From Candidatus Goldiibacteriota bacterium (lineage in GTDB: Bacteria > Oederibacteriota > PGYV01 > DSYL01): a DNA stretch of 64,000 nucleotides. The stretch is from positions 5,275-69,274 of the forward strand of contig JAGNJD010000001.1 in assembly GCA_018000835.1 (NCBI GenBank), written 5' to 3'. Within the stretch, counting starts at the first letter, position 1. The number at the start of each line of letters is the position of its first letter. This document shows positions 1 through 64,000 of this stretch, one piece after another. The translations under genes were made by a program, and so were the position numbers. The notes below the pieces were generated by a model. It did not search any database, had not been told where the DNA came from, and worked only from the letters and a program-made list of their open reading frames with translations.

Positions 1-787
1 CGGTCCCGCCGGCAGCAGTCGTATATCGTAAAGCTACTTTACTTCCTGCATCTAAAGGGTCAAGTTGCGTAGCTATATCCCAGCCAAAGCCATTGTCTCC
101 GGCTCTTCCAAGATGGTCTACGTTATTAATCCCGTTTATTAAATCAGTTTCTCCGTTATACGGATAAATTATAGCCGACAATTGTCCCGCACCATTTAAT
201 GCTTCTTCTACCATTATTGAAAAATATGACCGTGGGGGGGACAGGACAACCGAATACCCGCTTATCGGGTCGTCATAAAAATAAAGTGTATCGCGTTCTA
301 TGTAAAATTTTATGTCTTCTATTATATTCCCGGTATCTCTGTCAATCATCACCTCGTTCGTTATTTCCATTCCGTCATCCCTTAATATCTTACGAACGCC
401 GTATCCTGACGGTATTTTTAACTGCAACCGATACCAGTATCCGTCCTGTTTGTTATTTAACTCAATTCTGTAAATATCTTCTTTTATTTTTCTCTGCACG
501 ACCTTTGCTCTTTTGTGTTTTTCAAAATCAATCCCTTTACTTTTGGTAATTTCCTTTGCTGATTTTTCATCCAAATAAAATTCCCGGGTTTGCCTGTTTT
601 TTAATTTTACGGATTTTACGTTTTTTAAGTTATCAGCAGTTGTTTCATCAATCTTACCGGTATTGTTTTTATAAATAAAAATTTTTTCAACCGGGTCAAA
701 AGCAACAATGTCGTCATTTTGACGGGAATAGGCGGTCCGTGCTATTGCCACTATTAAAAAACACGGCAATAAAATTTTTATTATCAT
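1..787 (-). CDS. Secreted hypothetical protein; 3' end lies outside the window
   Basis: A continuous minus-strand reading frame runs from ATG at ~787 to the window edge. The N-terminus MIIKILLPCFLIVAIARTAYS looks like a signal peptide. It is missing from the ORF track because it runs off the edge. Plus-strand ORFs 199..549 and 739..960 are antisense to it. Confidence 0.5.
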   Translation of the reverse strand, partial: MIIKILLPCFLIVAIARTAYSRQNDDIVAFDPVEKIFIYKNNTGKIDETTADNLKNVKSVKLKNRQTREFYLDEKSAKEITKSKGIDFEKHKRAKVVQRKIKEDIYRIELNNKQDGYWYRLQLKIPSGYGVRKILRDDGMEITNEVMIDRDTGNIIEDIKFYIERDTLYFYDDPISGYSVVLSPPRSYFSIMVEEALNGAGQLSAIIYPYNGETDLINGINNVDHLGRAGDNGFGWDIATQLDPLDAGSKVALRYTTAAGGT

Positions 788-889
788 TCTCGCTTTTATA
801 CTTTTTAAATCATAGTTTCTATTCATCGTTTTTTTTATTGCCTTTCACTTTATTTTTTTTCGTTTTTTTAGCCCATCTCACTTTTATTT

Positions 890-1201
890 TCATTTATGCC
901 TTTTGCTTTTCTTTACAAATTCTATTGCTTTCAGCACTTCTCTGGTTACGTCTGCATTAAACTGTGTCTCCATTTCCTGTAGTTTTGTAAATATGTGCCC
1001 CCTGTCTGTCACTACGTATTTTGGCGGCAGGTGGTTCAAAGAATATGCAAAAATATCGTTTTTACATAATTCACATTTACAGACGTCATTTCTTCTTTCA
1101 AACTGCTCTTCCATGTTTCTTTTTACCATGTCTTCCATGTAATTTCTTATTTTAATTTCTTTTTTTTTGGATGTTTTCATTTTATCGCCTCTTGTTTTCA
1201 A
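890..1201 (-). CDS. ComFB-like small protein (late competence development protein family)
   Basis: 103 aa with a four-Cys signature CKCELCKND...LNHLPPKY that matches the ComFB family pattern CxCxxCxxD...LNxLPPxY. Confidence 0.55.
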   Translation of the reverse strand: MKTRGDKMKTSKKKEIKIRNYMEDMVKRNMEEQFERRNDVCKCELCKNDIFAYSLNHLPPKYVVTDRGHIFTKLQEMETQFNADVTREVLKAIEFVKKSKRHK

Positions 1202-1469
1202 TGGTTTTTAACATTTCTTTTATGCCATTTAACGATATGCCTTTCCCGGAAAACTGTTTTATTTTTTTGCATAGTTTTAAATGCTCGTCCGTATAAATCC
1301 GTCTTAAGCCGACGCGTAATGGGACGACAAGATTTTTCCGTTCCCAGTTTCTTAACGTCTGCTCATGGACGTTTAATAACGAAGAAATCTCCTTTATTGA
1401 ATAAAGTTTTTCTTCCCTATTTTCTCTTTTTAAAGACGATTCAACAACTATGACATTATCATTTTCCAT
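1182..1469 (-). CDS. MerR-family HTH transcriptional regulator
   Basis: 95 aa with an N-terminal HTH (YSIKEISSLLNVHEQTLRNWERKNLV) typical of MerR-type regulators. Confidence 0.65.
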   Translation of the reverse strand: MENDNVIVVESSLKRENREEKLYSIKEISSLLNVHEQTLRNWERKNLVVPLRVGLRRIYTDEHLKLCKKIKQFSGKGISLNGIKEMLKTIENKRR

Positions 1470-1699
1470 GGATTTACCTCCGGATAAGAGTATTGATTAT
1501 TTTCAACTGTAGCTTTTCCCTCATTGCTTGCTATAGATATTATATAAACCTGACAATGGTATTGTCAAGTAAATAATAAATAAAAATATAAATCTCTGAT
1601 TGGATGGATATAAATACATTTTTGGTGAAATTCATTGCATTAGGTAAAATGAAGCAGGAAAAGAAGATGAATTACTTTAAAACGAATGTAATGATAAAA

Positions 1700-2446
1700 T
1701 CAGTCGTATCTTTGAAAAAGGAAAGAAATGCCGACGTTTATAAAAATGCCGGAATAATCAATAAAACTTGGGACAACGTCTGAAATGCCGGCAGGTTTTA
1801 AATCCCCTCCATTTTTTTTGGCATCTATGACGCCGTTACAAAATCTATAGCCTGATTTTATGGAAATTGCAAACTCATTTGAAAGCCAGTAATCAAAACC
1901 TGCTTCAAGATTAAACCCGGGAAATACTCCATTTCCTTCATAAGTTGCGCTTGCAATGACGGTCTCAGAAGAATTTTTAACGGTTAATTTTGCAGTCGTA
2001 TTGGAAGTGAAATAAAAACCATAATCAACGGCCAAATACGGTAGAAATGAATTAAAAGCAAAACCGTCAATAAAATATTTTCTAAGTCCGCAACCGAGGT
2101 AATGCACTCCCCAGCTTTCGTCAGCAACTATACTATCCCCTTTATCCCTTGAAAGCAACAACTCCGATTTATTCTTTGCATCAATATGGTCTTTTTTTAT
2201 GTAAAAGCCGTAAATTCTTTTGTCAACGCCAAAAATAAGAACGCCGTTAAATAATGCCGAATATCCGTAATTAAACGTGGTTTTTTCAAATTCGGAATCA
2301 ATGGAAAGCAAATCAGTGGCATTAAATAAAAAATTATATTGCCCCATAACTTCCAGATAACTTCTCAATAACCATGCATCAGCTTTCACGTCACGTATAA
2401 AAAAAAACAAAAAAAACATAAGGCAGGTCAGAACGATTTTCTTCAT
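1700..2446 (-). CDS. Putative outer-membrane beta-barrel protein (hypothetical)
   Basis: Signal peptide MKKIVLTCLMFFLFFFIRDVKA. Alternating aromatic/Gly-rich pattern. The C-terminus ends in an aromatic-rich segment. Confidence 0.4.
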   Translation of the reverse strand: MKKIVLTCLMFFLFFFIRDVKADAWLLRSYLEVMGQYNFLFNATDLLSIDSEFEKTTFNYGYSALFNGVLIFGVDKRIYGFYIKKDHIDAKNKSELLLSRDKGDSIVADESWGVHYLGCGLRKYFIDGFAFNSFLPYLAVDYGFYFTSNTTAKLTVKNSSETVIASATYEGNGVFPGFNLEAGFDYWLSNEFAISIKSGYRFCNGVIDAKKNGGDLKPAGISDVVPSFIDYSGIFINVGISFLFQRYD

Positions 2447-2456
2447 AACGTATCTT

Positions 2457-2801
2457 TCATTTAAATGCCTTTACGGCACTTTCTAAATCGTAATAATATT
2501 CAAGGATGTTGGTAAAATCAAGTATTTCAAAAATGTCCCTAACCTCATTTTTCATTCCGACAAACTTAATATCTCCCCCATTTTTCCTTAAATCCTTTAC
2601 GTATCCGACAAAAATACCCCATCCGGCGCTGCTTATATAATCAACTTTACTTAAATCAACTATTATTTTATATTCCCCTTTTGAAATCAGGTCATTTAAT
2701 AAATCTTCTATTTCTTTTGAAGTTTCTGAATCAATGTATCCGATGCATTTTATTATGTTAAAATTCCCTTTTTTTTCGTTCGTTACGTTCAAGCCGTTCA
2801 T
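2457..2801 (-). CDS. STAS-domain anti-sigma-factor antagonist (SpoIIAA-like)
   Basis: 114 aa with the DLSKVDYISSAGWG motif typical of STAS/anti-anti-sigma factors. Confidence 0.7.
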   Translation of the reverse strand: MNGLNVTNEKKGNFNIIKCIGYIDSETSKEIEDLLNDLISKGEYKIIVDLSKVDYISSAGWGIFVGYVKDLRKNGGDIKFVGMKNEVRDIFEILDFTNILEYYYDLESAVKAFK

Positions 2802-2822
2802 ATATACCCCTTTTTTAAATCG

Positions 2823-3128
2823 TCATTTTTCTTCAAAATCGTGCAGCGTGCGTTCCAGTAATTCTCCTTTGTTAAATATTGCTATGCCTTCTACTTTTCC
2901 TTTTCTGTCATAAATCGTCCATACGCCCTGTTTCATTCCATCTTCAAATCTGCCTTCAAGATGCAATTTCTTCTTTTCCCTGTCAAAATATTCCCTGTAT
3001 GGACCATGCATTATGCCTCTTTCAAACCTTGCTTCTATGTAAACATTTGTCTTTGAATCAAAAATTTCATAAACGCCGTTTAACGTTTGTGATGGGAAAT
3101 TTGATTTTGGCATTTTATTCTCCTGCAC
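2823..3128 (-). CDS. MORN-repeat (YwqK-like) protein
   Basis: Repeated G-x-W/Y-x-x-Y/F-x-x-G motifs (GVYEIFD, GPYREYF, GVWTIYD) characteristic of MORN variant repeats. Confidence 0.5.
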   Translation of the reverse strand: MQENKMPKSNFPSQTLNGVYEIFDSKTNVYIEARFERGIMHGPYREYFDREKKKLHLEGRFEDGMKQGVWTIYDRKGKVEGIAIFNKGELLERTLHDFEEK

Positions 3129-3339
3129 TTTCTTACGCCTCCTTTTTATCAGTAATTTTTTATCGTGATAAGTATAGCAATAATAAAATTATCTTTCAAT
3201 AGTTTTTTATAATTTATGAATGTTACAGGCTGCATAAAGGTGGTTATCTAAATTTTAATTATTCTTTTATAAAATTTATCAATTAAAGAATTTGCTGCAA
3301 TAAGGTTAATGATGCAGATGGACACAGACATAATATAAA

Positions 3340-3540
3340 GTGGGACCCCCTCGGGCTAATAAAGCCCGAGGCTCCCACAAAAAATTCAATCAACTTCGTT
3401 GATTGACCAAGGGACGAGGAATGCCAGTGATATTCCGCAGCTCCCTTGGAACCCTCTTGCCAAAGTAGATAAAACATTTTTAATATGTGCATTCATAAAA
3501 TATCTCACTGAGATATTTTATGAATGCTGTTCCAATAAAC
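3340..3540 (+). repeat. Copy 1 of a ~210-bp multi-hairpin repeat element; partly decayed stems
   Basis: Near-identical to 18124..18349. Contains the hairpins GTGGGACCCCCTCGGGCT/AGCCCGAGGCTCCCAC and TCAATCAAC/GTTGATTGA. One long stem is mismatched in this copy. The ATAAAATATCTCA/TGAGATATTTTAT hairpin is intact. Confidence 0.8.
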
Positions 3541-3678
3541 AGCATTACGCAAGCCGCATAAAACAGATAAATGAAATCTTAATTAAAGTAAATAAACAAT
3601 TTATTACAAAGAAAATGCAATAATATTTTCATAAAATTAACCAATCTTAAAAATACAAATAATTACATATTTTGACAA

Positions 3679-3879
3679 TTATAAATTACCATTTCTGTCG
3701 GTTCTGACTAAAAGCATCTGATTATCCGAATTAAATCCACAAGCCATATAACCACCGTCATCCGAAAGGCAAAGTGATGTTCCAACATCATAAGTATCTA
3801 TCCCATTACCTGACCCAAAATTTTTATGCCAGATTTCATTTCCATTTATATCCGTTTTTATGACATACCCAACTTGCAA
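3679..3879 (-). pseudogene. Orphan 66-aa ORF; possibly a fragment of a beta-propeller-like secreted protein
   Basis: Short ORF (NGNEIWHKNFGSGNGIDTYDVG...DGGYMACGF) with no obvious start context. It lies downstream of the glycosidase gene and next to the repeat element. Confidence 0.25.
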
Positions 3880-3965
3880 TTTGTATGTTGCCTAAAGATT
3901 ATTCCTGACAATATGATTCACAGAGAGTATATAAATAGTGTTTACCATCTATGTCCTGCTCCCTA

Positions 3966-5657
3966 TTATAAAATTTTTGCCATTCTTGACACGCCCATCA
4001 AAAACCCGCCGCAGTGCGTTATCCAGTCCTCGTCATGCAATGCATCAGGCGAATCAAATTCTTTTTCCGGTGGGACGTCATATTCAAACTGGCGTCCGGT
4101 TCCAAAACCATTGCATATTGAACCGCGGACATTTGTCCAGTTACCTGCACATCTGCTGCCAACTCCCTGAATCATGCTGACGGATAATGCAACGTCATCA
4201 GAAACGTCGGCATCAAAAACCACGCAACCCAGTTTTATGTTGTCTCTCGTCATACCTGCATTTAAACCGCATATCCACTGTAAATTTGATTGTGCAATGT
4301 CAATGAACTCCTCATCGTCAAATAATTCATAAAATTCGCAGGCCAGGGCTGCTGCCTGGCCATAAATGGCATTTGTCCCATGCCACGTGCCTGCAAACCA
4401 TAAAATTCCCTCGTCTCCAAACGTGCCGCGCGGTAAAATTTTAAACGGGGATGCAAGGCAGACAGGTTTAAAATAGTTATATGCAAAATTTTTTATCGAT
4501 TCTTTCCATTTATCTACGTATTTATGTTCCGGTATCCTTTTCATTGCCTCAATAAAACAAAATACGGGATGTGCAAACACTGAACCCATGTCAGAACCAA
4601 AACGGGTATTTTGTCCGGCAGCCGGCATTCCATGGCTCCATGCTTTTTCTGTTACGTCAATCCCATCGTAAGCGTAAAAATGTCCATATAATCCATTTTC
4701 TGCCTTTTCAGGGGACACCTGCCGTTTTAAAATGCTCTCAGTCAAAAAATCAATCCTGTCCGAACGCCTGCGCTTGCCGATGGAAAAAAGAATGATTTCA
4801 CTCCATAAAGCAAGCATCAGATAACGCGTCATCCATTGTTCCGGATATTTTACACCTTCTTTCCATCCCTGGTTAAACGAAACGTTGTTATCGACAAGCG
4901 GCCTTGCTTCTTTTTCAATCCAGTCAAGGGATTTTGCAGCACGTAATGCAAATTCATCTGACTTTTTTTTATCCGTATTTTTTAATGTGTCTGCGGCTTT
5001 TGCCCATGATAGCGCTGCCATAAAAGAATCGTAAGGCGAACAACTGTCCGGTGCCCTTGCCATATCATGTATCAATGCACCGTTCCCGAATCCCTTTTCT
5101 GCTGCTTTATCCTGACACATCCCAAGATAAATGCAACCGTCATTTATAAACGACAAAACTGCTTTTTTATCTTCTGGTTCCAGTAAATCTCCTGTGAAAT
5201 CACATAAATCACACAAGCCCGCAATCATAACAGAATGACTTGGGACCTCCTGCCATAAACTGCCTGCATCAAACCAGCCGGGTTTGACGCCTGCAAATAT
5301 TGCCCTTCTTTTCAGATTTTCAGGACCTATGTATCTGACCGTTTTTTCAAATAAAACGTTTTTCCCAATCGTAAGTCCGCCATCTTCCAGAAGCAATTTG
5401 TTTTTGTCGTATAGTTTAATCTTATACGTTCCTGTCTCTTTAAATTCCGTAAAATCCGCGCCCCACCAGTATATCCCCCAGAATCTTCCCCGGTATTTTG
5501 TTTTACTTTTATATTTTACTTTTCCATCTGCGTCCGTAATGACAATTTCTGCATCATCAGACAGCCAGTTTTCCGGCCCTCTTATAAAAGTTCTTTTCTT
5601 TTGTTTTAAATCGTAACCGACCTGTGAAAACAAAATTCCTTTCTGGTTTCTTTGCAT
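3966..5657 (-). CDS. Glycoside hydrolase, GH9-like (N-terminal Ig-like domain plus six-hairpin catalytic domain)
   Basis: 563 aa. The N-terminus (SQVGYDLKQKK...ITDADGKVKY...WGADFTEFKETGTYKIKL) resembles the cellulase N-terminal Ig-like domain. KPGWFDAGS resembles the GH9 GGWYDAGD motif. The call rests on motifs only. Confidence 0.45.
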   Translation of the reverse strand: MQRNQKGILFSQVGYDLKQKKRTFIRGPENWLSDDAEIVITDADGKVKYKSKTKYRGRFWGIYWWGADFTEFKETGTYKIKLYDKNKLLLEDGGLTIGKNVLFEKTVRYIGPENLKRRAIFAGVKPGWFDAGSLWQEVPSHSVMIAGLCDLCDFTGDLLEPEDKKAVLSFINDGCIYLGMCQDKAAEKGFGNGALIHDMARAPDSCSPYDSFMAALSWAKAADTLKNTDKKKSDEFALRAAKSLDWIEKEARPLVDNNVSFNQGWKEGVKYPEQWMTRYLMLALWSEIILFSIGKRRRSDRIDFLTESILKRQVSPEKAENGLYGHFYAYDGIDVTEKAWSHGMPAAGQNTRFGSDMGSVFAHPVFCFIEAMKRIPEHKYVDKWKESIKNFAYNYFKPVCLASPFKILPRGTFGDEGILWFAGTWHGTNAIYGQAAALACEFYELFDDEEFIDIAQSNLQWICGLNAGMTRDNIKLGCVVFDADVSDDVALSVSMIQGVGSRCAGNWTNVRGSICNGFGTGRQFEYDVPPEKEFDSPDALHDEDWITHCGGFLMGVSRMAKIL

Positions 5658-7368
5658 GCAAACTCCTTTTTAGCATCATTTTAAATTTTTCAAACTTATC
5701 ATTGTCGCCTGTAAAATCAATTACGTATAAAATGTTTTCATTTTTGTTGTTTTTTATTATTTTATCCGAAATTTTTTCAATCTCAACGTAATTATCCAGG
5801 ACGTTTTCTGATAAAATACAAACTCTTCCTTTAACGTAATCATCCATTATCCTGTCATCCGGTTTTGAAAAACAAACGAAATCCCTGCCTTTCAGATAAA
5901 AATCCTTTAATCCGCCACGTGAGAATGAATATGATTCATTTCCCACGTAACATATTGCACTATCTTTGATTGATTGCGCGGTTCTTATTACGTATGCCTG
6001 CTGTGTAAAATTCATTTTTTTCGGCATGGCACCATAAAAGACAAACGCGTCCGAAGCAATAATCAGGAGAGAGATGACGATGACGCCATAACGCATTCTG
6101 ATCTTTTCAAGCAAATAACAAAAACCCACTCCTGCGATTGTAGCAAAAACCGGCGTTAAAAACATGACCCTCGTATTTGACGGATATTTATATGGTCCCA
6201 GAGCACCAAGGGCAGCAGCAAAAAAAACGTAGGTAATTAAAATAAATCTGCATCTCCAGTCGTCCTTTAAATTTTTAATTAATAAAAATATGCCGATAAG
6301 AACTCCGAATAGTCCCACGTATCCGGTTAGCGGGCCATAAACAAAATGAGTTGTTGATTCGTTGTATGCAAATATGATTAATGATTTAAAGAAATTCAGA
6401 ATAATGTATAAAAATCTTTCGTTTTCATCAGGATTAAAATCATAAAATTTCTGATATCCGATAAGAGTTCTTTCAAAAATGTTTTGCAGGAAATTCCCGT
6501 TAAGCAACAAAAAAATCGTAGTGAGCAGGAACGTAACGAAAATCAACATGAATTTTTTGCTTAAATCGCCGTTTCTGGGTCTTAAAAAACAATAAACAGG
6601 AACGACAAAAATGAGTATCCTTGATGCATGAAAAGTATAAAATCCGAGTCCAAGGAACAATCCACATAGATACGAAAAAAGATGCGAATTTTTTTCAATC
6701 GCAAGTTCACAAAAAAGCAAAACGCAGCAATAAAACAGGATTGAATGGACGTTGTTATATCCGATATGGCTAAATGCAAGCATCGGCGCGGCAAAAACAA
6801 AAGCAGACAAAGAAACAATTGCGACTTTTTTATTGAATACGATTTTATTCCATAAATAAAAAGGAAAGATGGATAACGGGATTATTATGGCAGAACTTAA
6901 TTTCCATCCAAAAAATAAGTCACGGGTTAAAAACATAAAAAACGCCTGCCACAAAGAAGACATAACCGGGAAATTATAAACTCCTTTTTCCGAGAATAAA
7001 TCCGGCTTTTCATATCCGTCAATTATTTTCCTCGCAAATTCCAGGAAATGATATTCATCCCCTATCAGTGCATATTTCCACGATTTGTAATCAAGCATGA
7101 TTAAAATAAGGAAAAAAACCGACAACGACGCAAGACAAAAAATTTCTTTTCCGGTTAAGATAAAATTTAGTTCGTATTTTATTCCCTTGTTTTTATCAAG
7201 ATTATAAAAACATACGAAAAATAAAATTATGACGATTAAGAAAAGTGCAATCTGGAGAAAATAAAATTTATGCAGTAAATGCAATAAAAACAAAATAAAA
7301 TACAAAAAAAAAGAAATAAAAAATAAGGTTTTTTTTGGTATTTTATCCTGCCTGACAATTGATTCCAT
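5557..7368 (-). CDS. Polytopic membrane glycosyltransferase, GT39/ArnT-like (PMT family)
   Basis: 603 aa with many predicted TM helices over the first ~450 aa and a soluble C-terminal domain. The architecture fits the ArnT/PMT family. It overlaps the downstream gene by ~100 nt, so one start is probably miscalled. Confidence 0.5.
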   Translation of the reverse strand: MESIVRQDKIPKKTLFFISFFLYFILFLLHLLHKFYFLQIALFLIVIILFFVCFYNLDKNKGIKYELNFILTGKEIFCLASLSVFFLILIMLDYKSWKYALIGDEYHFLEFARKIIDGYEKPDLFSEKGVYNFPVMSSLWQAFFMFLTRDLFFGWKLSSAIIIPLSIFPFYLWNKIVFNKKVAIVSLSAFVFAAPMLAFSHIGYNNVHSILFYCCVLLFCELAIEKNSHLFSYLCGLFLGLGFYTFHASRILIFVVPVYCFLRPRNGDLSKKFMLIFVTFLLTTIFLLLNGNFLQNIFERTLIGYQKFYDFNPDENERFLYIILNFFKSLIIFAYNESTTHFVYGPLTGYVGLFGVLIGIFLLIKNLKDDWRCRFILITYVFFAAALGALGPYKYPSNTRVMFLTPVFATIAGVGFCYLLEKIRMRYGVIVISLLIIASDAFVFYGAMPKKMNFTQQAYVIRTAQSIKDSAICYVGNESYSFSRGGLKDFYLKGRDFVCFSKPDDRIMDDYVKGRVCILSENVLDNYVEIEKISDKIIKNNKNENILYVIDFTGDNDKFEKFKMMLKRSLHAKKPERNFVFTGRLRFKTKEKNFYKRAGKLAV

Positions 7369-7375
7369 TTAAAAT

Positions 7376-7858
7376 CTATTTTGTTTTATCGTTTTTTATC
7401 ATTCCGTAAATTCTCGCGTCGTTATGGTCAAAAACCAGGACAATCAGTCCCATTATCAGCAGGATTACGTCTCTTATTATAGTCGTAATGCCTATTGTTT
7501 CTTCCGGAAACAAAAAGTCAAAGCATCCGCAGGAAATTTCTATCCCGCGATGAACATCAATTGCAATCGCAAAAATAAAAGCAATAAGCAGTCCGCAGAT
7601 AATGAGAGAATTGCTTTTTGGATAAATGTCAAGAAACAATAAAAGTCCTGCAAAAAATTCAATCCACGGAACAATGGAAGCAAACAAAGGGACGACAGCA
7701 TTTGGAAGCAGGACGTAGGAATAAACGTCCTTTGCAAACTGCTGCGGATCAATTATCTTGCCGATGCTTGCAACGACGAATACAAATCCAAGGCAGATTT
7801 TTAAAACGTAAAGCAGCCATTTATTTGACAAAAACTTTTTTATAGTATTCATGTTCAC
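7376..7858 (-). CDS. MauE/DoxX-family membrane protein
   Basis: 160 aa with four TM segments and an SCGCFD motif like the MauE CGCFG motif. Confidence 0.6.
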   Translation of the reverse strand: MNMNTIKKFLSNKWLLYVLKICLGFVFVVASIGKIIDPQQFAKDVYSYVLLPNAVVPLFASIVPWIEFFAGLLLFLDIYPKSNSLIICGLLIAFIFAIAIDVHRGIEISCGCFDFLFPEETIGITTIIRDVILLIMGLIVLVFDHNDARIYGMIKNDKTK

Positions 7859-8934
7859 CTGCTTTGTGTCGTCGTCTGTTGTGGTGCCCTGTATAAGTTA
7901 TATCCTGCTTTTTCCCATTGCTGCAATCCTTCAATAAATATTAAAATTTTTTTATATCCTTCCTTATACAGCATGTTTGCAGCCTGCTTTGCTTTACCGC
8001 CGCGTCCGTGACAATAAATTACGCTGGGTTTTTGTTTTAAAAAATAATCGTAACCGCGTATCATGTCTTTTAATTTGTCAACCGGGATTGTAACCGCCCT
8101 GTCGATGTGTATCTTGTTATAGTTTTCCTGCGTATCAACGTCAATGAAATTTGCAAGCCCGCTATCGTATAAAAATTTTGCTTCTTCCAGTGTTATCTGC
8201 TTTATTTCTTTTTCAGAAGGCGCTTCCATAAATAAGGATTTAAATTGCTCCGGCGGCTCGTATTTTTCAACCGGCATGTTTGCCTGCGTCCATTCCGGCC
8301 ATCCGCCAAAGTAAATTACGATCTTTTTATATCCTGCATCAAACAAAGCATAAGCAACCTTATCTGACAGGTGACATCCTGCACCATGACAATATGGAAC
8401 AAGAACCTTATCCTGCAAAATGTCTTTGTATTGCGGAATCTTATTCTGCACGTCTCCAACCGGCATGCTTAATGCGCCCGGTATATGTCCATCGTTATAT
8501 TCGCCGGTGCTTCTGGCATCTATAAATACCGCCTTACCGCTTTCAAACAAAACTTTTGCTTCCTCAAGATGTATTTTTGGAAAATCTTCCTTTTTCTTTC
8601 TTTCGTCAAATAAATATTTATATTTTAAAGGAATATGATAAACTTTCGTCGGAACCGGAGCAGGTGCCTGTAACTGCTGCCCTTCCAAAACAGACGTTAT
8701 GGTATTTGAAACAACGTCCGCAGTCGTTGATGCTGCAGCCGGTTGTCCTGCTTCTTTATCTGCTCCTACCGACGCTCTTATACCCGTATATGAAAGTGCC
8801 GTGACTGTCGCAACTACCAAAACCACGACTGCTTTTAAAACAACGTTATACGCCTCTTTTAAAAAACCTGATTCTTTTACCTGTTTTTTTACAATCTTTT
8901 TTGTAACCTTATTTGCTTTTTTCTTTCTTACCAT
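7855..8934 (-). CDS. Tandem rhodanese-domain sulfurtransferase, membrane-anchored
   Basis: Two rhodanese active-site loops, CHGAGCHLS and CHGRGGKAKQ, and an N-terminal TM anchor. It is adjacent to the MauE/DoxX gene. Confidence 0.7.
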   Translation of the reverse strand: MVRKKKANKVTKKIVKKQVKESGFLKEAYNVVLKAVVVLVVATVTALSYTGIRASVGADKEAGQPAAASTTADVVSNTITSVLEGQQLQAPAPVPTKVYHIPLKYKYLFDERKKKEDFPKIHLEEAKVLFESGKAVFIDARSTGEYNDGHIPGALSMPVGDVQNKIPQYKDILQDKVLVPYCHGAGCHLSDKVAYALFDAGYKKIVIYFGGWPEWTQANMPVEKYEPPEQFKSLFMEAPSEKEIKQITLEEAKFLYDSGLANFIDVDTQENYNKIHIDRAVTIPVDKLKDMIRGYDYFLKQKPSVIYCHGRGGKAKQAANMLYKEGYKKILIFIEGLQQWEKAGYNLYRAPQQTTTQSR

Positions 8935-9170
8935 GCGCTTTCGCCTCCTTTATGAATAAAACTTACATAATTTTATAACTTTTAAACCGTATTTTCAAGT
9001 ATTATAGTAAATTTTTTACCCACTTTTGTCAGTAAAAAAATATGAATTTTATATATTTCCTTTCAAATTATATGCTTTAATGAAATTTTTAATTGTGTGG
9101 AGTCAATTAAAAAGGAAAAAATTGACTCTCATTTTTTAAGGGATTCATTGCGTTTGGATAAAATTTGTTT

Positions 9171-9548
9171 TCATTCAAAATATTCTGCAAAACTCCCGGA
9201 ATCCATCGTCTTTATCCCGTTTGCAGATGCAAAATCCTTAAGTTTCCTGTCGGAAGTAATAAGTAGCGTGTTTTTTGCCTTTGTTTTTATATTTTTAATC
9301 ATATCAATGATAACGTCGTCGGCAGTCTGCTTACCTGCTGAATAAACAATTTTAATGTCACCTGTTTTTTCCATTGATTTATGTTCTGAAACGTTCGTGT
9401 ATCCATCAAAAATAATGATAATATTTCCGTGATTTACATTATAAAACTGTTGAAGTTCATTTATCAGGTTTTCTCTTTTTTTCTGCGAACTGTCACCTTT
9501 TAATTTCATGCAATACATCAGATTATAACCGTCAATTATTATATTCAT
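9171..9548 (-). CDS. NYN-domain (YacP-like) protein
   Basis: 125 aa with MNIIIDGYNLMY...IIFDGY...TADDVI...ITSDR motifs characteristic of YacP/NYN nuclease-like proteins. Confidence 0.55.
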   Translation of the reverse strand: MNIIIDGYNLMYCMKLKGDSSQKKRENLINELQQFYNVNHGNIIIIFDGYTNVSEHKSMEKTGDIKIVYSAGKQTADDVIIDMIKNIKTKAKNTLLITSDRKLKDFASANGIKTMDSGSFAEYFE

Positions 9549-10417
9549 TTTCTTGCTCTTGGATGTGCTTTATCATATTCTTTTTTTAATTTTTGTATTG
9601 AAAGATGTGTGTATATCTGCGTCGTGGACAAATTACTATGCCCAAGAAGTTCCTGGACGGAGCGTAAATCCGCGCCCCTGTCCAGAAGATGCGTTGCAAA
9701 GGAATGCCTCAGGGTATGCGGGGTTACCTTTTTTTTTATGTCGGCCATTTTTGCGTATTTTTTTATCATAAGTTCAACAAATCTCTGGGTTAATCTTTTT
9801 TTATTCCTGTTTATAAACAGCACCCCTGACGAATCTATCTTTTTAAGTTCTTTTAAATAACAGTGAAGAATATTTAAAGCAACGGTGCCGGCAGGCACTA
9901 TTCTTTCTTTCCCCCCTTTACCAAGAACTTTTATTTCTTCATTTACGAAATCAACGGCAGAAACGTTTAAGTTAACGAGTTCACTCACCCTTATCCCCGT
10001 TGAATAAATCAGTTCAAGTATAGTTCTGTCACGGAGAGAAATAAAATCTTTACCTGTTGCGGCTGACAATAAACTTTCCGTTTCTTTTTCTGTTAATACG
10101 CCCGGTAGCCGTTTTTCTGCCTTTGGAGTTAAAATGTATGAAAACGGATTTTTCTCTATCCTTTTTGTTTTTATTAAAAATTTATAAAAATTTCTTACTG
10201 CAACTATTTTACGTGCTATTGAATTTCTGCCGTATTTTTTTTTGCCGAGAAACTGAAGAAATCTTTTTATGTCGTCTTCCGTAACGTCAATTTTTTTATC
10301 GTTAAAATTTACAAATTGCTCTATGTCTTTTATGTAATTTTTTACGGTATTATTGGAGTAATTTTTTTCATAAGTAAGATATTTTTCGTAATCGCGGATT
10401 TCATTTATTTCATTCAT
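9545..10417 (-). CDS. xerC: Tyrosine recombinase XerC/XerD
   Basis: C-terminal HTLRHSFATHLL...LGHSNLSTTQIYTH with the catalytic Tyr. The track ORF extends to 10618, but the likely start is MNEINEI at ~10417, just after the topA stop. Whether it is xerC or xerD cannot be decided. Confidence 0.85.
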   Translation of the reverse strand: MNEINEIRDYEKYLTYEKNYSNNTVKNYIKDIEQFVNFNDKKIDVTEDDIKRFLQFLGKKKYGRNSIARKIVAVRNFYKFLIKTKRIEKNPFSYILTPKAEKRLPGVLTEKETESLLSAATGKDFISLRDRTILELIYSTGIRVSELVNLNVSAVDFVNEEIKVLGKGGKERIVPAGTVALNILHCYLKELKKIDSSGVLFINRNKKRLTQRFVELMIKKYAKMADIKKKVTPHTLRHSFATHLLDRGADLRSVQELLGHSNLSTTQIYTHLSIQKLKKEYDKAHPRARK

Positions 10418-12719
10418 TATCGTTTTCTTTTTCTTCCCTGTAATCACATTTTTTGCAATAAATCGTGGTTTTGCTTTTTGTAACTTTTTCCAGTAAAAAA
10501 TCAGCCCCGCATTTAGGGCATTTAACCGGCACGGGTTTATCCCATACCATAAACTTACATTTTGGATAATTTGAACAGCCGTAAAACTTTCTGTATCTTT
10601 TAAACGTCCTTTCCACAATTTTACCGGTCCCGCAATCGGGACAATTTATCCCTATCTCAACGAGTATCTGCCTGGTATATTTACACTGGGGATATTTACT
10701 GCACGCAATAAACGTGCCGTAAGGCCCCATTTTTTTAATCAATTCGTCTCCACATTCAGGACATTTTTCGCCTATTTTTTCGTCAAATGCAGGTCCGCCG
10801 TTTAATGGTTTTGCGTTCTTGCATTCCGGATATCTTTCACATGACAAAAATTTACCAAATCTTCCCCATTTTACTATCATCTTTGCACCGCATTTTTCAC
10901 ATACCTGTCCGGTATCTTCCTGGATGTTGTTCTTTAAATCGGTCATGTGGGATTCTGCGTTTTTTAACATTTGTTCAAATGAATCGTAAAATTCCTTTAA
11001 AAAATTATGCCATTCAACTTTTCCCTCCTCTATGTCATCAAGTGAATCCTCCATCTTTGCAGTATATTCTTCGTTTATCAAATCAGGAAAGGATTTAATA
11101 AGAACGTCGTTTACGACAAATCCGAGTTCAGTCGGAATAAATCCTCTTTTTTCTCTTGTTATGTATTTTCTCTCCAGAAGCGTTGCAATAATAGGTGCGT
11201 ATGTGGATGGTCTTCCTATGTCTTTTTCCTCCAGTGCCTTTACAAGCGTTGCGTCGTTATAAAGGGGCGGCGGTTGCGTAAATTTCTGCTCGCTTGATAC
11301 GTCAATCATGTCCAGTTTATCTCCCTGAAAAACGTCGGGTAATTGCTGGTTTTCCTCTGCGTCTTCTTTTTCATTGCCATTATCAGTAGATTCGTTGTCA
11401 GTGGGTTTGTTAATTTCAGAATAAATTTCATAAACCCGCAAAAATCCGTCAAACTTTAAAACGGAACCTGTAGCAGAAAGCATATATGGACCCGCAGATA
11501 CCTTTATTTTTGTATCGTCAAATACTGCAGGAGTCATCTGGGATGCAACAAACCTTTTCCATATTAATGAATATAATTTATACTGGTCGTTATCAAGGCT
11601 GTCTTTTATCTTTTCCGGAGTCCTGAAAGCGGAAGTCGGTCTTATTGCTTCATGGGCATCCTGGGCTGATTTTTTTGACTTATAAAAATTAGGCCGTTCA
11701 GGCGCATATCGTTCCCCGTAATTCTGCCTGATATATTTTAGTACTTCCGTTTGTGCTTCATTTGAAACGCGTAAAGAATCTGTTCTCATATACGTAATCA
11801 AACCGACCTGGCCTTCACCCTTTACGTTTATGCCTTCATAAAGCTGCTGGGCTATCTTCATCGTTTTTAATGCCGTAAAATGCAATTTCCTTGCTGCATC
11901 CTGCTGAAGCGTGGACGTTATAAACGGCGGCAGAGGCCTTCTTTTTCTTTCTTTTTTTATTACTTCCGAAACAACGTAACTCTGGTTTCTTAAATCATTT
12001 ACGACGGTTTCTGCTTCCTGCCGGTTTTTTATTTCAACTTTGTTTCCATCCTTTTCTATCAGTTTTACCTTGAATTTTTCCTGTTTCTGCGTCTGCAAAA
12101 TTACAAAAACGTTCCAGTATTCAACCGGTTTAAAAGCATCTATTTCTCTCTGACGTTCAACTATTAATTTGAGCGCAACCGACTGGACGCGGCCCGCAGA
12201 TAGTCCTTTTCTTATTGCCTTCCATAAAAGCGGACTTATTTTATATCCAACCAGCCGGTCAAGAATCCTCCTTGCCTGCTGTGAGTTGACAAGATTTACG
12301 TTTATCTGTCCCGGATTGGAAAGACCGTTTAAAACCGCGGTCTGTGTTATTTCATTGAATAAAACCCTGTGAAATTTTTTCTGCCCTATGTTTTTCGTTT
12401 TTCCGATTTCTTCCGCAATGTGCCAGCAGATTGCCTCTCCTTCCCTGTCCGGGTCTGCTGCCAGATAAACTTCGTCAACTTTTTTAATCGCCTTTTTTAA
12501 TTCTGACAGGGTTTTCATCTTATCCCGTAAAACTATATACGTCGGTTCAAAATTATTGGCAACATCAACTCCCAGTTTTGATTTTGGCAAATCAATTATG
12601 TGTCCCTTTGTTGCCATAACTTCATATTTATTGTCCACAAATTTTTTTATCGTTTTTACCTTTGTCGGGGATTCCACCAGTATTAATTTTTTACCGCTGT
12701 GTTCCTTTGTTTTTGCCAC
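10410..12719 (-). CDS. topA: DNA topoisomerase I
   Basis: 769 aa with a Toprim N-terminus, the conserved topo IA core (TYMRTDS), and C-terminal CxxC zinc-ribbon repeats. GTG start. Confidence 0.95.
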   Translation of the reverse strand: MAKTKEHSGKKLILVESPTKVKTIKKFVDNKYEVMATKGHIIDLPKSKLGVDVANNFEPTYIVLRDKMKTLSELKKAIKKVDEVYLAADPDREGEAICWHIAEEIGKTKNIGQKKFHRVLFNEITQTAVLNGLSNPGQINVNLVNSQQARRILDRLVGYKISPLLWKAIRKGLSAGRVQSVALKLIVERQREIDAFKPVEYWNVFVILQTQKQEKFKVKLIEKDGNKVEIKNRQEAETVVNDLRNQSYVVSEVIKKERKRRPLPPFITSTLQQDAARKLHFTALKTMKIAQQLYEGINVKGEGQVGLITYMRTDSLRVSNEAQTEVLKYIRQNYGERYAPERPNFYKSKKSAQDAHEAIRPTSAFRTPEKIKDSLDNDQYKLYSLIWKRFVASQMTPAVFDDTKIKVSAGPYMLSATGSVLKFDGFLRVYEIYSEINKPTDNESTDNGNEKEDAEENQQLPDVFQGDKLDMIDVSSEQKFTQPPPLYNDATLVKALEEKDIGRPSTYAPIIATLLERKYITREKRGFIPTELGFVVNDVLIKSFPDLINEEYTAKMEDSLDDIEEGKVEWHNFLKEFYDSFEQMLKNAESHMTDLKNNIQEDTGQVCEKCGAKMIVKWGRFGKFLSCERYPECKNAKPLNGGPAFDEKIGEKCPECGDELIKKMGPYGTFIACSKYPQCKYTRQILVEIGINCPDCGTGKIVERTFKRYRKFYGCSNYPKCKFMVWDKPVPVKCPKCGADFLLEKVTKSKTTIYCKKCDYREEKENDNE

Positions 12720-12771
12720 TTTATCTCCTATTTATATAATCTGTGACATTTGTTTTGATTTGAAACTTATG

Positions 12772-13917
12772 TTATATTACCTTTTCAAAAAACTTTCCGC
12801 TGTATTGTTTTACAATTCCTTTTAATTCAAGTCCGAACAAAATTGCCGATAATTTATTAATATCTATATTACTTTCAACCAGAATATTGTCAATATGTTT
12901 TTTTTCAGATTTTGACAGTATGTTTAAAATCCTCGTTTCTTCTTCTGAAAAAATCCCATCCAGAATTTTTTGTTCCATTGCTTTTACGTTAATTTTGTCG
13001 GCGGCGTCATATTCCTCCAGAATGTCATTCAACGAAGTAACCGGTTTTGCTCCCTGTTTTATCAAATTATTCGTGCCCATGGATTTGTCTGAAAAAATAC
13101 TGCCCGGCACAGCAAATACGTCCCTGCCCTGTTCAAGTGCACAATCGGCAGTAATTAATGCACCGCTTTTTTCTCCTGCCTCAACTATCAGGACGCCTTT
13201 TGATAGTCCGGATATAACCCTGTTTCTTCTAGGAAAATTCTGGCGAAGTCCAATCATTGCAAGCGGGAACTCGGAAAGCAGGCACCCGTTTTTAATAATT
13301 TCTCTTCCGATGTAATGACTCTCAAACGGATAAACGAGATTCAGCCCATAACCAAGAACCGCAACGTTAAAAATGCCTGCCTGTGACGACTCGTAGTGTG
13401 CAATAACGTCCACCCCGCGTGCCATGCCACTTATGATGCAAAACAAATCTGTTTTGCCTGCCATTTCTTTTATGAGTCTCCTGACGACTTTTTCTGCATA
13501 ATCGTCCGGTATCCTCGTGCCAACAATACCGAGATAATATTTTACCGGCGGTATGTCTTTCCCGTATTTATACAGGACGGGCGGCGGGTCATAAATTTCC
13601 TTTAAAAGAACCGGATATTTTTCATCGTATATCGTAATTATTTCTATGTTTTTTTCCCTGCATTCCTTTATTTCAGCCGCTGCCCTGTTAAAATCAAATT
13701 GTTTTATATAAGTTGCAATCGCATCGCCAATGCCGTCAATGTCGCTTAATTCGTTAAAATCTGCGTTAAATACGTCGGTTATTTTTTTGAATTTCCCGAT
13801 AAGACGGTTTATTTTAACGCTACCTAATCCGTCTATCATGTTTAAAGCGACCAATGCCTGCTTTTCGTCCATACCAGCCCCTCTATATTTTAAAATTTTC
13901 GTGTATGATATAAACAT
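12772..13917 (-). CDS. dprA: DNA processing protein DprA (Smf)
   Basis: 381 aa with a Rossmann-like DprA core (GMARGVD...HYESSQAGIFNVAVLGYGL) and a C-terminal winged-helix-like tail. dprA-topA synteny is classical. The start could alternatively be MDEK at ~13872. Confidence 0.85.
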   Translation of the reverse strand: MFISYTKILKYRGAGMDEKQALVALNMIDGLGSVKINRLIGKFKKITDVFNADFNELSDIDGIGDAIATYIKQFDFNRAAAEIKECREKNIEIITIYDEKYPVLLKEIYDPPPVLYKYGKDIPPVKYYLGIVGTRIPDDYAEKVVRRLIKEMAGKTDLFCIISGMARGVDVIAHYESSQAGIFNVAVLGYGLNLVYPFESHYIGREIIKNGCLLSEFPLAMIGLRQNFPRRNRVISGLSKGVLIVEAGEKSGALITADCALEQGRDVFAVPGSIFSDKSMGTNNLIKQGAKPVTSLNDILEEYDAADKINVKAMEQKILDGIFSEEETRILNILSKSEKKHIDNILVESNIDINKLSAILFGLELKGIVKQYSGKFFEKVI

Positions 13918-14195
13918 AATGAAAATATGTCAATAATTATTTTAATCCGCAGGAAGCCAAAAATCACGGTCGCCCCTCTATATAGTTGCGTCTTAAAACT
14001 TCCCCTCACAAAGAAAAGTGGGCAGTGTCATTGCGATAGTACAGAATGGTTAAGTAAGACAGACGTTATCATGACGGATGGGGTGGAACGAAGCAATCTC
14101 GCAGTTAAAAGACGATTGCATGCGGAAGAAACGCAGAGACGAGTTTATAACCCGTCTCTACGAAATAAAATAATATATCTTTCCGTGTATTCTTA

Positions 14196-14767
14196 TTATC
14201 CCCCTTAGAAAAAGGGGGAAAGAGGGGGATTTGTCTTTTTCTTTTTTCTCCTTTGTAAAGTGTAACCAAAGGAGGATTTGAAAGAAATAAAATCTCCCCT
14301 ATCCCCTCTTTTCCAAAGAGGGGAAATTGAAGGAATAAATCTCCCCTGTCCCCTCTTTTTCAAAGAGGGGAAATCACTTTGCTTATCTTCCCCCTTTGAA
14401 AAAGGGGGATGAAGGGGGATTTGTCTTCATGTTCTTTCCCCCCTTTAGTAATGCACGTCGCAAGGTAAGATAACAAGATTGTAGAGACACAGCTTGCTGT
14501 GTCTCAAAGATAAGCAAGGCGGATATTCAAACGGTGTGCCACGCGACCAGCGCAGGATAAACCGCTGTTTTGTTTTCATAACCATTTGCGAAATATTATA
14601 CGGTTTGCCTTGCATTCAGAGACAGAGCAAGCTCTGTCTCTACATGTTTAAAACAATGGGTGGGAACGATACGATTCAATAAAATCTCCCCTATCCCCTC
14701 TTTTCCAAAGAGGGGAAATTACTTTACTTATCTTCCCCTTAGAAATGGGGGACGGAGTGAGATTTTG
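14196..14767. repeat. Array of six GC-rich ~38-bp palindromic units in both orientations, plus a ~160-bp long inverted repeat
   Basis: Unit form A, TTCCCCCTTTGAAAAAGGGGGATGAAGGGGGATTTG, occurs at about 14196, 14388 and 14723. Unit form B, AAATCTCCCCTATCCCCTCTTTTCCAAAGAGGGGAAAT, occurs at about 14289, 14335 and 14681. B is roughly the reverse complement of A. A central inverted repeat GTAGAGACACAGCTTGCTGTGTCTC (14481-14505) / GAGACAGAGCAAGCTCTGTCTCTAC (14617-14643) flanks ~110 bp. Confidence 0.8.
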
Positions 14768-14895
14768 ATAAAATAAAACCCAGATTGCTTCGCTACGCCC
14801 GTAATGACCGTGACAATTGTAAAAATTGCAACTATATCCCGGGTAATTTTAGCAGACAGCAATAGGCGGCATGCAGGTCTCCTCCCGACCATAAA

Positions 14896-14940
14896 AACAA
14901 AAAAACCCTGACTGGTTTTCCCAGCCAGGGCTTTTTTTAT
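14896..14940 (-). terminator. Rho-independent terminator (bidirectional hairpin) downstream of the 14953..16275 gene
   Basis: CCCTGACTGG/CCAGCCAGGG stem flanked by an A-run and a T-run. Read on the minus strand it is a hairpin followed by TTTTTTT. Confidence 0.6.
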
Positions 14941-14952
14941 TATTAAACTAAA

Positions 14953-16275
14953 TTACCATACGTATTTTACTGCAATTTTTGAATTAAGCGATGTTGGATC
15001 TCCACCAATAAAATCCGGTCCTTTTAAAAGAATGTCCTGACTTACGAGGACATCAAACGTAAATGAACCGACCGTTGCTGATGCGCCAAGCGAAACCGTA
15101 GTATTATTAGTTGAATCTGAACCTGATGATTCTTCAGCAACAGGGTCTGTGTCAAGATTTTTTGTCGTGGTTGATGCTATTGAAAGCAATGGCTGTGATA
15201 TTCCGCCCCTGATTGAAAACGTATCGTTTAACTTTGCTTCTGCACCTAAATCAGCAAAAAGATAAATTGTTGAAGTGCTTTCCTCTGTCCCTTTTGCTTC
15301 AGTGCCTGTTATAACATCTTTACTTTTACCAGTTGTGCTCGAATCTAAACTATATCCGGCCATAACTCCGCAAATTGCTTTTGCTGTTTGTGCCTTGATT
15401 TCCTTTGAAATGCCAAGATTAACTGTAATATTGGAGGAATCACCTGTATTTTCACTATTGCTATCTGCTGCATTGTCAAATTTTCCATCACCATTGTTAT
15501 CTGCTTTAGTAGTAAATTTTGAACTGCCTGAATTATAACCAAAACCTAAACTTGCAAGAAGTGCTTCACCAAGATTAATTCTTCCAAGTAAGTCCAATCC
15601 AAAACCGCCAATGTCAAGAGTATCTTCTCTATATGCCTGGCTTGAACCACCAACATAAGCCTGTTCGTCCAGATCAATGTAAATTGAAGGAAGTGCTAAT
15701 TTTAGTCCGACGTCTATTGAACCCATTGTCAATCCTAACAAAGCGTTTATTTCTCTTGCTGTTGAAGAATATACGTCTTTTGCTGAATCTGGCGTTTTGT
15801 TTTCCCAACCAGCTCCGCTTGATACATAACCAAGTCCTATACCAATTGACATGTCTGACAAATCAATTGCATACAATAAATTTACAGGAGCCGATGCTTG
15901 AGCAGAGGCAATTAAATTATTTTTAACGTTATTCACATTCAGTCCGTTTACTGATGCATTATTAGAAATAGCGGGGATGTCTCCAAGAATGCTGCCTAAC
16001 AAAATCGTATTTTTTCCGACAAATACGCCCAAACTCATTCCATCCAGGCCAAGCGTTACTCCGCCAACTCCAGTGTTTGCCGTCGTTTGCTCAATGACTG
16101 CGATGTTTTTGTAATTTGACAGTTGCCCGGCAAAATCAAAAACAATAGCATTATCATCAAGTGTCTGCCATGTTTCTACTCCAAGTCCTTCTACTCTAGT
16201 TTCTGTTGCAAAAGCAAGTCCTGCAAAAAACATACTTACCACCAACAACGTTAAAACTTTTTTCATAAAGTCCAT
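14953..16275 (-). CDS. Putative outer-membrane beta-barrel protein; paralog of 16599..18002
   Basis: Signal peptide. Gly/Ser/Asn-rich. Ends KYVW with an aromatic C-terminus. The N-terminal region TETRVEGLGVETWQT...NYKN parallels TDARINGLGVPAWMV...NYKN of the neighbouring gene. Confidence 0.5.
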   Translation of the reverse strand: MDFMKKVLTLLVVSMFFAGLAFATETRVEGLGVETWQTLDDNAIVFDFAGQLSNYKNIAVIEQTTANTGVGGVTLGLDGMSLGVFVGKNTILLGSILGDIPAISNNASVNGLNVNNVKNNLIASAQASAPVNLLYAIDLSDMSIGIGLGYVSSGAGWENKTPDSAKDVYSSTAREINALLGLTMGSIDVGLKLALPSIYIDLDEQAYVGGSSQAYREDTLDIGGFGLDLLGRINLGEALLASLGFGYNSGSSKFTTKADNNGDGKFDNAADSNSENTGDSSNITVNLGISKEIKAQTAKAICGVMAGYSLDSSTTGKSKDVITGTEAKGTEESTSTIYLFADLGAEAKLNDTFSIRGGISQPLLSIASTTTKNLDTDPVAEESSGSDSTNNTTVSLGASATVGSFTFDVLVSQDILLKGPDFIGGDPTSLNSKIAVKYVW

Positions 16276-16535
16276 ACCTCCTTTAAAGATTTGGAATTAA
16301 AATTTCAAAGTTTTGTCCTGCTTTTTTACACCCCCTTTCCTGGTGTAATTTTAATTACAACTATAATATGGTTTTATTATTGTAAAGGAACTTTTGATAA
16401 ATTTTTTAATTTAATATAAATTTAACATAATAATTATTATTTGTCAACATTTTTTATAAATTTTTATTTATTTGGTCGCACAAATACGTTTTCCAATGCG
16501 CAACAATTATTTCCATTCAAAAAACTATTAATCAC

Positions 16536-16582
16536 ATAAAAAAAGGGTTTCTACCGCCTTATGATAGCAGCAGAAACCCTTA
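16536..16582 (-). terminator. Rho-independent terminator downstream of 16599..18002
   Basis: GGGTTTCT...AGAAACCC hairpin. On the minus strand it is followed by a T-run. Confidence 0.6.
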
Positions 16583-16598
16583 AAATTTTTAGTTTATC

Positions 16599-18002
16599 TT
16601 AAAATGCATATTTGGCGGAAATCTGTGAGGAAAGTCCACCTGGGAATTTGATATTGATATCTCCCAATGCAGGAACGTTCTGAACGTTGATGCCGCCAGT
16701 AAGAGTTGCATCTATTGTTGCACCGCCTATATTAACTGAAAATCCGCCTGTAAGTTCTACTGAATCCGTTTTGTTTATGTTAAACGTTTGTTTGTTCTGC
16801 GGATCAACTTTAGAACCGCCTGAAATTTTTCTTTCTTCTGTAATTGACAATGAATTTATTATTTTTTTGCTTATGCCTGCACGGATATTCAAGGCATCGG
16901 AAATTTTTCCTTCGGCTGCAAGGTAAATAGGTATAGAAAGTGAATTGAATCCTATTTCTTCTTCCGTCCATACGTCACTACTGACATTTGGTTGTTTATA
17001 CTGGGAATTTCCAAGTTTGGAAGAATAATTAACTGCTACTCCGGGATAAAGTTTCGCATTACCCACTTCAAATACGGCTGAAACTCCGCCGCCAACCGAC
17101 ATGCCGTTAACTTTGTCCAGCGAACGCTCATTAGTATCAATACCAGAATCTTCATAATCTTTATCCGAATTGCCGTCGTATAGTTGTATGTCTTCTGTTT
17201 CGAGAGAATTCATAGCAAAAGAAACGCCTATTACCAGCGGAGTTATATTAACCCTGGCGTTTGCGCCAATTTCCATTCCGGATTTTGATTTAAGCGTCTC
17301 TTCTCTATATGGTGCATCCAAAGTACCATCTATATCCTTGCCTTTGTTGTCAACCATCGGCAATCCAAACGTAATGCCTACGTCAAGAATCGGCATTGAT
17401 AAACCCGCACCAATTTCAATTGACATGACGCTCGTTGAATAATCCATAGTATCTGCCGTGTCAATTGTTGATTCTGTTTTAAACGAACCTGTTTTATCCG
17501 CAAGTCCAACGCTGAAACCAATAGACATGTTATCAAGTCCGAGCCCATAAATTATGCCATACGTCCTATGTGGCACATCAACATAACCCGGATTAATAAT
17601 ATCTCCTGAAGCGCCCAAAAATGTTTCTTCAAGATTTCCCGTTAAGTTGTGCATATTGGATTTTAATACGCCATTGTAAGGATTTGCAAAAATTCCAAGA
17701 ACATTACCACCTAAATCTAAATTGGCATACCCACCGCCGTATGAAATTGCTTTTGAAACAATCTGTAATGGATCCGAGCCAAATATCATTATATCAAACA
17801 CGTCCAGGTTAATTTCGGTAGTTGAATTAATCCCTATCACGTTCTTGTAATTAACTACCTGTCCTTGAAAAATCCGCACTAATGAGTCATCTGACTGAAC
17901 CATCCACGCCGGCACGCCGAGGCCGTTTATCCTGGCATCGGTAGCAAATACCGGCAAAACAAAAAAAGCCAAAACAATTACAACTGTAAAAAGTTTCTTC
18001 AT
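16599..18002 (-). CDS. Putative outer-membrane beta-barrel protein; paralog of 14953..16275
   Basis: Signal peptide MKKLFTVVIVLAFFVLPVFA. Ends KYAF. The N-terminus is similar to the downstream paralog. Confidence 0.5.
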   Translation of the reverse strand: MKKLFTVVIVLAFFVLPVFATDARINGLGVPAWMVQSDDSLVRIFQGQVVNYKNVIGINSTTEINLDVFDIMIFGSDPLQIVSKAISYGGGYANLDLGGNVLGIFANPYNGVLKSNMHNLTGNLEETFLGASGDIINPGYVDVPHRTYGIIYGLGLDNMSIGFSVGLADKTGSFKTESTIDTADTMDYSTSVMSIEIGAGLSMPILDVGITFGLPMVDNKGKDIDGTLDAPYREETLKSKSGMEIGANARVNITPLVIGVSFAMNSLETEDIQLYDGNSDKDYEDSGIDTNERSLDKVNGMSVGGGVSAVFEVGNAKLYPGVAVNYSSKLGNSQYKQPNVSSDVWTEEEIGFNSLSIPIYLAAEGKISDALNIRAGISKKIINSLSITEERKISGGSKVDPQNKQTFNINKTDSVELTGGFSVNIGGATIDATLTGGINVQNVPALGDINIKFPGGLSSQISAKYAF

Positions 18003-18123
18003 GCTCTTCCTCCTTTTCTTTGATTTTTTAAATCATATTATGGATATATATATCATATAATCTACTACAAGTCAAATATTAAATTATAAAATTCTCAGTG
18101 CATCAGGATTACCGGAAATAAAA

Positions 18124-18349
18124 GTGGGACCCCCTCGGGCTAAAGCCCGAGGCTCCCACAAAAAATTCAATCAACTTCGTTGATTGACCAAGGGAGCTGC
18201 GGAATACCAGTGATATTCCGCAGCTCCCTTGGAACCCTCTTGGCAAAGTAGATAAAACATTTTTAATGTGTGCATTCATAAAATATCTCACTGAGATATT
18301 TTATTCCCCAAACTGAAGTTTGGGGTTTTCTGAATGCTGTTCCAATAAA
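18124..18349 (+). repeat. Copy 2 of the ~210-bp multi-hairpin repeat element; intact stems plus a terminator-like hairpin
   Basis: Perfect 19-bp stem CCAAGGGAGCTGCGGAATA/TATTCCGCAGCTCCCTTGG and the other hairpins as in copy 1. An extra CCCCAAACT/AGTTTGGGG hairpin followed by TTTTC at ~18306-18330 is a plus-oriented intrinsic-terminator shape. Confidence 0.8.
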
Positions 18350-18361
18350 ATTATTACTTTG

Positions 18362-21001
18362 TTAAAATAACAAATACGGCATTTTTATCAAAAACGCGTA
18401 ATTAAACTCGTTGTCTCTGTTCATTGAAATGCGGAAGCCGACGTCTGCAGTTGCATAAAATGCAAATTTTGTTTCAAGATGCAGTTCAAGTCCATAAGAG
18501 TATGAATATGCATGCTCAGTAACACAATTATCAAAAAACACAAGTCCTGAAAGGTCTTCTACGTAAACGTTTATAGGATTCCATAATCCCCGCCTTATTT
18601 TTAACAGATTCCGCGATATTTCAAAAATTCCTGAAATTGCCTTGTCGCTGTAAATTGAATCTTTGTAACCCCTGATGTCAACTGAATTATCAACGTTTTC
18701 ATTTAAACCATAAAAGCCGTTCATTAAAAGCATTATTTTCGTCTCATGCAAAAAATAAGAAAATGCAAATCTTCCGTAATATCCTTCCTTTATTTCATCG
18801 TCCGGATTTAACGCTTTATCTTCAAATATTGCAGATGCAGATAAACCAAAATTAAAATCCGGATAATTAAATCCCAGATCTATTCCCTGGTCCATCCGGT
18901 TTCTTAAAAAATCGTCAAAAGTAAGATAATTAATGTTTATTGATATCTGCGAAAGTCCGGGCCTGTAACTTACGTATAAAGGATAGTTAATTCCGAATTT
19001 CAGTCTGTCGTCTCTTTTATCGTTATTGTTGGAATACGAAAAATTCATTTTTAGCGGAGCAAAAATGTTGGAACTCAGCAAAAAATCCTGATACGTTACT
19101 GAATCATTAACGTCATAGAGCATCTGTCCCGTCCAGTTAAAATCACCAACGGCATCTGCTCCGCTTAAAAGCAGTCCACCGTATAAATGGCCGTCTGAAT
19201 CGTATGCAACAAGCGGCATTCTGATACGCGGCCATAAAGTCAGAAGATTATCCCAATAACTTCCTTTTGAAATTTCATTTTCTTTTAGTATTGGATATTT
19301 TATCTCTTCAAATTTAGCCTCTTTAAATTTATATTCCCTGCTTTCCGGTTTTTTTATCCTGTAAACGTCAAAACCGTCCGTATTCAGTCCCACAAAATAC
19401 AAATCGCCGGTTGATGTGTCATAGGCAGGTGAACCTGCAACCCCGTTATCCGTTAACCTGTAAACTTTGTCTGTTTTCAGGTCATAACAATAAATTGAAT
19501 AAATTTTTTCATAATTTGACTTAAAAAATATTTTATCGTCACAAATTACCGCGTCATTTTCTATATAAGGGGTATCAATGAGAAGTTTCAGCGTTTTTTT
19601 ATTCTTATCAAACAAATATAAGCCTGGATTTTCGCCTTGCTTCTTTGCTATGCATACGACATTTTTACCGTCAGAATCAAGAAGCATAACGTGATAATCC
19701 GTATCCATTATGAATTTATCTTCCTTTGTTTCAACGTCGTATTCAAACATTTCAGAACCAAAAGAATGAACTTTATCTTTTGCATACGTTAATTTTCCGT
19801 AATTTATGAAATAGGTCCTTATCTCACCGGAGAGTATTTCTTTTTCGTCGTTTGTCAACATGTTTTTTTCATATATGACGGAATATTGCCCGAAAGTCCT
19901 GTTTGATTTGTTCGCAAAGCCCGGTTTTATTTCGTCAATTGAATAATACATGTTTGCTCCGTCAAACCTTAACGGATGATTTACGTTTGAAGTCGTTGAA
20001 AAATAAATTTCCTGTTCGTTGGTATTTAAATCCATTTCAACGACGTCCTGCCTCGTTCTCGTTGAAAAAGCACCGTTTTTATCAATTGCCGTTTTTACGA
20101 AATATAACTTATCCGTTTTAACGGCCGGATAAGAAACGTAACCGCCATAATTTGTAATCTTTTCGCCGGGCTGTTTGTAATTTTTAAATCTTTCCTTTTC
20201 GTATTCCTGCCACTCATTCCACAAATCAATCGTGGTTTTTCCAAAAATTTCGTCAAAAGTTCTGTCCATTCCAAGCCATGGAAATATGGGAGATAAATAT
20301 GACAGGACTGAACCGCCGTATGAATCGTAAAATTTTTTGAATTTATTTTCGCCATATCTTACTGCAAGAAAATTAAAAAATTCGCTGCCAAAAAGATACG
20401 GACCGTTGCCAAAAGGCGACTCAAGAGGCATATACGTTGCTTTTAATATGGAAGGAAATTTGTTTTCGTAGATACACGTTCCAATGTATGAATCAAAACC
20501 GCCGTCGTTTAACCTGCCCATAAAAGGCGAAATTTTTGATTCATTATATACCGTAATTGCTTCGTCAACCCATAACGGAGAAAAAATCTGCGGCGAAAGG
20601 AAATGACCAACAACGGTCGTAAAAACCCGCGGCAGTCCTTCTGATTTTGTAAGATGTAAAATATGCGTATATTCATGAATTGCACAGAGAGACAGCCAGT
20701 CAGCGTCGCCTGAATCGTAATTCATAATGTGGACGTTATAAAATACGGGGTCGGTATAGCCATTTACGTAAGTTCCATAATCGTCAAGGACTATTGAAAG
20801 CGATGAGGCGCTGTTTCCTACTATGTCTTCTGCAATGTGGCTGTATGAATTTAACGCCGATAACGTCTGAAGCGCCCTTTTTTCATATTCCTGCCTGTAA
20901 AACAGGGTAAATTTTTCGTTTTTTATTGCACACCAGTCATAAAAAGAAAAAGAAAACGTCGTCAGCATAAAAAAGGCAAAAATAAAGTATAATTTTTTCA
21001 T
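18362..21001 (-). CDS. Large secreted protein with an HExxH metallopeptidase-like N-domain, a TolB-like beta-propeller region and a C-terminal barrel-like domain
   Basis: 879 aa with a signal peptide. HEYTHILH zinc-binding motif. DSDGKNVVCIAKKQGENPGLYLFD propeller-like repeats. The C-terminus ends LLF. Confidence 0.45.
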   Translation of the reverse strand: MKKLYFIFAFFMLTTFSFSFYDWCAIKNEKFTLFYRQEYEKRALQTLSALNSYSHIAEDIVGNSASSLSIVLDDYGTYVNGYTDPVFYNVHIMNYDSGDADWLSLCAIHEYTHILHLTKSEGLPRVFTTVVGHFLSPQIFSPLWVDEAITVYNESKISPFMGRLNDGGFDSYIGTCIYENKFPSILKATYMPLESPFGNGPYLFGSEFFNFLAVRYGENKFKKFYDSYGGSVLSYLSPIFPWLGMDRTFDEIFGKTTIDLWNEWQEYEKERFKNYKQPGEKITNYGGYVSYPAVKTDKLYFVKTAIDKNGAFSTRTRQDVVEMDLNTNEQEIYFSTTSNVNHPLRFDGANMYYSIDEIKPGFANKSNRTFGQYSVIYEKNMLTNDEKEILSGEIRTYFINYGKLTYAKDKVHSFGSEMFEYDVETKEDKFIMDTDYHVMLLDSDGKNVVCIAKKQGENPGLYLFDKNKKTLKLLIDTPYIENDAVICDDKIFFKSNYEKIYSIYCYDLKTDKVYRLTDNGVAGSPAYDTSTGDLYFVGLNTDGFDVYRIKKPESREYKFKEAKFEEIKYPILKENEISKGSYWDNLLTLWPRIRMPLVAYDSDGHLYGGLLLSGADAVGDFNWTGQMLYDVNDSVTYQDFLLSSNIFAPLKMNFSYSNNNDKRDDRLKFGINYPLYVSYRPGLSQISININYLTFDDFLRNRMDQGIDLGFNYPDFNFGLSASAIFEDKALNPDDEIKEGYYGRFAFSYFLHETKIMLLMNGFYGLNENVDNSVDIRGYKDSIYSDKAISGIFEISRNLLKIRRGLWNPINVYVEDLSGLVFFDNCVTEHAYSYSYGLELHLETKFAFYATADVGFRISMNRDNEFNYAFLIKMPYLLF

Positions 21002-21015
21002 TTTTCATCCTTTCG

Positions 21016-21660
21016 TTATATAATTTTTTTTCTATAAACGGTTTTTAACATTTTATGCAACTGAATTGATACTTTCCAGTTTAATTCGTTTTTTAAGACA
21101 AAATTTGCTATGTCCCGCTGATTAAACCTGCCATAAACCGGTTGGGCAATTATCATTGCTTTTATTTTGTATTTTTGTAGAATTTCTTTCGCATAAACCA
21201 TGTCCTGATACGAGCCGATAACGAGTTTTAACTGGTCCTGCTCCCGCAACAATTTAAGATTGGAAAACTGCATCTTTTTGCTTTCGCCGGATGACGGCAA
21301 TTTCAGGTCCATGCTTACGTTGTCTGCATTAATATCTTTTATAGAGACGGATCCGTTTGTTTCAACAGTAAAAAATTTATTTTTTGACTTTTTTATGACG
21401 TCATTGACCTGCTTTTTGAATAACAACGGCTCCCCTCCTGTTATGTTTACGTATTTATACGAACTGTTCATGATTATGTCGATTAACGTATCAGTATCAA
21501 TGTCTGTCCCTTTAAAATAAGCATATTTTGTATCACACCAGCGACATCTTAAATTACATCCGGTCGTTCTTATAAATAAAGCAGGCAACCCCTGATATCT
21601 GCCTTCCCCTTCTATGTCATAAAAAATTTCATTAATTTTTATCGTGTTTTTCGTATTAAT
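21016..21660 (-). CDS. queE: 7-carboxy-7-deazaguanine synthase (radical SAM)
   Basis: FIRTTGCNLRCRWCDT radical-SAM cluster motif. The upstream in-frame sequence INEIFYDIEGEGRYQGLP matches the QueE N-terminus but contains no ATG/GTG/TTG. AAGGAGG followed by ATT ATT suggests an ATT start or a sequence error. The track ORF starts at 21588. Confidence 0.75.
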   Translation of the reverse strand: MNTKNTIKINEIFYDIEGEGRYQGLPALFIRTTGCNLRCRWCDTKYAYFKGTDIDTDTLIDIIMNSSYKYVNITGGEPLLFKKQVNDVIKKSKNKFFTVETNGSVSIKDINADNVSMDLKLPSSGESKKMQFSNLKLLREQDQLKLVIGSYQDMVYAKEILQKYKIKAMIIAQPVYGRFNQRDIANFVLKNELNWKVSIQLHKMLKTVYRKKII

Positions 21661-21888
21661 AATACCTTCCTCCTTAAATTAATGGGCAAACATGGCGTAG
21701 CAAAGTAGCGCTGTTTTCGGCCGTAAATACGGGATTGCTTTATCACAACGTTCACCGCAATAATTACGTAAAATGATTTTCAGCAGTTTATTACGTATAA
21801 ATCGTGGTCTTTTATGCTTGACACGTAACTTTTTACCTATATAATTTTATCCTGTATTTATTATATAAAATAACAGACAGGAGATTTA

Positions 21889-23793
21889 ATGCATAAAAAA
21901 TTTTTTTATATTATACTCTTTGGTGCCATTTTTTCAATAACATTTGCCGATGGTATCATCATAAAGACGGACAAAGATAATTATTACCGTTATGAGTGCG
22001 TAAGAATTTCCTGTAAATACATTCCTGATAAACAAAACGAAAAAACAAATATACTGGATTCAATACTAAAGCAGGCAACCCCTGATAATAAAAACATAAA
22101 AAAACAGGCACAATGTTATGGTCGTGTTTATTTCAATAATAAATTAATAAAAACCGTCGGCAACACAGTGGAACTGTCTTTAAAATACAACGAAACCATG
22201 GATATCTGGGAAGCAAGCTGGCCAATCCCGTGGAACCCGGTTACCGGGAATTACGAATTTTTTGTAATTTTAAAAATGAACGGAAAAAGTTATTCCGGAA
22301 AAAAAAGTTTCAACGTGATAAAAAGGACACCTGCGCCGATGGACAAAAATTTATGCGTAATGGACATAGAACCGGGAGACAGCATAATTCAAAGAGTTCC
22401 AGGCGCAGGCGGACAGTCCGTTAAAATCTGGGAAAACTACGTATTATGGGCAAAATTTATGGGCGCTTCTGCTTTATGGCATTGTGCGGGACAATCGCAA
22501 ATCTGGAATTCGTTTAATCCTGCAATTTTTCCATGGGACAAAACGACTATAAAACAGGTGCGGGAAATCGCACAGGCGTGTCATGACTATGGAATGAAAT
22601 ACGGTGCATACATATTAAGTTTTATCGTCCTTGGAAACAGGAGGGATTTATCGCCGTATGAACAGACGACGGGTTATGACAAACAAAACAACGCTTTAAG
22701 AAAACTGATTTACATATCCATAGCAGACCAGAAACGCTGGAATGACATTATAGAATTATTTAAATATTTTAATTCCATTCCAGAAGTTGATTTTGTAGGA
22801 ATGGATTACGTCAGGACAGATTTTGGCGGCTATGAAAACGTCAATGAATTCGTAAGCGATATGCCAATTAAAAATCTGCCGGATGACTGGGGCGATTTAA
22901 CCGACGAAGGCAAAATGCTATGGCTTGGCAAGACCCTTGAAATAGACAAAGACCCTGATACGGAACAGATGTGGCAGTGGTGGCGTGCACATAAAATGTC
23001 AAAAATTATAAAGGAAATAAAAGAAAAATCCGGACTTAAAAAACCGTTATGGACTTATACGCTTACCTGGCGTCAGGGTAAAGAACATGGTCAGGATCCG
23101 CTTATGTTCATTGATGCAGGAGTTGACATTAATGCACTGATGTTTTATTCAATAGACAAAAAAACCTATCCTCAGATGATAGACGACTGGTATTATTATT
23201 TAAAAAGAGGGAATTCAAACATCTTATCAGGCCAATGCGTTGACTGGTATTTACTTGGCAGGTCATATAACCCGTCGGGTCCGGAAGAGCATTTCCTGCG
23301 TCAGAAATTTGCATGTGATAAATTGCAAAAAGTAAACCCGTCTTTTGGTTTTTTCTGGCACGATTTGACCCGTGCTTTTAAATCAACAAAGGGACCGTAT
23401 TCGGCTCTCGAATGGGCCGTTACCGGTGGTGCGACTTTTACGTATTTACGGAAATTAAATGATTTCTTCCCTTTTGAAGTTACGTGGGACGCTCCGGACA
23501 AAGTTGCGAAAGACGAAGTTTTTAACATCGACATAACGATTAAAAATAATGCGCCCATTTCCCTGGATTACTATCTGAAACTTCTAAAAGTATCAAACCT
23601 TGAGATGTATGGCGACATATCACAACAGTTTTATCTGGCACCGGACGAAATTAAATCTTTTTCATTCCAGGTAAAAGCAATCGAGCGGACGTATAAAAAA
23701 AATTTCATGCAGATGCTTGCTTTTATGATACAGTATGACGGATTAAAAACACAGCAAAGGTATTTTGATTTTAAATACATTGAGGTCCGTTAA
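21889..23793 (+). CDS. Secreted hypothetical protein (possible TIM-barrel glycosidase-like)
   Basis: 634 aa with signal peptide [20 protein letters not shown]. Trp-rich. No firm family assignment. Confidence 0.4.
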
Positions 23794-23794
23794 A

Positions 23795-25597
23795 GTGGAC
23801 AATTCTTACCTCCGGTTTATAAGAAATTTTTCCATAATAGCTCACATTGACCATGGAAAATCCACGCTTGCGGACAGGCTTATTGAATATACCGGAACAG
23901 TTGAAAAAAGAAAAATGAAAGAACAGTTCATGGATTCAATGGACCTGGAACGAGAACGTGGAATAACAATCAAGGCAAAAGCAGTCCAGTTAAAATATAA
24001 ATACGACAACCACGAGTATACTTTGAACATGATTGATACACCGGGACACGTTGATTTTTCTTACGAAGTATCAAGGAGTTTAAGGGCTTCCGACGGTGCA
24101 CTTCTTGTGGTTGATGCTTCACAGGGCGTTGAAGCACAGACGCTTGCCAACGCTCACATTGCGCTTGGGCTTAATCTGCCGTTGATACCGGTAATAAATA
24201 AGATTGACCTGCCGAATGCAGACGTAGATAAAACAAAAAAAGAATTAAAAGAAATGCTTAATCTTTCGCCGGAAGATGCAATACCTGCAAGTGCAAAAGA
24301 AGGCATAGGAACCCGGGAAATCCTCGAAGCAATAATAAAAAAAATAAAATCACCGGAAGGTGACGTCAATGCACCTTTAAATGCATTAATCATGGATGCC
24401 CAGTTTGATTTTTATAAAGGAGTCATTGTATTCGTCCGCATTTACGACGGTTTTATAAAAAAATCCATGAAAATCAGAATGATGGCTACCGATACTATCC
24501 GTGAAGTAACGGCCGTCGGAATCTTTAAACCTGATAAAGTAGATACTGAAATTTTAAAAGCAGGTGATGTTGGATACATTGAAGCCGGAATAAAATCAAT
24601 AAATGAAATTAAAATCGGCGATACTATAACAGAATCTGCAAATCCGGTATCTCATCCCCTGGAGGGATATAAAGAAGTAAAACCAATGGTATTTTGTGGT
24701 TTATTTCCTGTTGAAAACGAACGATATCCTGAATTAAAAGATGCCCTTCAAAAATTAAAATTAAACGATGCATCTCTGCAATTTGAACCGGAAACGTCGG
24801 AAGCACTTGGTTTTGGTTTCAGATGCGGTTTTCTCGGGCTCCTTCACATGGAAATAATACAGGAACGTCTTGAACGCGAATATAACCTGAATCTGATTGC
24901 CACGGCCCCAAACGTTGAATATAAAATCCGGACAACATCAAATGAATTTATCATGTGTGACAACCCAGCTTTATTCCCTGATTTTTCAAAAATTGAAATA
25001 ATAGAAGAACCTTACGTGAAACTTTCCATAATTACTCCATCCGAATACGTAGGAATAATAATGCAATTATGCCAGTCACGCAGAGGAGTATACGTAAACA
25101 CGGAATATCTTTCCATCAACAGGGCAATAATAACTTATGAAATTCCACTTTCAGAAATAATATGGGATTTTTATGACAAATTAAAATCATGCACGCGCGG
25201 CTATGCAACCATGGATTATGAATTAATTGATTACAGACCGGGCGATTTAAAAAAGGTTGATATCCTTGTAAATCATGAAAAAATAGATTCCCTGTCTTTT
25301 ATTGTGCATAAGGATTTTGCTTATAAAAAAGCAAAATCACTCGTTGAAAAATTAAAAGAAGTAATACCGAGACATCTTTTTCCACTGCCAATACAGGGCG
25401 CAATAGGCGGCCAGATAATTGCGAGAGAAACCATACCTGCATTGCGTAAAGACGTTCTTGCAAAATGCTATGGCGGCGACATCACAAGGAAAAGAAAACT
25501 TCTTGAAAAACAAAAAGAAGGCAAAAAAAGGATGAAACATCTGGGCAACGTCGAAATACCGCAGGACGCATTTCTGGCAATATTAAAGGTGGAATAA
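23795..25597 (+). CDS. lepA: Elongation factor 4 (LepA)
   Basis: [18 protein letters not shown]1 motif, [13 protein letters not shown], and the LepA-specific C-terminal domain. A GTG at ~23795 gives a typical N-terminal length. The alternative ATG at 23765 overlaps the upstream gene. Confidence 0.95.
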
Positions 25598-25671
25598 ACG
25601 TCATCCGGCCATTGCGGTTGTTTCAGTTTTTCCAAATAAATGATTGTCAATCAGCAACCGGCAGGACTGCT

Positions 25672-25974
25672 TTACAGATTCCTTCCCCACATGACGAGCG
25701 AAAAAGACAAAAGACACAACAATATGACGCCGCCGGTTACCATCCATTGTTTGTAATTTCCTTCCTCTTTTATTGTTTTAACGTATATTATGTCTTTTAT
25801 CTTTGAATAAGGTATGTAATATTTTTCCGTTTCCGTCTGCACGCCAATCTGATCTTCTTTTAACTCAAAAATCTTTGCATTTAACGTATTTCCATCATTG
25901 AAAATTATTATGTCTGAACGGACGTTTATAAATAAAACGCTTATAAAAAATAAAATTATTAGTAATTTTTTCAT
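25672..25974 (-). CDS. Small secreted/membrane-anchored hypothetical protein
   Basis: 100 aa with an N-terminal signal peptide and a C-terminal TM segment. Confidence 0.3.
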   Translation of the reverse strand: MKKLLIILFFISVLFINVRSDIIIFNDGNTLNAKIFELKEDQIGVQTETEKYYIPYSKIKDIIYVKTIKEEGNYKQWMVTGGVILLCLLSFSLVMWGRNL

Positions 25975-26184
25975 GTTCCACCTTTTAACCGGCTGTTGAA
26001 AACGCCGGATACGGATTTATCCGCTGCCGTTCTGTTCTTAATGACGGAATGTTTTTTCTGATGTCTGCTAATTTGCATAATATTATAATATTTATCGTAA
26101 ATCCGCAACCGATAAAATTTCTCAATCCGGACTGCCCGGATTAAAACCTTTTTGAAAACCAGTTGTTTTAAATTATTATGCACT

Positions 26185-26209
26185 CCTGTCCGGTAAAAAA
26201 TACAGATTT
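26185..26209 (+). repeat. Dispersed motif CCTGTCCGGTAAAAAATACAGATTT (copy)
   Basis: The same 24-25-nt string recurs at ~36716 and ~60518. A partial inverted partner TTGACCGGACAT lies ~60 nt downstream. Confidence 0.7.
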
Positions 26210-26343
26210 AATATAATTCTTTTAAAATTATTTACTTTTATAAAATCTTTGATTTGACCGGACATCAATTATAATAGAAGGATTGATTGTTTTTTTCTGT
26301 CTTGCCATTTATTCGTTCCATTGCTATACTTATTACATAATTA

Positions 26344-26757
26344 ATGCATGGAGTGGAAATGGAAGATAAAAACAAATCCGAAGATAACATTGATTTTATT
26401 AATTTGATACTGATGCTTAACCAGAACGCCCTTATATCACTCGGTGAGATACCGCGGTTTATTGGTGGTAAAAAAAATGCAAACCTGCCCGTTGCACGGC
26501 AAACGATAAACATGATAAAAGCAATACAGGAAAAAACGAAAAACAATTTAACTCCCGGAGAAACAAAGCTTATTTTCCGGACTCTCGGGGAATTACAAAA
26601 AAAATACGTCACGATTACAGGTCTTGATAAATCCGGACCCATTAAAACGCAATCCGCAAAAACCGACATGGAAAATGCTCTGGACAAATTGTCAAATGAT
26701 GACCTTGAAAAAATATTATCCGAATTAAGAAAACAAACAAATGAAGGAAATAAATAA
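26344..26757 (+). CDS. DUF1844-like small protein (hypothetical)
   Basis: 137 aa. The FINLILMLNQNALISLGE segment resembles the DUF1844 family, but the assignment is weak. Confidence 0.4.
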   Translation: MHGVEMEDKNKSEDNIDFINLILMLNQNALISLGEIPRFIGGKKNANLPVARQTINMIKAIQEKTKNNLTPGETKLIFRTLGELQKKYVTITGLDKSGPIKTQSAKTDMENALDKLSNDDLEKILSELRKQTNEGNK

Positions 26758-27241
26758 CGTAAAATCAATAGGCGTCCTGTCGGATTCTCACATCCCTACG
26801 CGTGCAAAAAAACTTCCCGAATCGGTTTTTAAATTGCTTGAAAACGTTGACATAATAATACACTGCGGAGACATAACGACTCAGGACGTAATTTCCGGAT
26901 TAAATTCAATAGCACCTGTTTACCCTGTAAAAGGCAACATGGACCGTGATGACGTTATTTTTCCATCCGAACTTATTTTTAGAATAAATAACAGATTTAT
27001 CTTCTGCATAACGCATGGAAGCGGGGACCCTTTTGGTTTAAAGCAAAGGTTATATAAAAAATTTCTAACATATAAACCCGACGTTATAATATTCGGACAT
27101 TCGCACATACCGGAAAACACGAAATATAACGAAACGCTCATGTTTAATCCGGGAAGTTGCACCCAGGGATTTAAAGGCAACTCCGCCGGGATTATTAGTT
27201 TATCGGATGATAAAATCACCGCGGAAATAAAATATTTATGA
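26741..27241 (+). CDS. YfcE/MJ0936-family metallophosphoesterase
   Basis: GVLSDSHIP...IIHCGDI...GHSHIP metallophosphatase motifs. Confidence 0.75.
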   Translation: MKEINNVKSIGVLSDSHIPTRAKKLPESVFKLLENVDIIIHCGDITTQDVISGLNSIAPVYPVKGNMDRDDVIFPSELIFRINNRFIFCITHGSGDPFGLKQRLYKKFLTYKPDVIIFGHSHIPENTKYNETLMFNPGSCTQGFKGNSAGIISLSDDKITAEIKYL

Positions 27242-27310
27242 AAGCAACCTATTATGCCGGGTAACATACATTAAATAATAAATTATAGAAACACCTCTTT
27301 GCTGTCATTG

Positions 27311-27337
27311 CTGTCCGGTTAATTTACCGGGCAGGAG
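27311..27337. repeat. Short palindromic copy of the dispersed motif (CTGTCCGGTTAATTTACCGGGCAGGAG)
   Basis: Compact inverted repeat built from the same CCGGTAAA / TTTACCGG half-sites. Confidence 0.6.
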
Positions 27338-27416
27338 TGCTTTGCTGTCCAATAATTTAACAAAAGGAATTATCTGAAAATTTATTTTTTTTACAGGGTA
27401 AAAGTGATGAAAATAC

Positions 27417-28553
27417 TTATTTTATTTTTTTATAAACGTAGTAAAAATATCTTACTCCATGACTGTCAATAACGTCCATGGGGATCTGAAGAAAACCGGT
27501 TTTATAAAATTTTTTATTGCCAAAATTCTGATGAAAAATAACACTGCAGATTATGTCATCTTTTTCAGATTTTGCAAACGACATAAGTCGTGCCGTCGTC
27601 GTAATCGTATTGCCATATACGTTTAATGATTTTTGTCCTGCTATATTTACTTCTGCCAGTAAATCCATGCCATTATTTACCGCCGTTCTTGCGTTCCATT
27701 GAGGAATTCGTTTTTTTACATTTTCAACGTTTGCTTTTTTCATTTCCATCAAAAATTTCAAGGCGAACTGAAAATTAATGTCCTGTTCTTCCCTGTTCCC
27801 CAAAAAACACAAATATGCACCATCACCCAGCAGAATAAGTATGTAATCTTTATAATTTAAAAGTAGTTTATTTAATATTGAATTAAACTGCGGTATCCAG
27901 TAATCCCGTTGCGTTTCAAGGTCCGTTTCAGTGGATGCCCTGATATCAATGCCAAGGCAGGAATTAAAATGCTCTTTACCCGTTTCAAGAACCTTTGAAA
28001 AATTCAATGGAATAAAAACATTGCTTACTTTGTTTTTTGACGTCTCTTCTTCCCCGGATAGAATCCTGACTTTGTATTTAAATCCTTCGTAATATTCTGA
28101 ATCTCCGGGAAAAGTAAAACCATCGTATTTATAAAATGCGGCCTGTGCATCAATGCCCGCTTGTTTTATCCATTTTTCCATGATATTTCTGTCTGCTTTT
28201 ACGGTTATTACAAAAAATATGGTATCTTCCGGCCTTATTTCCTCACCCGCGCCGTAAGACAATAATTTGTATTCACCGCCTCTTTTTATAAACGTGCCGG
28301 CAAAAGAATCCGGTTTCTGGATTTTCGTCGTTTGTTTAAAAACATTTTCAGGAGGCAAACCGTCAAAAATACGCCATGCATTTTTTTCCCATTTAATGTA
28401 TGCCTGAATGCGTGAAAGGATCGATTTTTCGTCGGGACATAACTTTACGTCAAGCCCCTCAAAATCCCGTCCTATAAGATAGGTCTTATTTTTATCCTTT
28501 AATTCAATTATTTCCTTTTTGCCGCAAACGCCGCAGCAAAATTCAAGTATCAT
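27417..28553 (-). CDS. Zn-ribbon plus FHA domain plus class-III nucleotidyl-cyclase-like domain protein
   Basis: 378 aa. N-terminal CCGVCGK zinc ribbon. FHA-like YLIGRD...LDVKL...ILSRIQAYIKWE...WRIFDG. The C-terminal CLGIDIRAS / ILLGDGAY / ARTAVNNGM...VYGNTITTTARLMS block parallels the cyclase homology domain motifs FxDIxGFT / KTIGDAYM / RIGIHTG...GDTVNTASRMES. Confidence 0.5.
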   Translation of the reverse strand: MILEFCCGVCGKKEIIELKDKNKTYLIGRDFEGLDVKLCPDEKSILSRIQAYIKWEKNAWRIFDGLPPENVFKQTTKIQKPDSFAGTFIKRGGEYKLLSYGAGEEIRPEDTIFFVITVKADRNIMEKWIKQAGIDAQAAFYKYDGFTFPGDSEYYEGFKYKVRILSGEEETSKNKVSNVFIPLNFSKVLETGKEHFNSCLGIDIRASTETDLETQRDYWIPQFNSILNKLLLNYKDYILILLGDGAYLCFLGNREEQDINFQFALKFLMEMKKANVENVKKRIPQWNARTAVNNGMDLLAEVNIAGQKSLNVYGNTITTTARLMSFAKSEKDDIICSVIFHQNFGNKKFYKTGFLQIPMDVIDSHGVRYFYYVYKKIK

Positions 28554-28597
28554 ATTTTGTCTCCCGGCAAATTTAACGTTATTATAACATACAAGCC

Positions 28598-29464
28598 TTA
28601 TTTAATTATTATTAATTTCTGAATTTTACTTTTTTCAGTTTTATTATTGCAATGCTTGATTACCTGATAAAAGTAAACGCCAGGTGCAAATTTTTTCGGA
28701 TAAAAATTTATTTTTCCAGCTCCGGATATATCCTTTTTTTCAATTTTTTCGGCAACTCTGCCATCCATGGTATATATTATTATTTCAACGTTGCCATTAT
28801 CTTTTAAATCATACAAAAGAAAAATTTCTTCCCCTGATTTTAATGGATTGGGATAAAATTTTTCTTTTACGAAATTAAAAACCTCTGCTGCCATTGTCGG
28901 GGTATAAAAAGGTGTCCATGTATTTGTAATCGTGGAAGTATTGGCGGCCGTTGACGTATTGGTAAACGTGGCAGTTGCCGTTAAGGTCGGAGTAAAAGTT
29001 ATGGTCGGCGTGGTCGTATTCGTTTGCGTGCACGTCCGGGTATCCGTTACCGACACAGTAACGGATGGAGTTGCCGTCTCTGTGTATGTAAACGTATTTT
29101 CAGGTGTCCACGTCTGCGTCTGCGTATCGGTTATTGTCATCGTATCCGAAATCGTTAACGTTGCAGTTAAAGTTTGCGTAAAAGTCATGGTTGCAATGGT
29201 CGTGTCTGTTTGCGTGCATGTCGGACTTTCCGTCATCGTGACAGTAACAACCGTGTTCGTAAAAGTAACGGATGGAGTTGCCGTCTCTGTGTATGTAAAC
29301 GTATTTTCAGGCGTCCACGTATCAGTTGCGGTGTGCGTAAAAGTCATCGTGACTGTTTCCGTAAAAGTCGGCGTAATTGTCTGCGTTTCCGTTGGGGTAT
29401 CTTCTGCCAAAACGACGTTTACCACAAACATAAAACAAAAAATAATTAAAAAATTTTTTTTCAT
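28598..29464 (-). CDS. Secreted Thr-rich repeat protein with a T9SS-type C-terminal sorting domain
   Basis: Signal peptide. Approximately 200 aa of TxT low-complexity sequence with a ~69-aa internal duplication (WTPENTFTYTETATPSVT). The C-terminal ~80 aa (FYPNPLKSGEEIFLLYDL...IIIYTMDGRVAEKI...GVYFYQV...KLIIIK) matches the Por-secretion C-terminal domain pattern. Confidence 0.55.
   Translation of the reverse strand: MKKNFLIIFCFMFVVNVVLAEDTPTETQTITPTFTETVTMTFTHTATDTWTPENTFTYTETATPSVTFTNTVVTVTMTESPTCTQTDTTIATMTFTQTLTATLTISDTMTITDTQTQTWTPENTFTYTETATPSVTVSVTDTRTCTQTNTTTPTITFTPTLTATATFTNTSTAANTSTITNTWTPFYTPTMAAEVFNFVKEKFYPNPLKSGEEIFLLYDLKDNGNVEIIIYTMDGRVAEKIEKKDISGAGKINFYPKKFAPGVYFYQVIKHCNNKTEKSKIQKLIIIK
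28990..29400. repeat. Tandem ~207-bp DNA repeat inside the Thr-rich gene
   Basis: TAACGGATGGAGTTGCCGTCTCTGTGTATGTAAACGTATTTTCAGG recurs at ~29059 and ~29266. Confidence 0.75.
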
Positions 29465-29477
29465 TTAAACTCCATGA

Positions 29478-30719
29478 CTATTTCAACAATCTTATCCAGT
29501 ATTTTAAAAGTTCATTGTCTTTATCAAAATAATTTGCCCGTTCAAAATACTGACGCGCTCTTTGTGTATCTTTTATGTTATAGTAACAAATTCCGAGTTT
29601 CTGAAAAAATGCGGATTTTTCCTTATCGCTCATGCTTTCAACGTCGCGCCAGTATAATAAATTTATGTATTCAAAATATTTGACTGCATCTTTGTATTGT
29701 TTTGATTCATAATAATAATTACCCGACTCCATATAACCTGCAAACGACTCGTTCCCTTTTGTTTTCGTATCTGATTTTTCTGCGGAAACAATTTTGCCAA
29801 AATCTGCACTTATTGAAATTTTATGAACATTCCGGGAAAAAGGCAATGTCTCAAAAGAATAATCACAATGAATGCCGTCTATTTTAAACCCGGCGCCTCC
29901 TGTAAAATTTACTTCATCAAAATTATTATTTATGCCCCCTCGTAAAACGACAACGTCAAATACTGAAAAATCAGCGCCTGCATAAAAAGACAGATAATTT
30001 TCCTTGATTAAATAATTAATTGCGGTGGAAAAAACCAGAAAATTACCCGGGACTGAATAATTAAACGCTGCTTTTAAATCAATGGGAGTATAATAATAAT
30101 CCATCTGCGTTGAAACGTTAAGTAAACTTACGCCAAAATCCAGATTATCCGTAAAAATATTTTCGTAGATGATACCCGCATCTATGCAAAATAAAAAACT
30201 GTTTTCATCTGCAAGATTTTCAAAAACAAATTTTGGTGCAACTCCAAAACCAAAATTATTCATTTTTCTGGAAATTATCAGCGAAGTAAACAAAACGGAG
30301 CTTTTTAACGTATTGCCGGATAAAACCGGATTGCCATATACGTCAGACTTTATTTCCTGGATGTCTCCAAAATCAATGTAATTTAATTCCAGTCCCAATA
30401 CCCCGAATTCAAAAATTTTTGCAATGCTCAGTTTTTGTCCGGAAACGTCGTCCATGTATCTGTTATACATCGTTGCAAATTCCCCATTTTTTATGCCTGC
30501 TATTGCAGCAGGATTTAAACTTACGGAATTAATGCCGGTAAAAGAAGCGCCAACCGCTTCGCCTTTTGCGCCGTATTCCGGATATGAATTAATCAATAAA
30601 TATGCGGCGGTCGTTATGTTTTCTGATTTGACCGGGCTTAACAATAAAAAACACGTTAAAATTATAAATATTGTTTTTTTCATGATTAAAATAATAACAT
30701 CAAAGATATTACGTGTCAA
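29478..30719 (-). CDS. Outer-membrane barrel-like protein (PorV/FadL-like N-domain) with C-terminal TPR repeats
   Basis: Signal peptide (probably starting at MKKTIFIIL). The N-terminal ~300 aa have a beta-strand-like alternating pattern. The C-terminal YYESKQYKDAVKYFE...GICYYNIKDTQRARQYFERANYFD is TPR-like. Confidence 0.45.
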   Translation of the reverse strand: MTRNIFDVIILIMKKTIFIILTCFLLLSPVKSENITTAAYLLINSYPEYGAKGEAVGASFTGINSVSLNPAAIAGIKNGEFATMYNRYMDDVSGQKLSIAKIFEFGVLGLELNYIDFGDIQEIKSDVYGNPVLSGNTLKSSVLFTSLIISRKMNNFGFGVAPKFVFENLADENSFLFCIDAGIIYENIFTDNLDFGVSLLNVSTQMDYYYTPIDLKAAFNYSVPGNFLVFSTAINYLIKENYLSFYAGADFSVFDVVVLRGGINNNFDEVNFTGGAGFKIDGIHCDYSFETLPFSRNVHKISISADFGKIVSAEKSDTKTKGNESFAGYMESGNYYYESKQYKDAVKYFEYINLLYWRDVESMSDKEKSAFFQKLGICYYNIKDTQRARQYFERANYFDKDNELLKYWIRLLK

Positions 30720-30899
30720 TCACAACAAAAACGAGAATAGCAGGAACAAATCATGAATTACACCTGCTCATTAATTATATACCTGCATTTAACGCTTCTG
30801 CTTATTATAACTGATGCATCATGGTATTTTTCTTAAATTATTTGACTTTTACCGAATATTACATTATTATAATGAAAATCAAAAAGTTTAAGGAGAAGA

Positions 30900-31607
30900 A
30901 TGAAAAAAGTTTCAATTATCATACCCGCATATAATGAAGAGAAACGATTACCGGCTACTTTATTAAAAATAAAAAAATTTTTGAAAAAAAACAAAATAAA
31001 AAGCGAAATTATTGTAATAGACGATGGTTCCATTGACAATACCGCCTCAATCGCAAAAAAATATGGGGTAAAAGTCTTAAAAAACGGGAAAAACGTTGGA
31101 AAGGGATATTCGGTAAAACGCGGAATATTTGCCGCAAAAGGTGACGTAATACTTTTTACCGACGCAGATTTATCTACGCCAATTGAATTTCTGAAACATT
31201 TTATGAACGAGCATGCTTCCGGCTTTGACGTAGTCATTGCTTCACGGGCGTTAAATAGGTCAATAATAAAAGTCCGCCAGCCGCTGCCAAGGGAATTATC
31301 CGGTAAGGTGTTTAATTTGCTCGTGCGTCTTATCACCCGGCTTCCTTTAAATGACACACAATGCGGATTTAAAAGTTTTAAAAAAGATGCTGCAAAAAAA
31401 ATTTTTAGTAATCTTACGATAAACGGTTTTGGTTTTGACGTGGAGGCATTATACATTGCCAAAAAACACAATTTTAAAATAATTGAATATCCCGTTTACT
31501 GGTATAACTCAAATGCCACAAAAGTAAATTTTTTCAAAGATTCAATGAGGATGTTTTTTGAACTGTTTAAAATAAGATTAAACGACCTTAAAGGCTTATA
31601 TAAATGA
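30900..31607 (+). CDS. GT2-family glycosyltransferase (dolichyl-/polyprenyl-phosphate sugar synthase-like)
   Basis: SIIIPAYNEE...DDGSIDNT...FTDADL GT-A motifs. Confidence 0.8.
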   Translation: MKKVSIIIPAYNEEKRLPATLLKIKKFLKKNKIKSEIIVIDDGSIDNTASIAKKYGVKVLKNGKNVGKGYSVKRGIFAAKGDVILFTDADLSTPIEFLKHFMNEHASGFDVVIASRALNRSIIKVRQPLPRELSGKVFNLLVRLITRLPLNDTQCGFKSFKKDAAKKIFSNLTINGFGFDVEALYIAKKHNFKIIEYPVYWYNSNATKVNFFKDSMRMFFELFKIRLNDLKGLYK

Positions 31608-32392
31608 CGTTTGTTCTTTTCATTGTTTTTTTTCTTATTTCGATTTTGTTTTCAATGCTTGGTCTCGGTGGCGGAATTTTATTTGTCCCGATTTTACTGC
31701 AATGCGGATTATCCTATTATCAGTCCGCTGCAACTTCACTGTCAGTAATGCTCGTTCTGTCTTTAACCGCAACCTTTATTTATCATTCAAATAACTTCGT
31801 TGACTGGAAAATCGTTTTTTTACTCGTGCCATTTTCCCTGATAGGGGCTTTTTTTGCAGGAGCAAACTCAAATCTTATTCCGGAAAAAGTTCTGATGATA
31901 CTTTTTCCCTGCTTAATGCTCACATCGGCCTTTTTTACGTTAAAACCGCCCCGGCACAGCAACAAAGAACAAAATAAAGGACCAGGCTTTATAAAAAGCA
32001 CCGTGATGAACCAGAAATATTACATAAATCTATGGCTTGGCATCCCGCTTATATTTCTTGCCGGTATATTTTCATCGTTGCTGGGAGTTGGCGGAGGATT
32101 TATAAACGTTCCTTTGATGACCATAATATTCGGCGTTCCTACAAAAGTTGCAGTTGCAACTTCATCTGCAATGATAATAATAACTTCTTTATCCGGATTC
32201 ATGGGGCATTCTTATGCTGGGCACATAAACATAAAATTATCACTAATCCTTTCCCTGGCTGCTTTTTCAGGGGCTTTAATCGGCTCAAGGATATCAATTA
32301 AGGCAAATAAAAGATTTCTGGACATTGCTTTTGCAGTAATTCTGATATTGATGTCTGCATGGATGATAATAAAGTTAATATTTAATTTTTAA
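31604..32392 (+). CDS. TSUP/TauE-SafE family membrane transporter
   Basis: 262 aa with eight TM helices and duplicated GxGGG motifs (LGLGGGILFVP, LGVGGGFINVP). Confidence 0.7.
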   Translation: MTFVLFIVFFLISILFSMLGLGGGILFVPILLQCGLSYYQSAATSLSVMLVLSLTATFIYHSNNFVDWKIVFLLVPFSLIGAFFAGANSNLIPEKVLMILFPCLMLTSAFFTLKPPRHSNKEQNKGPGFIKSTVMNQKYYINLWLGIPLIFLAGIFSSLLGVGGGFINVPLMTIIFGVPTKVAVATSSAMIIITSLSGFMGHSYAGHINIKLSLILSLAAFSGALIGSRISIKANKRFLDIAFAVILILMSAWMIIKLIFNF

Positions 32393-32504
32393 TAAATATA
32401 TGTTTTTTTTACCGGTAAAAAAACGAAATCATTTATGTAATCGGAATTTGACATTTAAAATTATTTTGGACAAAGAATGAGACAACGATTAATTCATCCT
32501 GCAT

Positions 32505-33500
32505 TTATATTTTCCCGACCGGTATTATATAAGCAATCATAAAAAATATTATGCCCCAGAGCAGGAATATCCAGTAATTTTCTTCATATCTCGTTTCTTT
32601 TTTTATTTTTGCCCTGTTTGCTTCCATTTCCTTTATGTCGTCCAAAATTTTGTTAAAAACGTTTATGTCCGTTGCCCTGTAATATTTTCCATCCGTAATT
32701 CCTGCTATTTGTTTTAATACAGTTTCGTTAAGACGTGATACGACGTATTCACCCTTATACGTTTTATAATAAGTCCTTCCCCAGACGTCGGTTCCCTCCG
32801 GTATCATTCCTCCTTTTTCCGTTCCGACACCGACCGCATAAATTCTTATATTTTTTTCTTTTGCAATTTTTGCCGCATCAAGAGGGGACATCCCTTCCAG
32901 TGATTCACCGTCGGTTATCAGTATTATTGCCCTTGATTTTTCTGCTTTTTCTTCCATACGTTCAACTGCAGATTTTATTGCATTTCCAAGTGCAGTTCCC
33001 TCTTTTGACAGCATCCCTGCATAAATTGAATCTATGATAAAACTGACTGCCTCATAATCAAGCGTGAGAGGGCACTGGACAAAATCTATACCGCTGAAAA
33101 CGATTATTCCAACCCTGTCTCCGGATAAATTTGCAACAAAATTATTTAATCCCTTTTTAACGACTTCTATCCTGTTTGGTTTCATATCTACTGCATTCAT
33201 TGACGATGAAACGTCCATAACTATCATGATGTCCCTTCCTGAATATTTTTGCTCGCTTTCTATGGGCTTTCCAAGCGGCCTTGCCGCAGCAATGATGAAC
33301 AAAACAAACGACGTCAAAATCAGCGAGTATCTTACAATTATTGCAGTAAAAGAAACTTTATGAAAAACCTTGTCCTGCAAATTTACGTCAAAAAATTTAT
33401 TAAAATTACGGAATGAAGAATATATCCTGTAACATAGATATAAAAATACCGGTATCAAAAGAATTAATAATTTTAATGCATCCTTATTATAAAAATTCAA
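32505..33500 (-). CDS. VWA-domain protein (BatB-like)
   Basis: N-terminal TM, then a VWA domain with MIDAS motif DVSSSM. Confidence 0.7.
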   Translation of the reverse strand: MNFYNKDALKLLILLIPVFLYLCYRIYSSFRNFNKFFDVNLQDKVFHKVSFTAIIVRYSLILTSFVLFIIAAARPLGKPIESEQKYSGRDIMIVMDVSSSMNAVDMKPNRIEVVKKGLNNFVANLSGDRVGIIVFSGIDFVQCPLTLDYEAVSFIIDSIYAGMLSKEGTALGNAIKSAVERMEEKAEKSRAIILITDGESLEGMSPLDAAKIAKEKNIRIYAVGVGTEKGGMIPEGTDVWGRTYYKTYKGEYVVSRLNETVLKQIAGITDGKYYRATDINVFNKILDDIKEMEANRAKIKKETRYEENYWIFLLWGIIFFMIAYIIPVGKI

Positions 33501-33544
33501 AATTTCCTCCTGAATTTTCTGCAGTTACTAAAAATGAATTTTTT

Positions 33545-34555
33545 TTATACAAATACCCTGAAAAATTTAAAAACCTCAAGAAACAAATCAATAAGCAGAA
33601 TGATAAGGCCGATCCACAAAAATGTCTGAAACCTGTCGATATACCTGTTATATGTTTTTATTTTTATGTTCTGTTTTTCCAGTTTCCCTATCATTTCGTA
33701 AATCTCTTTTAATGCTTTTTCATCCGTTGCCCTGAAATATCTGCCGCCCGTCATGTTTGCAATCTGCGTAAGAGTTTTTTCGTCGGGCTCCTCCCATTTT
33801 AACTGTTGTCCCGTATACCTGTCTATAACCGGCCTTTTAACTCCATCCCATCCGAGTTGCATCATGGGTGCACCGCCTTTTTTACCGATGCCGATAGTAT
33901 ATATTTTTATCCCCTTATGAATGGCCGCCTGTGCTGCTTCTATCGGAGAAAAACCGCGGTTATTTACACCGTCCGTAGTAAGGATAATTACACGTGACGG
34001 GCCTGAATTTTCAAGACGGTTTATTGAAGTAATGATGGCATCTCCCATCGCAGTTCCATCTATTCTTATTGTCTGAAAATCTATCTGGTCAATGAAACTT
34101 TTTATGATTTCGTAATCCGTGGTTAAAGGGCACTGAAAAAAACTTGTCCCTGCAAAAACTACGAGTCCTACCCTGTCTCCAGAAAGTCCGGAAACGAATT
34201 TTCTTATTACTTCCTTTGCTGCCTCCAGTCTGTTCGGTTTTAAATCCTCTGCCTGCATGCTGCCCGATATGTCAAGCGCAACTATGATGTCTATGCCTTT
34301 TATGTCTTCCTGCGTTTCTTTTTGTATTTTTTGTGGTCGTAAAAGTGCTATTATCAGAAAAACAAGACCCGCGACTTTTAAAAAATCGAGAACGTAAATT
34401 ACGATGGTGTTGTATCCGGAAGACGTTTTTTGTAAAATAAAAAAGTTGGAAAATCTGAATTTCCTTAATTTTACGTAATTATAAATCAGGGATATAAGAA
34501 AAATCAGTCCAAGAATTAAAATCGGTAAAAGTAAATTCCTGTTTGCAAATCTCAT
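33545..34555 (-). CDS. VWA-domain protein (BatA-like)
   Basis: N-terminal TM, then a VWA domain with MIDAS motif DISGSM. Confidence 0.7.
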   Translation of the reverse strand: MRFANRNLLLPILILGLIFLISLIYNYVKLRKFRFSNFFILQKTSSGYNTIVIYVLDFLKVAGLVFLIIALLRPQKIQKETQEDIKGIDIIVALDISGSMQAEDLKPNRLEAAKEVIRKFVSGLSGDRVGLVVFAGTSFFQCPLTTDYEIIKSFIDQIDFQTIRIDGTAMGDAIITSINRLENSGPSRVIILTTDGVNNRGFSPIEAAQAAIHKGIKIYTIGIGKKGGAPMMQLGWDGVKRPVIDRYTGQQLKWEEPDEKTLTQIANMTGGRYFRATDEKALKEIYEMIGKLEKQNIKIKTYNRYIDRFQTFLWIGLIILLIDLFLEVFKFFRVFV

Positions 34556-35442
34556 TTTGCCAGTCTCCGTTCACGCATTCTGAAAAAAGACATGAGTTTC
34601 TTATAAAAAGGTTGCCCGCAGTAAAGTTTCATAAAATCAACTCCTGCTGATTTAAACTGTTTCTCAAGTTTATTGTCAAATGCTTCACTTGTCTTCCTGA
34701 ATTTTTCCATGACCTTTTTGTTTGATGTATCAATCCACACGACTTTGTCATTTTCAGCGTCGTAAAAAGGTATAAATCCTATGTCTGGAATGTTAAAATC
34801 CGCATCGTCACGCAAAATTACGGCAATAACGTCATGTTTATGTTTTAAAATTTTAACGGCTTCAAAAAAATCCTTTGGATCGTAAAAATCCGAAATGATA
34901 AATATAGTTGAGCGTTTCTTTAAAAGATGGCTTAAATATTTTAAGCCCGCTGCAATGTCCGTTCCAGATTCCCTTTGCCTATGATATAAAATTTCCCTTA
35001 TTATCCGCAATACGTGCTTTTTCCCTTTTTTTGGCGGTATGTATTTTTCTATTGACGATGAAAAACCGAGATATCCAACCCTGTCATTGTTGATGTTTGC
35101 CGTGAAACCAAGCGTTGCAATAAATTCAAACATGAGTTCCTTTTTAAGATTCGTTTTCGTGCCAAAATCCAGGGAACCGCTTAAATCAGTGGCAAAAAAA
35201 ACCTGCAATTCCCTTTCTTCTATAAACGTCTTTACGTAAGGCACGTTCATCCGTGCAGTTACGTTCCAGTCAATGGACCTTATGTCATCGCCTTCCACGT
35301 ATTCCCTGACCTCTGTGAATTCCACGCCTCTCCCTTTAAAAGAGGAAAGATACTCTCCCTGAAGCACGGTATCAACGAGATTACGGGTGGTTATTTCTAT
35401 TTTTTTTATTTTCTTTAATATATCTTTTGATATTACCTGCAT
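34552..35442 (-). CDS. DUF58-family protein
   Basis: FKGRGVEFTEVREYVEGDDIRSIDWNVTAR is the conserved DUF58 core. Its position between moxR and the VWA genes matches the Bat operon pattern. Confidence 0.7.
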   Translation of the reverse strand: MQVISKDILKKIKKIEITTRNLVDTVLQGEYLSSFKGRGVEFTEVREYVEGDDIRSIDWNVTARMNVPYVKTFIEERELQVFFATDLSGSLDFGTKTNLKKELMFEFIATLGFTANINNDRVGYLGFSSSIEKYIPPKKGKKHVLRIIREILYHRQRESGTDIAAGLKYLSHLLKKRSTIFIISDFYDPKDFFEAVKILKHKHDVIAVILRDDADFNIPDIGFIPFYDAENDKVVWIDTSNKKVMEKFRKTSEAFDNKLEKQFKSAGVDFMKLYCGQPFYKKLMSFFRMRERRLAK

Positions 35443-36425
35443 TACGGGACCTTTATCTTGTTTATTATCTGATTTATTACGTCGTCAGTGGATATTTCTT
35501 CTGCTTCTGCTTCGTATGAAAGTATTAATCTGTGTCTTAAAATGTTATGTGCCATGATTTTTACGTCGTCAGGAGAAACGTATCCATGTCCATTGATAAA
35601 GGCATTTGCTTTTGCTGAAGTTATTAAACTTATGGACGCCCTGGGTGAACACCCGTATTCTATAAGATGAGAAATGTCAATCTTGTAATCCTGAGGTTTT
35701 CTTGTTGCATAAACTATGTCGGTAACGTATTCTTTTATTTTTTCGTCAACATAAATATTGTCGACGATGGAGCGCATATCCATTATATCCTTCGGTTTTA
35801 AAATCGTGTCAACTTCTATTTCTTCTCCGGTTGTCATCCTGTTTATTATTTCTATTTCCTGGTTTTTATCAGGATAAGTAATTAAAACTTTCATCAGGAA
35901 TCTGTCTACCTGTGCTTCCGGCAGGGGGTACGTTCCTTCTGTTTCTATCGGGTTTTGAGTGGCAAGAACTATAAACGGTTCTTCAAGATTAAACGTTTTT
36001 TCCCCTATGGTTACCTGTTTTTCCTGCATGGCTTCGAGAAGGGCCGACTGGACTTTTGCAGGAGCCCTGTTTATCTCGTCCGCAAGAACTATATTTGCAA
36101 AAATAGGCCCAGTTGATATTGAAAAATTTCCTGTGTTCGCATTATATATCCGTGTTCCAATCAAATCTGCAGGCAAAAGGTCGGGAGTAAACTGTATGCG
36201 TGAAAATTTTGACTGAATGGTTTTTGAAAGGACTTTTACGCACATCGTTTTTGCAAGCCCCGGAACACCTTCCAGTAATATGTGTCCCCTGCATAAAAGT
36301 CCTATAAGCAAACCCTTTATCATTTCTTCCTGTCCTACTATTACTTTCTGCACTTCTTTTACAGTCTCTGTAAGTTTCTCGGATTTTTCCATTTCTTTTT
36401 CAGATAATTTTACGATTTTGGCCAT
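35442..36425 (-). CDS. MoxR-family AAA+ ATPase
   Basis: GHILLEGVPGLAKT Walker A, DEINRAP Walker B, and typical MoxR length. Confidence 0.85.
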   Translation of the reverse strand: MAKIVKLSEKEMEKSEKLTETVKEVQKVIVGQEEMIKGLLIGLLCRGHILLEGVPGLAKTMCVKVLSKTIQSKFSRIQFTPDLLPADLIGTRIYNANTGNFSISTGPIFANIVLADEINRAPAKVQSALLEAMQEKQVTIGEKTFNLEEPFIVLATQNPIETEGTYPLPEAQVDRFLMKVLITYPDKNQEIEIINRMTTGEEIEVDTILKPKDIMDMRSIVDNIYVDEKIKEYVTDIVYATRKPQDYKIDISHLIEYGCSPRASISLITSAKANAFINGHGYVSPDDVKIMAHNILRHRLILSYEAEAEEISTDDVINQIINKIKVP

Positions 36426-36715
36426 GTAACTACCTCCAATTTGTGTCTCAACAGGCTGGATTCAAACGACGGACATTTTTCTAATTCCGGTCTTGAACGC
36501 CTTTGCCTGCGTTGAGTAAAAAATATGATATTTTTAGATACTTATTATACAAAAATAGTTCCGAAAGTGTAATTAATTATTCGTGCCCTCGCGGGTAAAA
36601 CAAACCGTTTAACTTATATTTTTTCTAAACCAACTATGAGTTTTGCAACCTGTCTGCATAAGTTTTAAAGGAGGCAGAAGCAATCCTGCATTTTAAATGC
36701 TTTCCAATGCATTGT

Positions 36716-36780
36716 CCTGTCCGGTAAAAAAATATAGATTTTATTATTTCATTAAGTTTACCGGGCAGGAGTTCGCTGTA
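36716..36780. repeat. Palindromic element CCTGTCCGGTAAA-(33 nt AT-rich)-TTTACCGGGCAGG (dispersed motif family)
   Basis: 12/13-bp inverted arms. The left arm plus the following AAAAATATAGATTTT matches the copies at 26185 and 60518. Confidence 0.7.
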
Positions 36781-36804
36781 ATTACCGGCACTCGTCATTT
36801 AAAT

Positions 36805-37560
36805 TTACTCTATTATTACCATAGTGCCTTCCATGACGTAATTGCTCAATTCAAGTATGTCTTCGTTTTTCATTCTTATGCAGCCGGCCGACGCCTCATG
36901 TCCGAGTGCATCCTCGTCGTTTGTGCCGTGTATTGCAATGCCGTCTCCCGGGTCTTTAAAATACAGGTTCTGGTCTCTTTTAATAATGCCGTCGTCAAGT
37001 GCATCGTTATACCTTTTGTAATCATCGTCATTGGGATAATCAAGCAGCATAAATACAGGACCATAAGAATTATATCCGAGAGATTCTCCTGTTTTAAATT
37101 TTTTATGACCATCCTCTGAACGCAGATAAGTTTTGTTTAACTGTTCCAGTTTTCCCCTGTTTTTTATATATTTTTCTTTAAGTGCATCATAATATTTTTT
37201 GTAAATTTCATAATTTTCTGAATTTCTGTCCATATTTTCCATTTTTTCTCTTAACTTTTTCAGATACCATGGTTCGTTATACTGGTAAATTTCATCTATA
37301 TAATAAACACCTTCCGGAGTTTTCATGTCGTTACGGAATAATTTTTGTCCCTGTTTTTTTCCGGTTGAAATTATGTATCGTCGCCATACTTTCATGTCGC
37401 TATCTATTAAATATAACATTTTCTGAGATTTATTAATATAAATAAAATACGTTTTTTTATAATTTTTTAAAAGGACGCTTAATTTCTTATTGCTAAAGGA
37501 ATTTACGTTTTGAACAAAAAAAATACAGATTATTAAAAAAACAAATATCGTCTTTTTCAT
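36805..37560 (-). CDS. L,D-transpeptidase (YkuD domain), secreted
   Basis: Signal peptide. The C-terminal GIAIHGTNDEDALGHEASAGCIRM is the L,D-transpeptidase catalytic motif. Confidence 0.7.
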   Translation of the reverse strand: MKKTIFVFLIICIFFVQNVNSFSNKKLSVLLKNYKKTYFIYINKSQKMLYLIDSDMKVWRRYIISTGKKQGQKLFRNDMKTPEGVYYIDEIYQYNEPWYLKKLREKMENMDRNSENYEIYKKYYDALKEKYIKNRGKLEQLNKTYLRSEDGHKKFKTGESLGYNSYGPVFMLLDYPNDDDYKRYNDALDDGIIKRDQNLYFKDPGDGIAIHGTNDEDALGHEASAGCIRMKNEDILELSNYVMEGTMVIIE

Positions 37561-38591
37561 TAATCAAGCGTATTTATCGTTAAATCCGGCGTTTCAATTA
37601 TCCTAAATTCAACGTTTGCTTCTTTGAACAAATCCTCGTATGATTTATCCGGATAATATTTTGAAACTATTACTTTTTTTATTTTTGCATTTACTATCAT
37701 TTTTGCACACAATATGCACGGGGAATGCGTGCAATATAAAGCCGCTTTCTCCGTCGTTGCACCGTGCAATGCTGCCTGTATTATTGCATTTTGCTCCGCA
37801 TGTATGGCACGGCATACTTCATGTCTCGTTCCGGACGTAATGCCCATCTGGTCGCGTAGACATCCGAGTTCCAGACAATCCGTAACTCCTGATGCGGCAC
37901 CATTATAACCCGTTGATATTACGTAATTGTCTTTTACGATTACCGCGCCTATATGATGTCTTATGCACGTTGAACGTTCGGCTACAAGATAAGCCATTTT
38001 CATAAAATATTCATCCCACGCAGGCCTTTTATATGGTTTATAACCAAAATTTTTTAATACGTCTTCAAGTTTTTTATGGAGTTCCTCAACGGTTCCTGAA
38101 TTGTCAATTTTTACGTCTGCCATTTCAAAGCACTTTAATAATTGCTGGCCTGTTTGTGCTTTTGAATTTTCTTTTTGCTCATTTGCAATAAATTCCTCGT
38201 AGGACATCCGATTTTCGTTTTCGCGTCCCCTTTTTCCTGCTCTTTCATATCTTACTTTTGTATCTGCATTGATGCCTATCAGTTTAAAATCTTTTAAATT
38301 TTTTCTGAGTTCTTCTATTTCGGACGGATTCCTGATTGAATCAACGATCGCCTGTGGCATATTTTTTATTTTTTCAACGGCAAGTTTTGCAAGAACTCCC
38401 GGGCCATGCTTTTCCCGCAGTTCATTACCAACGGAAATTAAATTATCCCTGTTTATTTCAACGCCCCTTGATTTTAATTCAGAACGTAAGATATCAGATA
38501 AGGAATAAGAAACAAATTTATGTTTTTCAACCAGATATTTTATTGCCTCTCCTTTTCCCGATGCATTTGGTCCGGTAAATCCCAGAAACAT
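37560..38591 (-). CDS. Two-domain P-loop nucleotide-kinase-like / dCMP (cytidine) deaminase fusion protein (AvcD/DCD-like architecture)
   Basis: 343 aa. N-terminal Walker-A GFTGPNASGKGEA plus a ~170-aa kinase-like region. The C-terminal zinc deaminase has HAEQNAI and CTHSPCILCAKMI (HAE...PCxxC) motifs. Confidence 0.65.
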   Translation of the reverse strand: MFLGFTGPNASGKGEAIKYLVEKHKFVSYSLSDILRSELKSRGVEINRDNLISVGNELREKHGPGVLAKLAVEKIKNMPQAIVDSIRNPSEIEELRKNLKDFKLIGINADTKVRYERAGKRGRENENRMSYEEFIANEQKENSKAQTGQQLLKCFEMADVKIDNSGTVEELHKKLEDVLKNFGYKPYKRPAWDEYFMKMAYLVAERSTCIRHHIGAVIVKDNYVISTGYNGAASGVTDCLELGCLRDQMGITSGTRHEVCRAIHAEQNAIIQAALHGATTEKAALYCTHSPCILCAKMIVNAKIKKVIVSKYYPDKSYEDLFKEANVEFRIIETPDLTINTLD

Positions 38592-38665
38592 TTTTCACCT
38601 GCCTTTATTTTTTTATAATTATATATAATTATCATTTTTTTTCAACAAATTATATTTAATTTCAG

Positions 38666-39943
38666 TTAAATAATGATCTCCGGGTTCAAAAAGAATTCCT
38701 CAGCTTCAAAGGATTTAAATTCCGGCATCTTTACTATTTTCTTATACGTAATTACTATTTTATCCGTTTTTTCATATCTTTTTGAAAAAATTTTGAGCGC
38801 AGATGCAGCCTTGCCAGGATTTCCGGACTTTACTTCAATTGCTTTGAGTTTGTTACCTATTTTAAAAACATAATCAACCTCATTATCCCTTTCACGCCAA
38901 TAGAACAATTCTCCTCCGTATTCCTGTGCTAACCAGTAAAGCCTTGCCCCAACTGCATTCTCTATCAGCCTTCCCCAATACATAGAATCCTTAAATGTCT
39001 GCCTGTAGTTAACATTTGAATTAGCCGTGACAATTGAATTATCCAAAAAAAGAATTTTCGGAGATGAACTTTTCTGTCTGATTCTGCTTCCGCTGAATTT
39101 CTCAAGGGGTATGATAAAAAAAGCATTGGAAAGAAGTTTCAGGTAAAATGCTATCGTAGATGCATTGCCCGCTTCCTGGAGTTGACCAAGCATGTTCTGG
39201 TAACTTAATATCTGTGCAGGATAGTGAAGGCACAAGGCAAATGCCTGTCTTAACAGCGCCGGTTTTGTTATTGGATTCATTAAAAGCACGTCTTTGGCTA
39301 TTACCGCTTCAACGAGAGAATCTTTTATATAATCCATCCATCTGTGATAATCCTTGCGAATTTGCAGTGCCGCAGGATAACCACCGTAATAAATGTATTC
39401 ATTTAATTTTATGCCGGCAAATTCACTGCATTCTTTAAATGACCATTGGCTGTGCCTGTGCAGTTCAAACCTTCCGGCAAGGCTCTCTGTCAATCCCCTT
39501 TGCATCAAAAGCGAAGAGGAACCAAGTATGACTACGCGAAGATTTATTCTGGAAAATTTATCCTCATCAAACAGCCGTTTTACTATGGTACTCCAATGTG
39601 ATATTTTCTGTATTTCATCAATGATAAGAAGTGTCCTTTTTCGTTCTTTTTTTGCCGCTTCTCTTGCTTTGTTCCATACTCTCATAAGCCATTGGGTGTC
39701 GACAACTTCCGGCAAATCCGCCGTCTCATAAAACTTTGGTCCTTTCCATTCATTAAATATCTGCTTTACAAGAGTCGTCTTGCCAACCTGACGAGGTCCT
39801 ACCACCGCCTGGATGAGATTTACGTTCCCCTCCAGATGCTTTTTAAGCCTCGTATAAAGCTGTTTTCTAATATATATTTTCATGGTCATAAGATAACAAA
39901 TTATCTGCGCCAAGTCAAACAATTTGTTCAATTGATTGAACAA
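38666..39943 (-). CDS. AAA_14/DUF4143 ATPase
   Basis: GPRQVGKTTL Walker A. The C-terminal DUF4143-like region is typical of this widespread accessory ATPase family. The likely start is MKIYIRK at ~39883. Confidence 0.7.
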   Translation of the reverse strand: MFNQLNKLFDLAQIICYLMTMKIYIRKQLYTRLKKHLEGNVNLIQAVVGPRQVGKTTLVKQIFNEWKGPKFYETADLPEVVDTQWLMRVWNKAREAAKKERKRTLLIIDEIQKISHWSTIVKRLFDEDKFSRINLRVVILGSSSLLMQRGLTESLAGRFELHRHSQWSFKECSEFAGIKLNEYIYYGGYPAALQIRKDYHRWMDYIKDSLVEAVIAKDVLLMNPITKPALLRQAFALCLHYPAQILSYQNMLGQLQEAGNASTIAFYLKLLSNAFFIIPLEKFSGSRIRQKSSSPKILFLDNSIVTANSNVNYRQTFKDSMYWGRLIENAVGARLYWLAQEYGGELFYWRERDNEVDYVFKIGNKLKAIEVKSGNPGKAASALKIFSKRYEKTDKIVITYKKIVKMPEFKSFEAEEFFLNPEIII

Positions 39944-40089
39944 ATTGTAAATTCAAATTTGGTTTTATTGCTTTAATTGCCCCATATTCCGTTGCTTTAC
40001 GGTAAATCTGATGGAAAAATTAATTGCAGCTACATGAATTTTTTATGATTAAAAACGAGTAATTGAATGCTGCAGGATTTTTTTAAAAT

Positions 40090-41142
40090 TTAAATTATTT
40101 TTTTTAGTTCTTTTAAAAATTCTTTTAACAAATCTTTTTTCTTTACCTTTTTAATTATTTTACCTTTTTTAAAAATCACGCCTATTGATTTGCTGCCGGT
40201 TAAACCAAGGTCTGCATGAGATGCCTCTCCAGGGCCATTTACGCTGCACCCCATAACTGCAATCTTTAACGGCTTTGATATGTTCATTGTTGCTTTTTCA
40301 ACTTCATGGGCAATTTTTATGACGTCTATTTCGGTTCTCGCACAGGTTGGACAGGAAATTATCGTAACTCCTCTTTCACGTAATCTGAGAGAATTAAGAA
40401 TCCTGTATGCAACGTATACTTCCATTTCCGGTTTTGTGGTTAACGAAACCCTTATTGTATCGCCAATCCCTTCTGATAAAAGAATACCGGAACCTATGGA
40501 TGATTTTATGACACCACCTAATTCAGTCCCGGATTCCGTTATGCCTATATGCAAAGGATAATCCCTCATTTTAATAAAAAGACGATATGCTTCTATCGTA
40601 GTAAGCACGTCCGACGCCTTAAGCGAGATAACCATATTTGTAAAATTTTCACCTTCAAAAAATTCAACGTATTCCATTAAACTTGCAACCATAAGATTTG
40701 CAGTATCATCTTCTGATTTTACTTTAAGTTTATAGTTGATGTTGGATTTAAGTGAACCTGAATTTACTCCTATTCTTATTACTGCTTCCCTTTCTTTTGC
40801 AGCATTAATTACTTCCCTTAACCGGTCAACGCCCCCTATGTTTCCAGGATTTATTCTTATTTTATCTACCCCGTTTTTTAATGCCTCAATGGCAAGGCGG
40901 TAATCGTAATGAATGTCTGCAACAAGTGGAATTTTTATCTGTTCTTTTATTTTCTTTAACGACAATGCCGACTGTATATCAGGCACGCTGCATCTTATAA
41001 TCTCACAACCTGCATCCTCTAATCTTTTTATTTGGGCAACGGTTGATTTAACGTCTTTTGTTTCGGTATTGGTCATTGACTGCACAGCAATGGGATTGCC
41101 GCTGCCTATGGTAACGCTGCCTATTTTTACCTTTTTCGTCAT
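40090..41142 (-). CDS. ispG: 4-hydroxy-3-methylbut-2-enyl diphosphate synthase (flavodoxin)
   Basis: KIGSVTIGSGNPIAVQSMTNT and CPTCAR...MGCSVNGPGE motifs. The track ORF starts at 41280, but the likely start is MTKKVKIG at ~41142, just after the rseP stop. Confidence 0.9.
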   Translation of the reverse strand: MTKKVKIGSVTIGSGNPIAVQSMTNTETKDVKSTVAQIKRLEDAGCEIIRCSVPDIQSALSLKKIKEQIKIPLVADIHYDYRLAIEALKNGVDKIRINPGNIGGVDRLREVINAAKEREAVIRIGVNSGSLKSNINYKLKVKSEDDTANLMVASLMEYVEFFEGENFTNMVISLKASDVLTTIEAYRLFIKMRDYPLHIGITESGTELGGVIKSSIGSGILLSEGIGDTIRVSLTTKPEMEVYVAYRILNSLRLRERGVTIISCPTCARTEIDVIKIAHEVEKATMNISKPLKIAVMGCSVNGPGEASHADLGLTGSKSIGVIFKKGKIIKKVKKKDLLKEFLKELKKII

Positions 41143-41150
41143 ATTATGCT

Positions 41151-42482
41151 TTAACTTCCTGAAAAGAATCTTAAAATGTCCTGATAGGTTGCAAATATCA
41201 GAAGAAATATCAAAAGCATCCAGCCAAGTTGCATTAATGTTTCCTGGACTTTTAACGGAACCATTTTTCCTCGTATCCATTCAATTATGAATATAAGCAC
41301 AAGACCGCCGTCAAGCGGTAAAAGCGGCACAAAATTAATCAATGCAAGGTTTATGTTTATAATTGCAAATAAAAACATTAGATTCACTATGCCTGTTTTT
41401 GCAACTTCATAACTTATCTGTATGACGCCGATAGGACCTGCAACGTCCGGTTCTATTTTTCTCATGATCATTTTATAAATTGACCTTACTGTAAGGTCTG
41501 TAAAATTAACTACCTGTGCAAAAGCCCGGTCCGATGCTTTTAATATGCCATATTTCTCTTTTGTTGAATTTGGTTTTGGCACTATTCCTATTACTTTTCT
41601 TTTTATCTTTGTTTTATCCTTTGCTTCTTCCTCTACGATTTTTGGAGTAATTACAAATTCTTTTATTTCCCCGTTTCTTTGGACTTTTATTTTTAAATCT
41701 TTCTTTGATTTCTCCACCATATCCGTAACTTCTTCCCAGTAGGTAATTTTTTTACCGTCTATACTTATGATAACGTCGCCTTTTTTTATTCCCGCATTAT
41801 ACGCAGGAAATTCTTTTTTAACGTCATCTACTATCGGTAAAAAAGCAAGCGGAGAAATTCCAACCACCGGTTTTTTCTTTTTATCCTTTAAAATGTCCTC
41901 TGTTTCCTCTATTTTTGGTTTAATGTTAAAAACAAGTTCTTTGTTATCCCGCAAAACAACAAAAGTTATCTGCTCTTCTTTTAAGCCTGTTATAATTTCA
42001 GAAACTTCATTCCAGTATTTTACTCTTTTGTCATTAATCTTTATTATCTCGTCTCCCTTTTGCAAGCCGGCTTCGAATGCAGGATATCCATGCTTAACTT
42101 CGCCAATTACCGGCTTTAGCGTATCAGTGCCTATAATAAATACAAACCACATGAGAAGGAAAGCAAGGAATATATTTTGTATCACCCCGGAGGAAGCCAC
42201 AATAATCTTTTTTATCGGATGCTGGTTTAAAAAAGCTTTTTTATCGTTTGGGTCAAGTTCGTCGGGATTTTCTCCTGCCAGCTGCACGTATCCTCCTAAG
42301 ACCACCAGTAAACTTATTAAATATTCAGTTTCTCCTTTTTTAAATGAAACCAGTTTTGGACCAAGTCCTATTGAAAATTTTTCAACGCCTATATTTAAAC
42401 TTTTAGCGGCAAAAAAATGTCCCATTTCATGAAATAGTATCGTAAGACCAAGCGCTATGATTATGTAAAGTGCTTCCAGCAT
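41151..42482 (-). CDS. rseP: RIP site-2 metalloprotease RseP
   Basis: HEMGHF zinc motif, two PDZ domains, and a C-terminal LDGG motif. Confidence 0.85.
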   Translation of the reverse strand: MLEALYIIIALGLTILFHEMGHFFAAKSLNIGVEKFSIGLGPKLVSFKKGETEYLISLLVVLGGYVQLAGENPDELDPNDKKAFLNQHPIKKIIVASSGVIQNIFLAFLLMWFVFIIGTDTLKPVIGEVKHGYPAFEAGLQKGDEIIKINDKRVKYWNEVSEIITGLKEEQITFVVLRDNKELVFNIKPKIEETEDILKDKKKKPVVGISPLAFLPIVDDVKKEFPAYNAGIKKGDVIISIDGKKITYWEEVTDMVEKSKKDLKIKVQRNGEIKEFVITPKIVEEEAKDKTKIKRKVIGIVPKPNSTKEKYGILKASDRAFAQVVNFTDLTVRSIYKMIMRKIEPDVAGPIGVIQISYEVAKTGIVNLMFLFAIININLALINFVPLLPLDGGLVLIFIIEWIRGKMVPLKVQETLMQLGWMLLIFLLIFATYQDILRFFSGS

Positions 42483-42535
42483 TTTTTTTCTCCTTTACTT
42501 TTTGTTATTTTATTTGTTTTATAATCTGAACAGAA

Positions 42536-43690
42536 TTATTTATTTTTATCCACATCTATGATTTCCTGCGTGATTTTTCTGACTGAATTATCAACATTTA
42601 TTATATCATAAATGTCCGGATTAAAAACAGGTTTATACATTTTCATAACTTTTCCAACGTAATACGCAATCTGGTTAAATTTTATTTTTTTGTCAAGAAA
42701 ATTACGGACTGCAATCTCATTTGCTGCATTCATGCATGCAGGCATGGTCCCTCCGGTCCTGCCGGCTTTTAGTGCAAGTGAAAATGCCGGAAATTTTTTT
42801 AAATCAGGCTTATAAAAATCAAAATGCCCTGTTTTACTTAAATCAAGCATATTTATTCTTTTCATTGTTCTTTCAGGATAGGTTATGGCATACGTTATGG
42901 GCAACCGCATGTCGGGCTGCGACATCTGGGCAAAAACAGAGCCGTCCGTAAATTCAACCATTGAATGTATTATTGACTGCGGATGAATAACCACCTCTAT
43001 TTTATCATAAGGCATGTCAAACAAAAAATGTGCCTCTATCACTTCAAGACCTTTGTTCATCAGAGTTGCCGAATCAACGGTAATTTTTTGTCCCATTTTC
43101 CACGTGGGATGTGCCAGCGCCTGATTTATAGTTATACCGTTAAATTTATTTTTGGGAAAATCCTTAAAAGGGCCTCCGGAAGCAGTTATGATTATTTTAC
43201 TGACGGAATTTATATCTTTATCCTGCAATATCTGAAATATTGCACTATGCTCGGAATCAACCGGAATTATTCTGGAATTGTATTTTTTTCTTTCCCTGTT
43301 AACAATATCACCGGCAATAACCAGAGACTCTTTGTTTGCAAGTGCAATTTTTTTTCCGCTCCTTATTGCAGAAAGCAGCGGCAATAACCCTGCTGCTCCT
43401 ACAATTGCAATCAAAATTATGTCTGCCTTTTTTAACGATGAAAGTTTTATCAGTCCGTCAGGTCCTGTTAAAATTTTTGTATTCTTTAACCCTTTTAATT
43501 CTTTTGCCTTTTCAACGTTTCCAATGCAGACATATTCCGGTCTGTATTTCATCGCCTGTTTCTTTAAAACAGAAACGTCTTCATTTGCAGATAAACCCAA
43601 TACTTTTACTTTTTCATTCATCATGTCAATTATGGAAAGGGCTGATTTGCCTATTGAACCGGTTGAACCAAGTATAACGATTTTTTTCAT
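42536..43690 (-). CDS. dxr: 1-deoxy-D-xylulose-5-phosphate reductoisomerase
   Basis: ILGSTGSIGKSAL N-terminus and the conserved Dxr core. Confidence 0.9.
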   Translation of the reverse strand: MKKIVILGSTGSIGKSALSIIDMMNEKVKVLGLSANEDVSVLKKQAMKYRPEYVCIGNVEKAKELKGLKNTKILTGPDGLIKLSSLKKADIILIAIVGAAGLLPLLSAIRSGKKIALANKESLVIAGDIVNRERKKYNSRIIPVDSEHSAIFQILQDKDINSVSKIIITASGGPFKDFPKNKFNGITINQALAHPTWKMGQKITVDSATLMNKGLEVIEAHFLFDMPYDKIEVVIHPQSIIHSMVEFTDGSVFAQMSQPDMRLPITYAITYPERTMKRINMLDLSKTGHFDFYKPDLKKFPAFSLALKAGRTGGTMPACMNAANEIAVRNFLDKKIKFNQIAYYVGKVMKMYKPVFNPDIYDIINVDNSVRKITQEIIDVDKNK

Positions 43691-43699
43691 AATTTTTAA

Positions 43700-44509
43700 T
43701 TATAAAACGAAAAAAAATAGATAAAAAAACATGGCAGGAGCGTTAAAAAGGGCTGAATCAATTCTGTCAAAAAAGCCGCCATGTCCGGGAATAATTTCTG
43801 ATGAATTTTTTACGCCGGAAAATCTTTTTAATAACGATTCAGAAATGTCGCCTGCCTGTCCTGCTATAGATAACAGGACTGATAAAATAATCAGATGTAA
43901 AAGCTGGTCTTGTCCAAATAATCCTTTTGGCAGATAAAAGAAATGTATTATTATTACAGAAATTACAGCCGAAAGCAGACCGCCAATGCATCCTTCAATT
44001 GTTTTGCCAGGACTTATGGAAGGTATGAGTTTGTGTTTTCCCATAAAACTACCGGTGAAATAAGCACCGGCATCGTATATAAACGTTATCAACAAAAATA
44101 TAAATATATAATAAGAACCGTTTTCAAGCAGACGTAATTTAATAATGAATAATCCAAGAAAACCCGTATATAAAACAGGCATAATTGTTGCAGGAATTTT
44201 ATAAAAATTATCGGTTTTTCCTGAAATGATGGTCATCGTAAAAACAACCATAAAAAACAATGCAATAAATCCCGGAAAATAATTTTCCCCGGCGTTAAAC
44301 AAAACCATCAGATAAAGCATTACTGCAAAAATATTTCCCGTTATAAAATACGGCTTTAAATTTTTTTTACTTATCATTAAATAAGTTTCATTTAAGGTGA
44401 CAATTAAAGCGAGTATTACAAGTCCTATAAAAAAATACGGATTTTTTAAAAATATCAGTATGTAAATAACCGGTAATGCAATCAAAGCTGTTAAAATTCT
44501 TAATATCAT
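43700..44509 (-). CDS. cdsA: Phosphatidate cytidylyltransferase
   Basis: Polytopic protein with the C-terminal CdsA signature ...KRFSGVKNSSEIIPGHGGFFDRIDS. Confidence 0.8.
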   Translation of the reverse strand: MILRILTALIALPVIYILIFLKNPYFFIGLVILALIVTLNETYLMISKKNLKPYFITGNIFAVMLYLMVLFNAGENYFPGFIALFFMVVFTMTIISGKTDNFYKIPATIMPVLYTGFLGLFIIKLRLLENGSYYIFIFLLITFIYDAGAYFTGSFMGKHKLIPSISPGKTIEGCIGGLLSAVISVIIIHFFYLPKGLFGQDQLLHLIILSVLLSIAGQAGDISESLLKRFSGVKNSSEIIPGHGGFFDRIDSALFNAPAMFFYLFFFVL

Positions 44510-45223
44510 TTACAGACCACCGTATCGCCTTTCTCTTTTCCCGTATTCCCTGATTGTCCTGTATAATTCCTTTTTTCTGAAATCAGGCCAGAGAACATCG
44601 GTTATATATAATTCCGAATATGCAATCTGCCACAATAAAAAATTTGAAACTCTTTGTTCACCGCTTGTTCTTATAAGCAGGTCAGGATCTGGATATCCTG
44701 CCGTATAAAGATTATCCGATATTGTAGATTCGCCGATTCCGGATATTTTTAATTTATTATTTATAACCATGGAGGAAATTCTCTTCGTGGCACGGATTAT
44801 CTCGCTTCTTGCCCCGTAATTTAAAGCAAGTATAAGCGTCATTTTTTTGTTATTTCTGGTTATTTTTTTTACTTTTTTTATTTTTATCTGAACGTTTTTT
44901 GGTAATTTTAAAACGTCTCCTATAGTATCCAGTTTAATGTCGTTTTTAATAAGCGTTTTTTCTTCTTTTGTCAGGTATTCATCAAGAAGGTTCATCAGAA
45001 ATTTTATCTCACTTTTTGGTCTTTTCCAGTTCTCGGTAGAAAATGCATAAAGAGTAAGATATTTTATTCCGATTTCAGCACACGCCTCCGTAATTTCACG
45101 GACTGATACTGCTCCTTCCCTGTGTCCGAATATTCTCGGCAGATTTCTTTTTTTTGCCCATCTGCCATTACCATCCATTATTATTGCAATATGTTCAGGA
45201 ATTTTTTTAAAATTTGTCATCAA
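44510..45223 (-). CDS. uppS: Isoprenyl transferase (undecaprenyl-diphosphate synthase)
   Basis: HIAIIMDGNGRWA and ...LIRTSGEQRVSNFLLWQ motifs. Confidence 0.9.
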   Translation of the reverse strand: MMTNFKKIPEHIAIIMDGNGRWAKKRNLPRIFGHREGAVSVREITEACAEIGIKYLTLYAFSTENWKRPKSEIKFLMNLLDEYLTKEEKTLIKNDIKLDTIGDVLKLPKNVQIKIKKVKKITRNNKKMTLILALNYGARSEIIRATKRISSMVINNKLKISGIGESTISDNLYTAGYPDPDLLIRTSGEQRVSNFLLWQIAYSELYITDVLWPDFRKKELYRTIREYGKRERRYGGL

Positions 45224-45233
45224 TCATCCTGCT

Positions 45234-45788
45234 TTATATCGTCATCAGGTCCTGTTCTTTTATTTTTACCAGATTATCCACGTCTGCAATGTATTTATCG
45301 GTAATTTTCTGCGTTTTTGATTCCCCATATTTTAAATCATCTTCCGATATCTGCTTATTTTTTTCCATATTCTTAATTTTTTCATTTGCTTCTCTTCGTA
45401 TGTTTCTCAGATTTATTTTGGTTTCTTCCGACATTTTTTTTACCTTTTTTACCATTTCTTTCCTCGTTTCTTCGGTTAATTCAGGAAATTTTAATTTCAG
45501 GGAATCCCCGGTATTTACGACCCCAAGCCCGAGATTTGCGGCAAGTATCGCCTTTTCAATATTCTGTAAGATGTTTTTATCCCATGGTCTTACATCTATT
45601 GTCTTTGCCTCTATAACGGACAAACTTGCAACCTGATTTATCGGCATTTTGTTTTCGTAACATTCCACAAAAATATCATTTAAAATAGCCGTGTTTGCCC
45701 TGCCCGTCCGGAATGTTAAGAGTTCCTGCTGAAAAACATCTATGGCTTTTTTCATTTTTACTTCCATCTCTTTAATTACATTTTCCAT
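45234..45788 (-). CDS. frr: Ribosome recycling factor
   Basis: 184 aa with the typical RRF sequence (LLTFRTGRANTAILNDI). Confidence 0.9.
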   Translation of the reverse strand: MENVIKEMEVKMKKAIDVFQQELLTFRTGRANTAILNDIFVECYENKMPINQVASLSVIEAKTIDVRPWDKNILQNIEKAILAANLGLGVVNTGDSLKLKFPELTEETRKEMVKKVKKMSEETKINLRNIRREANEKIKNMEKNKQISEDDLKYGESKTQKITDKYIADVDNLVKIKEQDLMTI

Positions 45789-45898
45789 CTTTTACCCTCC
45801 AAAATAATAAAATTGTATTTTATTTTTTTCTTTAACACGTCAATATGCCTTATAAAATATTCGTCATTTTTATTAACATAAAAACAGGGCGTCTATTT

Positions 45899-46663
45899 TT
45901 ACGTTATTTTTTTGTCGATGGTTTTTTTTGCGGAACTATTACCATCGCCATGAATTATTGTTCCCAAGTTTTTCCCGCACACTACCTTTTTTATGTTCCC
46001 TTTTTCCATAAGATTAAAAATGATTAAGGGGATGTTGTTTTCCATGCACAATGAAATTGCCGTCGAATCAATTACGCGAAGATTTTTATTTAGTACGTCA
46101 ATGTATCTTAAATTGGAAAATTTTTTTGCGTTTTTATCGATTTCGGGGTCGCCGCTATAAACTCCTGATACCTTTGTGGCTTTTAAAAAAACTTCCGCTC
46201 CTATTTCCATGGCACGCAGGGCTGCCGCCGTATCAGTAGTAAAATACGGATTTCCGGTGCCTCCGCCAAAAATTACCACGCGTTTTTTTTCAAGATGTCT
46301 CATTGCTCTCCTTTTTATAAACGGCTCTGCCAGTTCCTTCATCTCTATGGCGGATAAAACCCTCGTCTGGACGCCCATTTGTTCAAGGACGTCCTGCAGG
46401 GCAAGTGCATTAATAACGGTAGCCAGCATGCCCATGTAATCACCCACGACCCTGTCTATCTTGAAATTTTTTCCCCTGCCACCGCGAAATATGTTGCCGC
46501 CGCCTATAACAACCCCAACTTCAACCCCCATTTTATGGACCGCCTTTATTTCCTCTGCTATGCCATAAATAGTATCGTAATCAATTCCGGTCTTTTTTTC
46601 ACCGGCAAATGCTTCTCCACTTAATTTAAGCATTATTCTTTTATACTTCGGTTTCAAAGACAT
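45899..46663 (-). CDS. pyrH: UMP kinase
   Basis: [12 protein letters not shown]...[11 protein letters not shown] motifs. Confidence 0.9.
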
Positions 46664-46681
46664 CGGATACCTCCACCTATA

Positions 46682-47278
46682 TTATTCTCCTACGACAAAT
46701 CTTGCAAACCTCTTTACGATAATATTTTCGCCGAGTTTCGATATTTTTTCTTTTATTATGGTTTCGACCGTCTTTGTGTCATCTTTTATGAACGGCTGTT
46801 CAAGCAGACAAACGTCTTTATAAAATTTTTCAATCTTGCCTTCTATTATCTTTTCCATTACTTTTTCTGGTTTCCCGGAATCCTTAATTTGTGCCTTGTA
46901 AATTTCCTTTTCTTTTTCGATGACGTCCTGTGGAACGTCTTCTCTTTTTACGTAAAACGGCGACATTGCAGCAACCTGCATTGCAACGTCCTTTAACAGA
47001 TTTTCAAACTCGTCTGTTCTTGCAACAAAATCCGTTTCACAGTTTATCTCAACCATGGAACCAATCTTTCCATTTGTATGTATGTAGGAAAATATCCTGC
47101 CTTCCTTGGTCGTCCTGGAACTCTTTTTTGAAGCAGAGGCTATTCCCTTTTCCCTTAAATAATCCATTGCCTTTTCCATATTACCATCCGTCTCCATAAG
47201 TGCTTTCCTGCAATCACCAAAACCCGCACCCGTTTTTTCCCTTAGTTCTTTAACTGCATCCATTGTCACATTTGCCAT
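46682..47278 (-). CDS. tsf: Elongation factor Ts (short form)
   Basis: [20 protein letters not shown]-terminal UBA-like region. 198 aa. Confidence 0.9.
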
Positions 47279-47312
47279 ATCCTGTCTCCTTTATGTTTTT
47301 TTCTTACGACAA

Positions 47313-48209
47313 CTATTGTCCGGTTGTTTCATCCGCGACTTTCTTTCCTGCTTTTAATTTTTTTCTTTCCTTTGCTTCAACGTCATCCAGGAACATTTCT
47401 TCGTATTCAGACGTATCCATGTCCTGTTGCGATTCAATTTTTTCTTTTTCACCAATGACGTCTTCCTGATTAACTGCTTCCGTCTGAATGTTTTCCCGGG
47501 CAACGGCAATTTCTTTTTCCCTTTCCATTGCAATTTTTTCTTCCATTATTGAGTCTGCCATAATTTTACACATTAACCTTACCGCTCTTATTGCATCGTC
47601 ATTCCCCGGTATTATAACGTCAACGCCGTCCGGAGAACAGTTGGTATCAACTACCCCTATAACGGGTATTCCAAGTTTGTTACCTTCTTTTATTGCATTT
47701 TCTTCGTGCTTGACGTCTATGACAAATATTGCACCCGGTAAATCGTCTACATCCCTTAATCCTTCAAGATTTTCCTTTAGTTTTTTAAGTTCTTTTTGCA
47801 TTTTCATCTTTTCCTTTATGGGATATTTTTCAAGGCCGCCCGTTGCATCCTGTTCTTCCAGATATTTAAATCTTTCTATTCTTTGCTTTATCGTAAAAAA
47901 ATTAGTAAGAGTTCCACCCAGCCATCGCGATGCAACGTATGGCATTCCACAGCGGATTGCCTCTTCTTTTATGGCATCAGATGCCTGTTTTTTTGTTCCG
48001 ACAAAAAAAATCTTTTTTCCCTGGCGGATAACGGACTTTACGAATAAAACGGCGTCTCTCGTATATTTCATGGTCTTCTGCAGGTCAATAATATAAATCC
48101 CGTTCCTTGCAGTATAAATAAAAGGTTTCATTTTGGGATTCCAGCGTTTGGTTTGATGTCCGAAATGGACTCCGGCTTCAAGAAATGCTTTCATTGAAAT
48201 TTGTGGCAT
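47313..48209 (-). CDS. rpsB: 30S ribosomal protein S2 with acidic/lysine-rich C-terminal extension
   Basis: FLEAGVHFGHQTKRWNPKM motif. The likely start is MPQISMK at ~48209. The track ORF starts at 48266. Confidence 0.9.
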   Translation of the reverse strand: MPQISMKAFLEAGVHFGHQTKRWNPKMKPFIYTARNGIYIIDLQKTMKYTRDAVLFVKSVIRQGKKIFFVGTKKQASDAIKEEAIRCGMPYVASRWLGGTLTNFFTIKQRIERFKYLEEQDATGGLEKYPIKEKMKMQKELKKLKENLEGLRDVDDLPGAIFVIDVKHEENAIKEGNKLGIPVIGVVDTNCSPDGVDVIIPGNDDAIRAVRLMCKIMADSIMEEKIAMEREKEIAVARENIQTEAVNQEDVIGEKEKIESQQDMDTSEYEEMFLDDVEAKERKKLKAGKKVADETTGQ

Positions 48210-48387
48210 AACTAAATCCTCCTTTGGTTTTTTACCTCTGCTTCCTTCCACTTTCCAGATACCCATGTTTTATGGGACCCACCTGGAAATCCGGTAAGCA
48301 TGGTGTTTTTAATTTCTAAAAAACAGATAAAATACTAACATAAAAGAAACATAAAATGCAAGGTTTTTTTTCAATTACATAAAAAGG

Positions 48388-48455
48388 GGCAAATTGCAGG
48401 TTTTATCGAATCACTCCACAAACTTCGCATGCTTTTCTTGTAACAAACCTCCTTA
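48388..48455 (+). repeat. Solo IS30-family terminal-repeat-like sequence (copy A)
   Basis: GCAAATTGCAGGTTTTATCGAATCACTCCACAAACTTCGCATGCTTTTCTTGTAACAAACCTCCTTAG. Approximately 75% identical to the IS right end at 49563-49637 and to the copy at 51835-51905. Confidence 0.6.
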
Positions 48456-48666
48456 GCCCGCTCCGCTATACAAAAAAACCTTCGGCTTATCCGCCGAATG
48501 GCTTTAGCGCAGCAAATGGCGGAAAAGCCGAGACGATTTACAGAACTTAATATCCGAGATGAACCAATATTCAGCCAACAAAGAATGCTTATATACATAC
48601 GACACATTTAAAAGTATCACAATATTTAACAATACGTCATAAGACATTACAATCTATTTCATAAAT

Positions 48667-49500
48667 TTAAAGTAAATCTCTTCTCTTAATTAATAAATCT
48701 TTTACAGTGAACTTCGTTTCTTTCAAAAGCCAACGAAAGAAACTTTTACTTAATTTAAGTATCGTAGAATTATGATATCTTATCAGCCAGTTCGTTTTAG
48801 TTCTTATTTTAAAATCCTTTTTATTCTTCTTATAGTTGTTAACTATTACTTCTTTGTGCCTCAAAACAAAAGACAAATATTCTTCAACATCGTCGCATTC
48901 ATCTGCAATAGCCCTTAAATAATCTATAAAATATAAGCCATCTGCATCCTTTCGTATATTATTCTTTATATCACTCATTTCCATCTTTAAGTTGTGCTCT
49001 CGTTTTTTAAATAAGTCAGATGCACTTCTTAAAAACTTGAATATTTCTGGGTCAATTACTATTCGTGGAAACTTCGCAATTTGGCTTTCAAATTTATATG
49101 CTCTATTAAACCCTGGACCAAATACGTTCTTCTTTTCATAATAGAGTTCATCTATGACAACAGCACCACGAATAAAAATGTCATTCGCCACCATATTTGT
49201 TTGTAGATGAACCAAATCAAGTAATTCAAAAAATAGAATTCCCTGGGGATACTTAATATTACTTCTGCTTAAAACATTTCTAACCCTTATTGCCATATCA
49301 GAAAACTTAAAAAAATATGGTTCTCCTCTGCGAAAAGGACGTTGGTCTTCATTGTAATATTCAAAAATTTTAAGTTTTTCTAAAATTACATTTGGGTCTG
49401 TTTCATTTTCCATAACTTTTTTAAACCCTAAAATATCCAGAAAAGTAATAATGCACGTTTTATATTTGTGCTTTCGTTTTTTTGACATTTTTCCTCCCAA
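48667..49500 (-). CDS. Hypothetical protein with class-III nucleotidyl-cyclase-like N-terminal motifs, inside an IS-flanked islet
   Basis: 277 aa. CIITFLDILGFKK / FKFSDMAIRV / IRGAVVIDE...FGPGFNRAYKFES parallel the cyclase homology domain motifs. The C-terminal 140 aa are helical and unassigned. Flanked by IS30-end copies A and B. Confidence 0.35.
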   Translation of the reverse strand: MGGKMSKKRKHKYKTCIITFLDILGFKKVMENETDPNVILEKLKIFEYYNEDQRPFRRGEPYFFKFSDMAIRVRNVLSRSNIKYPQGILFFELLDLVHLQTNMVANDIFIRGAVVIDELYYEKKNVFGPGFNRAYKFESQIAKFPRIVIDPEIFKFLRSASDLFKKREHNLKMEMSDIKNNIRKDADGLYFIDYLRAIADECDDVEEYLSFVLRHKEVIVNNYKKNKKDFKIRTKTNWLIRYHNSTILKLSKSFFRWLLKETKFTVKDLLIKRRDLL

Positions 49501-49654
49501 TAAGAATATATATTATTATATCTCTCGTAGTAAGTATTTTAAAGTATTATGAAATTTTTAGAATTGCACGGCAACTTACAAGTTTTATTGCAACACTCCC
49601 AAAACTTCACATGCTTTTTTTGTAACAAACTTCCTTGTAATATTGTTGAATGTC

Positions 49655-49978
<324 letters not shown>

Positions 49979-50097
49979 CTATTTGTTGCAATTCATTTTA
50001 CAATGTTTAACCCGTATCAAAAAGCCGGCTTGATTCTTCATAATCTGTCATAAGCAACCCGCCTGTTGAGATTACGGAAGCATTTTATCCGTATTTT

Positions 50098-50310
50098 CTA
50101 TCGCGTCGCAATCAGGAACCTGACAGAGCCGTCCTTTTCTTTGACTGGAAAAAACAGTATGGACGGTATTTTCTCGCGCTTTTTATGTTCCTCGCTGCCC
50201 GCCCGTAAAAGCACCAGCCCGTCGGCGCCTGGTATCTCCGCGACATCGCCTTTCATCGAGGTTTTCATCGTTTCTATCTTCATTTCCAGTCCTTTTGCTA
50301 ATTTGATCAT
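50098..50310 (-). CDS. Small ORF (70 aa) in a GC-rich insert inside the IS remnant; function unknown
   Basis: Preceded by AGGGAG. Composition is markedly more GC-rich than its surroundings. May be spurious. Confidence 0.2.
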   Translation of the reverse strand: MIKLAKGLEMKIETMKTSMKGDVAEIPGADGLVLLRAGSEEHKKREKIPSILFFPVKEKDGSVRFLIATR

Positions 50311-50932
50311 TTTATACGCTCCCTCAGTAATATCCGGCTATAATCTTGATAATCAAAATCGGACCCTAATAATGCTGCAAAGACTGCAATTTTTATCCGG
50401 AATTGTATATTAATTTTTAATGATATTTTTCTTTTAATTCAGGCTTTGATTCAACCATTTTTACGTCTGCCATTCCCAGGAAGTCGGATAATTTCAACGA
50501 TTCCTGCTTTTCCATATTAATTTCCATCGTGTGTTCGTCATATTTTGTTTCAGCTTTAGGCCCGTTCCTCTCAATATAACTCTGAATAGTTATCTATGGT
50601 AACCTCCCAGAAAATCCTGTTTGCCGTATTCCGTTTCACTATTAATTTAAGTGTTGCCATAGAAACTCCTTTTCCAATGACGTTATAAGAAGTAGCAATT
50701 ACATTCACTTATATCTTGTTTTTATATCATTGAAACTTTAACAAAAACCTATTTGCGGTATGAATATTTTCCGCATTAGTCTGTTTCTATACGGAAATAA
50801 CTCTAACCTTCTTCTTCTGCAACTTCTACTGCGTATGAAAAATTCTTTATACAGGCCTTTAAAATACTCACCATCCCGTCTGATATAATATTCGTAATCA
50901 GAAAAAAATCCAAAAGCCCCTTCTTTACGTAA

Positions 50933-51139
50933 CTATCCTTGCAAGCAGTTTTTCCTTATATAACTTGCGCTTATTGCGCTTTCTTTTACTTGCGTTCCGT
51001 TTTGCCCGTTTATGTGCTTTTCCTGCCCTGTAAGTGTACTGATTGCTGCTCCCCTCCCTTTGCGTATTTCTCGGCTTATGGCGCTTTTATGCCGTCCCAA
51101 TAAGTCTGCTATCTTGCTTATTTTCAAACCGGCTGCCAA
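50933..51139 (-). pseudogene. IS30-family transposase N-terminal HTH fragment
   Basis: GLKISKIADLLGRHKSAISREIRKG is the typical IS30 N-terminal HTH. The frame terminates after 68 aa. Confidence 0.6.
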
Positions 51140-51282
51140 ACATCTGCTTATTTCCCCGCGTTCTTCGTAACCGAGTTTTCCATAGCCGGTTTCTCTCTTT
51201 GTTTCTTAACGACTCCTTTGATATCATAATCATATCAAAGTGTTGCGTTAGATTTTAGCCGTCGGGCAAGAATTATGTAATT

Positions 51283-51534
51283 CTATTTTTTCACAAATAC
51301 AAGCATGTTAAAAAATATTTTTACATCTGCGTTTGTACCCATAAGCATTGCAATAAGACCGGCAATACAACCGGATTTTTTTGTAACTGCTATTTCTTCT
51401 AATGAGACAAATTCCCAACCGTCTTTTGCTTCCTGATTGATTGCGTCCGCAAAACTGCGTACCGCCGAATCAAAATTACCATCTTTGTCTATAACAATAT
51501 TTTTTGGTGCCGGAACACATTTGTATTGTGCCAT
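51283..51534 (-). CDS. DUF4177-like small protein (hypothetical)
   Basis: 83 aa. MAQYKCVP...DGWEFVS resembles DUF4177. The assignment is weak. Confidence 0.35.
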   Translation of the reverse strand: MAQYKCVPAPKNIVIDKDGNFDSAVRSFADAINQEAKDGWEFVSLEEIAVTKKSGCIAGLIAMLMGTNADVKIFFNMLVFVKK

Positions 51535-51549
51535 TTTTTCTCCTTATTT

Positions 51550-51741
51550 TTATGGATAATCTATGCCGCCATTGGGGGCATGGCATCTAAAAATTCTCGC
51601 AACTCCTTTTATTACACCTTTCATTAACCCATACTTCTCAACTGCAAGCATCATGTAATCCGAACAAGTCGGTTCAAATCTACACGACTGCCTTAATTCT
51701 TTTGGAGCATGTTTCTGATACAATCTAATAAAGAAAAACAA
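51550..51741 (-). CDS. yidD: Membrane protein insertion efficiency factor YidD-like
   Basis: CRFEPTCSDYM...RIFRCHAPNGGIDYP matches the YidD signature. Confidence 0.7.
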   Translation of the reverse strand: MFFFIRLYQKHAPKELRQSCRFEPTCSDYMMLAVEKYGLMKGVIKGVARIFRCHAPNGGIDYP

Positions 51742-51834
51742 TATTCTCCGTATTTATCGCCACCTCCTTGCTTCTATATTTTTAAACCAATGCCGTTTTT
51801 TGTTCAATTACGTTAAACTATGTCTTTATTAAAA

Positions 51835-51960
51835 GCAAATTGCAAGTTTTATTGCACCACACCAAAAATTTCACATGTTTTTTTTGTAAGAAATTGACTT
51901 GTTACTCTCGGATAACTGTTTATCCAGTTTTGAATGTCTTTTACTGCCGTCTCTGTGATT
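51835..51960 (+). repeat. Solo IS30-family right-end remnant (copy C) with ~60 bp of IS interior
   Basis: AATTGCAAGTTTTATTGCACCACACCAAAAATTTCACATGTTTTTTTTGTAAGAAATTGACTTG followed by ...CTGTTTATCCAGTTTTGAATGTCTTTTACT. This parallels the sequence internal to the 49563 end. Confidence 0.6.
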
Positions 51961-52014
51961 CCGCGTATAGCCTTCCCTCGTTATCGTGCCTGGATTTCTG
52001 CCCATATAAGGTTT

Positions 52015-52440
52015 TTAAGCGTTCAAGACAATCTGTTTTTCAAGTTCATAAACCCTGTATCTTAAATCCTTGAATTCCATTGCACATTTTTTATTTAATA
52101 TTTTTGATACTTCTTCAAGGACTCTTAATGATTCTTCGGTTCTTTTAAAATTTGACACGAGTATGTCCGTAAATTTTTCCCTTTTGAATTCCCCCTTGTT
52201 TTTTATTTTTCTACCTGTGTCGGATAAACTATTACGATTATATAACAAGGTCTTATACGACGCAACCATGTCATAAGTAACGTTGTCTATCTTATGCCTT
52301 ATGTTTTTTATTTTACCCAGAAATTTTTTGTTTTTATAAATAAACCTGACGACATCCTCTATTACGCGTAATCCCTCTTTTGCCCTGTTTACGTTTGCAT
52401 CAATTATTGAAAAAATATTCTTTCCCGGGTTCACTGCCAT
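52015..52440 (-). CDS. Hypothetical protein (141 aa)
   Basis: Helical Lys/Arg-rich protein with no confident family. Lies downstream of the asp23 operon. Confidence 0.35.
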   Translation of the reverse strand: MAVNPGKNIFSIIDANVNRAKEGLRVIEDVVRFIYKNKKFLGKIKNIRHKIDNVTYDMVASYKTLLYNRNSLSDTGRKIKNKGEFKREKFTDILVSNFKRTEESLRVLEEVSKILNKKCAMEFKDLRYRVYELEKQIVLNA

Positions 52441-52661
52441 TTATTTTCACGAAAAGAATCAACGATGTTCTTTGCAATCTTTTTTATGGTAAGACCTTCG
52501 TCATACCATTTTCCTATTATAAAACCCAGAACTACAAAGGCAACTATAAAAAGAGTTTTCCATATTCCCATGAAAAGAAGACATAGGGCAATAATAATGC
52601 CGAGAATCACTCCGGAAAATTTTCCGAAATTTGAAAAAATAAATTTCATAAAATCATTCAT
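52431..52661 (-). CDS. DUF2273 small membrane protein
   Basis: 76 aa with two TM helices. Its position after amaP matches the conserved asp23-amaP-DUF2273 operon. Confidence 0.5.
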   Translation of the reverse strand: MNDFMKFIFSNFGKFSGVILGIIIALCLLFMGIWKTLFIVAFVVLGFIIGKWYDEGLTIKKIAKNIVDSFRENKWQ

Positions 52662-53223
52662 TTTTTTTCTCCTCTTCCGGTGACTTATAAATAACCTTGC
52701 TTACAACTACAGTCGGCTTTATCGGAGTTTCTATACCGAGCGTATACTGTATGTATCTGATTATTGCTTCCTGAATTTCCTGTGTAACTTCTGCTACTGC
52801 CCTGTCTGAAAACAGGGTAACTTTTGCAGTGACGTCAAGCCCTTTTCGTTTTGAAAGGACCTTGCCTTTTATTTCTTTTACGCCTTTCACCTCGTTTTTT
52901 ACTATGCGGGAAAAATCTTCTATTGCTTTTAAAGATACCTTAATGTCGCCGTGCGGTGATTGTAATATCACCGTTCTTTCAGCGCGTCTGTTTTCTATGT
53001 TGCCTATGATCGTCAGAACGGCTACAAGTATTAACAATAAACTTATAATTAAAACGGTGGTGCGTGCAATCATTGAATGATTCAGGTAATCTGCTATCGT
53101 CTGGACCATGTTCACCCACCATACGTTTGCATTCTGGTTTAAACTTATTGAAGCGCCAAATAATCCGGCAATTATGAAAAAAGCAATGTTTATCCCTATC
53201 AAAATCCTGTTGATTATTTTCAT
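52654..53223 (-). CDS. amaP: Alkaline shock response membrane anchor protein AmaP-like
   Basis: N-terminal TM helices plus a soluble domain, immediately downstream of asp23. Confidence 0.55.
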   Translation of the reverse strand: MKIINRILIGINIAFFIIAGLFGASISLNQNANVWWVNMVQTIADYLNHSMIARTTVLIISLLLILVAVLTIIGNIENRRAERTVILQSPHGDIKVSLKAIEDFSRIVKNEVKGVKEIKGKVLSKRKGLDVTAKVTLFSDRAVAEVTQEIQEAIIRYIQYTLGIETPIKPTVVVSKVIYKSPEEEKKNE

Positions 53224-53588
53224 TTTTTCTCCTCCTTCTTAATATTATTTTTTATTGAATTTATGTTTACGTTTACTTTTTCTACGTTCAAACCAGTCAT
53301 GTTTTCAATTGATTCCTTTACTTTTTCCTGAACCAGTGATGCAATATTGCTGATATCGTTTCCAAAAGCAACAATAAGATTAATGTCCACTGCTACATTC
53401 TCGCCTCTTAATTCAACTTTTATGCCTTTTGTTTCATTTTTTACGCCAAGCATGTCTGCAATGCCGGAGACTGCACCGCCATCAAGGTCTACCACTCCAT
53501 TTATGGATTTTGCAGCAATTGCAGCAATGTTTGCTATTGCATTGTCAGAAATCTGAATGTTTCCGGTTTCATTTTTTTCGTTTACCAT
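53220..53588 (-). CDS. Asp23/Gls24-family alkaline shock protein
   Basis: IQISDNAIANIAAIAAKSINGVVDL and the typical Asp23 fold sequence. It follows accBC as in Bacillus (accB-accC-yqhY). Confidence 0.75.
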   Translation of the reverse strand: MVNEKNETGNIQISDNAIANIAAIAAKSINGVVDLDGGAVSGIADMLGVKNETKGIKVELRGENVAVDINLIVAFGNDISNIASLVQEKVKESIENMTGLNVEKVNVNINSIKNNIKKEEKK

Positions 53589-53592
53589 GATT

Positions 53593-54939
53593 TCACCCCT
53601 TGTTCTCCATTTTTTCTATAAAATTTGTTGAATAGTTATTAAGAATAAAGTTTTCATTGTTTAATATTTTTTTGTGTAAAGGGATCGTAGTTTTTATCCC
53701 TTCTATTACAAATTCATCCAGAGCGCGTTTCATCTTTGATATTGCATCCATTCTGTTTCTACCATGAGCAATAATTTTTGCAACCATTGAATCATAATAT
53801 GGCGGAATTTTATATCCTTTATATACGTGCGTATCTATCCTTATGCCATTTCCGCCCGGAACGTTATATTCCGTAATCAATCCCGGAGAAGGTATAAATC
53901 CTTTGTCGGGATCTTCTGCGTTTATTCTGCATTCTATTGCGTGCCCGCGTAACCTTAAATCTTTTTGCGGGATTGAAAGTCTTTCCCCTGCTGCAATTTT
54001 TATCTGCTCTTTTACAAGGTCAATTCCTATCACTTCCTCAGTAACGGGATGCTCAACCTGTATGCGGGTATTCATCTCCATAAAATAATAACGACGATAT
54101 TTATCCATTATGAACTCAATTGTTCCGGCATTTTCATATTTGACGGACTTTGCAATTTTTACGGCCATCGAACATATTTCATATCTTAATTTTTCGTTTA
54201 ACATGGGTGACGGCGATTCTTCAAGTAATTTCTGATGCCTCCTTTGTATTGTGCAATCACGTTCACCAAGAGCCGCACAATTTCCAAAGGCATCTGCAAT
54301 TATCTGAACTTCTATGTGCCTGGGCTCTTCAATAAATCTTTCAAGATATATGGAAGAATCTCCAAAGGCGGTCTGGGCCTCCTGTCTGGCCGTTTTAAAT
54401 GAATTCCTTAATGAAATTTCTGTGTGAGCAACGCGCATGCCCCTTCCACCGCCGCCTGCAGATGCTTTTAGTATAACCGGATATCCTATTTTTTTTGTCA
54501 CATCTACGGCGTCGTTTTCATCCTTTAAAACCCTGCCACTTCCCGGGACGGTTGGAACGTTATTCTGCCGAGCCGTCATTATTGCCTGGACTTTATTGCC
54601 CATCAGCGTTATGGATTCAGGCGATGGTCCTATGAATTTAATGTTGCAATCTTTACAGACCTTTGCAAAATGTGCATTTTCTGCAAGAAAACCATAACCG
54701 GGATGAATTGCCTCTGAATCGGTTACTTCTGCTGCGGAAATAATAGACGGAATGTTTAAATAACTTTCTTTCGGATTGCTTGGCCCTATGCAAATTGCAT
54801 GGTCAGCATAACGCACGTGCAATGAATTTTCATCTGCTTCAGAAAAAACTGCAACTGTTTCTATTCCCATTTCTTTACACGCTCTTATTATCCTTAATGC
54901 TATTTCTCCCCTATTTGCAATTAATATTCTTTTGAACAA
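53593..54939 (-). CDS. accC: Acetyl-CoA carboxylase biotin carboxylase subunit
   Basis: MFKRILIANRGEIALRIIRAC, the ATP-grasp core, and the full-length 448 aa. Confidence 0.95.
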   Translation of the reverse strand: MFKRILIANRGEIALRIIRACKEMGIETVAVFSEADENSLHVRYADHAICIGPSNPKESYLNIPSIISAAEVTDSEAIHPGYGFLAENAHFAKVCKDCNIKFIGPSPESITLMGNKVQAIMTARQNNVPTVPGSGRVLKDENDAVDVTKKIGYPVILKASAGGGGRGMRVAHTEISLRNSFKTARQEAQTAFGDSSIYLERFIEEPRHIEVQIIADAFGNCAALGERDCTIQRRHQKLLEESPSPMLNEKLRYEICSMAVKIAKSVKYENAGTIEFIMDKYRRYYFMEMNTRIQVEHPVTEEVIGIDLVKEQIKIAAGERLSIPQKDLRLRGHAIECRINAEDPDKGFIPSPGLITEYNVPGGNGIRIDTHVYKGYKIPPYYDSMVAKIIAHGRNRMDAISKMKRALDEFVIEGIKTTIPLHKKILNNENFILNNYSTNFIEKMENKG

Positions 54940-54941
54940 AA

Positions 54942-55463
54942 TTAACCTCTTTCAATTATGATTATTGGCTGGTTATATTCTATCGCTCGTGCATTTTCAA
55001 CTAGTATTTCTTTTACTTTCCCTTTTATTTCTGATTTTATTTCATTCATTATTTTCATTGCTTCAATGATACAAATGGTTTTCCCGGGTTCTACGGAATC
55101 GCCGACGTTTACGAAAGGCGGAGCATCAGGCGCGGGAGACCTGTAAAATGTTCCTACCATGGGTGACTTAACTATATAAGTATTTTCATCTTCCTTGATC
55201 TGTAAATAGTTGTCGGACGCAGACTGACCTGCGTCCCCTGATGGATTTGAAGCAGCGGAAGATAAAGGACGGATCATCTGAGGTGTCATTATAATCTGCT
55301 GTTGCGGCAGTGCTTTTTTTAACTGTATCCTGAAATTCCCATCTTCATAAGACAATTCGCAAAGTGAATTTTTTTCCATTATGTCCAGTGCGTCTTGTAA
55401 AGTTGCTGGATCTATTTTTGACTTTTTTGACTTATCGGCATCTTTTAACATTTTATTCACCAC
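54942..55463 (-). CDS. accB: Acetyl-CoA carboxylase biotin carboxyl carrier protein
   Basis: The C-terminal biotinyl domain has EAMKIMNEI (the AMKM-type biotin attachment motif). Confidence 0.85.
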   Translation of the reverse strand: MVNKMLKDADKSKKSKIDPATLQDALDIMEKNSLCELSYEDGNFRIQLKKALPQQQIIMTPQMIRPLSSAASNPSGDAGQSASDNYLQIKEDENTYIVKSPMVGTFYRSPAPDAPPFVNVGDSVEPGKTICIIEAMKIMNEIKSEIKGKVKEILVENARAIEYNQPIIIIERG

Positions 55464-55472
55464 CTTGATTTT

Positions 55473-56033
55473 TTATTTTACTCTTTCAACGTATTCCCCT
55501 GTCCTCGTATCAACTCTGATAACGTCGCCCTCCTTAACAAAAATCGGCACGTCAATAACCGCACCCGTTTCAACGGTTACAGGTTTTGTTACGTTACTAA
55601 CCGTATTTCCTTTTACGGCAGGTGGAGCCGACGTAACTTTGAGGTCCACTTTAAAAGGAATGCGCACACCGAGTATTTCGCCCTGATACATCATCATTGT
55701 TACGATAGTATCTTCCTTTAAATATCTGGTTATGTCCCCTAACTGCTGTTTTGAAAATTCATATTGCTCATACGTATCCGTATCCATAAAATTATACGTG
55801 TCGCCTGCGCTGTATGAAAAATGTAAATTTTTATAGTCCAGACTTATGTCTTCCAGTTTATCATCCGGACTAAAAGTCCGCTCGACTACAGTTCCAAGTT
55901 TAAAATTTCTCATTTTTAAACGAACAAGTGGTGCAAGTCGTGGTCTCTGGACATGATGATACTGAACTACTTCATAAATAATCCCTTCGTGCTTAAAAAT
56001 GTCTCCGGGCCTTAAATCCGTTGCTAATGCCAT
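55473..56033 (-). CDS. efp: Elongation factor P
   Basis: 186 aa with the conserved KPGKG-like loop region (...FKHEGIIYEVV...). Confidence 0.9.
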   Translation of the reverse strand: MALATDLRPGDIFKHEGIIYEVVQYHHVQRPRLAPLVRLKMRNFKLGTVVERTFSPDDKLEDISLDYKNLHFSYSAGDTYNFMDTDTYEQYEFSKQQLGDITRYLKEDTIVTMMMYQGEILGVRIPFKVDLKVTSAPPAVKGNTVSNVTKPVTVETGAVIDVPIFVKEGDVIRVDTRTGEYVERVK

Positions 56034-56094
56034 TATTTTTCTCCTTTATAAAGTATCTTAATCTAAAGTTCATTAATCATAAATAAAAAATACA

Positions 56095-57156
56095 TTATTC
56101 TTTTATAATAATTTCATCGCTTAATTTTGACAATTTTACGGGTGCGTCGTTGGTTATCAGATAATCGTCTTCTATTCTGATGCCGTATTCGTTCTGAAAA
56201 TATATGCCCGGTTCACACGTAGCCACCATACCCGGTTTAAATTTTAAATTGCTCTTTTGATTGATATATGGTTTCTCATGGATGTCAATACCTATTCCAT
56301 GTCCAAGAGAATGGGTAAAAAACATATCCAGCCCGTATTTTTTTAAATAATTTTTAATAAAAATATCCGGCTGCTTTGTTAAACTACCACTTTTGTAGAA
56401 CGAAGCCGATTTATTTTTAGCAGTTTTTACTATGTTATAATTTATCAAGTATGCTTTAAGACGAGATTTAATTATACGATAGCCGATAATCCTTGTCAAG
56501 TCAGAACAATAGCCCTTATATTTCACGCCTGAATCAATTAAAATGAGGGTATTTTCCTTTAACCTGTCGTTCCCTGTCTCATGGTGCGGAATTGATGAGT
56601 TTTTACCATAAGCAATTATGGAAGTGAAAGAAACGGAATCACCGCCTGCTTTCTTTATATAATATTCAAACTCATCTGCAAGTTCTTTTTCTGTTATGTT
56701 ATTTTTTAATATGGATAAAATGTGTAAAATACCCTTCTCATTTATCTTTATTGCATCTTTTATCGTATTTATCTCTTCATCATCCTTTATCATTCTTATG
56801 TCGGATATTTTATCGTCAATTACCGGCTTAAAACCCAGGTCAACAAGATATAAATATTCAACGAGAGGCGTTTCCGGAGGGATAAATATTTTTCTGCTGC
56901 CTTTTAATATGTTTTTAATTTCATTCCTGAAATTATTCGTAATTATTATTTCACAACGTTTATCTATGCCGGTTTTTTCAGGAACGCCTGCATATCTTTT
57001 ATCAGTTATGAAATAATTTTTATTTTCTGAAACAAGTAATCTGGAAAATGAACCTGAAAAACCGGTAAAATAGAAAATATCGGCTGGATTGGATACGTAA
57101 AAAAAATGCCCTGACGACATTGCTTTTTTTAATTTTTGTAATCTTGTATCAATCAT
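56095..57156 (-). CDS. Xaa-Pro aminopeptidase / M24-family peptidase
   Basis: Creatinase-like N-domain plus the M24 core with HSLGHGIGIDIHE and ...TCEPGIY... metal-ligand motifs. Confidence 0.8.
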   Translation of the reverse strand: MIDTRLQKLKKAMSSGHFFYVSNPADIFYFTGFSGSFSRLLVSENKNYFITDKRYAGVPEKTGIDKRCEIIITNNFRNEIKNILKGSRKIFIPPETPLVEYLYLVDLGFKPVIDDKISDIRMIKDDEEINTIKDAIKINEKGILHILSILKNNITEKELADEFEYYIKKAGGDSVSFTSIIAYGKNSSIPHHETGNDRLKENTLILIDSGVKYKGYCSDLTRIIGYRIIKSRLKAYLINYNIVKTAKNKSASFYKSGSLTKQPDIFIKNYLKKYGLDMFFTHSLGHGIGIDIHEKPYINQKSNLKFKPGMVATCEPGIYFQNEYGIRIEDDYLITNDAPVKLSKLSDEIIIKE

Positions 57157-57770
57157 TATTTGGTCAATATTGCCATGTTATATTCAATTATTGGTCTGTA
57201 AAATGGTATTTTCTCAAGAACGTTGTGAATCAGGTCATAAAAATCGTTGAATACTTTTCCTTTTAACGGGCAGCATCTTGCCGCAAAAAAATGGAATTCA
57301 TGGGAAAGCCCGGTTGAAATTATCAGATTTTTAAAATATTTTTGCGTGAAATGCTGATGGTTACGTATAAGCGTCATATTTACGTATAAAAGAGGATTGT
57401 ATCTGTTTGCTTCTATTATTATTATCCTTTTTTTTGATACTCTTATCATTTCTTTTAAGGCATCTGCCGGGGACCGGACGTGATGAAGCATGTCTTTTTC
57501 CATTACGGTATCAAAACTTTTGTTTTCAAAATCAAGTTTTTGTGCATCGCCCTTTGAAAAAGATATAAATTCGTTTGAATATAATTTCCAGTCCGGACTT
57601 TCATCTATGTCCATTCCATGAATACGCTTAAAATATCTGGTATAAATGCGCACGTCCTCCCCATTACCACAACCACAGTCAAGCAGTGAATCGCCGTAAA
57701 AAAATGGCGAAACCCTGGCAAAAACCCTGTCTTTGTATCTTAAAACGTTATAAGGCGTGTTAAACTGCAT
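57156..57770 (-). CDS. Class I SAM-dependent methyltransferase
   Basis: LLDCGCGNGED motif I. Confidence 0.65.
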   Translation of the reverse strand: MQFNTPYNVLRYKDRVFARVSPFFYGDSLLDCGCGNGEDVRIYTRYFKRIHGMDIDESPDWKLYSNEFISFSKGDAQKLDFENKSFDTVMEKDMLHHVRSPADALKEMIRVSKKRIIIIEANRYNPLLYVNMTLIRNHQHFTQKYFKNLIISTGLSHEFHFFAARCCPLKGKVFNDFYDLIHNVLEKIPFYRPIIEYNMAILTK

Positions 57771-58788
57771 AATTTTTCAGATCCCTTATCACAGTCTTTA
57801 AATCAGGAACGTCAAAAAATTTTTTACCGGTTATTTCGTTTGTAGTGGCAAGATACATCCGGGAAAACAGTTCCTTTACCTTTATGGGAAGTTTTTCAGG
57901 TCTTGATTTTACGTACTTTTTCCAGTCACTGCCCTTTTGCTTTTTTACTATTTCCAGTTCTTTATACCAATCCGTTCTTCTATATAATATCCGGGCATAT
58001 TCCTTTGAAATATGAAATCCGTCCATAATAAACCTGCATTCATCCGGAGTACCAAGAACGTCTACTACCATTATTTCCCCATTTGCATCAATTCCAAATT
58101 CAAATTTGCCGTCAATATTTTCTATTCCTGCCCGACTGCATTCTTTCGTAATTATGTCGTTGATTTTATAAATCAGTTCTTTTATTTTATTCACGTTTTC
58201 ATCGGATAATCCTGAAATGTCCTGTGCCTCCTGCCAGGTCAGATACCTGTCTGTATGTTCAAGTTTGGTTGATACGTCAAGAAGCGGTGGATTAAATTTT
58301 TCACCGGGCACCGGCTCATGGTCAAGTCCTATGTCTTTATAGGTAATCTCTCCGTTTTTTATGCGTTTAAAAATGCTCGACCCCTCCGTAAGGGAATTTC
58401 TGTAAATAATCTCCAGCGGTATCAGAAAATTTTTCTTTTCCTTTTTATAAACGTCGTAATTATACGCGTTGTCTGCAGAATTATAAACCGGCTTTAAAAC
58501 GCGTAAAAGTTTCACGCGCATTACGTTTGAATATGAATTAAGTTCAGGAAATTTTTTTATTTTCCCGTCTTCGACAAGACCAATAAAATGGGTTATTATT
58601 GAGTTTTTTTCGAGCAGATGAAAAAAATACGAAGAAAGTGTGCATAATGCAGCACCTTTTTTGTCTATAAGGTCCGGCATTTCTCCCCAGTCAAATACAG
58701 AATATCTGTCCGAAAAAATAAATTCGCCTTCACCTTCTCTGTCTGCTTCGGGTTTCTTTATTATCTTTATCTCTTTTACGCTTCCCAT
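57760..58788 (-). CDS. SAICAR synthetase-like protein (long-form PurC-like)
   Basis: FIFSDRYSVFDW, LIPLEIIYRN and DVSTKLEH motifs resemble SAICAR synthase. It is not located in a pur operon. Confidence 0.5.
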   Translation of the reverse strand: MGSVKEIKIIKKPEADREGEGEFIFSDRYSVFDWGEMPDLIDKKGAALCTLSSYFFHLLEKNSIITHFIGLVEDGKIKKFPELNSYSNVMRVKLLRVLKPVYNSADNAYNYDVYKKEKKNFLIPLEIIYRNSLTEGSSIFKRIKNGEITYKDIGLDHEPVPGEKFNPPLLDVSTKLEHTDRYLTWQEAQDISGLSDENVNKIKELIYKINDIITKECSRAGIENIDGKFEFGIDANGEIMVVDVLGTPDECRFIMDGFHISKEYARILYRRTDWYKELEIVKKQKGSDWKKYVKSRPEKLPIKVKELFSRMYLATTNEITGKKFFDVPDLKTVIRDLKNYAV

Positions 58789-58933
58789 AAATAATCTCCT
58801 TTTATTATTTTTTTTATTATACAGGATTGTATGTAATGGTCAATAGGTTTGTAATGTACTTATACATTTGCATTAAATAACAGGGAATAAGAAAATATAA
58901 ATCATTATTTTACACGGACTTTTAATTTGTTAG

Positions 58934-59254
58934 TTAAAAAGTAACGACCTTATCGCTGTCTTTTATTATTTCATACATGTCCTTCATGGTGGAAACAGGA
59001 CACGTTTCGGTTGCTGCCTGTTCCCTTAATTTCATGCACGTCCCACAGGCATAAATTTTCCCGCCCGACTTTAAAAATTTATCTGCCTGTTCATTTACAT
59101 TAAATTTATTGGTGCTTACTTTCCGGTATTCAACACCTTTTCCGATAAAAAAACATTTAACTTCATCACCCTGAGTAAGACAAAAATTACCATATCTTAA
59201 GGCATTCCAGCATGTTTCTGCATCGTTGTCTGAAATAATCAAACCAATTTTCAT
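58934..59254 (-). CDS. DsrE/DsrF-like (YchN-like) family protein
   Basis: 106 aa with IYACGTCMK cysteine motifs and a DsrE-like fold signature. Confidence 0.55.
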   Translation of the reverse strand: MKIGLIISDNDAETCWNALRYGNFCLTQGDEVKCFFIGKGVEYRKVSTNKFNVNEQADKFLKSGGKIYACGTCMKLREQAATETCPVSTMKDMYEIIKDSDKVVTF

Positions 59255-59498
59255 GTAATAACCTCCTGTTTTTTTCTCTTATTTTACCATGGTATATCCG
59301 GCATATTATATAACAATACTTTACTATGATGGAAATTTTTTTCTATATTATCATAATTGCGGCATTAAGAAACTGAAAGTCCAGGAGCACTTCTGTCCTG
59401 TAAAAAATATGGATTTTAAAAAAATCTTTTTAAATTACGTATTTTCATAAATTTAATATCGGGCAGATATCAATTAAATCTATAATACTTTCGTCAGG

Positions 59499-59524
59499 TT
59501 TACCGGGCAAAAAATGTAATTTTA
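59499..59524. repeat. TTTACCGGGCAAAAAATGTAATTTT half-element of the dispersed motif family
   Basis: It shares the TTTACCGGGCA arm. A degenerate left arm TGTCCTGTAAAAAATATGGATTTT lies at ~59394. Confidence 0.5.
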
Positions 59525-59896
59525 TTTTATCTGCCTTCATGAGGCAATTACAGGGTTGATTTTGAAGGTCTGAAATGAACTGATTACATAAAGCAAACCC
59601 ATAACATCAGCACATTTCAATTCCGGAAAAACAATGATTAATCTGTGATGGCAGAGTAAATATACCATAGCAGACAATCTATCTTTACTAAAATTACACA
59701 TAAAAACCAAAAAAATTTAAACGTTTACATTTTTTACGAATTTTCATTGTTTTTAAAATGATTTTACGTTTTTTGGGAACGTTAAATCACTTTTTGAAAC
59801 CATTTTTAAAAAAAATTTGCTTTTTTAAAATTTATAATGTATATATAAATTAAGAATGAAGTTCTTTTACATATAAAATTTAAGGAGGTGATTTTT

Positions 59897-60505
59897 ATGG
59901 CAATGTCACTTTATAACACAAAGTCGTTTAAAATTATAGACGGCACCCTTTACTTTGTCGGTGAATTTCTGCTATGGCTTGTAATTTTTGCTCCGATTAT
60001 TTCCCTGTTATATGGATTTGTATTTGAAACGGACGGCACTTTGCAATTTAAGATTGACAAAATTTTGCACGCATTTAACAATTATTCACTGCCGGTCGCA
60101 ATTGTATTTATTACTTTTGTCCGTTCAATAATAACCATGACCATAAACGTCCATTTTCTTCTGTTAACTTGTATAATCGGATTTTTTATTGTAATTTACA
60201 TCTGGTTTGGATTAAAATTTATGATTTTAATCTCTTCGATTGCATTGCTGATATTTATACTGAATAAAATTACTTTGGTTCATAATTTCATCGTCGATAA
60301 ATTAAATGCCTTATTTAAAATGTGGAAACTTTTTCTGATAGAAAAAGAACAAGTCCACGAGTCTGTATCTTACGGGCAGTCAGACAACAAAAAAAATAAT
60401 GAAATTCTATCTAAATTGCCCGACCTTGTCTTTTTTTCAATTTTTATTATACTTTCGTCAATTCTTATATGGCAACTATGGATTATATTGCACATGAGAA
60501 TGTAA
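59897..60505 (+). CDS. Polytopic membrane protein (hypothetical)
   Basis: Multiple TM helices. AGGAGG sits 8 nt upstream of ATG at ~59897. The track ORF starts at 59888. Confidence 0.4.
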   Translation: MAMSLYNTKSFKIIDGTLYFVGEFLLWLVIFAPIISLLYGFVFETDGTLQFKIDKILHAFNNYSLPVAIVFITFVRSIITMTINVHFLLLTCIIGFFIVIYIWFGLKFMILISSIALLIFILNKITLVHNFIVDKLNALFKMWKLFLIEKEQVHESVSYGQSDNKKNNEILSKLPDLVFFSIFIILSSILIWQLWIILHMRM

Positions 60506-60517
60506 TTCCGGGCAAAA

Positions 60518-60552
60518 CAGTCCGGTAAAAAATACAGATTTTATATAATTCC
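60518..60552 (+). repeat. Dispersed motif CAGTCCGGTAAAAAATACAGATTTTATATAATTCC (copy)
   Basis: 24-nt identity with the 26185 copy. It continues into a TATATAAT box. Confidence 0.7.
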
Positions 60553-60744
60553 TTTTCAGGATGGAAAGATGGATATCAAAATTGCCGGTTGCCATCTGCC
60601 TGCTGCAGATTGATAACTGCATTATAAGTTTTATTTTAATTTATAGCCGGGCACTTGTCGCTGTTTTTATTTAATTTTTCCATTAAGTTTATCTGCCGGC
60701 AATGTATCAAACCATTTCTTGTTACTTTGCTCCGGTATCCACTT

Positions 60745-61602
60745 TTACTTAAAAATCTGCGTTTCCAATTTTCCAACGCACTTTTTGTTTCTCCCCTTAT
60801 ATTGCCCGTTTGTCTCAAACAAAACGTATTTTCCCTGCGGGTCAAAATTAATAAGATTTACGACGTCAACCCTGATTTTTGAATAACTTTCAATAAAATT
60901 CAGTTTATATAATGTTTTCTTCAAATCAATGTCATAGATGAAATATTTATCCGTTTTTTTAAATACGATTAAATTCGTCCCTGATATTATGGAAGGAATT
61001 GAAACGTTTTCAAGAAGAAATTCTTCTTTTACTTTTTTATCCTTTGTCTCTTTAATAAAAAACAATTTATTGTCCGTAATTTTCAGGCAGCCGTTCTTAT
61101 TACAATCTGTAAGCCGTCCTTTTACTTCCATGTTAAGCATGTTTTTTCTTTCCTGGATTCTGTTTTTTTCGTCCTTTAACGGTCCGGACGTTTTCTTTCG
61201 CGTCCGCCTGTCATAAAATATTACGTAATCCTGACCATTGGAATCTTTATTAATAAACTTTTTTAGAAACACAAATTCTCCTTTATTATAAAAAAATAAT
61301 TTTACGTAAAAATTCATGTTTTCTTGTTCTTCAAACAGCGTAGTATATACCTCGTTAACGGGATTGTATTCGTTTATAACGTATCGCCAGAAGGTCTTGT
61401 TATCACTGTTAAAATAAATTGTGATGAGTGCATCCGGAACGTCGGGCAGCCATGTCGCCTGCGTAATGTAAAATGCCTGTGCATCACTCAGATAGTTTAC
61501 TTTAACGTTAATCACAGGTATTTCATCGGCACAAATAATTGAAACCATGCCAAAAAATAACAGGGTCATCGTTACGCAATGCATAATTTTGTTTTTTTTC
61601 AT
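60745..61602 (-). CDS. Secreted hypothetical protein
   Basis: 285 aa with an N-terminal signal/TM segment. No family assignment. Confidence 0.4.
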   Translation of the reverse strand: MKKNKIMHCVTMTLLFFGMVSIICADEIPVINVKVNYLSDAQAFYITQATWLPDVPDALITIYFNSDNKTFWRYVINEYNPVNEVYTTLFEEQENMNFYVKLFFYNKGEFVFLKKFINKDSNGQDYVIFYDRRTRKKTSGPLKDEKNRIQERKNMLNMEVKGRLTDCNKNGCLKITDNKLFFIKETKDKKVKEEFLLENVSIPSIISGTNLIVFKKTDKYFIYDIDLKKTLYKLNFIESYSKIRVDVVNLINFDPQGKYVLFETNGQYKGRNKKCVGKLETQIFK

Positions 61603-61817
61603 TTTATTCTTCTTCCATTTTTATATTTTGCATGTGATTTTTTTTCTTCTTTTTCATTTATCCCGCCGACGTTTTGCCTGAAAATTTCCTTAAATTCTTT
61701 TGTTTTCTGACCCTTAACTGTTTTCTTATAACCTATCCTGTTTTTCCCGGATATTTTTATCTCCATACCTGCATTAATCGGATTTACTTTTTCAATTTCA
61801 TCTTCCATAATTAACAC
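61599..61817 (-). CDS. Small basic hypothetical protein
   Basis: 72-aa Lys-rich ORF overlapping the next gene by 4 nt. Possibly real because of the operon-like spacing. Confidence 0.25.
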   Translation of the reverse strand: MLIMEDEIEKVNPINAGMEIKISGKNRIGYKKTVKGQKTKEFKEIFRQNVGGINEKEEKKSHAKYKNGRRIK

Positions 61818-61827
61818 TCCCGTAATG

Positions 61828-62664
61828 TTATTTTTTAAAATATTCTTTCATTTTCTTATTGATTAAATTATAATCGCTGTTTTTTCCGGTCCATATTTTG
61901 AAAGATTCCATACCCTGATAAATAAGCATGTCCAGTCCGTTTATTATCCCTGCACCTTTTTTTTCTGCAAGTTTCAAAAATTCCGTTTTTGCCGGATTAT
62001 AAATCACGTCATAAACAACCGCTCCTTTTTTTAAATCAGGCAGTTTATATATGACGCTGCTGTTATGCATTCCGACAGAAGTCGTATTGACTATAAAATC
62101 TGCATTACGCAGTATTTCGTCTTTTTCTTTCGTTTTTGTTATGTCCCCATAAATTATATTCTTTAATTTCAATTTTTTTATCATGTCTTCTATCATGGGG
62201 ACGTCTATGTTATATACGTAAAAACAATCCGGTTTCATTGTTGTTATTGCATAGGCAACTGCATGCGCAGCGCCTCCTGCGCCAAACATTACGACGTTTT
62301 TATTTTTAAGGTTTATACCGTTTTTTTCAAGCGACTTTAAAAATCCTGTGTAGTCCGTATTAAAACCGGTTAATTTTCCTTCTGTATTTAATATGGTATT
62401 AACTGCTCCTATCTCCCGGGCTGCTTTATCTGTCTTATCAAGCATGAACATAACGGTCTGTTTGTGCGGTATCGTAACGTTTAATCCCTTTATGTTTTCC
62501 TTTCTTACATTTTTAATGAATATCGGAAGATCTTCGGGTTTTATTTCAAATACTTTGTATTCCCAGTTCATCCCGTATTTTTTAAAAACCGAATTATGCA
62601 TTAAAGGAGACAGAGTATGAGACAAAGGATAACCAACTATGCCTGTAATTGTTTTTTCTTTCAT
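61828..62664 (-). CDS. aroE: Shikimate dehydrogenase
   Basis: GYPLSHTLSPLMHN, NVTIPHK and NTDYTGF motifs. Confidence 0.85.
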   Translation of the reverse strand: MKEKTITGIVGYPLSHTLSPLMHNSVFKKYGMNWEYKVFEIKPEDLPIFIKNVRKENIKGLNVTIPHKQTVMFMLDKTDKAAREIGAVNTILNTEGKLTGFNTDYTGFLKSLEKNGINLKNKNVVMFGAGGAAHAVAYAITTMKPDCFYVYNIDVPMIEDMIKKLKLKNIIYGDITKTKEKDEILRNADFIVNTTSVGMHNSSVIYKLPDLKKGAVVYDVIYNPAKTEFLKLAEKKGAGIINGLDMLIYQGMESFKIWTGKNSDYNLINKKMKEYFKK

Positions 62665-62682
62665 TTTTTCTCCTAAAAAATT

Positions 62683-63996
62683 TTATGCACCGGTTATTTC
62701 CATATCATCAATAACGATAGTCGGGCTTCCGTAATTTACGTAAAATTTAAGGTCATTACATGTTATTATTATTTTATTTAACAAATCTTTCAGATTTCCC
62801 GTAATTAATGATTCTTTTATTGCTTCTGTTTTTTCCCCGTTTTCAATCATCCATCCGTTAAATGCAAGTGAAAAATTTCCGGAAACGGTATCGGCCATAT
62901 GCAATCCCATGAGTGAATTGACGTAAATTCCGTTGAAATTTTTCATTACTTTTTCTTTTTGTTCATCACCATTTACTACATAAAAATTTGAAACTCCACA
63001 ATCCGGCAAAAGCCTGAAATCCGTTCTCGTTGAATTCCCGGTTGTATCCGCATTGCGTAAAACTGCATTTAATTTATCAAATAAAAAAGTTTTTAGAATT
63101 CCGTTTTCCACAACAAATTTATTCTGCCCGGGCTCCCCTTCTGCATCAACTGAAAAACTTCCTGTTTTATAATCCATTAATGCATCGTCTCTGATGTTTA
63201 ATATTTTTGACCCGACGACGTCTCCTGGTTTATATGATGCAAGCAATGATTTTCCCTTTACGACGTTATTACCGAGAAATATCCTTGATATAAGCGAAAT
63301 AATATCACATGCTGTTTCCGGGGGAAGCATTATTTTATATTTTCCAGATTTAATCCGACTTCCATCCAGTAAATTTTGCGCTTTTTTTGCACATTCGCTG
63401 CCTGTTTTTTCAACGTTTATTTCGCTTAATATCGTCGTAATTTCAAAAATTTCTGCCAGTTCCCTGCTGTCGCCTTTTTCTGCGATGGCAGACGTCAGTA
63501 TAAAAAACTTTGTTTTTTCACTATAACTCAACGTATTTTCACTGTTTATGTAAAAAATTTTTTCCAGAAAATCGGAATAATTTGTATCCCGGACTATTTT
63601 AATAAATGAATTTTCTTTTACGCTTTTCTCGAGAAGCAATGCTTTGTTTATTCTCTCATTATCGTTTAGATTTTTATAAAAAGGGTCAAAAACGTTTACT
63701 TTTTTATAGTTTTTGTTTCCTTTTCCTGAAAAAAAATATTTTTCATAACCCTCAATAAAAACTGAATTTTTTGCTTTTGAAACTGCTTTATCTATTATGT
63801 CTGCTTCATTTCCGGAAAAATAACAAAAACCCATTTTACCGTTTTTAAAAACACGGACGTTGCCACAGATGGTATCCGACTTCGTTAATTTCTCTACTTT
63901 TGATTCATTTACTATCACTTCCGTTTTAACGACGTTTTCAATATAAATGTCCCCATAAATTTTTTTTTCTTTTATTATTTTTTTTGCAACTTCCAT
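62683..63996 (-). CDS. TldD/PmbA-family metalloprotease
   Basis: 437 aa. The C-terminal ...MGLHMADTVSGNFSLAFNGWMIENGE... region is typical of PmbA/TldD. The gene begins 4 nt from the window edge. Confidence 0.75.
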   Translation of the reverse strand: MEVAKKIIKEKKIYGDIYIENVVKTEVIVNESKVEKLTKSDTICGNVRVFKNGKMGFCYFSGNEADIIDKAVSKAKNSVFIEGYEKYFFSGKGNKNYKKVNVFDPFYKNLNDNERINKALLLEKSVKENSFIKIVRDTNYSDFLEKIFYINSENTLSYSEKTKFFILTSAIAEKGDSRELAEIFEITTILSEINVEKTGSECAKKAQNLLDGSRIKSGKYKIMLPPETACDIISLISRIFLGNNVVKGKSLLASYKPGDVVGSKILNIRDDALMDYKTGSFSVDAEGEPGQNKFVVENGILKTFLFDKLNAVLRNADTTGNSTRTDFRLLPDCGVSNFYVVNGDEQKEKVMKNFNGIYVNSLMGLHMADTVSGNFSLAFNGWMIENGEKTEAIKESLITGNLKDLLNKIIITCNDLKFYVNYGSPTIVIDDMEITGA

Positions 63997-64000
63997 TAAT

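Follow-up and report, generated by a model that had tools for sequence, protein, structure and literature searches.

The window, that is, the whole 64-kb stretch of DNA that was analysed, carries three same-strand genes with gaps of 14 and 44 bp: an upstream PorV/PorQ-like gene, a gene for a threonine-rich cargo protein and the gene described here, which combines FHA and cyclase homology domains (Table 1). Its open reading frame on the minus strand starts with ATG and ends with a TAA stop at 27417-27419, as established by a codon check, and no hydrophobic segment was found in the encoded 378-aa protein. PGAP annotates this protein as hypothetical. A GGGAG Shine-Dalgarno sequence is readable 5' of the start, and together with the -10-like element TGTTATAAT in the same 44-bp gap it suggests that transcription may start from a promoter of the gene's own. 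A scan for terminators and promoters gave no informative signal, and both the Rfam scan and the tRNA scan of the window were empty. The neighbouring gene (28598-29464) indeed encodes, as the first-pass annotation had stated, a threonine-rich T9SS cargo; the protein carries a C-terminal T9SS sorting domain. Since its translation also begins with an N-terminal hydrophobic leader, the cargo is probably exported, where a cytosolic FHA domain would not reach it. The other window genes near the FHA-cyclase gene have housekeeping roles (LepA, Dxr, RpsB and others) or belong to the T9SS, and a search of the larger ORFs scanned in the window for a kinase, phosphatase or cNMP receptor found none.

Table 1. 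Coordinates of the FHA-cyclase gene, its upstream gap, its domains and key residues
Feature	Position	Strand	Basis
Whole gene: soluble FHA + cyclase homology domain protein, 378 aa	27417..28553	minus	ORF list, codon check
Upstream gap, 44 bp: GGGAG ribosome-binding site and TGTTATAAT (extended -10-like)	28554..28597	minus	Consensus match
FHA domain (predicted), residues 1-118	28200..28553	minus	AF2 model, Foldseek, conservation
Two-helix insertion and final beta strand packing with FHA, residues 119-168	28050..28199	minus	Both models
Flexible interdomain linker, residues 169-192	27978..28049	minus	pLDDT, no invariant column
Divergent class III cyclase homology domain (predicted), residues 193-378	27420..27977	minus	Pfam PF00211, CyaB profile, Foldseek, invariance
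Metal Asp D203	27945-27947	minus	Alignment, invariance
Metal Asp D244	27822-27824	minus	Alignment, invariance
R289	27687-27689	minus	Alignment, invariance
I240 at base-specifying Lys position	27834-27836	minus	Alignment, invariance
N311 at Asp/Thr position	27621-27623	minus	Alignment, invariance
T318 at transition-state Asn position	27600-27602	minus	Alignment
Transition-state Arg R322	27588-27590	minus	Aligned to Arg of ASRLES motif, invariant
Cys cluster within FHA fold	28437..28535	minus	Family and outgroup conservation
C7	28533-28535	minus	
C10	28524-28526	minus	
E14	28512-28514	minus	
C39	28437-28439	minus	

From structure modelling, residues ~193-378 are predicted to form a class III cyclase homology domain. 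When the AF2 model (pLDDT 87.7) was used for a Foldseek search of the PDB, all 50 listed matches, at E 1e-9 to 2.5e-7 and TM (target) 0.6-0.8, were class III cyclases acting on adenine, guanine or pyrimidine nucleotides. The Pfam profile PF00211 matched marginally above its cut-off (22.5 versus 21.9 bits, E 9.5e-5) and recognized 24 of the 28 family members, with a best E of 1.4e-7, and a family profile aligned to Pseudomonas aeruginosa CyaB (3r5g; E 0.0098) with all four motifs in register. The first-pass annotation had read a cyclase fold and four cyclase-like motifs in the correct order and spacing from the letters alone; neither a non-cyclase fold nor an unrelated family, the outcomes it had named as grounds for rejection, emerged from Foldseek, PF00211 or the CyaB profile. 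A GGDEF domain was also looked for, but the motif reads GDGAY, no GGDEF protein was among the top 50 Foldseek matches and there was no Pfam GGDEF match. NCBIfam profiles gave no useful match to the 378-aa protein, and a single-sequence phmmer search against PDB sequences returned chance matches to conglycinins only.

In the CyaB profile alignment, the motifs CLGIDIRAS (residues 199-207, containing D203), ILLGDGAY (240-247, D244), ARTAVNNGM (288-296, R289) and VYGNTITTTARLMS (312-325, R322, with T318 at the Asn position) correspond to the canonical cyclase motifs, and the residue spacing matches that of K296/D300/D365/N372/R376 in Rv1625c (PMC4174876). D203, D244, R289, R322, T208 and G314 are invariant across the 28 aligned family sequences, whose identity goes down to 38%; the probability of such invariance arising by chance at the retained catalytic positions is ~1.5e-3 for four positions and 5e-5 for six. 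D203, D244 and G314 are invariant in all more distant relatives as well. Of the six canonical residues for catalysis or specificity, three have been exchanged. The base-specifying pair (Lys with Asp/Thr for ATP, Glu with Cys/Ser/Gly for GTP) is absent, with invariant I240 and N311 in its place, and the threonine noticed earlier at the transition-state Asn position, T318, occurs in 93% of members, while outgroups P0037-39 and canonical relatives have Asn there. Judging from these alignments, the clade appears to have kept the metal and phosphate chemistry, while each of the three positions that read base and ribose has changed.

The N-terminal half was modelled as residues 1-168 (pLDDT 88.8, pTM 0.86), and residues 1-118 are predicted to form an FHA beta-sandwich. 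Its eleven strands were borne out by AF2 and Foldseek: the top 50 PDB matches were essentially all FHA domains, including those of MDC1 (E 2e-4, TMt 0.7), ArnA, RNF8, Rad53, GarA and DgcB (6hc1), in agreement with the FHA pattern in the sequence (IGRD / LSRIQ / FDG...SFAGTF), an FHA domain having been proposed earlier. Since an N-terminal profile found no meaningful match among PDB sequences, the assignment rests on the fold search. The Pfam FHA profile (PF00498) did not match the window protein at E<=5, but it matched two of the 28 family members (best E 8.3e-4) and the relative P0046 (3.9e-5). A fragment, P0035, is named 'FHA domain-containing protein' by NCBI. Three of the five signature residues (Gly-Arg, Ser-x-x-His, Asn-Gly) are kept. 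G28 is invariant, and R29, S47 and R48, of which R29 and S47/R48 are phosphate-contacting, are present in at least 96% of members; the signature His is replaced by an invariant Q50 and the signature Asn by A85, at a variable position. The arginine of the Gly-Arg pair is missing from outgroups P0037-39 and P0045/46. The beta6-beta7 loop carries a 17-residue insertion (66-82). The segment that follows the FHA domain (residues 119-168) contains the invariant G157-F158-K159-Y160 and has high pLDDT in both AF2 models, while the linker has the lowest pLDDT (56-76) and the full-length model a pTM of only 0.55.

A zinc ribbon with a CxxC...CxxC-like pattern had also been suggested at the N-terminus. 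We found one CxxC (C7, C10) in FHA strand 1-2 and a lone invariant C39 in the loop after strand 4, all within the FHA fold; with no second CxxC and no separate small domain, a distinct ribbon domain is not upheld. Conservation of C7, C10 and C39 extends from the family to outgroups P0037-39 and P0045/46/49, and E14 aligns to a His in P0046. Together these residues are a possible Cys3+Glu/His structural metal site.

Full-length homologues (~37, 36-100% identity) were all found in Goldbacteria/FCPU426-type MAGs, and at species level the family was seen in nine genomes, all from one lineage group. The divergent class III clade is small and sharply bounded: it has 18 representatives among 1.84 billion proteins, and searching with a profile of its cyclase domains retrieved eight proteins, of which only P0054 and P0055 were new. 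Within the clade, the domain occurs behind three sensor modules (FHA, WD40-transmembrane and TPR). In WD40-propeller relatives, which also have a signal peptide and a transmembrane helix, it is the cytoplasmic output, and these proteins have, by their sequences, an apparent receptor-cyclase architecture.

The reading that we favour, with confidence little better than even, is that the window protein is a lineage-specific, cytosolic, phosphothreonine-gated, dimeric, two-metal nucleotide cyclase. In such a protein, for which we infer that it is catalytic, dimerises, is gated by phosphothreonine and binds metal through its cysteines, the FHA domain, stiffened by the embedded cysteine cluster, would read phosphothreonine marks placed by a Hanks-type Ser/Thr kinase whose gene lies elsewhere in the genome, and would control, through the flexible linker, productive head-to-tail dimerisation of the class III domain. 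D203 and D244 would then hold two metals and R289 and R322 the phosphates and transition state, with T318 substituting for the ribose-orienting Asn, so that a nucleoside triphosphate would be converted to a 3',5'-cyclic nucleotide by the conserved two-metal mechanism. With invariant Ile240/Asn311 in place of the Lys/Asp pair that selects purines, the sequence does not reveal the product; cAMP is our default guess. This reading is supported by the two predicted folds, the PF00211 match, the CyaB alignment, the invariant catalytic residues, the phosphate-contacting FHA residues, the WD40-receptor relatives and the natural cyclases that stay active without the Asn or the Lys/Asp pair, and it is weakened by the I240/N311/T318 replacements, the marginal Pfam score and the hypothetical PGAP call. 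By analogy, a link to a kinase is suggested by the Pkinase+TPR (Hanks kinase) gene directly downstream of FHA-GAF-cyclase relatives at both of two loci, a gene not present at the window locus, and gating by the DgcB precedent. Against FHA gating count Q50/A85, the missing Pfam FHA match and the outgroups lacking the Gly-Arg arginine. Gating and signalling together are further weakened because neither the scanned ORFs of the window nor the surroundings of six Goldbacteria-clade homologues yielded a linked kinase, phosphatase or cNMP receptor, and because the family alignment has no conserved Thr in tail or linker for DgcB-like self-binding. A Thr that is conserved in the family, T214, lies in LETQRD, a pT-x-x-D-like motif, and is a candidate FHA ligand.

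The same replacements could mean that catalysis has been lost and that the domain is now a scaffold for binding nucleotides or for dimerisation in a phosphothreonine-dependent adaptor. Such a pseudo-cyclase would fit the substitution of the Lys, Asp/Thr and Asn positions, the borderline Pfam match and the lack of a conserved linked receptor or phosphodiesterase in homologue neighbourhoods. However, the metal Asp pair, P-loop Thr208, R289 and R322 have stayed invariant despite deep divergence, whereas scaffolds like the mammalian C2 domain lose exactly the metal residues (PMC4174876); naturally active enzymes exist without the Asn (PMC4215837) or without the Lys/Asp pair (PMC11224242), and relatives deploy the domain as receptor output. 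We regard loss of catalysis as rather unlikely. The invariant Ile240/Asn311 in place of the purine-reading pair could also indicate an active cyclase whose product is not a purine or is non-canonical in another way, such as cCMP or cUMP, in housekeeping rather than defence signalling. Base choice in Pycsar cyclases is set at or around the same positions, with EaPycC R142 at the Lys position (PMC11224242), and the pyrimidine cyclases 8jsz and 8jsf were among the structural and profile matches. Yet I240/N311 do not match the residues known to select CTP or UTP, and no PADLOC PycC model matched even at E 0.1. Mycobacterial Rv1900c and Rv0386 have non-canonical pairs and still produce mainly cAMP. 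We consider a non-canonical product quite improbable, and we give marginally less credence to the specific proposal that the Ile240/Asn311/Thr318 site yields a cNMP other than cAMP and cGMP as a chromosomal housekeeping messenger under Ser/Thr-kinase (phosphothreonine/FHA) control.

Two further explanations draw on genomic context. The short gaps between the three same-strand genes, an arrangement retained in one relative at 80% identity, might suggest a signalling module of the PorV/PorQ-like, cargo and FHA-cyclase genes, and a functional link to the T9SS cargo had been raised in the first-pass annotation. The neighbourhoods are, however, wholly different in five more distant homologues (P0012, P0016, P0026, P0032, P0037), which largely refutes such a module; moreover, the cargo would be out of reach and the 44-bp gap has its own -10-like element and ribosome-binding site. 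As the adjacency is lost below ~80% identity, we consider it incidental and a T9SS-linked module very unlikely. Conserved synteny with T9SS genes or with a YfcE-like phosphoesterase was rejected after comparing the homologues' neighbourhoods, and the gene is without a conserved operon. The slightest chance of all is given to an anti-phage defence cyclase of Pycsar or related type: distant relatives P0051-53 (E 4.6e-4 to 8.5e-4) match PycC models, but neither the window protein nor P0037 had a PADLOC match at E<=0.1, no effector adjoins the gene among its housekeeping neighbours, and its narrow distribution is more in keeping with vertical inheritance than with a mobile defence gene. Membership of Pycsar was rejected, as the PADLOC PycC models gave no match to the window protein.

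These results provide a likely function for a protein that is conserved across a poorly studied candidate phylum and publicly called 'hypothetical'. If active, the protein would be a compact test case for nucleotide choice by class III cyclases and for how bacteria connect Ser/Thr-kinase with cyclic-nucleotide signalling; an inactive protein would be a bacterial pseudo-cyclase with a retained metal site. A non-canonical product, if true, would represent a non-defence use of a non-canonical cNMP in Goldbacteria.

The bacterial homodimeric cyclases CyaB (3r5g), Spirulina CyaC (1wc1) and Synechocystis Cya2 (2w01) have the same fold as the predicted cyclase domain (TM 0.7-0.75) and share its motif order and spacing, metal Asp pair and transition-state Arg, although identity is only 13-18%. 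The window protein differs from them in having Ile for Lys, Asn for Asp/Thr and Thr for the transition-state Asn, and its family has additional lineage-specific invariants (R254, D258, W286, N315, H341-Q342, Y350-K351). Tolerance of such changes is suggested by analogy with Mycobacterium avium Ma1120, which has Ala at the transition-state Asn position and is still active, although it retains Lys/Asp and its replacement residue differs (PMC4215837), and with Pycsar PycC cyclases, which are active with the Lys/Asp pair replaced (PMC11224242). The PycC replacement residues also differ from those seen here, and PycC genes sit in defence operons with effectors, unlike the window gene. Bdellovibrio DgcB shares the overall plan of N-terminal FHA domain, linker and dimeric palm-fold nucleotide cyclase, the dimer being an assumption for the window protein, and provides a tested model in which phosphopeptide binding by the FHA domain activates the cyclase (PMC6733907). 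Its output is, however, a GGDEF domain making c-di-GMP; its FHA domain has the consensus residues and no insertions, and the window FHA departs from both; and its ligand is its own N-terminal tail (PMC6733907), which the window protein lacks since its FHA domain begins at residue 2.

An FHA-gated cyclase-fold protein beside a T9SS cargo had been called an unusual signalling architecture, but the FHA-cyclase fusion by itself is not unusual given characterised FHA-GGDEF cyclases (PMC6733907) and relatives in which Pfam recognises FHA, GAF and canonical cyclase domains. The latter, the uncharacterised P0045/P0046, have the same Cys-bearing FHA subtype as the window protein (37% identity over 115 residues, E 2e-15) and likewise a class III output, but this is strongly canonical (Pfam E 1e-24 to 1e-26) and is preceded by an intervening GAF domain absent here. 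Synechocystis Cya1 (slr1991) follows the same two-domain plan, with FHA at the N-terminus and the class III domain at the C-terminus of a soluble chain of ~340 aa, and is an experimentally active adenylyl cyclase; no usable text on FHA-containing adenylyl cyclases such as Cya1 was found in the open-access literature. Because the general design of FHA and palm-fold cyclase is already known, the surprise to a specialist is moderate, and the window protein is a genuine variant of this design, of modest novelty and lineage-specific to Goldbacteria-like bacteria.

The cyclase homology read from the C-terminal sequence of the window protein is borne out by profile and fold searches, which led to class III cyclases and not to an unrelated family or a non-cyclase fold. 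Pfam Guanylate_cyc (PF00211) matched residues 223-331 with 22.5 bits (E 9.5e-5), barely over the cut-off of 21.9 bits, and individually matched 24 of the 28 members of the family alignment (best E 1.4e-7). The family profile retrieved one solved protein, the class III adenylyl cyclase CyaB of P. aeruginosa (E 0.0098), and all four cyclase-like motifs proposed in the first-pass annotation fell in register with it: DIRSST/DIRGFT, LLGDGA/FVGDCV, RLAVNNG/RMGINTG and, in the profile alignment, VYGNTITTTARL/IIGREVNLASRL (family/CyaB). An AlphaFold2 model built from the family alignment (mean pLDDT 87.7) gave 162 Foldseek matches in the PDB at E<=1e-3, the best 50 of which were all class III adenylyl, guanylyl or pyrimidine cyclases; the cyclase matches listed, among them CyaC, Cya2, CyaB, RhGC, mammalian C2, Rv1625c, Rv1900c and AnPycC, had target-normalised TM-scores of 0.6-0.8. 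The protein is 100% identical to one annotated as 'hypothetical' in a Candidatus Goldbacteria MAG and has 36 further homologues (36-86% identity), nearly all full-length (374-409 aa) and three shorter (250-364 aa). Judged by this homologue set, the ORF is a real gene under purifying selection; the 28-member alignment has 58 invariant columns. The family occurs in nine genomes (GTDB, one genome per species) labelled Goldiibacteriota, candidate division FCPU426 or 'uncultured Spirochaetia/bacterium' MAGs, and of 1.84 billion representative proteins searched exhaustively with phmmer, only 18 matched at E<=1e-3. These searches delimit a small clade with sharp boundaries.

Active-site residues were mapped by the numbering of Rv1625c, in which K296 and D365 specify the substrate, N372 and R376 are the transition-state residues, and the Lys sits four residues ahead of the second metal Asp (PMC4174876); alignments with CyaB, CyaC and Cya2 confirmed the mapping. 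The Thr noticed earlier in place of the transition-state Asn is indeed a family trait (T318). The chance that all four named positions are invariant in the cyclase domain is ~1.5e-3, and for six positions ~5e-5. Three outgroup sequences (P0037, P0038 and P0039; 36-39% identity) retain the canonical Asn, so the change to Thr is derived; two of them, P0037 and P0038, also have a more canonical P-loop (DIVGFT/DITGYT). Across all relatives, canonical ones included, only D203, G243-D244-G245 and G314 are invariant. In these alignments the pattern is that of a putative enzyme with metal and phosphate chemistry kept and base- and ribose-reading residues rewritten.

For the N-terminal half, the proposed FHA domain is supported by the predicted fold. 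Pfam FHA matched two of the 28 family members and gave no match for the window protein. Residues 1-168, modelled separately (pLDDT 88.8, pTM 0.86), matched essentially FHA domains alone among its best 50 PDB matches, including MDC1 (E 2e-4, TM 0.7, rmsd 2.4 A), SLMAP, ArnA, RNF8, Rad53, GarA and the Bdellovibrio FHA-GGDEF cyclase DgcB. Among the five FHA signature residues, the Gly (G28) never varies, while 96% of members have R29 and S47 (with R48); an invariant Gln (Q50) stands in for the His, and the Asn position, A85, varies between Ala, Gly, Phe and Ser. A zinc ribbon, also claimed at first, is not present as a domain: there is a single CxxC (C7, C10) plus C39, and the second CxxC is absent. 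The CxxC lies in the first beta-hairpin and the invariant C39 past strand 4, and all three cysteines are kept even in relatives below 40% identity. Position 14 is Glu in 89% of members, where the P0046 subgroup has an aligned His; these residues could plausibly form a structural metal site (Cys3-Glu/His) that would staple the hairpin to the loops that bind the ligand.

Both domains recur in other contexts. The divergent cyclase domain (Thr at the Asn, Ile at the Lys position) stands behind TPR repeats in P0044 and P0047, and at the C-terminus of the metagenome proteins P0041 and P0043, which start with a hydrophobic leader followed by a WD40 propeller and a single strong transmembrane segment. 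The order sensor, membrane, cyclase is classic for receptor cyclases and by analogy argues for a signalling output of this domain. For a bacterial cyclase, an extracytoplasmic WD40 sensor is unusual in itself. The Cys-bearing FHA subtype is shared by P0045 and P0046 (37% identity, E 2e-15), where a GAF domain connects it with a cyclase domain of strongly canonical type (Pfam E 1e-24 to 1e-26); Pfam FHA matched P0046 at 3.9e-5. A gene for a Hanks-type Ser/Thr kinase follows directly at both loci, with gaps of 17 bp and 257 bp. This connects the FHA subtype with kinase signalling, even though P0045 and P0046 lack the GR arginine. The kinase-cyclase pair, present in two unrelated metagenome contigs, may be a conserved cassette. 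One FCPU426 genome encodes a canonical Guanylate_cyc + TPR protein of 923 aa at 1.8 kb downstream of the window-gene homologue (L007 8968-11739); these genomes therefore carry conventional class III cyclases too.

Features of the window, of contigs bearing relatives, and of the window protein (residue conservation in the 28-sequence family)
Feature	Position	Strand	Details
Large ORFs without Pfam match (E<=1e-5)	14953-16275, 16599-18002, 18362-21001	-	440, 467, 879 aa
Large ORF without Pfam match (E<=1e-5)	21889-23793	+	634 aa; also unannotated in syntenic contigs L005, L006
YfcE-like Metallophos_2 phosphoesterase	26741-27241	+	downstream of, convergent with cyclase gene
Window protein ORF	27417..28553	-	378 aa; ATG at 28553, TAA 27417-27419
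Upstream gap, 44 bp		-	GGGAG ribosome-binding site and TGTTATAAT element, read from sequence
Thr-rich protein with T9SS sorting domain	28598-29464	-	upstream, same strand as cyclase gene
Antisense ORFs	28932-29468, 29174-29449	+	opposite Thr-rich gene; long, Val-rich
PorV/PorQ-family protein with TPR repeats	29478-30719	-	upstream, same strand as cyclase gene
Four same-strand genes	32505-36425	-	two at 32505-34555 seem to match two VWA-domain proteins of syntenic L006 (Pfam VWA)
Pkinase+TPR Hanks-type kinase genes	L018 9763-11199; L020 2489-5038		directly downstream of FHA-GAF-cyclase genes
P0041/P0043-type receptor protein	L021 2147-3910		leader, WD40 beta-propeller, transmembrane helix, Thr-variant cyclase domain
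Insertion, 17 residues	66-82		low confidence; beta6-beta7 loop of FHA model
Two helices and final strand	119-168		complete FHA domain in models
Metal Asp 1	D203		invariant
Metal Asp 2	D244		invariant
Arg of RxGxH motif	R289		invariant
Transition-state Arg	R322		invariant
Base-specifying Lys position	I240		invariant
Base-specifying Asp/Thr position	N311		invariant
Transition-state Asn position	T318		93%

Elsewhere in the window, the upstream two genes of the four-gene run resemble, by their translations, a MoxR-type AAA ATPase and a DUF58-like protein, and the run suggests a Bat/MoxR-type operon. A region of ~1.7 kb (49500-51250) holds short ORFs only, without Pfam matches, and has no Rfam or tRNA match; its local GC rises to 0.41-0.47 against ~0.35 for the window, and a diverged ~165-nt direct repeat flanks it (49571-49735 and 51835-51969, 78-84% identity, 2.25 kb apart).

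The gene context had suggested a T9SS connection. The neighbour is indeed Thr-rich with a T9SS sorting domain: its 288-aa product has an N-terminal hydrophobic leader, a body of nearly all Thr-x repeats with an internal duplication (TWTPENTFTYTETATPSVT present twice) and the C-terminal sorting domain. The Val-rich antisense ORFs are composition artefacts of the repeat. The next gene scored 86.6 bits with the NCBIfam model of the outer-membrane PorV/PorQ family, slightly below the 90-bit cut-off, and carries C-terminal TPR repeats, an unusual fusion to find in a non-Bacteroidota phylum. The neighbourhood is preserved in one 80%-identical relative and wholly different at five more distant homologues, whose neighbours are PhoU_div/PHO4 + CAP, NFACT-R_2/NYN + MarR, a histidine kinase + unknowns, NADase_transloc, or large unknown proteins. 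The YfcE-like phosphoesterase, imaginable as a phosphodiesterase partner, likewise adjoins only in the 80%-identical relative and not in more distant homologues. From its leader and sorting domain, the Thr-rich protein is probably exported, out of reach of a cytosolic FHA domain. Since synteny is lost as well, the T9SS link is incidental, and a T9SS-linked signalling module is very unlikely. A role as defence cyclase is hardly credible; synteny, PADLOC and distribution results disfavour both. The remaining window genes are housekeeping (TopA, DprA, tyrosine recombinase, LepA, IspG, RseP, Dxr, CdsA, UppS, PyrH, RpsB, AccC/AccB, EF-P, AroE), and none of the window ORFs scanned encodes a kinase, phosphatase or cNMP receptor.

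A more serious alternative, which we nevertheless consider unlikely, is a pseudo-cyclase scaffold, which the three active-site substitutions favour; the invariant metal site argues against it. By analogy, such rewriting is compatible with activity: the adenylyl cyclase Ma1120 of M. avium is active with Ala in place of the Asn (PMC4215837), and Pycsar pyrimidine cyclases of anti-phage defence keep the two Asp and choose CTP or UTP by other residues at and around the Lys position, namely F100, R142 and Q144 in EaPycC (metals D102, D146) and F60, K104 and F109 in AnPycC (metals D62, D106) (PMC11224242). Which cyclic nucleotide the window protein would make is not deducible from its sequence. A non-canonical product, as a variant of the main reading, seems improbable to us, and we rate as quite improbable a non-canonical cyclic nucleotide made for housekeeping signalling.

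For the preferred reading as an FHA-gated cyclase, the analyses above show the folds, the conservation and the mapping of residues; metal binding, dimerisation, catalysis and gating we infer, with the following mechanism in mind. A Hanks kinase encoded elsewhere in the genome would phosphorylate a Thr of a partner, possibly of the cyclase itself; the FHA domain would bind it via R29, S47 and R48, altering the pairing of two cyclase domains across the flexible linker (no invariant residue in the linker; full-length model pTM 0.55), and a head-to-tail dimer would then form two-metal active sites that cyclise an NTP. This provides a likely function for a protein left 'hypothetical' in public annotation. 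DgcB offers a tested precedent: there, a dimeric GGDEF cyclase is turned on when the FHA domain binds the phosphorylated tail (PMC6733907). Unlike DgcB, the window protein has neither an N-terminal tail nor a conserved Thr in the linker, and its FHA ligand is therefore probably supplied in trans. Known designs already include FHA fusions to palm-fold or class III cyclases, as in DgcB and P0046-type proteins, and such a fusion is not in itself unusual. Synechocystis Cya1 is another FHA + class III cyclase fusion. New relative to these systems are a clade restricted to one phylum, whose active site has been rewritten to Ile/Asn/Thr with the metal ligands retained, and an FHA domain in which a cysteine cluster is embedded and which has a loop insertion.

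Follow-up and report, generated by a model that had tools for sequence, protein, structure and literature searches.

The gene for a fusion of a nucleotide-kinase-like domain and a dCMP deaminase, found in a 64-kb window (the whole stretch of Candidatus Goldiibacteriota DNA that was analysed), is quite probably a core gene that is inherited vertically and has a housekeeping role in deoxypyrimidine metabolism. It would feed thymidylate synthesis and be neither a defence gene nor an insertion. This reading is based on the fixed position of the gene, its orthodox deaminase domain, the existence of a split form, the metabolic context of its homologues, the intact N-terminal domain, and calibrated HMM scores. 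An earlier note on the same DNA had seen in it an anti-phage enzyme of the AvcD/DCD class lying in an inserted defence islet. The protein is best read as a biochemically uncharacterised short relative of the AvcD-type proteins.

Two domains in one protein

The open reading frame list gives exactly the 343-aa protein quoted in the earlier note, and the neighbours named there (a DUF4143 AAA ATPase gene, ispG, and moxR) are borne out by the same list together with Pfam (Table 1). The gene is real, far beyond chance. A Candidatus Goldbacteria MAG has yielded an identical protein (P0001, 100%), and there are more than 1,900 homologues. Most of the best of these are 339–343 aa long. In Pfam, AAA_17 covers residues 6-128 (45 bits, cutoff 27) and dCMP_cyt_deam_1 covers residues 191-310 (90.9 bits, cutoff 25). 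The diagnostic motifs are GFTGPNASGKGEA at residues 4-16, HAEQNAI at 264-270, and CTHSPCILCAKMI at 287-299. The AF2 model of the protein has a mean pLDDT of 92.1 and a pTM of 0.66, a value that, despite the high pLDDT, leaves the relative placement of the two domains undefined.

Table 1. Features of the fusion gene and its surroundings, in window coordinates
Feature	Position	Strand	Basis or remark
Kinase-like/dCMP-deaminase fusion gene	37560..38591	(-)	ORF list; 343 aa; stop codon 37560-37562
NMP-kinase-like domain, residues 1-185	38037..38591	(-)	Pfam AAA_17/AAA_18; PDB sequence match; Foldseek
Walker A/P-loop codons G7-P-N-A-S-G12-K13-G14	38550..38573	(-)	Canonical GxxxxGK
Zinc dCMP-deaminase domain, residues 186-343	37563..38036	(-)	Pfam dCMP_cyt_deam_1; PDB match; Foldseek
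Catalytic H264-A265-E266 codons (zinc-ligand His, proton-shuttle Glu)	37794..37802	(-)	Invariant in alignment
P291-C292-x-x-C295 codons (two zinc-ligand cysteines)	37707..37721	(-)	Invariant in alignment
Promoter-like site TTGAAA-16 nt-TATAAT	38645-38618	(-)	Consensus scan, 11/12 matches
Shine-Dalgarno-like GGCAGGTG	38603-38596	(-)	Inside the 74-nt upstream gap
AAA_14+DUF4143 ATPase gene	38666-39943	(-)	Pfam; adjoins fusion gene upstream
ispG	40090-41280	(-)	Upstream of DUF4143 ATPase gene
ykuD (L,D-transpeptidase)	36805..37560	(-)	Downstream of fusion gene
moxR-DUF58-batA-batB	32505-36425		Downstream of ykuD

The zinc deaminase domain is complete, as had been claimed, with the HAE and PCxxC motifs intact and the Pfam threshold passed. 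None of the residues H264, A265, E266, P291, C292, and C295 varies among 58 homologues (alignment A2). In a PDB sequence search, the domain matched the Streptococcus mutans dCMP deaminase 2hvv (E 1.2e-25), and also 1vq2, 4p9c, and 2w4l. Foldseek returned 2hvw, again the S. mutans dCMP deaminase, with a TM of 0.91 normalised to the target. The C-terminal 158 residues thus share the fold and the HAE and PCxxC motifs of the ComEB/DCTD dCMP deaminases (PF00383), which include the S. mutans enzyme, T4 Cd (1vq2), and human DCTD (2w4l). Single-domain dCMP deaminases from a wide range of phyla are 53-67% identical to the domain (for example, 58.6% for the Anaerobacterium chartisolvens enzyme and 67% for a split-form deaminase), compared to about 25-31% for bona fide anti-phage dCTP deaminases. 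For two anti-phage proteins, partial alignments with gaps gave 31-37%. The ComEB model TIGR02571 gives the fusion protein 130 against a cutoff of 219, which is uninformative here because a plain single-domain clostridial enzyme also fails it (133). The bifunctional dCMP/dCTP deaminase of the chlorovirus PBCV-1 (7fh4) and vertebrate CDADC1 (9hfq) belong to the same superfamily and act on deoxycytidine nucleotides beyond dCMP, but they have no kinase-like domain and are weaker PDB matches (E 2e-8 and 2e-6).

The N-terminal domain is nucleotide-kinase-like with a Walker A motif, and the objection that it might be degenerate fails. In the 58 fused homologues, G4, G7, G12, and K13 are invariant, as are the arginines R59, R87, R114, and R121, while R36, R117, and R123 are kept in 90% or more of the sequences. 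The best PDB sequence match is the SSO1041/AdkA-like protein of Sulfolobus solfataricus (E 5e-13). With the AF2 model, Foldseek placed 3lw7 (an adenylate-kinase-related protein with AMP) first, at a TM of 0.87 normalised to the target, together with 3h0k at 0.84-0.85; next came AK5, UMP/CMP kinases, and dephospho-CoA kinases, so that the nearest folds are nucleotide-monophosphate-binding kinases. The two leading structures belong with SSO1041 to the archaeal UPF0200 “adenylate kinase-related protein” group (PRK08356). Unlike the domain described here, UPF0200/PRK08356 proteins are not reported as deaminase partners, and a literature search on UPF0200, SSO1041, or PRK08356 found no paper. PRK08356 is the best non-deaminase NCBIfam match, at 68.8 bits for the fusion protein (87 for a split kinase) against a cutoff of 189, and the adenylate and UMP-CMP kinase models reach only E 5e-5 to 8e-3, far under their cutoffs. 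A comparison with Escherichia coli adenylate kinase placed the P-loop and R36 convincingly, was unreliable beyond them, and was kept out of the evidence.

Gene order and the upstream gap

The two closest relatives, L103 (85% identity) and L104 (84%), carry the order dxr-rseP-ispG-(fusion gene)-ykuD-moxR-DUF58-batA-batB, without a DUF4143 gene. Relatives at 68-73% identity (L001, L003, L004, L081-L094, and L098) keep the part of this order that runs from the fusion gene to batB. In all of these genomes, the fusion gene and ykuD overlap or are separated by a few nucleotides. In the window, the ATG of ykuD shares one base with the TAA of the fusion gene (TAATG), and the two are translationally coupled. 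No presence/absence variation of the fusion gene was seen, since all the sampled relatives, which range between 85% and 68% identity, have it at the same site. Such conservation at the syntenic position had been set beforehand as the finding that speaks against defence. In L103, the gene is 85% identical, compared to 70-88% for its neighbours. In the distant relatives, its 68-73% compares with 40-53% for ykuD and 55-68% for DUF58, placing it among the best-conserved genes of the block.

The only polymorphic gene at the locus is the DUF4143 ATPase gene, which is absent from all sampled relatives. As the sole gene missing from the order of the closest relatives, it is the insertion, and its adjacency to the fusion gene is recent and incidental. 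PADLOC matches the DUF4143 protein to the candidate defence gene PDC-S01 (E=1.5e-144), and it is the only defence-type neighbour in the window. A search for mobile-element signatures around the insertion found only short AT-rich repeats that may be due to chance. A 14-nt imperfect direct repeat lies at 38641-38654 and 39936-39949, and it too may be a chance occurrence. The GC content over 37-39 kb (0.28-0.41) is inside the range of the flanks and is uninformative as a sign of recent acquisition.

The gap upstream of the fusion gene, put at about 75 bp in the earlier note, measures 74 nt (38592-38665). It contains a promoter-like site and a Shine-Dalgarno-like element (Table 1), and the block TTGAAAAA through the ATG is kept immediately after ispG in both L103 and L104. 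These elements suggest that the gene has its own putative promoter. In avcD-type systems, the cognate inhibitory sRNA (AvcI, or DifV) is 174 nt long and is encoded immediately 5' of the gene (10.1101/2021.03.31.437871). The gap is too small for such an RNA, in agreement with the earlier remark that no obvious AvcI-like region is visible. Rfam, at the gathering threshold, gave no match over the whole window, although Rfam may have no family for AvcI. An AvcI-like sRNA upstream of the fusion gene was considered and rejected, the gap being a promoter/RBS block conserved in relatives.

Split forms, neighbourhoods, and anti-phage relatives

The same two domains also occur as separate genes. Among the 80 top-scoring loci at species level, 16 have a kinase-like gene of ~180 aa beside a deaminase gene of ~160 aa; the kinase-like gene lies directly upstream in 15 of the 16, usually overlapping the deaminase gene, and the order is reversed in L043. 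Homologues of the N-terminal domain also stand alone (~180 aa, 45-55% identity), and when such proteins were chosen by similarity to this domain alone, a dCMP deaminase gene came directly after the kinase-like gene in 3 of 3 cases. The statement that housekeeping dCMP deaminases are single-domain was therefore too general, as a two-domain or two-gene module of kinase and dCMP deaminase is common in many uncultivated phyla. What the characterised ComEB/DCTD enzymes lack is the ~185-aa kinase-like domain, which is fused here and encoded by an obligatorily adjacent gene in other phyla.

The neighbourhoods of the homologues are nucleotide-metabolic, and defence genes are rare nearby. For example, thyX lies 23 nt downstream of the homologue in L097, with carB upstream; thyA-tmk-nrdR-nrdD-nrdG-thioredoxin adjoins P0096; and a ribonucleotide reductase gene precedes the kinase/deaminase pair in L102. 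A further 24 loci gave 119 neighbours, whose recurrent families included ATP-cone (6), NrdD (5), radical-SAM/Fer4_12 (5), Tmk (3), ThyA (2), and NrdR (2). Linkage to thyA, thyX, tmk, and nrd genes is expected for an enzyme that supplies dUMP, as the ComEB/DCTD enzymes do. Defence enrichment is taken by Tal et al. as a defence score >0.33. In a rough PADLOC test (E<=1e-10) that covered three genes to either side at 24 loci, fused or split, about one restriction-modification locus was found. The sole recurrent match was a weak similarity to pVip in five proteins, which are presumably NrdG-type radical-SAM activases because their number equals that of the radical-SAM/Fer4_12 neighbours. In another lineage, a HicAB toxin-antitoxin pair lies just upstream of a homologue. 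In the window itself, the operon partners of the fusion gene (ykuD, moxR, and the bat genes) are functionally unrelated to it, and no thyA, thyX, or reductase gene adjoins it. No paralogue of either domain and no thyX were found elsewhere in the 64 kb. The family is scattered over phyla and domains of life, yet identities are fairly high: a protein from a MAG with the label Methylomirabilis reaches 73%, and DPANN archaea also have fused forms. This distribution implies horizontal transfer over long time scales or mis-binning.

The proteins for which an anti-phage role is described are larger. AvcD/DcdV of Vibrio cholerae has 532 aa and the E. coli dCTP deaminase 576 aa, and the family criterion of Tal et al. 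is >350 aa (10.1101/2021.04.26.441389, 10.1101/2021.03.31.437871). The fusion protein is indeed shorter, as the earlier note had said (343 compared to 499-576 aa). It shares with them the N-terminal P-loop kinase-like domain and the C-terminal zinc deaminase. Within the kinase part, the GQQ motif is also shared, and VDSIRNPSEIEELR aligns with their VDQLKHQDEIELLR. BLASTP against two anti-phage dCTP deaminases aligned residues 1-332 colinearly over both domains, with 25-26% identity and 21-22% gaps. Missing from the fusion protein are an N-terminal extension of ~35 aa, an insert of ~60-70 aa between NG and HAE, and a C-terminal extension of ~100 aa, and its canonical GxxxxGK contrasts with GxCGAxGSGxK in the two aligned proteins. 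The gene also differs from the anti-phage systems in that it has neither an sRNA locus upstream nor a defence island around it and is not polymorphic for presence or absence.

Profile scores point the same way once they are calibrated. The curated NCBIfam anti-phage model NF041025 (cutoff 400) gives the fusion protein 163.1 bits, more than 230 bits under the cutoff, whereas true members score 478.7 and 498.0; a plain ComEB reaches 113.5 and the thyX-linked homologue 152.3. The PADLOC dCTPase model gives it 225 bits (E=7e-67), compared to 545 and 601 for true members, 143 for a plain ComEB alone, and 89+105 for a split kinase plus a split deaminase. The PADLOC score is thus roughly the sum of a generic kinase-like and a generic ComEB contribution, so this defence HMM would mislabel the fusion protein. 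The likeness to AvcD/DCD proteins drawn in the earlier note can be kept for architecture and colinear homology; membership of the class cannot, given the NF041025 score, a length under 350 aa, and the metabolic context.

Proposed role and alternatives

In the housekeeping reading, the C-terminal domain would act as an orthodox zinc dCMP deaminase and turn dCMP into dUMP, on which thymidylate synthase works. The N-terminal domain would be a small NMP kinase of the adenylate kinase type, most likely catalysing the reversible reaction dCMP + ATP <-> dCDP + ADP. The fused enzyme may thereby stand at the dCMP branch point, where dCMP from salvage or from the reductase-derived dCDP/dCTP pool would be drawn to dUMP and on to dTMP. 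The fusion is the joined form of the two-gene operon of many phyla, in which the kinase-like gene overlaps a comEB-type deaminase gene, and the anti-phage AvcD/dCTP deaminases are distant relatives, larger but built on the same two domains. Since the benefit of having a kinase and a deaminase on the same chain compete for dCMP is not obvious, the direction of flux is speculative. This role comes close to the “lineage-specific salvage enzyme” that the earlier note had offered as a fallback. A literature search found nothing on kinase-dCMP-deaminase fusions outside defence, nor any paper on an AvcD structure.

The P-loop domain could also serve a housekeeping enzyme without being a kinase. It would then be a nucleotide-binding module, either for direct deamination of dCTP or dCDP, as part of a chromosomal bifunctional dCMP/dCTP deaminase of lineages with dCTP-making reductases, or as an allosteric dCTP/dTTP/ATP sensor of the dC:dT balance. 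The homologues are often linked to the class III reductase NrdD, which produces dNTPs, and the pTM of 0.66 leaves room for more than one domain arrangement. In addition, depletion of dCTP and dCMP by AvcD/DcdV and by the E. coli dCTP deaminase depends on an intact P-loop motif, and no phosphotransfer has been demonstrated for these proteins (10.1101/2021.04.26.441389, 10.1101/2021.03.31.437871). AvcD requires its kinase-like domain for deamination of dCTP and dCMP, so such a domain may serve another purpose than phosphotransfer. Against this, a full GxxxxGK with at least four invariant arginines is typical of active NMP kinases, the closest structures are kinases that bind nucleotide monophosphates, and a free-standing form of ~180 aa is more in keeping with an enzyme than with a regulatory add-on. 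A non-kinase module is rather unlikely.

A role in phage defence has much less in its favour. A compact AvcD/DCD-class deaminase, sharing an islet with the DUF4143 ATPase and depleting deoxycytidine nucleotides when phage stops host transcription, would account for the two-domain architecture, the colinear homology to annotated dCTP deaminases, and the strong PADLOC match, and the PDC-S01 candidate next door and the HicAB pair of another lineage are in keeping with it. It is contradicted by synteny, as all sampled relatives have the gene at the same site and none has DUF4143. The NF041025 shortfall, the length, the missing extensions and deaminase-fold insert, an upstream gap with no room for an AvcI-type RNA, the metabolic neighbourhoods, and the coupling to ykuD also speak against it. 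It is very improbable that the protein is such an enzyme, and a defence islet at this site is rejected on synteny and the calibrated HMM scores. A constitutive housekeeping dCMP deaminase that also limits phage, as the ancestral state of AvcD-type systems, is somewhat less far-fetched and still improbable. In its favour are the homology of both domains to their counterparts in the defence family and the like possibility that Tal et al. raise for distant dGTPase homologues outside defence islands. The locus holds no hint of an infection sensor or of an inhibitor, however, and housekeeping alone fully accounts for the strong conservation and the metabolic linkage.

The housekeeping reading corrects a plausible mis-annotation, as defence HMMs match the kinase-dCMP-deaminase family strongly. 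Without a check of length, curated cutoffs, and context, surveys of the defence systems of Goldbacteria, Omnitrophota, DPANN archaea, and similar groups would report too many dCTP deaminases. It also draws attention to a widespread and biochemically unstudied pairing, fused and split, of a small NMP-kinase-like protein with a dCMP deaminase. We suggest, tentatively, that this module may be a branch-point enzyme for dCMP/dCDP or dCTP handling and the stock from which AvcD was recruited, with a dual role in restricting phage through deoxycytidine pools as the strongest form of the idea. The pairing may explain how dCMP is supplied from reductase products in lineages that rely on dCMP deaminase. 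As a likely housekeeping relative of AvcD, the protein would be useful for understanding what the kinase-like domain does in the defence enzymes and where the defence family came from.

The fusion gene and its neighborhood

The ORF list and translation return a 343-aa product, the same protein as quoted in the earlier note, and the reading of it as a kinase and dCMP-deaminase fusion is borne out by its Pfam domains, AAA_17/AAA_18 and dCMP_cyt_deam_1. The neighbors named there, a DUF4143 ATPase, ispG, and the moxR operon, are likewise present in the ORF list and Pfam results. Beyond the ATPase gene, further upstream, lie ispG, rseP, dxr, and cdsA; on the 3′ side, a YkuD L,D-transpeptidase gene, whose ATG overlaps the stop codon of the fusion gene (TAATG), is followed by moxR-DUF58-batA-batB. 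The 74-nt gap 5′ of the fusion gene holds a promoter-like site, TTGAAA-16-TATAAT, and a ribosome-binding site, GGCAGGTG. A 212,751-bp contig assigned to a Candidatus Goldbacteria MAG encodes a 100% identical protein. As for ispG, the mechanical ORF encodes 396 aa compared to 349 aa in the relatives' called genes; the real start is probably an internal methionine (MTKKVKIG...), so the rseP-ispG spacer would be longer than the ORF list implies.

Features of the window, with Pfam domains given by protein residue
Feature	Position	Strand	Remark
ykuD-moxR-DUF58-batA-batB	32505-37560	(-)	Bat/aerotolerance-type MoxR-VWA operon, envelope-related
Fusion gene	37560-38591	(-)	
AAA_17/AAA_18 P-loop domain	residues 6-128		Pfam
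dCMP_cyt_deam_1	residues 191-310		Pfam, 91 bits
Direct repeat, imperfect, 14 nt	38641-38654, 39936-39949		TTCAACAAATTATA / TTGAACAAATTGTA
Bounds of DUF4143 insertion	about 38650 and 40089		between ispG and fusion gene
AAA_14+DUF4143 ATPase gene	38666-39943	(-)	directly upstream of fusion gene
Perfect 14+14-nt palindrome	39919-39948		ACAATTTGTTCAAT/ATTGAACAAATTGT
ispG, mechanical ORF	40090-41280	(-)	

The decisive test of whether the gene belongs to an inserted defense islet, as had been proposed, is synteny. In the two closest relatives, P0003 (85%) and P0005 (84%), the order is dxr-rseP-ispG-[gene]-ykuD-moxR-DUF58-batA-batB, with ispG-to-gene gaps of 114 and 76 nt, respectively, and no DUF4143 gene at either locus. 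The promoter and ribosome-binding block is conserved in all three loci, the window included. At 68-73% identity (L001, L003, L004, L081-L094, and L098), the row from the gene to batB is retained, and the upstream side varies: HicAB with a Na/Ca exchanger, a radical-SAM gene, or a zinc ABC transporter. Mis-binning may lie behind taxon labels of MAG contigs, for example “Methylomirabilis” for L001. In identity, the gene stays level with its neighbors or surpasses them, both in L103, the locus of the closest relative (85% against 70-88%), and in the distant relatives (68-73% against 40-53% for ykuD, 55-68% for DUF58, and 70-80% for moxR). A DUF4143 gene turned up at none of the 104 loci retrieved. 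The kinase-deaminase gene is therefore an old, fixed, strongly constrained part of the block, and the ATPase gene is a recent single-gene insertion. The islet is thus rejected on the ground that the earlier note itself had named, a syntenic position held in relatives. In relatives down to 68% identity, a deoxynucleotide enzyme heads this envelope-related block.

The DUF4143 ATPase gene (PADLOC candidate PDC-S01, E=1.5e-144) is what truly varies here, and a defense or accessory role would suit it better than it suits the fusion gene. The palindrome spans its listed TTG start and may be a putative operator; since the PADLOC match starts only at residue 26, translation probably begins downstream of the TTG. 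The direct repeat flanks the inserted gene and could be due to chance, the DNA here being AT-rich. In another lineage, L081-L088 (70% identical protein), a HicB/HicA toxin-antitoxin pair (about 7467-7915) lies directly 5′ of the homologous gene, the same position as that of the DUF4143 gene in the window. Accessory genes may have settled repeatedly in this intergenic site.

Distance from anti-phage dCTP deaminases

Two models, the NCBIfam equivalog NF041025 (“anti-phage dCTP deaminase”; curated cutoff 400 bits) and PADLOC dCTPase, were calibrated on control proteins. The control scores indicate that the fusion protein scores at about the sum expected from generic versions of its two domains.

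Scores of the fusion protein and controls (bits)
Protein	NF041025	PADLOC dCTPase
Klebsiella ColE1-type plasmid, annotated anti-phage enzyme, 551 aa	479	545
E. coli IncI1 plasmid, annotated deoxycytidylate deaminase, 499 aa	498	601
Fusion protein of the window	163	225 (E=7e-67)
Anaerobacterium chartisolvens, plain single-domain dCMP deaminase	113	143
Adjacent deaminase (split form)	81	105
Stand-alone kinase-like protein (split form)	60	89

By BLASTP, the fusion protein is 25-26% identical to the two true anti-phage members, with 21-22% gaps. Several of their features are missing from it: a ~35-aa extension at the N-terminus, inserts within the kinase portion, a ~60-70-aa insert between the deaminase NG and HAE motifs, a ~100-aa C-terminal extension, and the non-canonical GxCGAxGSGxK loop. 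Admission to the published family required hits to both kinase and deaminase, a length >350 aa, and a defense score >0.33, and its studied enzyme has 576 aa (10.1101/2021.04.26.441389); AvcD/DcdV has 532 aa and a 174-nt inhibitory RNA encoded 5′ of its gene (10.1101/2021.03.31.437871). The fusion protein has 343 aa, and its gene leaves no room for such an RNA. On sequence comparison, then, homology to the anti-phage family is real but remote. The proposed AvcD/DCD-class membership stands as far as shared architecture and distant ancestry go and falls on five of the defining features tested. The architecture itself is not new, since it was already noted in Archaea (Thaumarchaeota) and Eukaryota (10.1101/2021.03.31.437871).

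Two domains, fused or side by side

The C-domain belongs to the ComEB/DCTD type of dCMP deaminase. It shares 53-67% identity with ~160-aa single-domain enzymes of Firmicutes, Desulfobacterales, Thermoleophilia, Dehalococcoidia, Elusimicrobia, archaea, and others, and the whole protein would be expected to work as a deaminase of this type. In a confident AlphaFold model (pLDDT 92.1), this domain fits S. mutans dCMP deaminase (TM 0.91), and the N-domain fits an AMP-bound adenylate-kinase-related protein of S. solfataricus (TM 0.87), followed by AK5, UMP/CMP kinases, and dephospho-CoA kinases; a PDB sequence search agrees for both. Invariant across 58 fused homologues are G4, G7, G12, K13, R59, R87, R114, and R121 in the kinase half and H264, A265, E266, P291, C292, and C295 in the deaminase half. 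By this conservation, each half appears fit for catalysis, and the degenerate N-domain that the earlier note had allowed for is not seen.

When the 80 best species-level genome loci were sorted by reading frame, 11 carried the fusion (Goldbacteria-like lineages, Spirochaetota, DPANN archaea, and Thaumarchaeota), 16 a ~180-aa kinase-like gene beside a ~160-aa deaminase gene, and 53 a deaminase without the kinase-like gene. The kinase-like gene is directly upstream in 15 of the 16 split loci, usually overlapping by 4-32 nt (Omnitrophota, Elusimicrobia, Planctomycetia, Dehalococcoidia, Glassbacteria, Gemmatimonadales, Gammaproteobacteria, Nanoarchaeia, and Woesearchaeota); the order is reversed in the remaining one, a Saccharibacteria locus (L043). 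A search with the N-domain only found many stand-alone ~180-aa homologues, and all three looked up have a dCMP deaminase gene immediately 3′. The fusion is the fused form of a conserved gene pair.

Deoxynucleotide context and function

On a 1.9-Mb contig (L097), a 65% identical fusion has thyX 23 nt downstream and carB upstream. An archaeal fusion adjoins thyA-tmk-nrdR-nrdD-nrdG-thioredoxin, and another archaeon has ribonucleotide reductase, kinase-like, and deaminase genes in one row. Simple ORF calling (±3 genes) at 24 further fused or split loci gave 119 neighbors, among which ATP-cone (6), NrdD (5), radical-SAM/Fer4_12 (5), thymidylate kinase (3), thymidylate synthase (2), NrdR (2), and thioredoxin (2) recur. 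At E<=1e-10, PADLOC found among them essentially one restriction-modification locus; its sole recurrent match, a weak pVip similarity in five proteins, presumably reflects NrdG-type radical-SAM activases. These surroundings fit a dUMP/dTMP supply enzyme, not a defense gene.

The commonest neighbor family is PilZ (9/119). In Omnitrophota-like L100 and L101 (also L015, L018, and L023), the split pair belongs to a conserved row that also contains several small PilZ-domain genes, two M48 peptidase genes, and DUF362 ferredoxin-like, DUF4416, and tRNA-binding-domain genes. The ThyX (Thy1) gene of L097 (9052-10545) encodes 497 aa, about twice the usual length, as though ThyX had been duplicated in tandem or fused.

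The domains, intact and of dCMP-deaminase and NMP-kinase type, are evolutionarily locked together and repeatedly linked to thymidylate/reductase genes. With the genome read across the 64-kb window, a housekeeping role is quite probable. The deaminase half would make dUMP for ThyA or ThyX, and the kinase half would transfer phosphate reversibly to and from a deoxycytidine nucleotide (dCMP <-> dCDP). At the dCMP branch point, the dC pool, whether supplied by reductase or by salvage, would thereby be linked to the deaminase. Which substrate the kinase half uses is less certain than the housekeeping role. Alternatively, triphosphate binding by the N-domain may allow direct deamination of dCTP, as reported for AvcD, which needs its P-loop (10.1101/2021.04.26.441389; 10.1101/2021.03.31.437871), or the domain could be a sensor.

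The short (~340 aa) housekeeping form, its split-gene equivalents, and the thymidylate/reductase linkage appear undescribed, and no literature on them was found. The main practical value of the housekeeping reading is as a caution for automated defense annotation; it also offers a starting point for finding out what the kinase-like domain does.

Follow-up and report, generated by a model that had tools for sequence, protein, structure and literature searches.

The gene examined here lies on the minus strand of the window, by which we mean the whole 64,000-nucleotide stretch of Candidatus Goldiibacteriota DNA that was analysed. Translation of the window's open reading frames gives an intact frame at 48667..49500, which encodes 277 aa from a TTG codon and contains the four motifs quoted in an earlier note on this DNA (CIITFLDILGF, FKFSDMAIRV, IRGAVVIDE and FGPGFNRAYKFES). 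However, the start codon is likely to be the ATG at 49488 rather than the TTG at 49500, since a GGAGG stands in front of this ATG and the product that begins there is identical over its 273 aa to P0001, a deposited hypothetical protein from a Candidatus Goldbacteria MAG. After P0001, the nearest relative of the window protein is only 40% identical. Residues are numbered below by the 277-aa frame, and the features of the locus are as follows.

48667..49488, minus strand: coding sequence of the predicted cyclase-fold protein (273 aa from ATG 49488; 100% match to P0001)
49493..49497, minus strand: Shine-Dalgarno-like GGAGG, 4 nt upstream of ATG 49488, read from the sequence
49515..49543, minus strand: sigma-70-like promoter match TTTAAA-17-TATAAT, 10/12 (weak evidence)
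48471..48498, minus strand: intrinsic-terminator-like hairpin and T-run downstream of the cyclase-fold gene
48910..49467, minus strand: predicted class III cyclase-homology (palm-type) domain, residues ~12-197 (profile, Foldseek, AF2)
48670..48909, minus strand: predicted C-terminal helical extension, residues ~198-277, ~80 aa (AF2; family conservation)
48389..48456, minus strand: IS30-family 3'-end fragment (i), a solo 68-nt transposase-tail/end repeat
49571..51139, minus strand: degraded IS30-family copy (ii), with end repeat, tail, DDE-region and HTH_38 fragments
51835..51969, minus strand: IS30-family 3'-end fragment (iii) of ~135 nt, with repeat families D1 and D2

The promoter match is considered weak because such matches around the gene were no more numerous than in shuffled sequences.

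IS30 debris around the gene

The earlier note had reported IS30-end repeats on both sides of the gene. These repeats are real, and there is a third copy that it did not mention. The 68-nt repeat family comprises 48389-48456, 49571-49638 and 51835-51902, which are 81-84% identical to each other and share one orientation; the 23-nt core of the repeat has three matches in comparison to 0.00 expected. The repeat is the 3' coding end, or tail, of an IS30-family transposase. Copy (ii) comprises the end repeat, an in-frame transposase tail (49585-49734), a DDE-region fragment (49655-49960) with at most 59% identity to annotated IS30 transposases (E=4e-10), after which the frame is lost, and, at 50936-51139, an HTH_38 fragment. 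The space between (ii) and (iii) is occupied by yidD and DUF4177 genes, both intact, and the entire IS30 patch is bounded by rpsB and a ThiD2-family gene.

The gene had also been described as IS30-flanked mobile cargo. The flanking is genuine, but it consists of a lone 68-nt end piece to one side of the gene and, to the other, an IS30 copy that is frameshifted and broken up; decayed and in direct orientation, these pieces do not show that the gene can move today as a functional composite transposon. Two complete copies with intact ends around a cargo were not found at the locus. The GC content of the cyclase-fold gene is 27-31% compared to 35-40% in its flanks. Because of this low GC and the embedding in decayed IS30 copies, we read the gene as foreign DNA stranded among IS remnants, upstream of rpsB. 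A gene amid such debris could be silent.

The predicted cyclase fold and its active site

As a single sequence, the window protein was assigned to no family in Pfam, NCBIfam or PADLOC. The Guanylate_cyc model (PF00211) scored 12.7 bits against a gathering cut-off of 21.9, and over residues 11-44 only; 7 of 72 family members reached this model at E<=1, the best at E=3e-4. A 72-member family alignment (A1) was used both for profile comparison with the PDB and for an AF2 model. The A1 profile matched class III adenylyl cyclase domains, including Rv1625c (1yk9; E=8.9e-6, profile positions 7-174), and for the AF2 model (pLDDT 93, pTM 0.90) the best 50 Foldseek matches in the PDB were without exception AC/GC catalytic domains, aligned over 165-223 columns at E~1e-5 and a probability of 1.00. 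The N-terminal ~185 aa are thus predicted to have the class III nucleotidyl-cyclase fold, a palm-type beta-alpha-beta-beta-alpha-beta arrangement, and the cyclase fold proposed in the earlier note is borne out by the structural similarity detected in the model, the Foldseek search and the Rv1625c match. Where that proposal fell short was in the extent of the domain, which had been confined to the N-terminal ~135 aa but covers residues ~12-197. Its end near residue 197 was drawn from the Foldseek alignment lengths and from a beta-hairpin at 182-192 of the AF2 model, which we take, from general knowledge of the fold, to be the last hairpin of a class III cyclase domain.

This boundary bears on the suggestion that the C-terminal 140 aa form a fused effector. 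Approximately 50 of these residues are part of the cyclase domain. The other ~80 aa, in which H215, K235, W238 and Y242-H243-N244 are conserved by the family, have no PDB fold match, and the C-terminal part cannot be recognised as an effector. Residues 150-277 modelled alone (pLDDT 91) gave no significant PDB fold (best Foldseek E=1.4), a weak negative given that the cut falls inside the cyclase domain, and the C-terminal half had no match among PDB sequence profiles. A structure search of BFVD returned no full-length relative, only giant-virus cyclase domains. The protein had further been said to repeat the motif series of an FHA-cyclase encoded elsewhere in the window (27417-28553). However, the two proteins have no specific relation (BLASTP E=2.6; hhalign probability 0.1%), and paralogy between them was rejected.

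The cyclase-homology domain carries D22 (in FLDILGF), S67-D68, R111-G112, an FGPG motif (G128), E138, P145-R146 and a hairpin with D187-G188 and D193-Y194. Conservation was counted over 302 family members. The putative metal-binding aspartate D22, in the beta1 'FxDIxGF' motif, is conserved in 97%, and S67/D68 of the beta2-beta3 hairpin, with the presumed second metal-binding aspartate, in 99%; the beta4 arginine R111 is found in 99%, G112 in 98% and E138 of the 'ES' helix in 98%. D22 aligns with the FADIVGF motif of Rv1625c, and D68 lies at most two residues from the GD aspartate of Rv1625c in the HMM alignment. A further set of residues is specific to the family, namely P145 (98%), R146 (99%), K235 (97%), W238 (95%) and D193, Y194 and Y242 (90% each). 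The window protein retains every near-invariant residue (D22, S67, D68, Q100, R111, G112, G128, E138, P145, R146, D193, Y194, H215, K235, W238 and Y242-N244) and departs from the consensus at position 117, where it has D and 91% of the family has G. The D-D-R-R core is intact in 82 of 94 loci.

The other half of a canonical cyclase site fares differently. The earlier note had pointed to a retained asparagine and basic residue of the cyclase box, which in the window protein are N132 and K136. Across the same 302 members, position 132, that of the class III transition-state Asn, is V in 41%, I in 34% and N in only 16%, and position 136, that of the transition-state Arg, is E in 42%, D in 15% and K in 8%; nor are the base-specifying residues of class III cyclases conserved. 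N132 and K136 are therefore best regarded as coincidental and not as a feature of the family, which appears to have kept the metal/phosphate half of the site and lost the canonical half responsible for cyclisation and base selection. Since the family does not conserve these residues, its reaction may differ from canonical 3',5'-cNMP synthesis.

In summary of the comparison with class III cyclases (PF00211; Rv1625c, soluble guanylyl cyclase, C1/C2 of mammalian adenylyl cyclase), the window family shares their fold, the pair of aspartates, the beta4 arginine and the 'ES' helix. However, it scores below the Pfam gathering threshold, does not conserve the Asn/Arg and purine-specifying residues, and has a shorter beta4-beta5 arm and the additional invariant R146. 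It also lacks sensor domains, ends in a helical C-terminal extension and has a distribution tied to mobile elements. Class III cyclases work as head-to-tail dimers with active sites at the interface, and the window family may do so as well. A tandem fusion, P0080, has an N-terminal half that lacks S67/D68 and R111 while keeping D22, E138, P145-R146 and D193-Y194, and a C-terminal half that is complete. Such a degenerate fusion resembles C1/C2 pseudo-heterodimers and hints, as a single example, at a dimer with composite sites.

Family distribution, gene neighbours and a characterized relative

An exhaustive profile search recovered 16,567, 11,196 and 3,845 cluster representatives (50% identity) at E<=1e-3, 1e-10 and 1e-30, respectively. 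Family members are mostly single-module proteins of 250-300 aa. Their patchy spread takes in many phyla at the level of species representatives, among which is a single Asgard archaeon MAG, and homologues occur on 61 IMG/VR viral contigs, on 92 plasmids (from Bacillus, Acinetobacter, rhizobia and Agrobacterium) and in P2-like Burkholderia phages. The PHROGs v4 family phrog_23933, of unknown function, matches the window protein over positions 2-221 of its 240-position profile (E=1.5e-28), as well as all six other homologues scanned (two metagenomic members and four from viral contigs). We equate the window family with phrog_23933; its members reach far beyond phages.

Individual homologues were located next to the terminase and portal genes of a Pirellulales prophage, on an island with UvrD-PDDEXK and SACS/NOV_C genes, beside GmrSD with IS elements and recombinases, on a Tn7-like element with PIN-TPR-GreABC, and in an ICE-like region. 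In batch scans, phage loci were flanked by terminases, integrases, methyltransferases, repressors, ParA and holins. The flanks of chromosomal loci held type I restriction-modification (R-M) genes, GmrSD, GajB-like helicases, Hma, DrmD and BrxH, along with phospholipase effectors and resolvases, all interspersed with housekeeping genes; association with defence islands is a qualitative judgement of these flanking genes, made without a background control. Overall, the homologues sit overwhelmingly in mobile elements or variable, defence-rich regions and not in conserved housekeeping contexts. Some of the loci (L089, L112 and L127) are visibly pseudogenised.

We also searched for a partner, effector or antitoxin gene. 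When the four neighbours on either side were clustered, in 43 and then in 103 dereplicated loci, no gene family occurred in more than 5 of the 103 and none held a fixed position. The earlier note had raised the prospect of homologues followed by TM or TIR effector genes; no TM, TIR or CNBD effector gene is conserved in the 103 loci, and none is present in the window. Among 92 tightly coupled ORFs of at least 40 aa, 83 were singletons, and the only recurrent ones were ParA-like genes and type I R-M subunits; some family genes sit inside type I R-M operons. Beside the window gene there was no credible small ORF and no tandem array, and an Rfam search for an RNA antitoxin or element gave one sub-threshold chance match only. 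The possibility that the C-terminal K-W-Y-N signature replaces a partner in trans was dropped, as a coupled upstream ORF was equally frequent with or without the signature (crude test, Fisher p=0.64).

One relative of the window protein has been studied experimentally. Kurata et al. (PNAS 2022, PMC8832971) described gp8 of phage phi52237 (YP_293707.1) as PanT(Bur. phage), a 'putative nucleotide cyclase' with HHpred likeness to adenylate/guanylate cyclases and a validated toxin in E. coli. Expression of gp8 inhibited transcription more than translation, and translation more than replication, with ATP unchanged and GTP slightly lowered, and it induced RelA-dependent ppGpp as a secondary effect. 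The PanA antitoxin (Panacea/DUF4065) binds and neutralises gp8, which makes the two a type II toxin-antitoxin (TA) pair; the product of gp8 was left unidentified (PMC8832971). In recent defence-discovery papers and cyclase or TA follow-ups, we found no system other than PanT(Bur. phage) that matches the family and no follow-up on the mechanism of gp8.

This toxin belongs to the same family as the window protein, with homology over nearly the full length. The family HMM recognizes gp8 with 116 bits (E=5e-38, positions 5-251), and pairwise BLASTP with the window protein gives 21% identity across 264 aa at E=2e-9; counted on aligned match columns, the identity is 17%, in comparison to a median of 23% between gp8 and the family. 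Its gene is an accessory gene in the variable region of a Burkholderia prophage, between integrase and portal, 3 nt downstream of the DUF4065 gene. By contrast, the window gene and all but 3 of 144 loci have no PanA: there is no DUF4065 (PanA)-like gene in the window, and a Jackhmmer search of 149 loci placed one only at L064/L065 and next to the second gene copy of L078. The small PanA-paired branch (gp8, L065 and the second copy in L078), to which DUF4065 partners are confined, keeps D22, D68, R111, R146, K235 and N244, as the window protein does, but lacks D193-Y194, W238 and Y242-H243, all of which the window protein possesses. The D193-Y194 and K235-W238-Y242-N244 signature marks a solo clade of 236 of the 304 sampled members. 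Growth inhibition upon expression is a feature of gp8, the only family member tested, and it may not be transferable to the window protein, given that gp8 is only 21% identical and is without D193-Y194, W238 and Y242-H243. A cyclase-like TA toxin is a kind already known, from one distant example, while the solo clade, with its own C-terminal signature and huge spread, is undescribed and unannotated.

Function of the gene and competing explanations

The activity, dimerisation and toxicity of the window protein, and a role in defence, are matters that we infer from the sequence and from family comparison. We lean, with somewhat more confidence than doubt, towards a solo NTP-using, two-metal cyclase-fold enzyme of a mobile-element family that would act as a growth-arrest/abortive-infection or addiction-type effector. 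The protein would bind an NTP at the two-metal site formed by D22 and D68, probably as a head-to-tail dimer, and would make a nucleotide-derived product or modification that leads to growth arrest. By analogy with the main effect of gp8, this arrest may take the form of a transcription shut-off without depletion of ATP, and the carrier element would be served by abortive infection/exclusion or by addiction. A toxin with no partner is awkward if the enzyme is constitutively toxic, as there is no antitoxin here or conserved elsewhere; candidate explanations for how the solo form could be kept harmless are low expression, auto-inhibition or a requirement for a trigger. The abortive-infection cargo suggested in the earlier note is plausible in this general sense, since experiments have confirmed one member of the family as a toxin, but not in the specific Pycsar form that the note had given it.

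By definition, Pycsar comprises two genes, and its PycC has a class III-like core with two catalytic aspartates and is found on mobile or defence DNA (PMC11224242). The window protein resembles PycC in its two-aspartate class III core and in its mobile or defence setting, and it might be a Pycsar pyrimidine cyclase or a Pucsar purine cyclase whose cNMP effector is unlinked, lost or fused to the C-terminus. However, it matched none of the PADLOC-DB PycC models (0 families at E<=10), and a PycC chain was absent both from the 40 PDB profile matches and from the best 50 Foldseek matches, where the nearest PDB relatives were canonical AC/GC domains. Furthermore, the gene has no adjacent PycTM or PycTIR effector, the dereplicated loci share no conserved TM, TIR, CNBD or other neighbour, and the predicted soluble helices of the C-terminal ~80 aa have no TM or TIR likeness. 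The lack of a PycC-model match together with the lack of a conserved partner excludes the two-gene Pycsar architecture, and with the Asn/basic argument failing across the family as well, we consider any Pycsar or Pucsar reading improbable. The gene is probably a mobile-element conflict gene rather than a Pycsar signalling cyclase. An ordinary cellular cAMP/cGMP signalling cyclase is more improbable still: the fold and the metal-binding residues are what such an enzyme would have, but the Pfam score is below the cut-off, the family does not conserve the transition-state Asn/Arg or the base-specifying positions, sensory or regulatory domains are absent, and the distribution is patchy and linked to mobile elements, with low GC and IS flanks at this locus.

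Two other explanations stay closer to the mobile setting of the gene. An enzyme of a phage or other mobile element that generates or uses up a nucleotide signal and thereby undermines the immunity or physiology of its host, whether for counter-defence or host manipulation, would suit the frequent occurrence of family members at accessory positions of phage genomes and the conserved site of apparent NTP type. However, the family is also common on plasmids, on Tn7-like and ICE-like elements and on islands near R-M and GmrSD, the typical places of defence or addiction cargo, and its sole tested member acts as a TA toxin; we regard this role as unlikely. We are likewise sceptical that the window gene is a silent or catalytically dead relic stranded among decaying IS30 copies. 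All the surrounding IS30 copies are fragments, close relatives are missing, other loci of the family have become pseudogenes, and the aspartate at position 117 is out of line with the family, yet the ORF is full length, every near-invariant residue is kept, and Shine-Dalgarno-, promoter- and terminator-like signals are present.

Beyond the solo growth-arrest effector that we favor, a more specific and more speculative proposal is that the solo clade constitutes a self-contained, single-protein abortive-infection system. In such a system the C-terminal module would hold the enzyme in check or sense infection, a phage component would act as the trigger, and a non-canonical nucleotide product or modification would stop transcription. 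We hold this proposal only tentatively and think it rather doubtful as it stands. If true, the cyclase superfamily would gain a new branch of enzymes, and thousands of lineages would possess a defence mechanism that is itself new.

The annotation of the window gene as Pycsar, attractive as it was, is corrected here as wrong, and the case illustrates that 'retention' of catalytic residues at the level of motifs in one sequence is misleading at times. With thousands of 50%-identity clusters, the family is among the larger ones without a Pfam, NCBIfam or PADLOC model. It has a well-conserved putative two-metal NTP site, and most of its members, the window protein included, have no antitoxin. The family therefore raises the question of how a cyclase-fold toxin might be controlled in cis, and of how class III chemistry might proceed without the canonical Asn/Arg.

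Other cyclase and recombinase genes of the window

The earlier note had found in the islet protein, the solo cyclase-fold protein encoded among IS30 fragments, the same motif series as in a second protein of the window, the FHA-cyclase. The two have no specific relationship. The FHA-cyclase does carry a Guanylate_cyc match above the Pfam threshold (residues 223-331, 22.5 bits, E=9.5e-5). The window also encodes a tyrosine recombinase, which is adjoined by topA and dprA and looks XerC/D-like and not of phage origin.

27417-28553, minus strand: FHA-cyclase (378 aa), N-terminal Cys-rich/FHA-like region and C-terminal Guanylate_cyc domain
9545-10618, minus strand: tyrosine recombinase, Phage_integrase and SAM-like N-terminal domain

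Surroundings of the islet gene

The three decayed IS30-family copies share one orientation and lie within 3.6 kb, which suggests that a single hotspot upstream of rpsB has been hit repeatedly by IS30. Two intact genes stand between the second and third copies.

48389-48456, 49571-51139 and 51835-51969: decayed IS30-family copies
51283-51534: DUF4177 gene
51550-51741: yidD
48504-48647, minus strand: AT-rich ORF of 47 aa

The 47-aa ORF starts 19 nt past the stop codon of the islet gene. No homologue was found among the coupled ORFs at other loci of the family, and the ORF is probably spurious, though it could still be a small partner of that gene.

Operons, decay and fusion in the family

At three mutually unrelated loci (L033, L129 and L138), the family gene sits inside a restriction-modification operon, tightly coupled to type I subunit genes (hsdM/hsdS-like). 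At three others it is a frameshifted pseudogene whose two or three pieces lie side by side on one strand, indicating that the gene decays often.

L089, 7998-8795; L112, 7980-8803; L127, 8004-9121: split family genes

A partial relative (L149, 2497-2964; E=4e-6, residues 8-155) on a Promethearchaeota (Asgard) MAG contig could be a transfer into archaea or bin contamination. One Paraburkholderia sediminicola contig (L078) carries two members about 1.3 kb apart, one gp8-like (resembling the PanT toxin of prophage phi52237) and paired with PanA (DUF4065), the other of the solo KWYN type, with the C-terminal signature of the islet protein.

L078, 5657-6634, minus strand, and 7983-8807, plus strand: family members

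In P0080 (475 aa), two family modules are fused in tandem, and the N-terminal one is missing the otherwise near-invariant S67, D68 and R111, an arrangement resembling that of class III cyclases that form C1/C2 pseudo-heterodimers.
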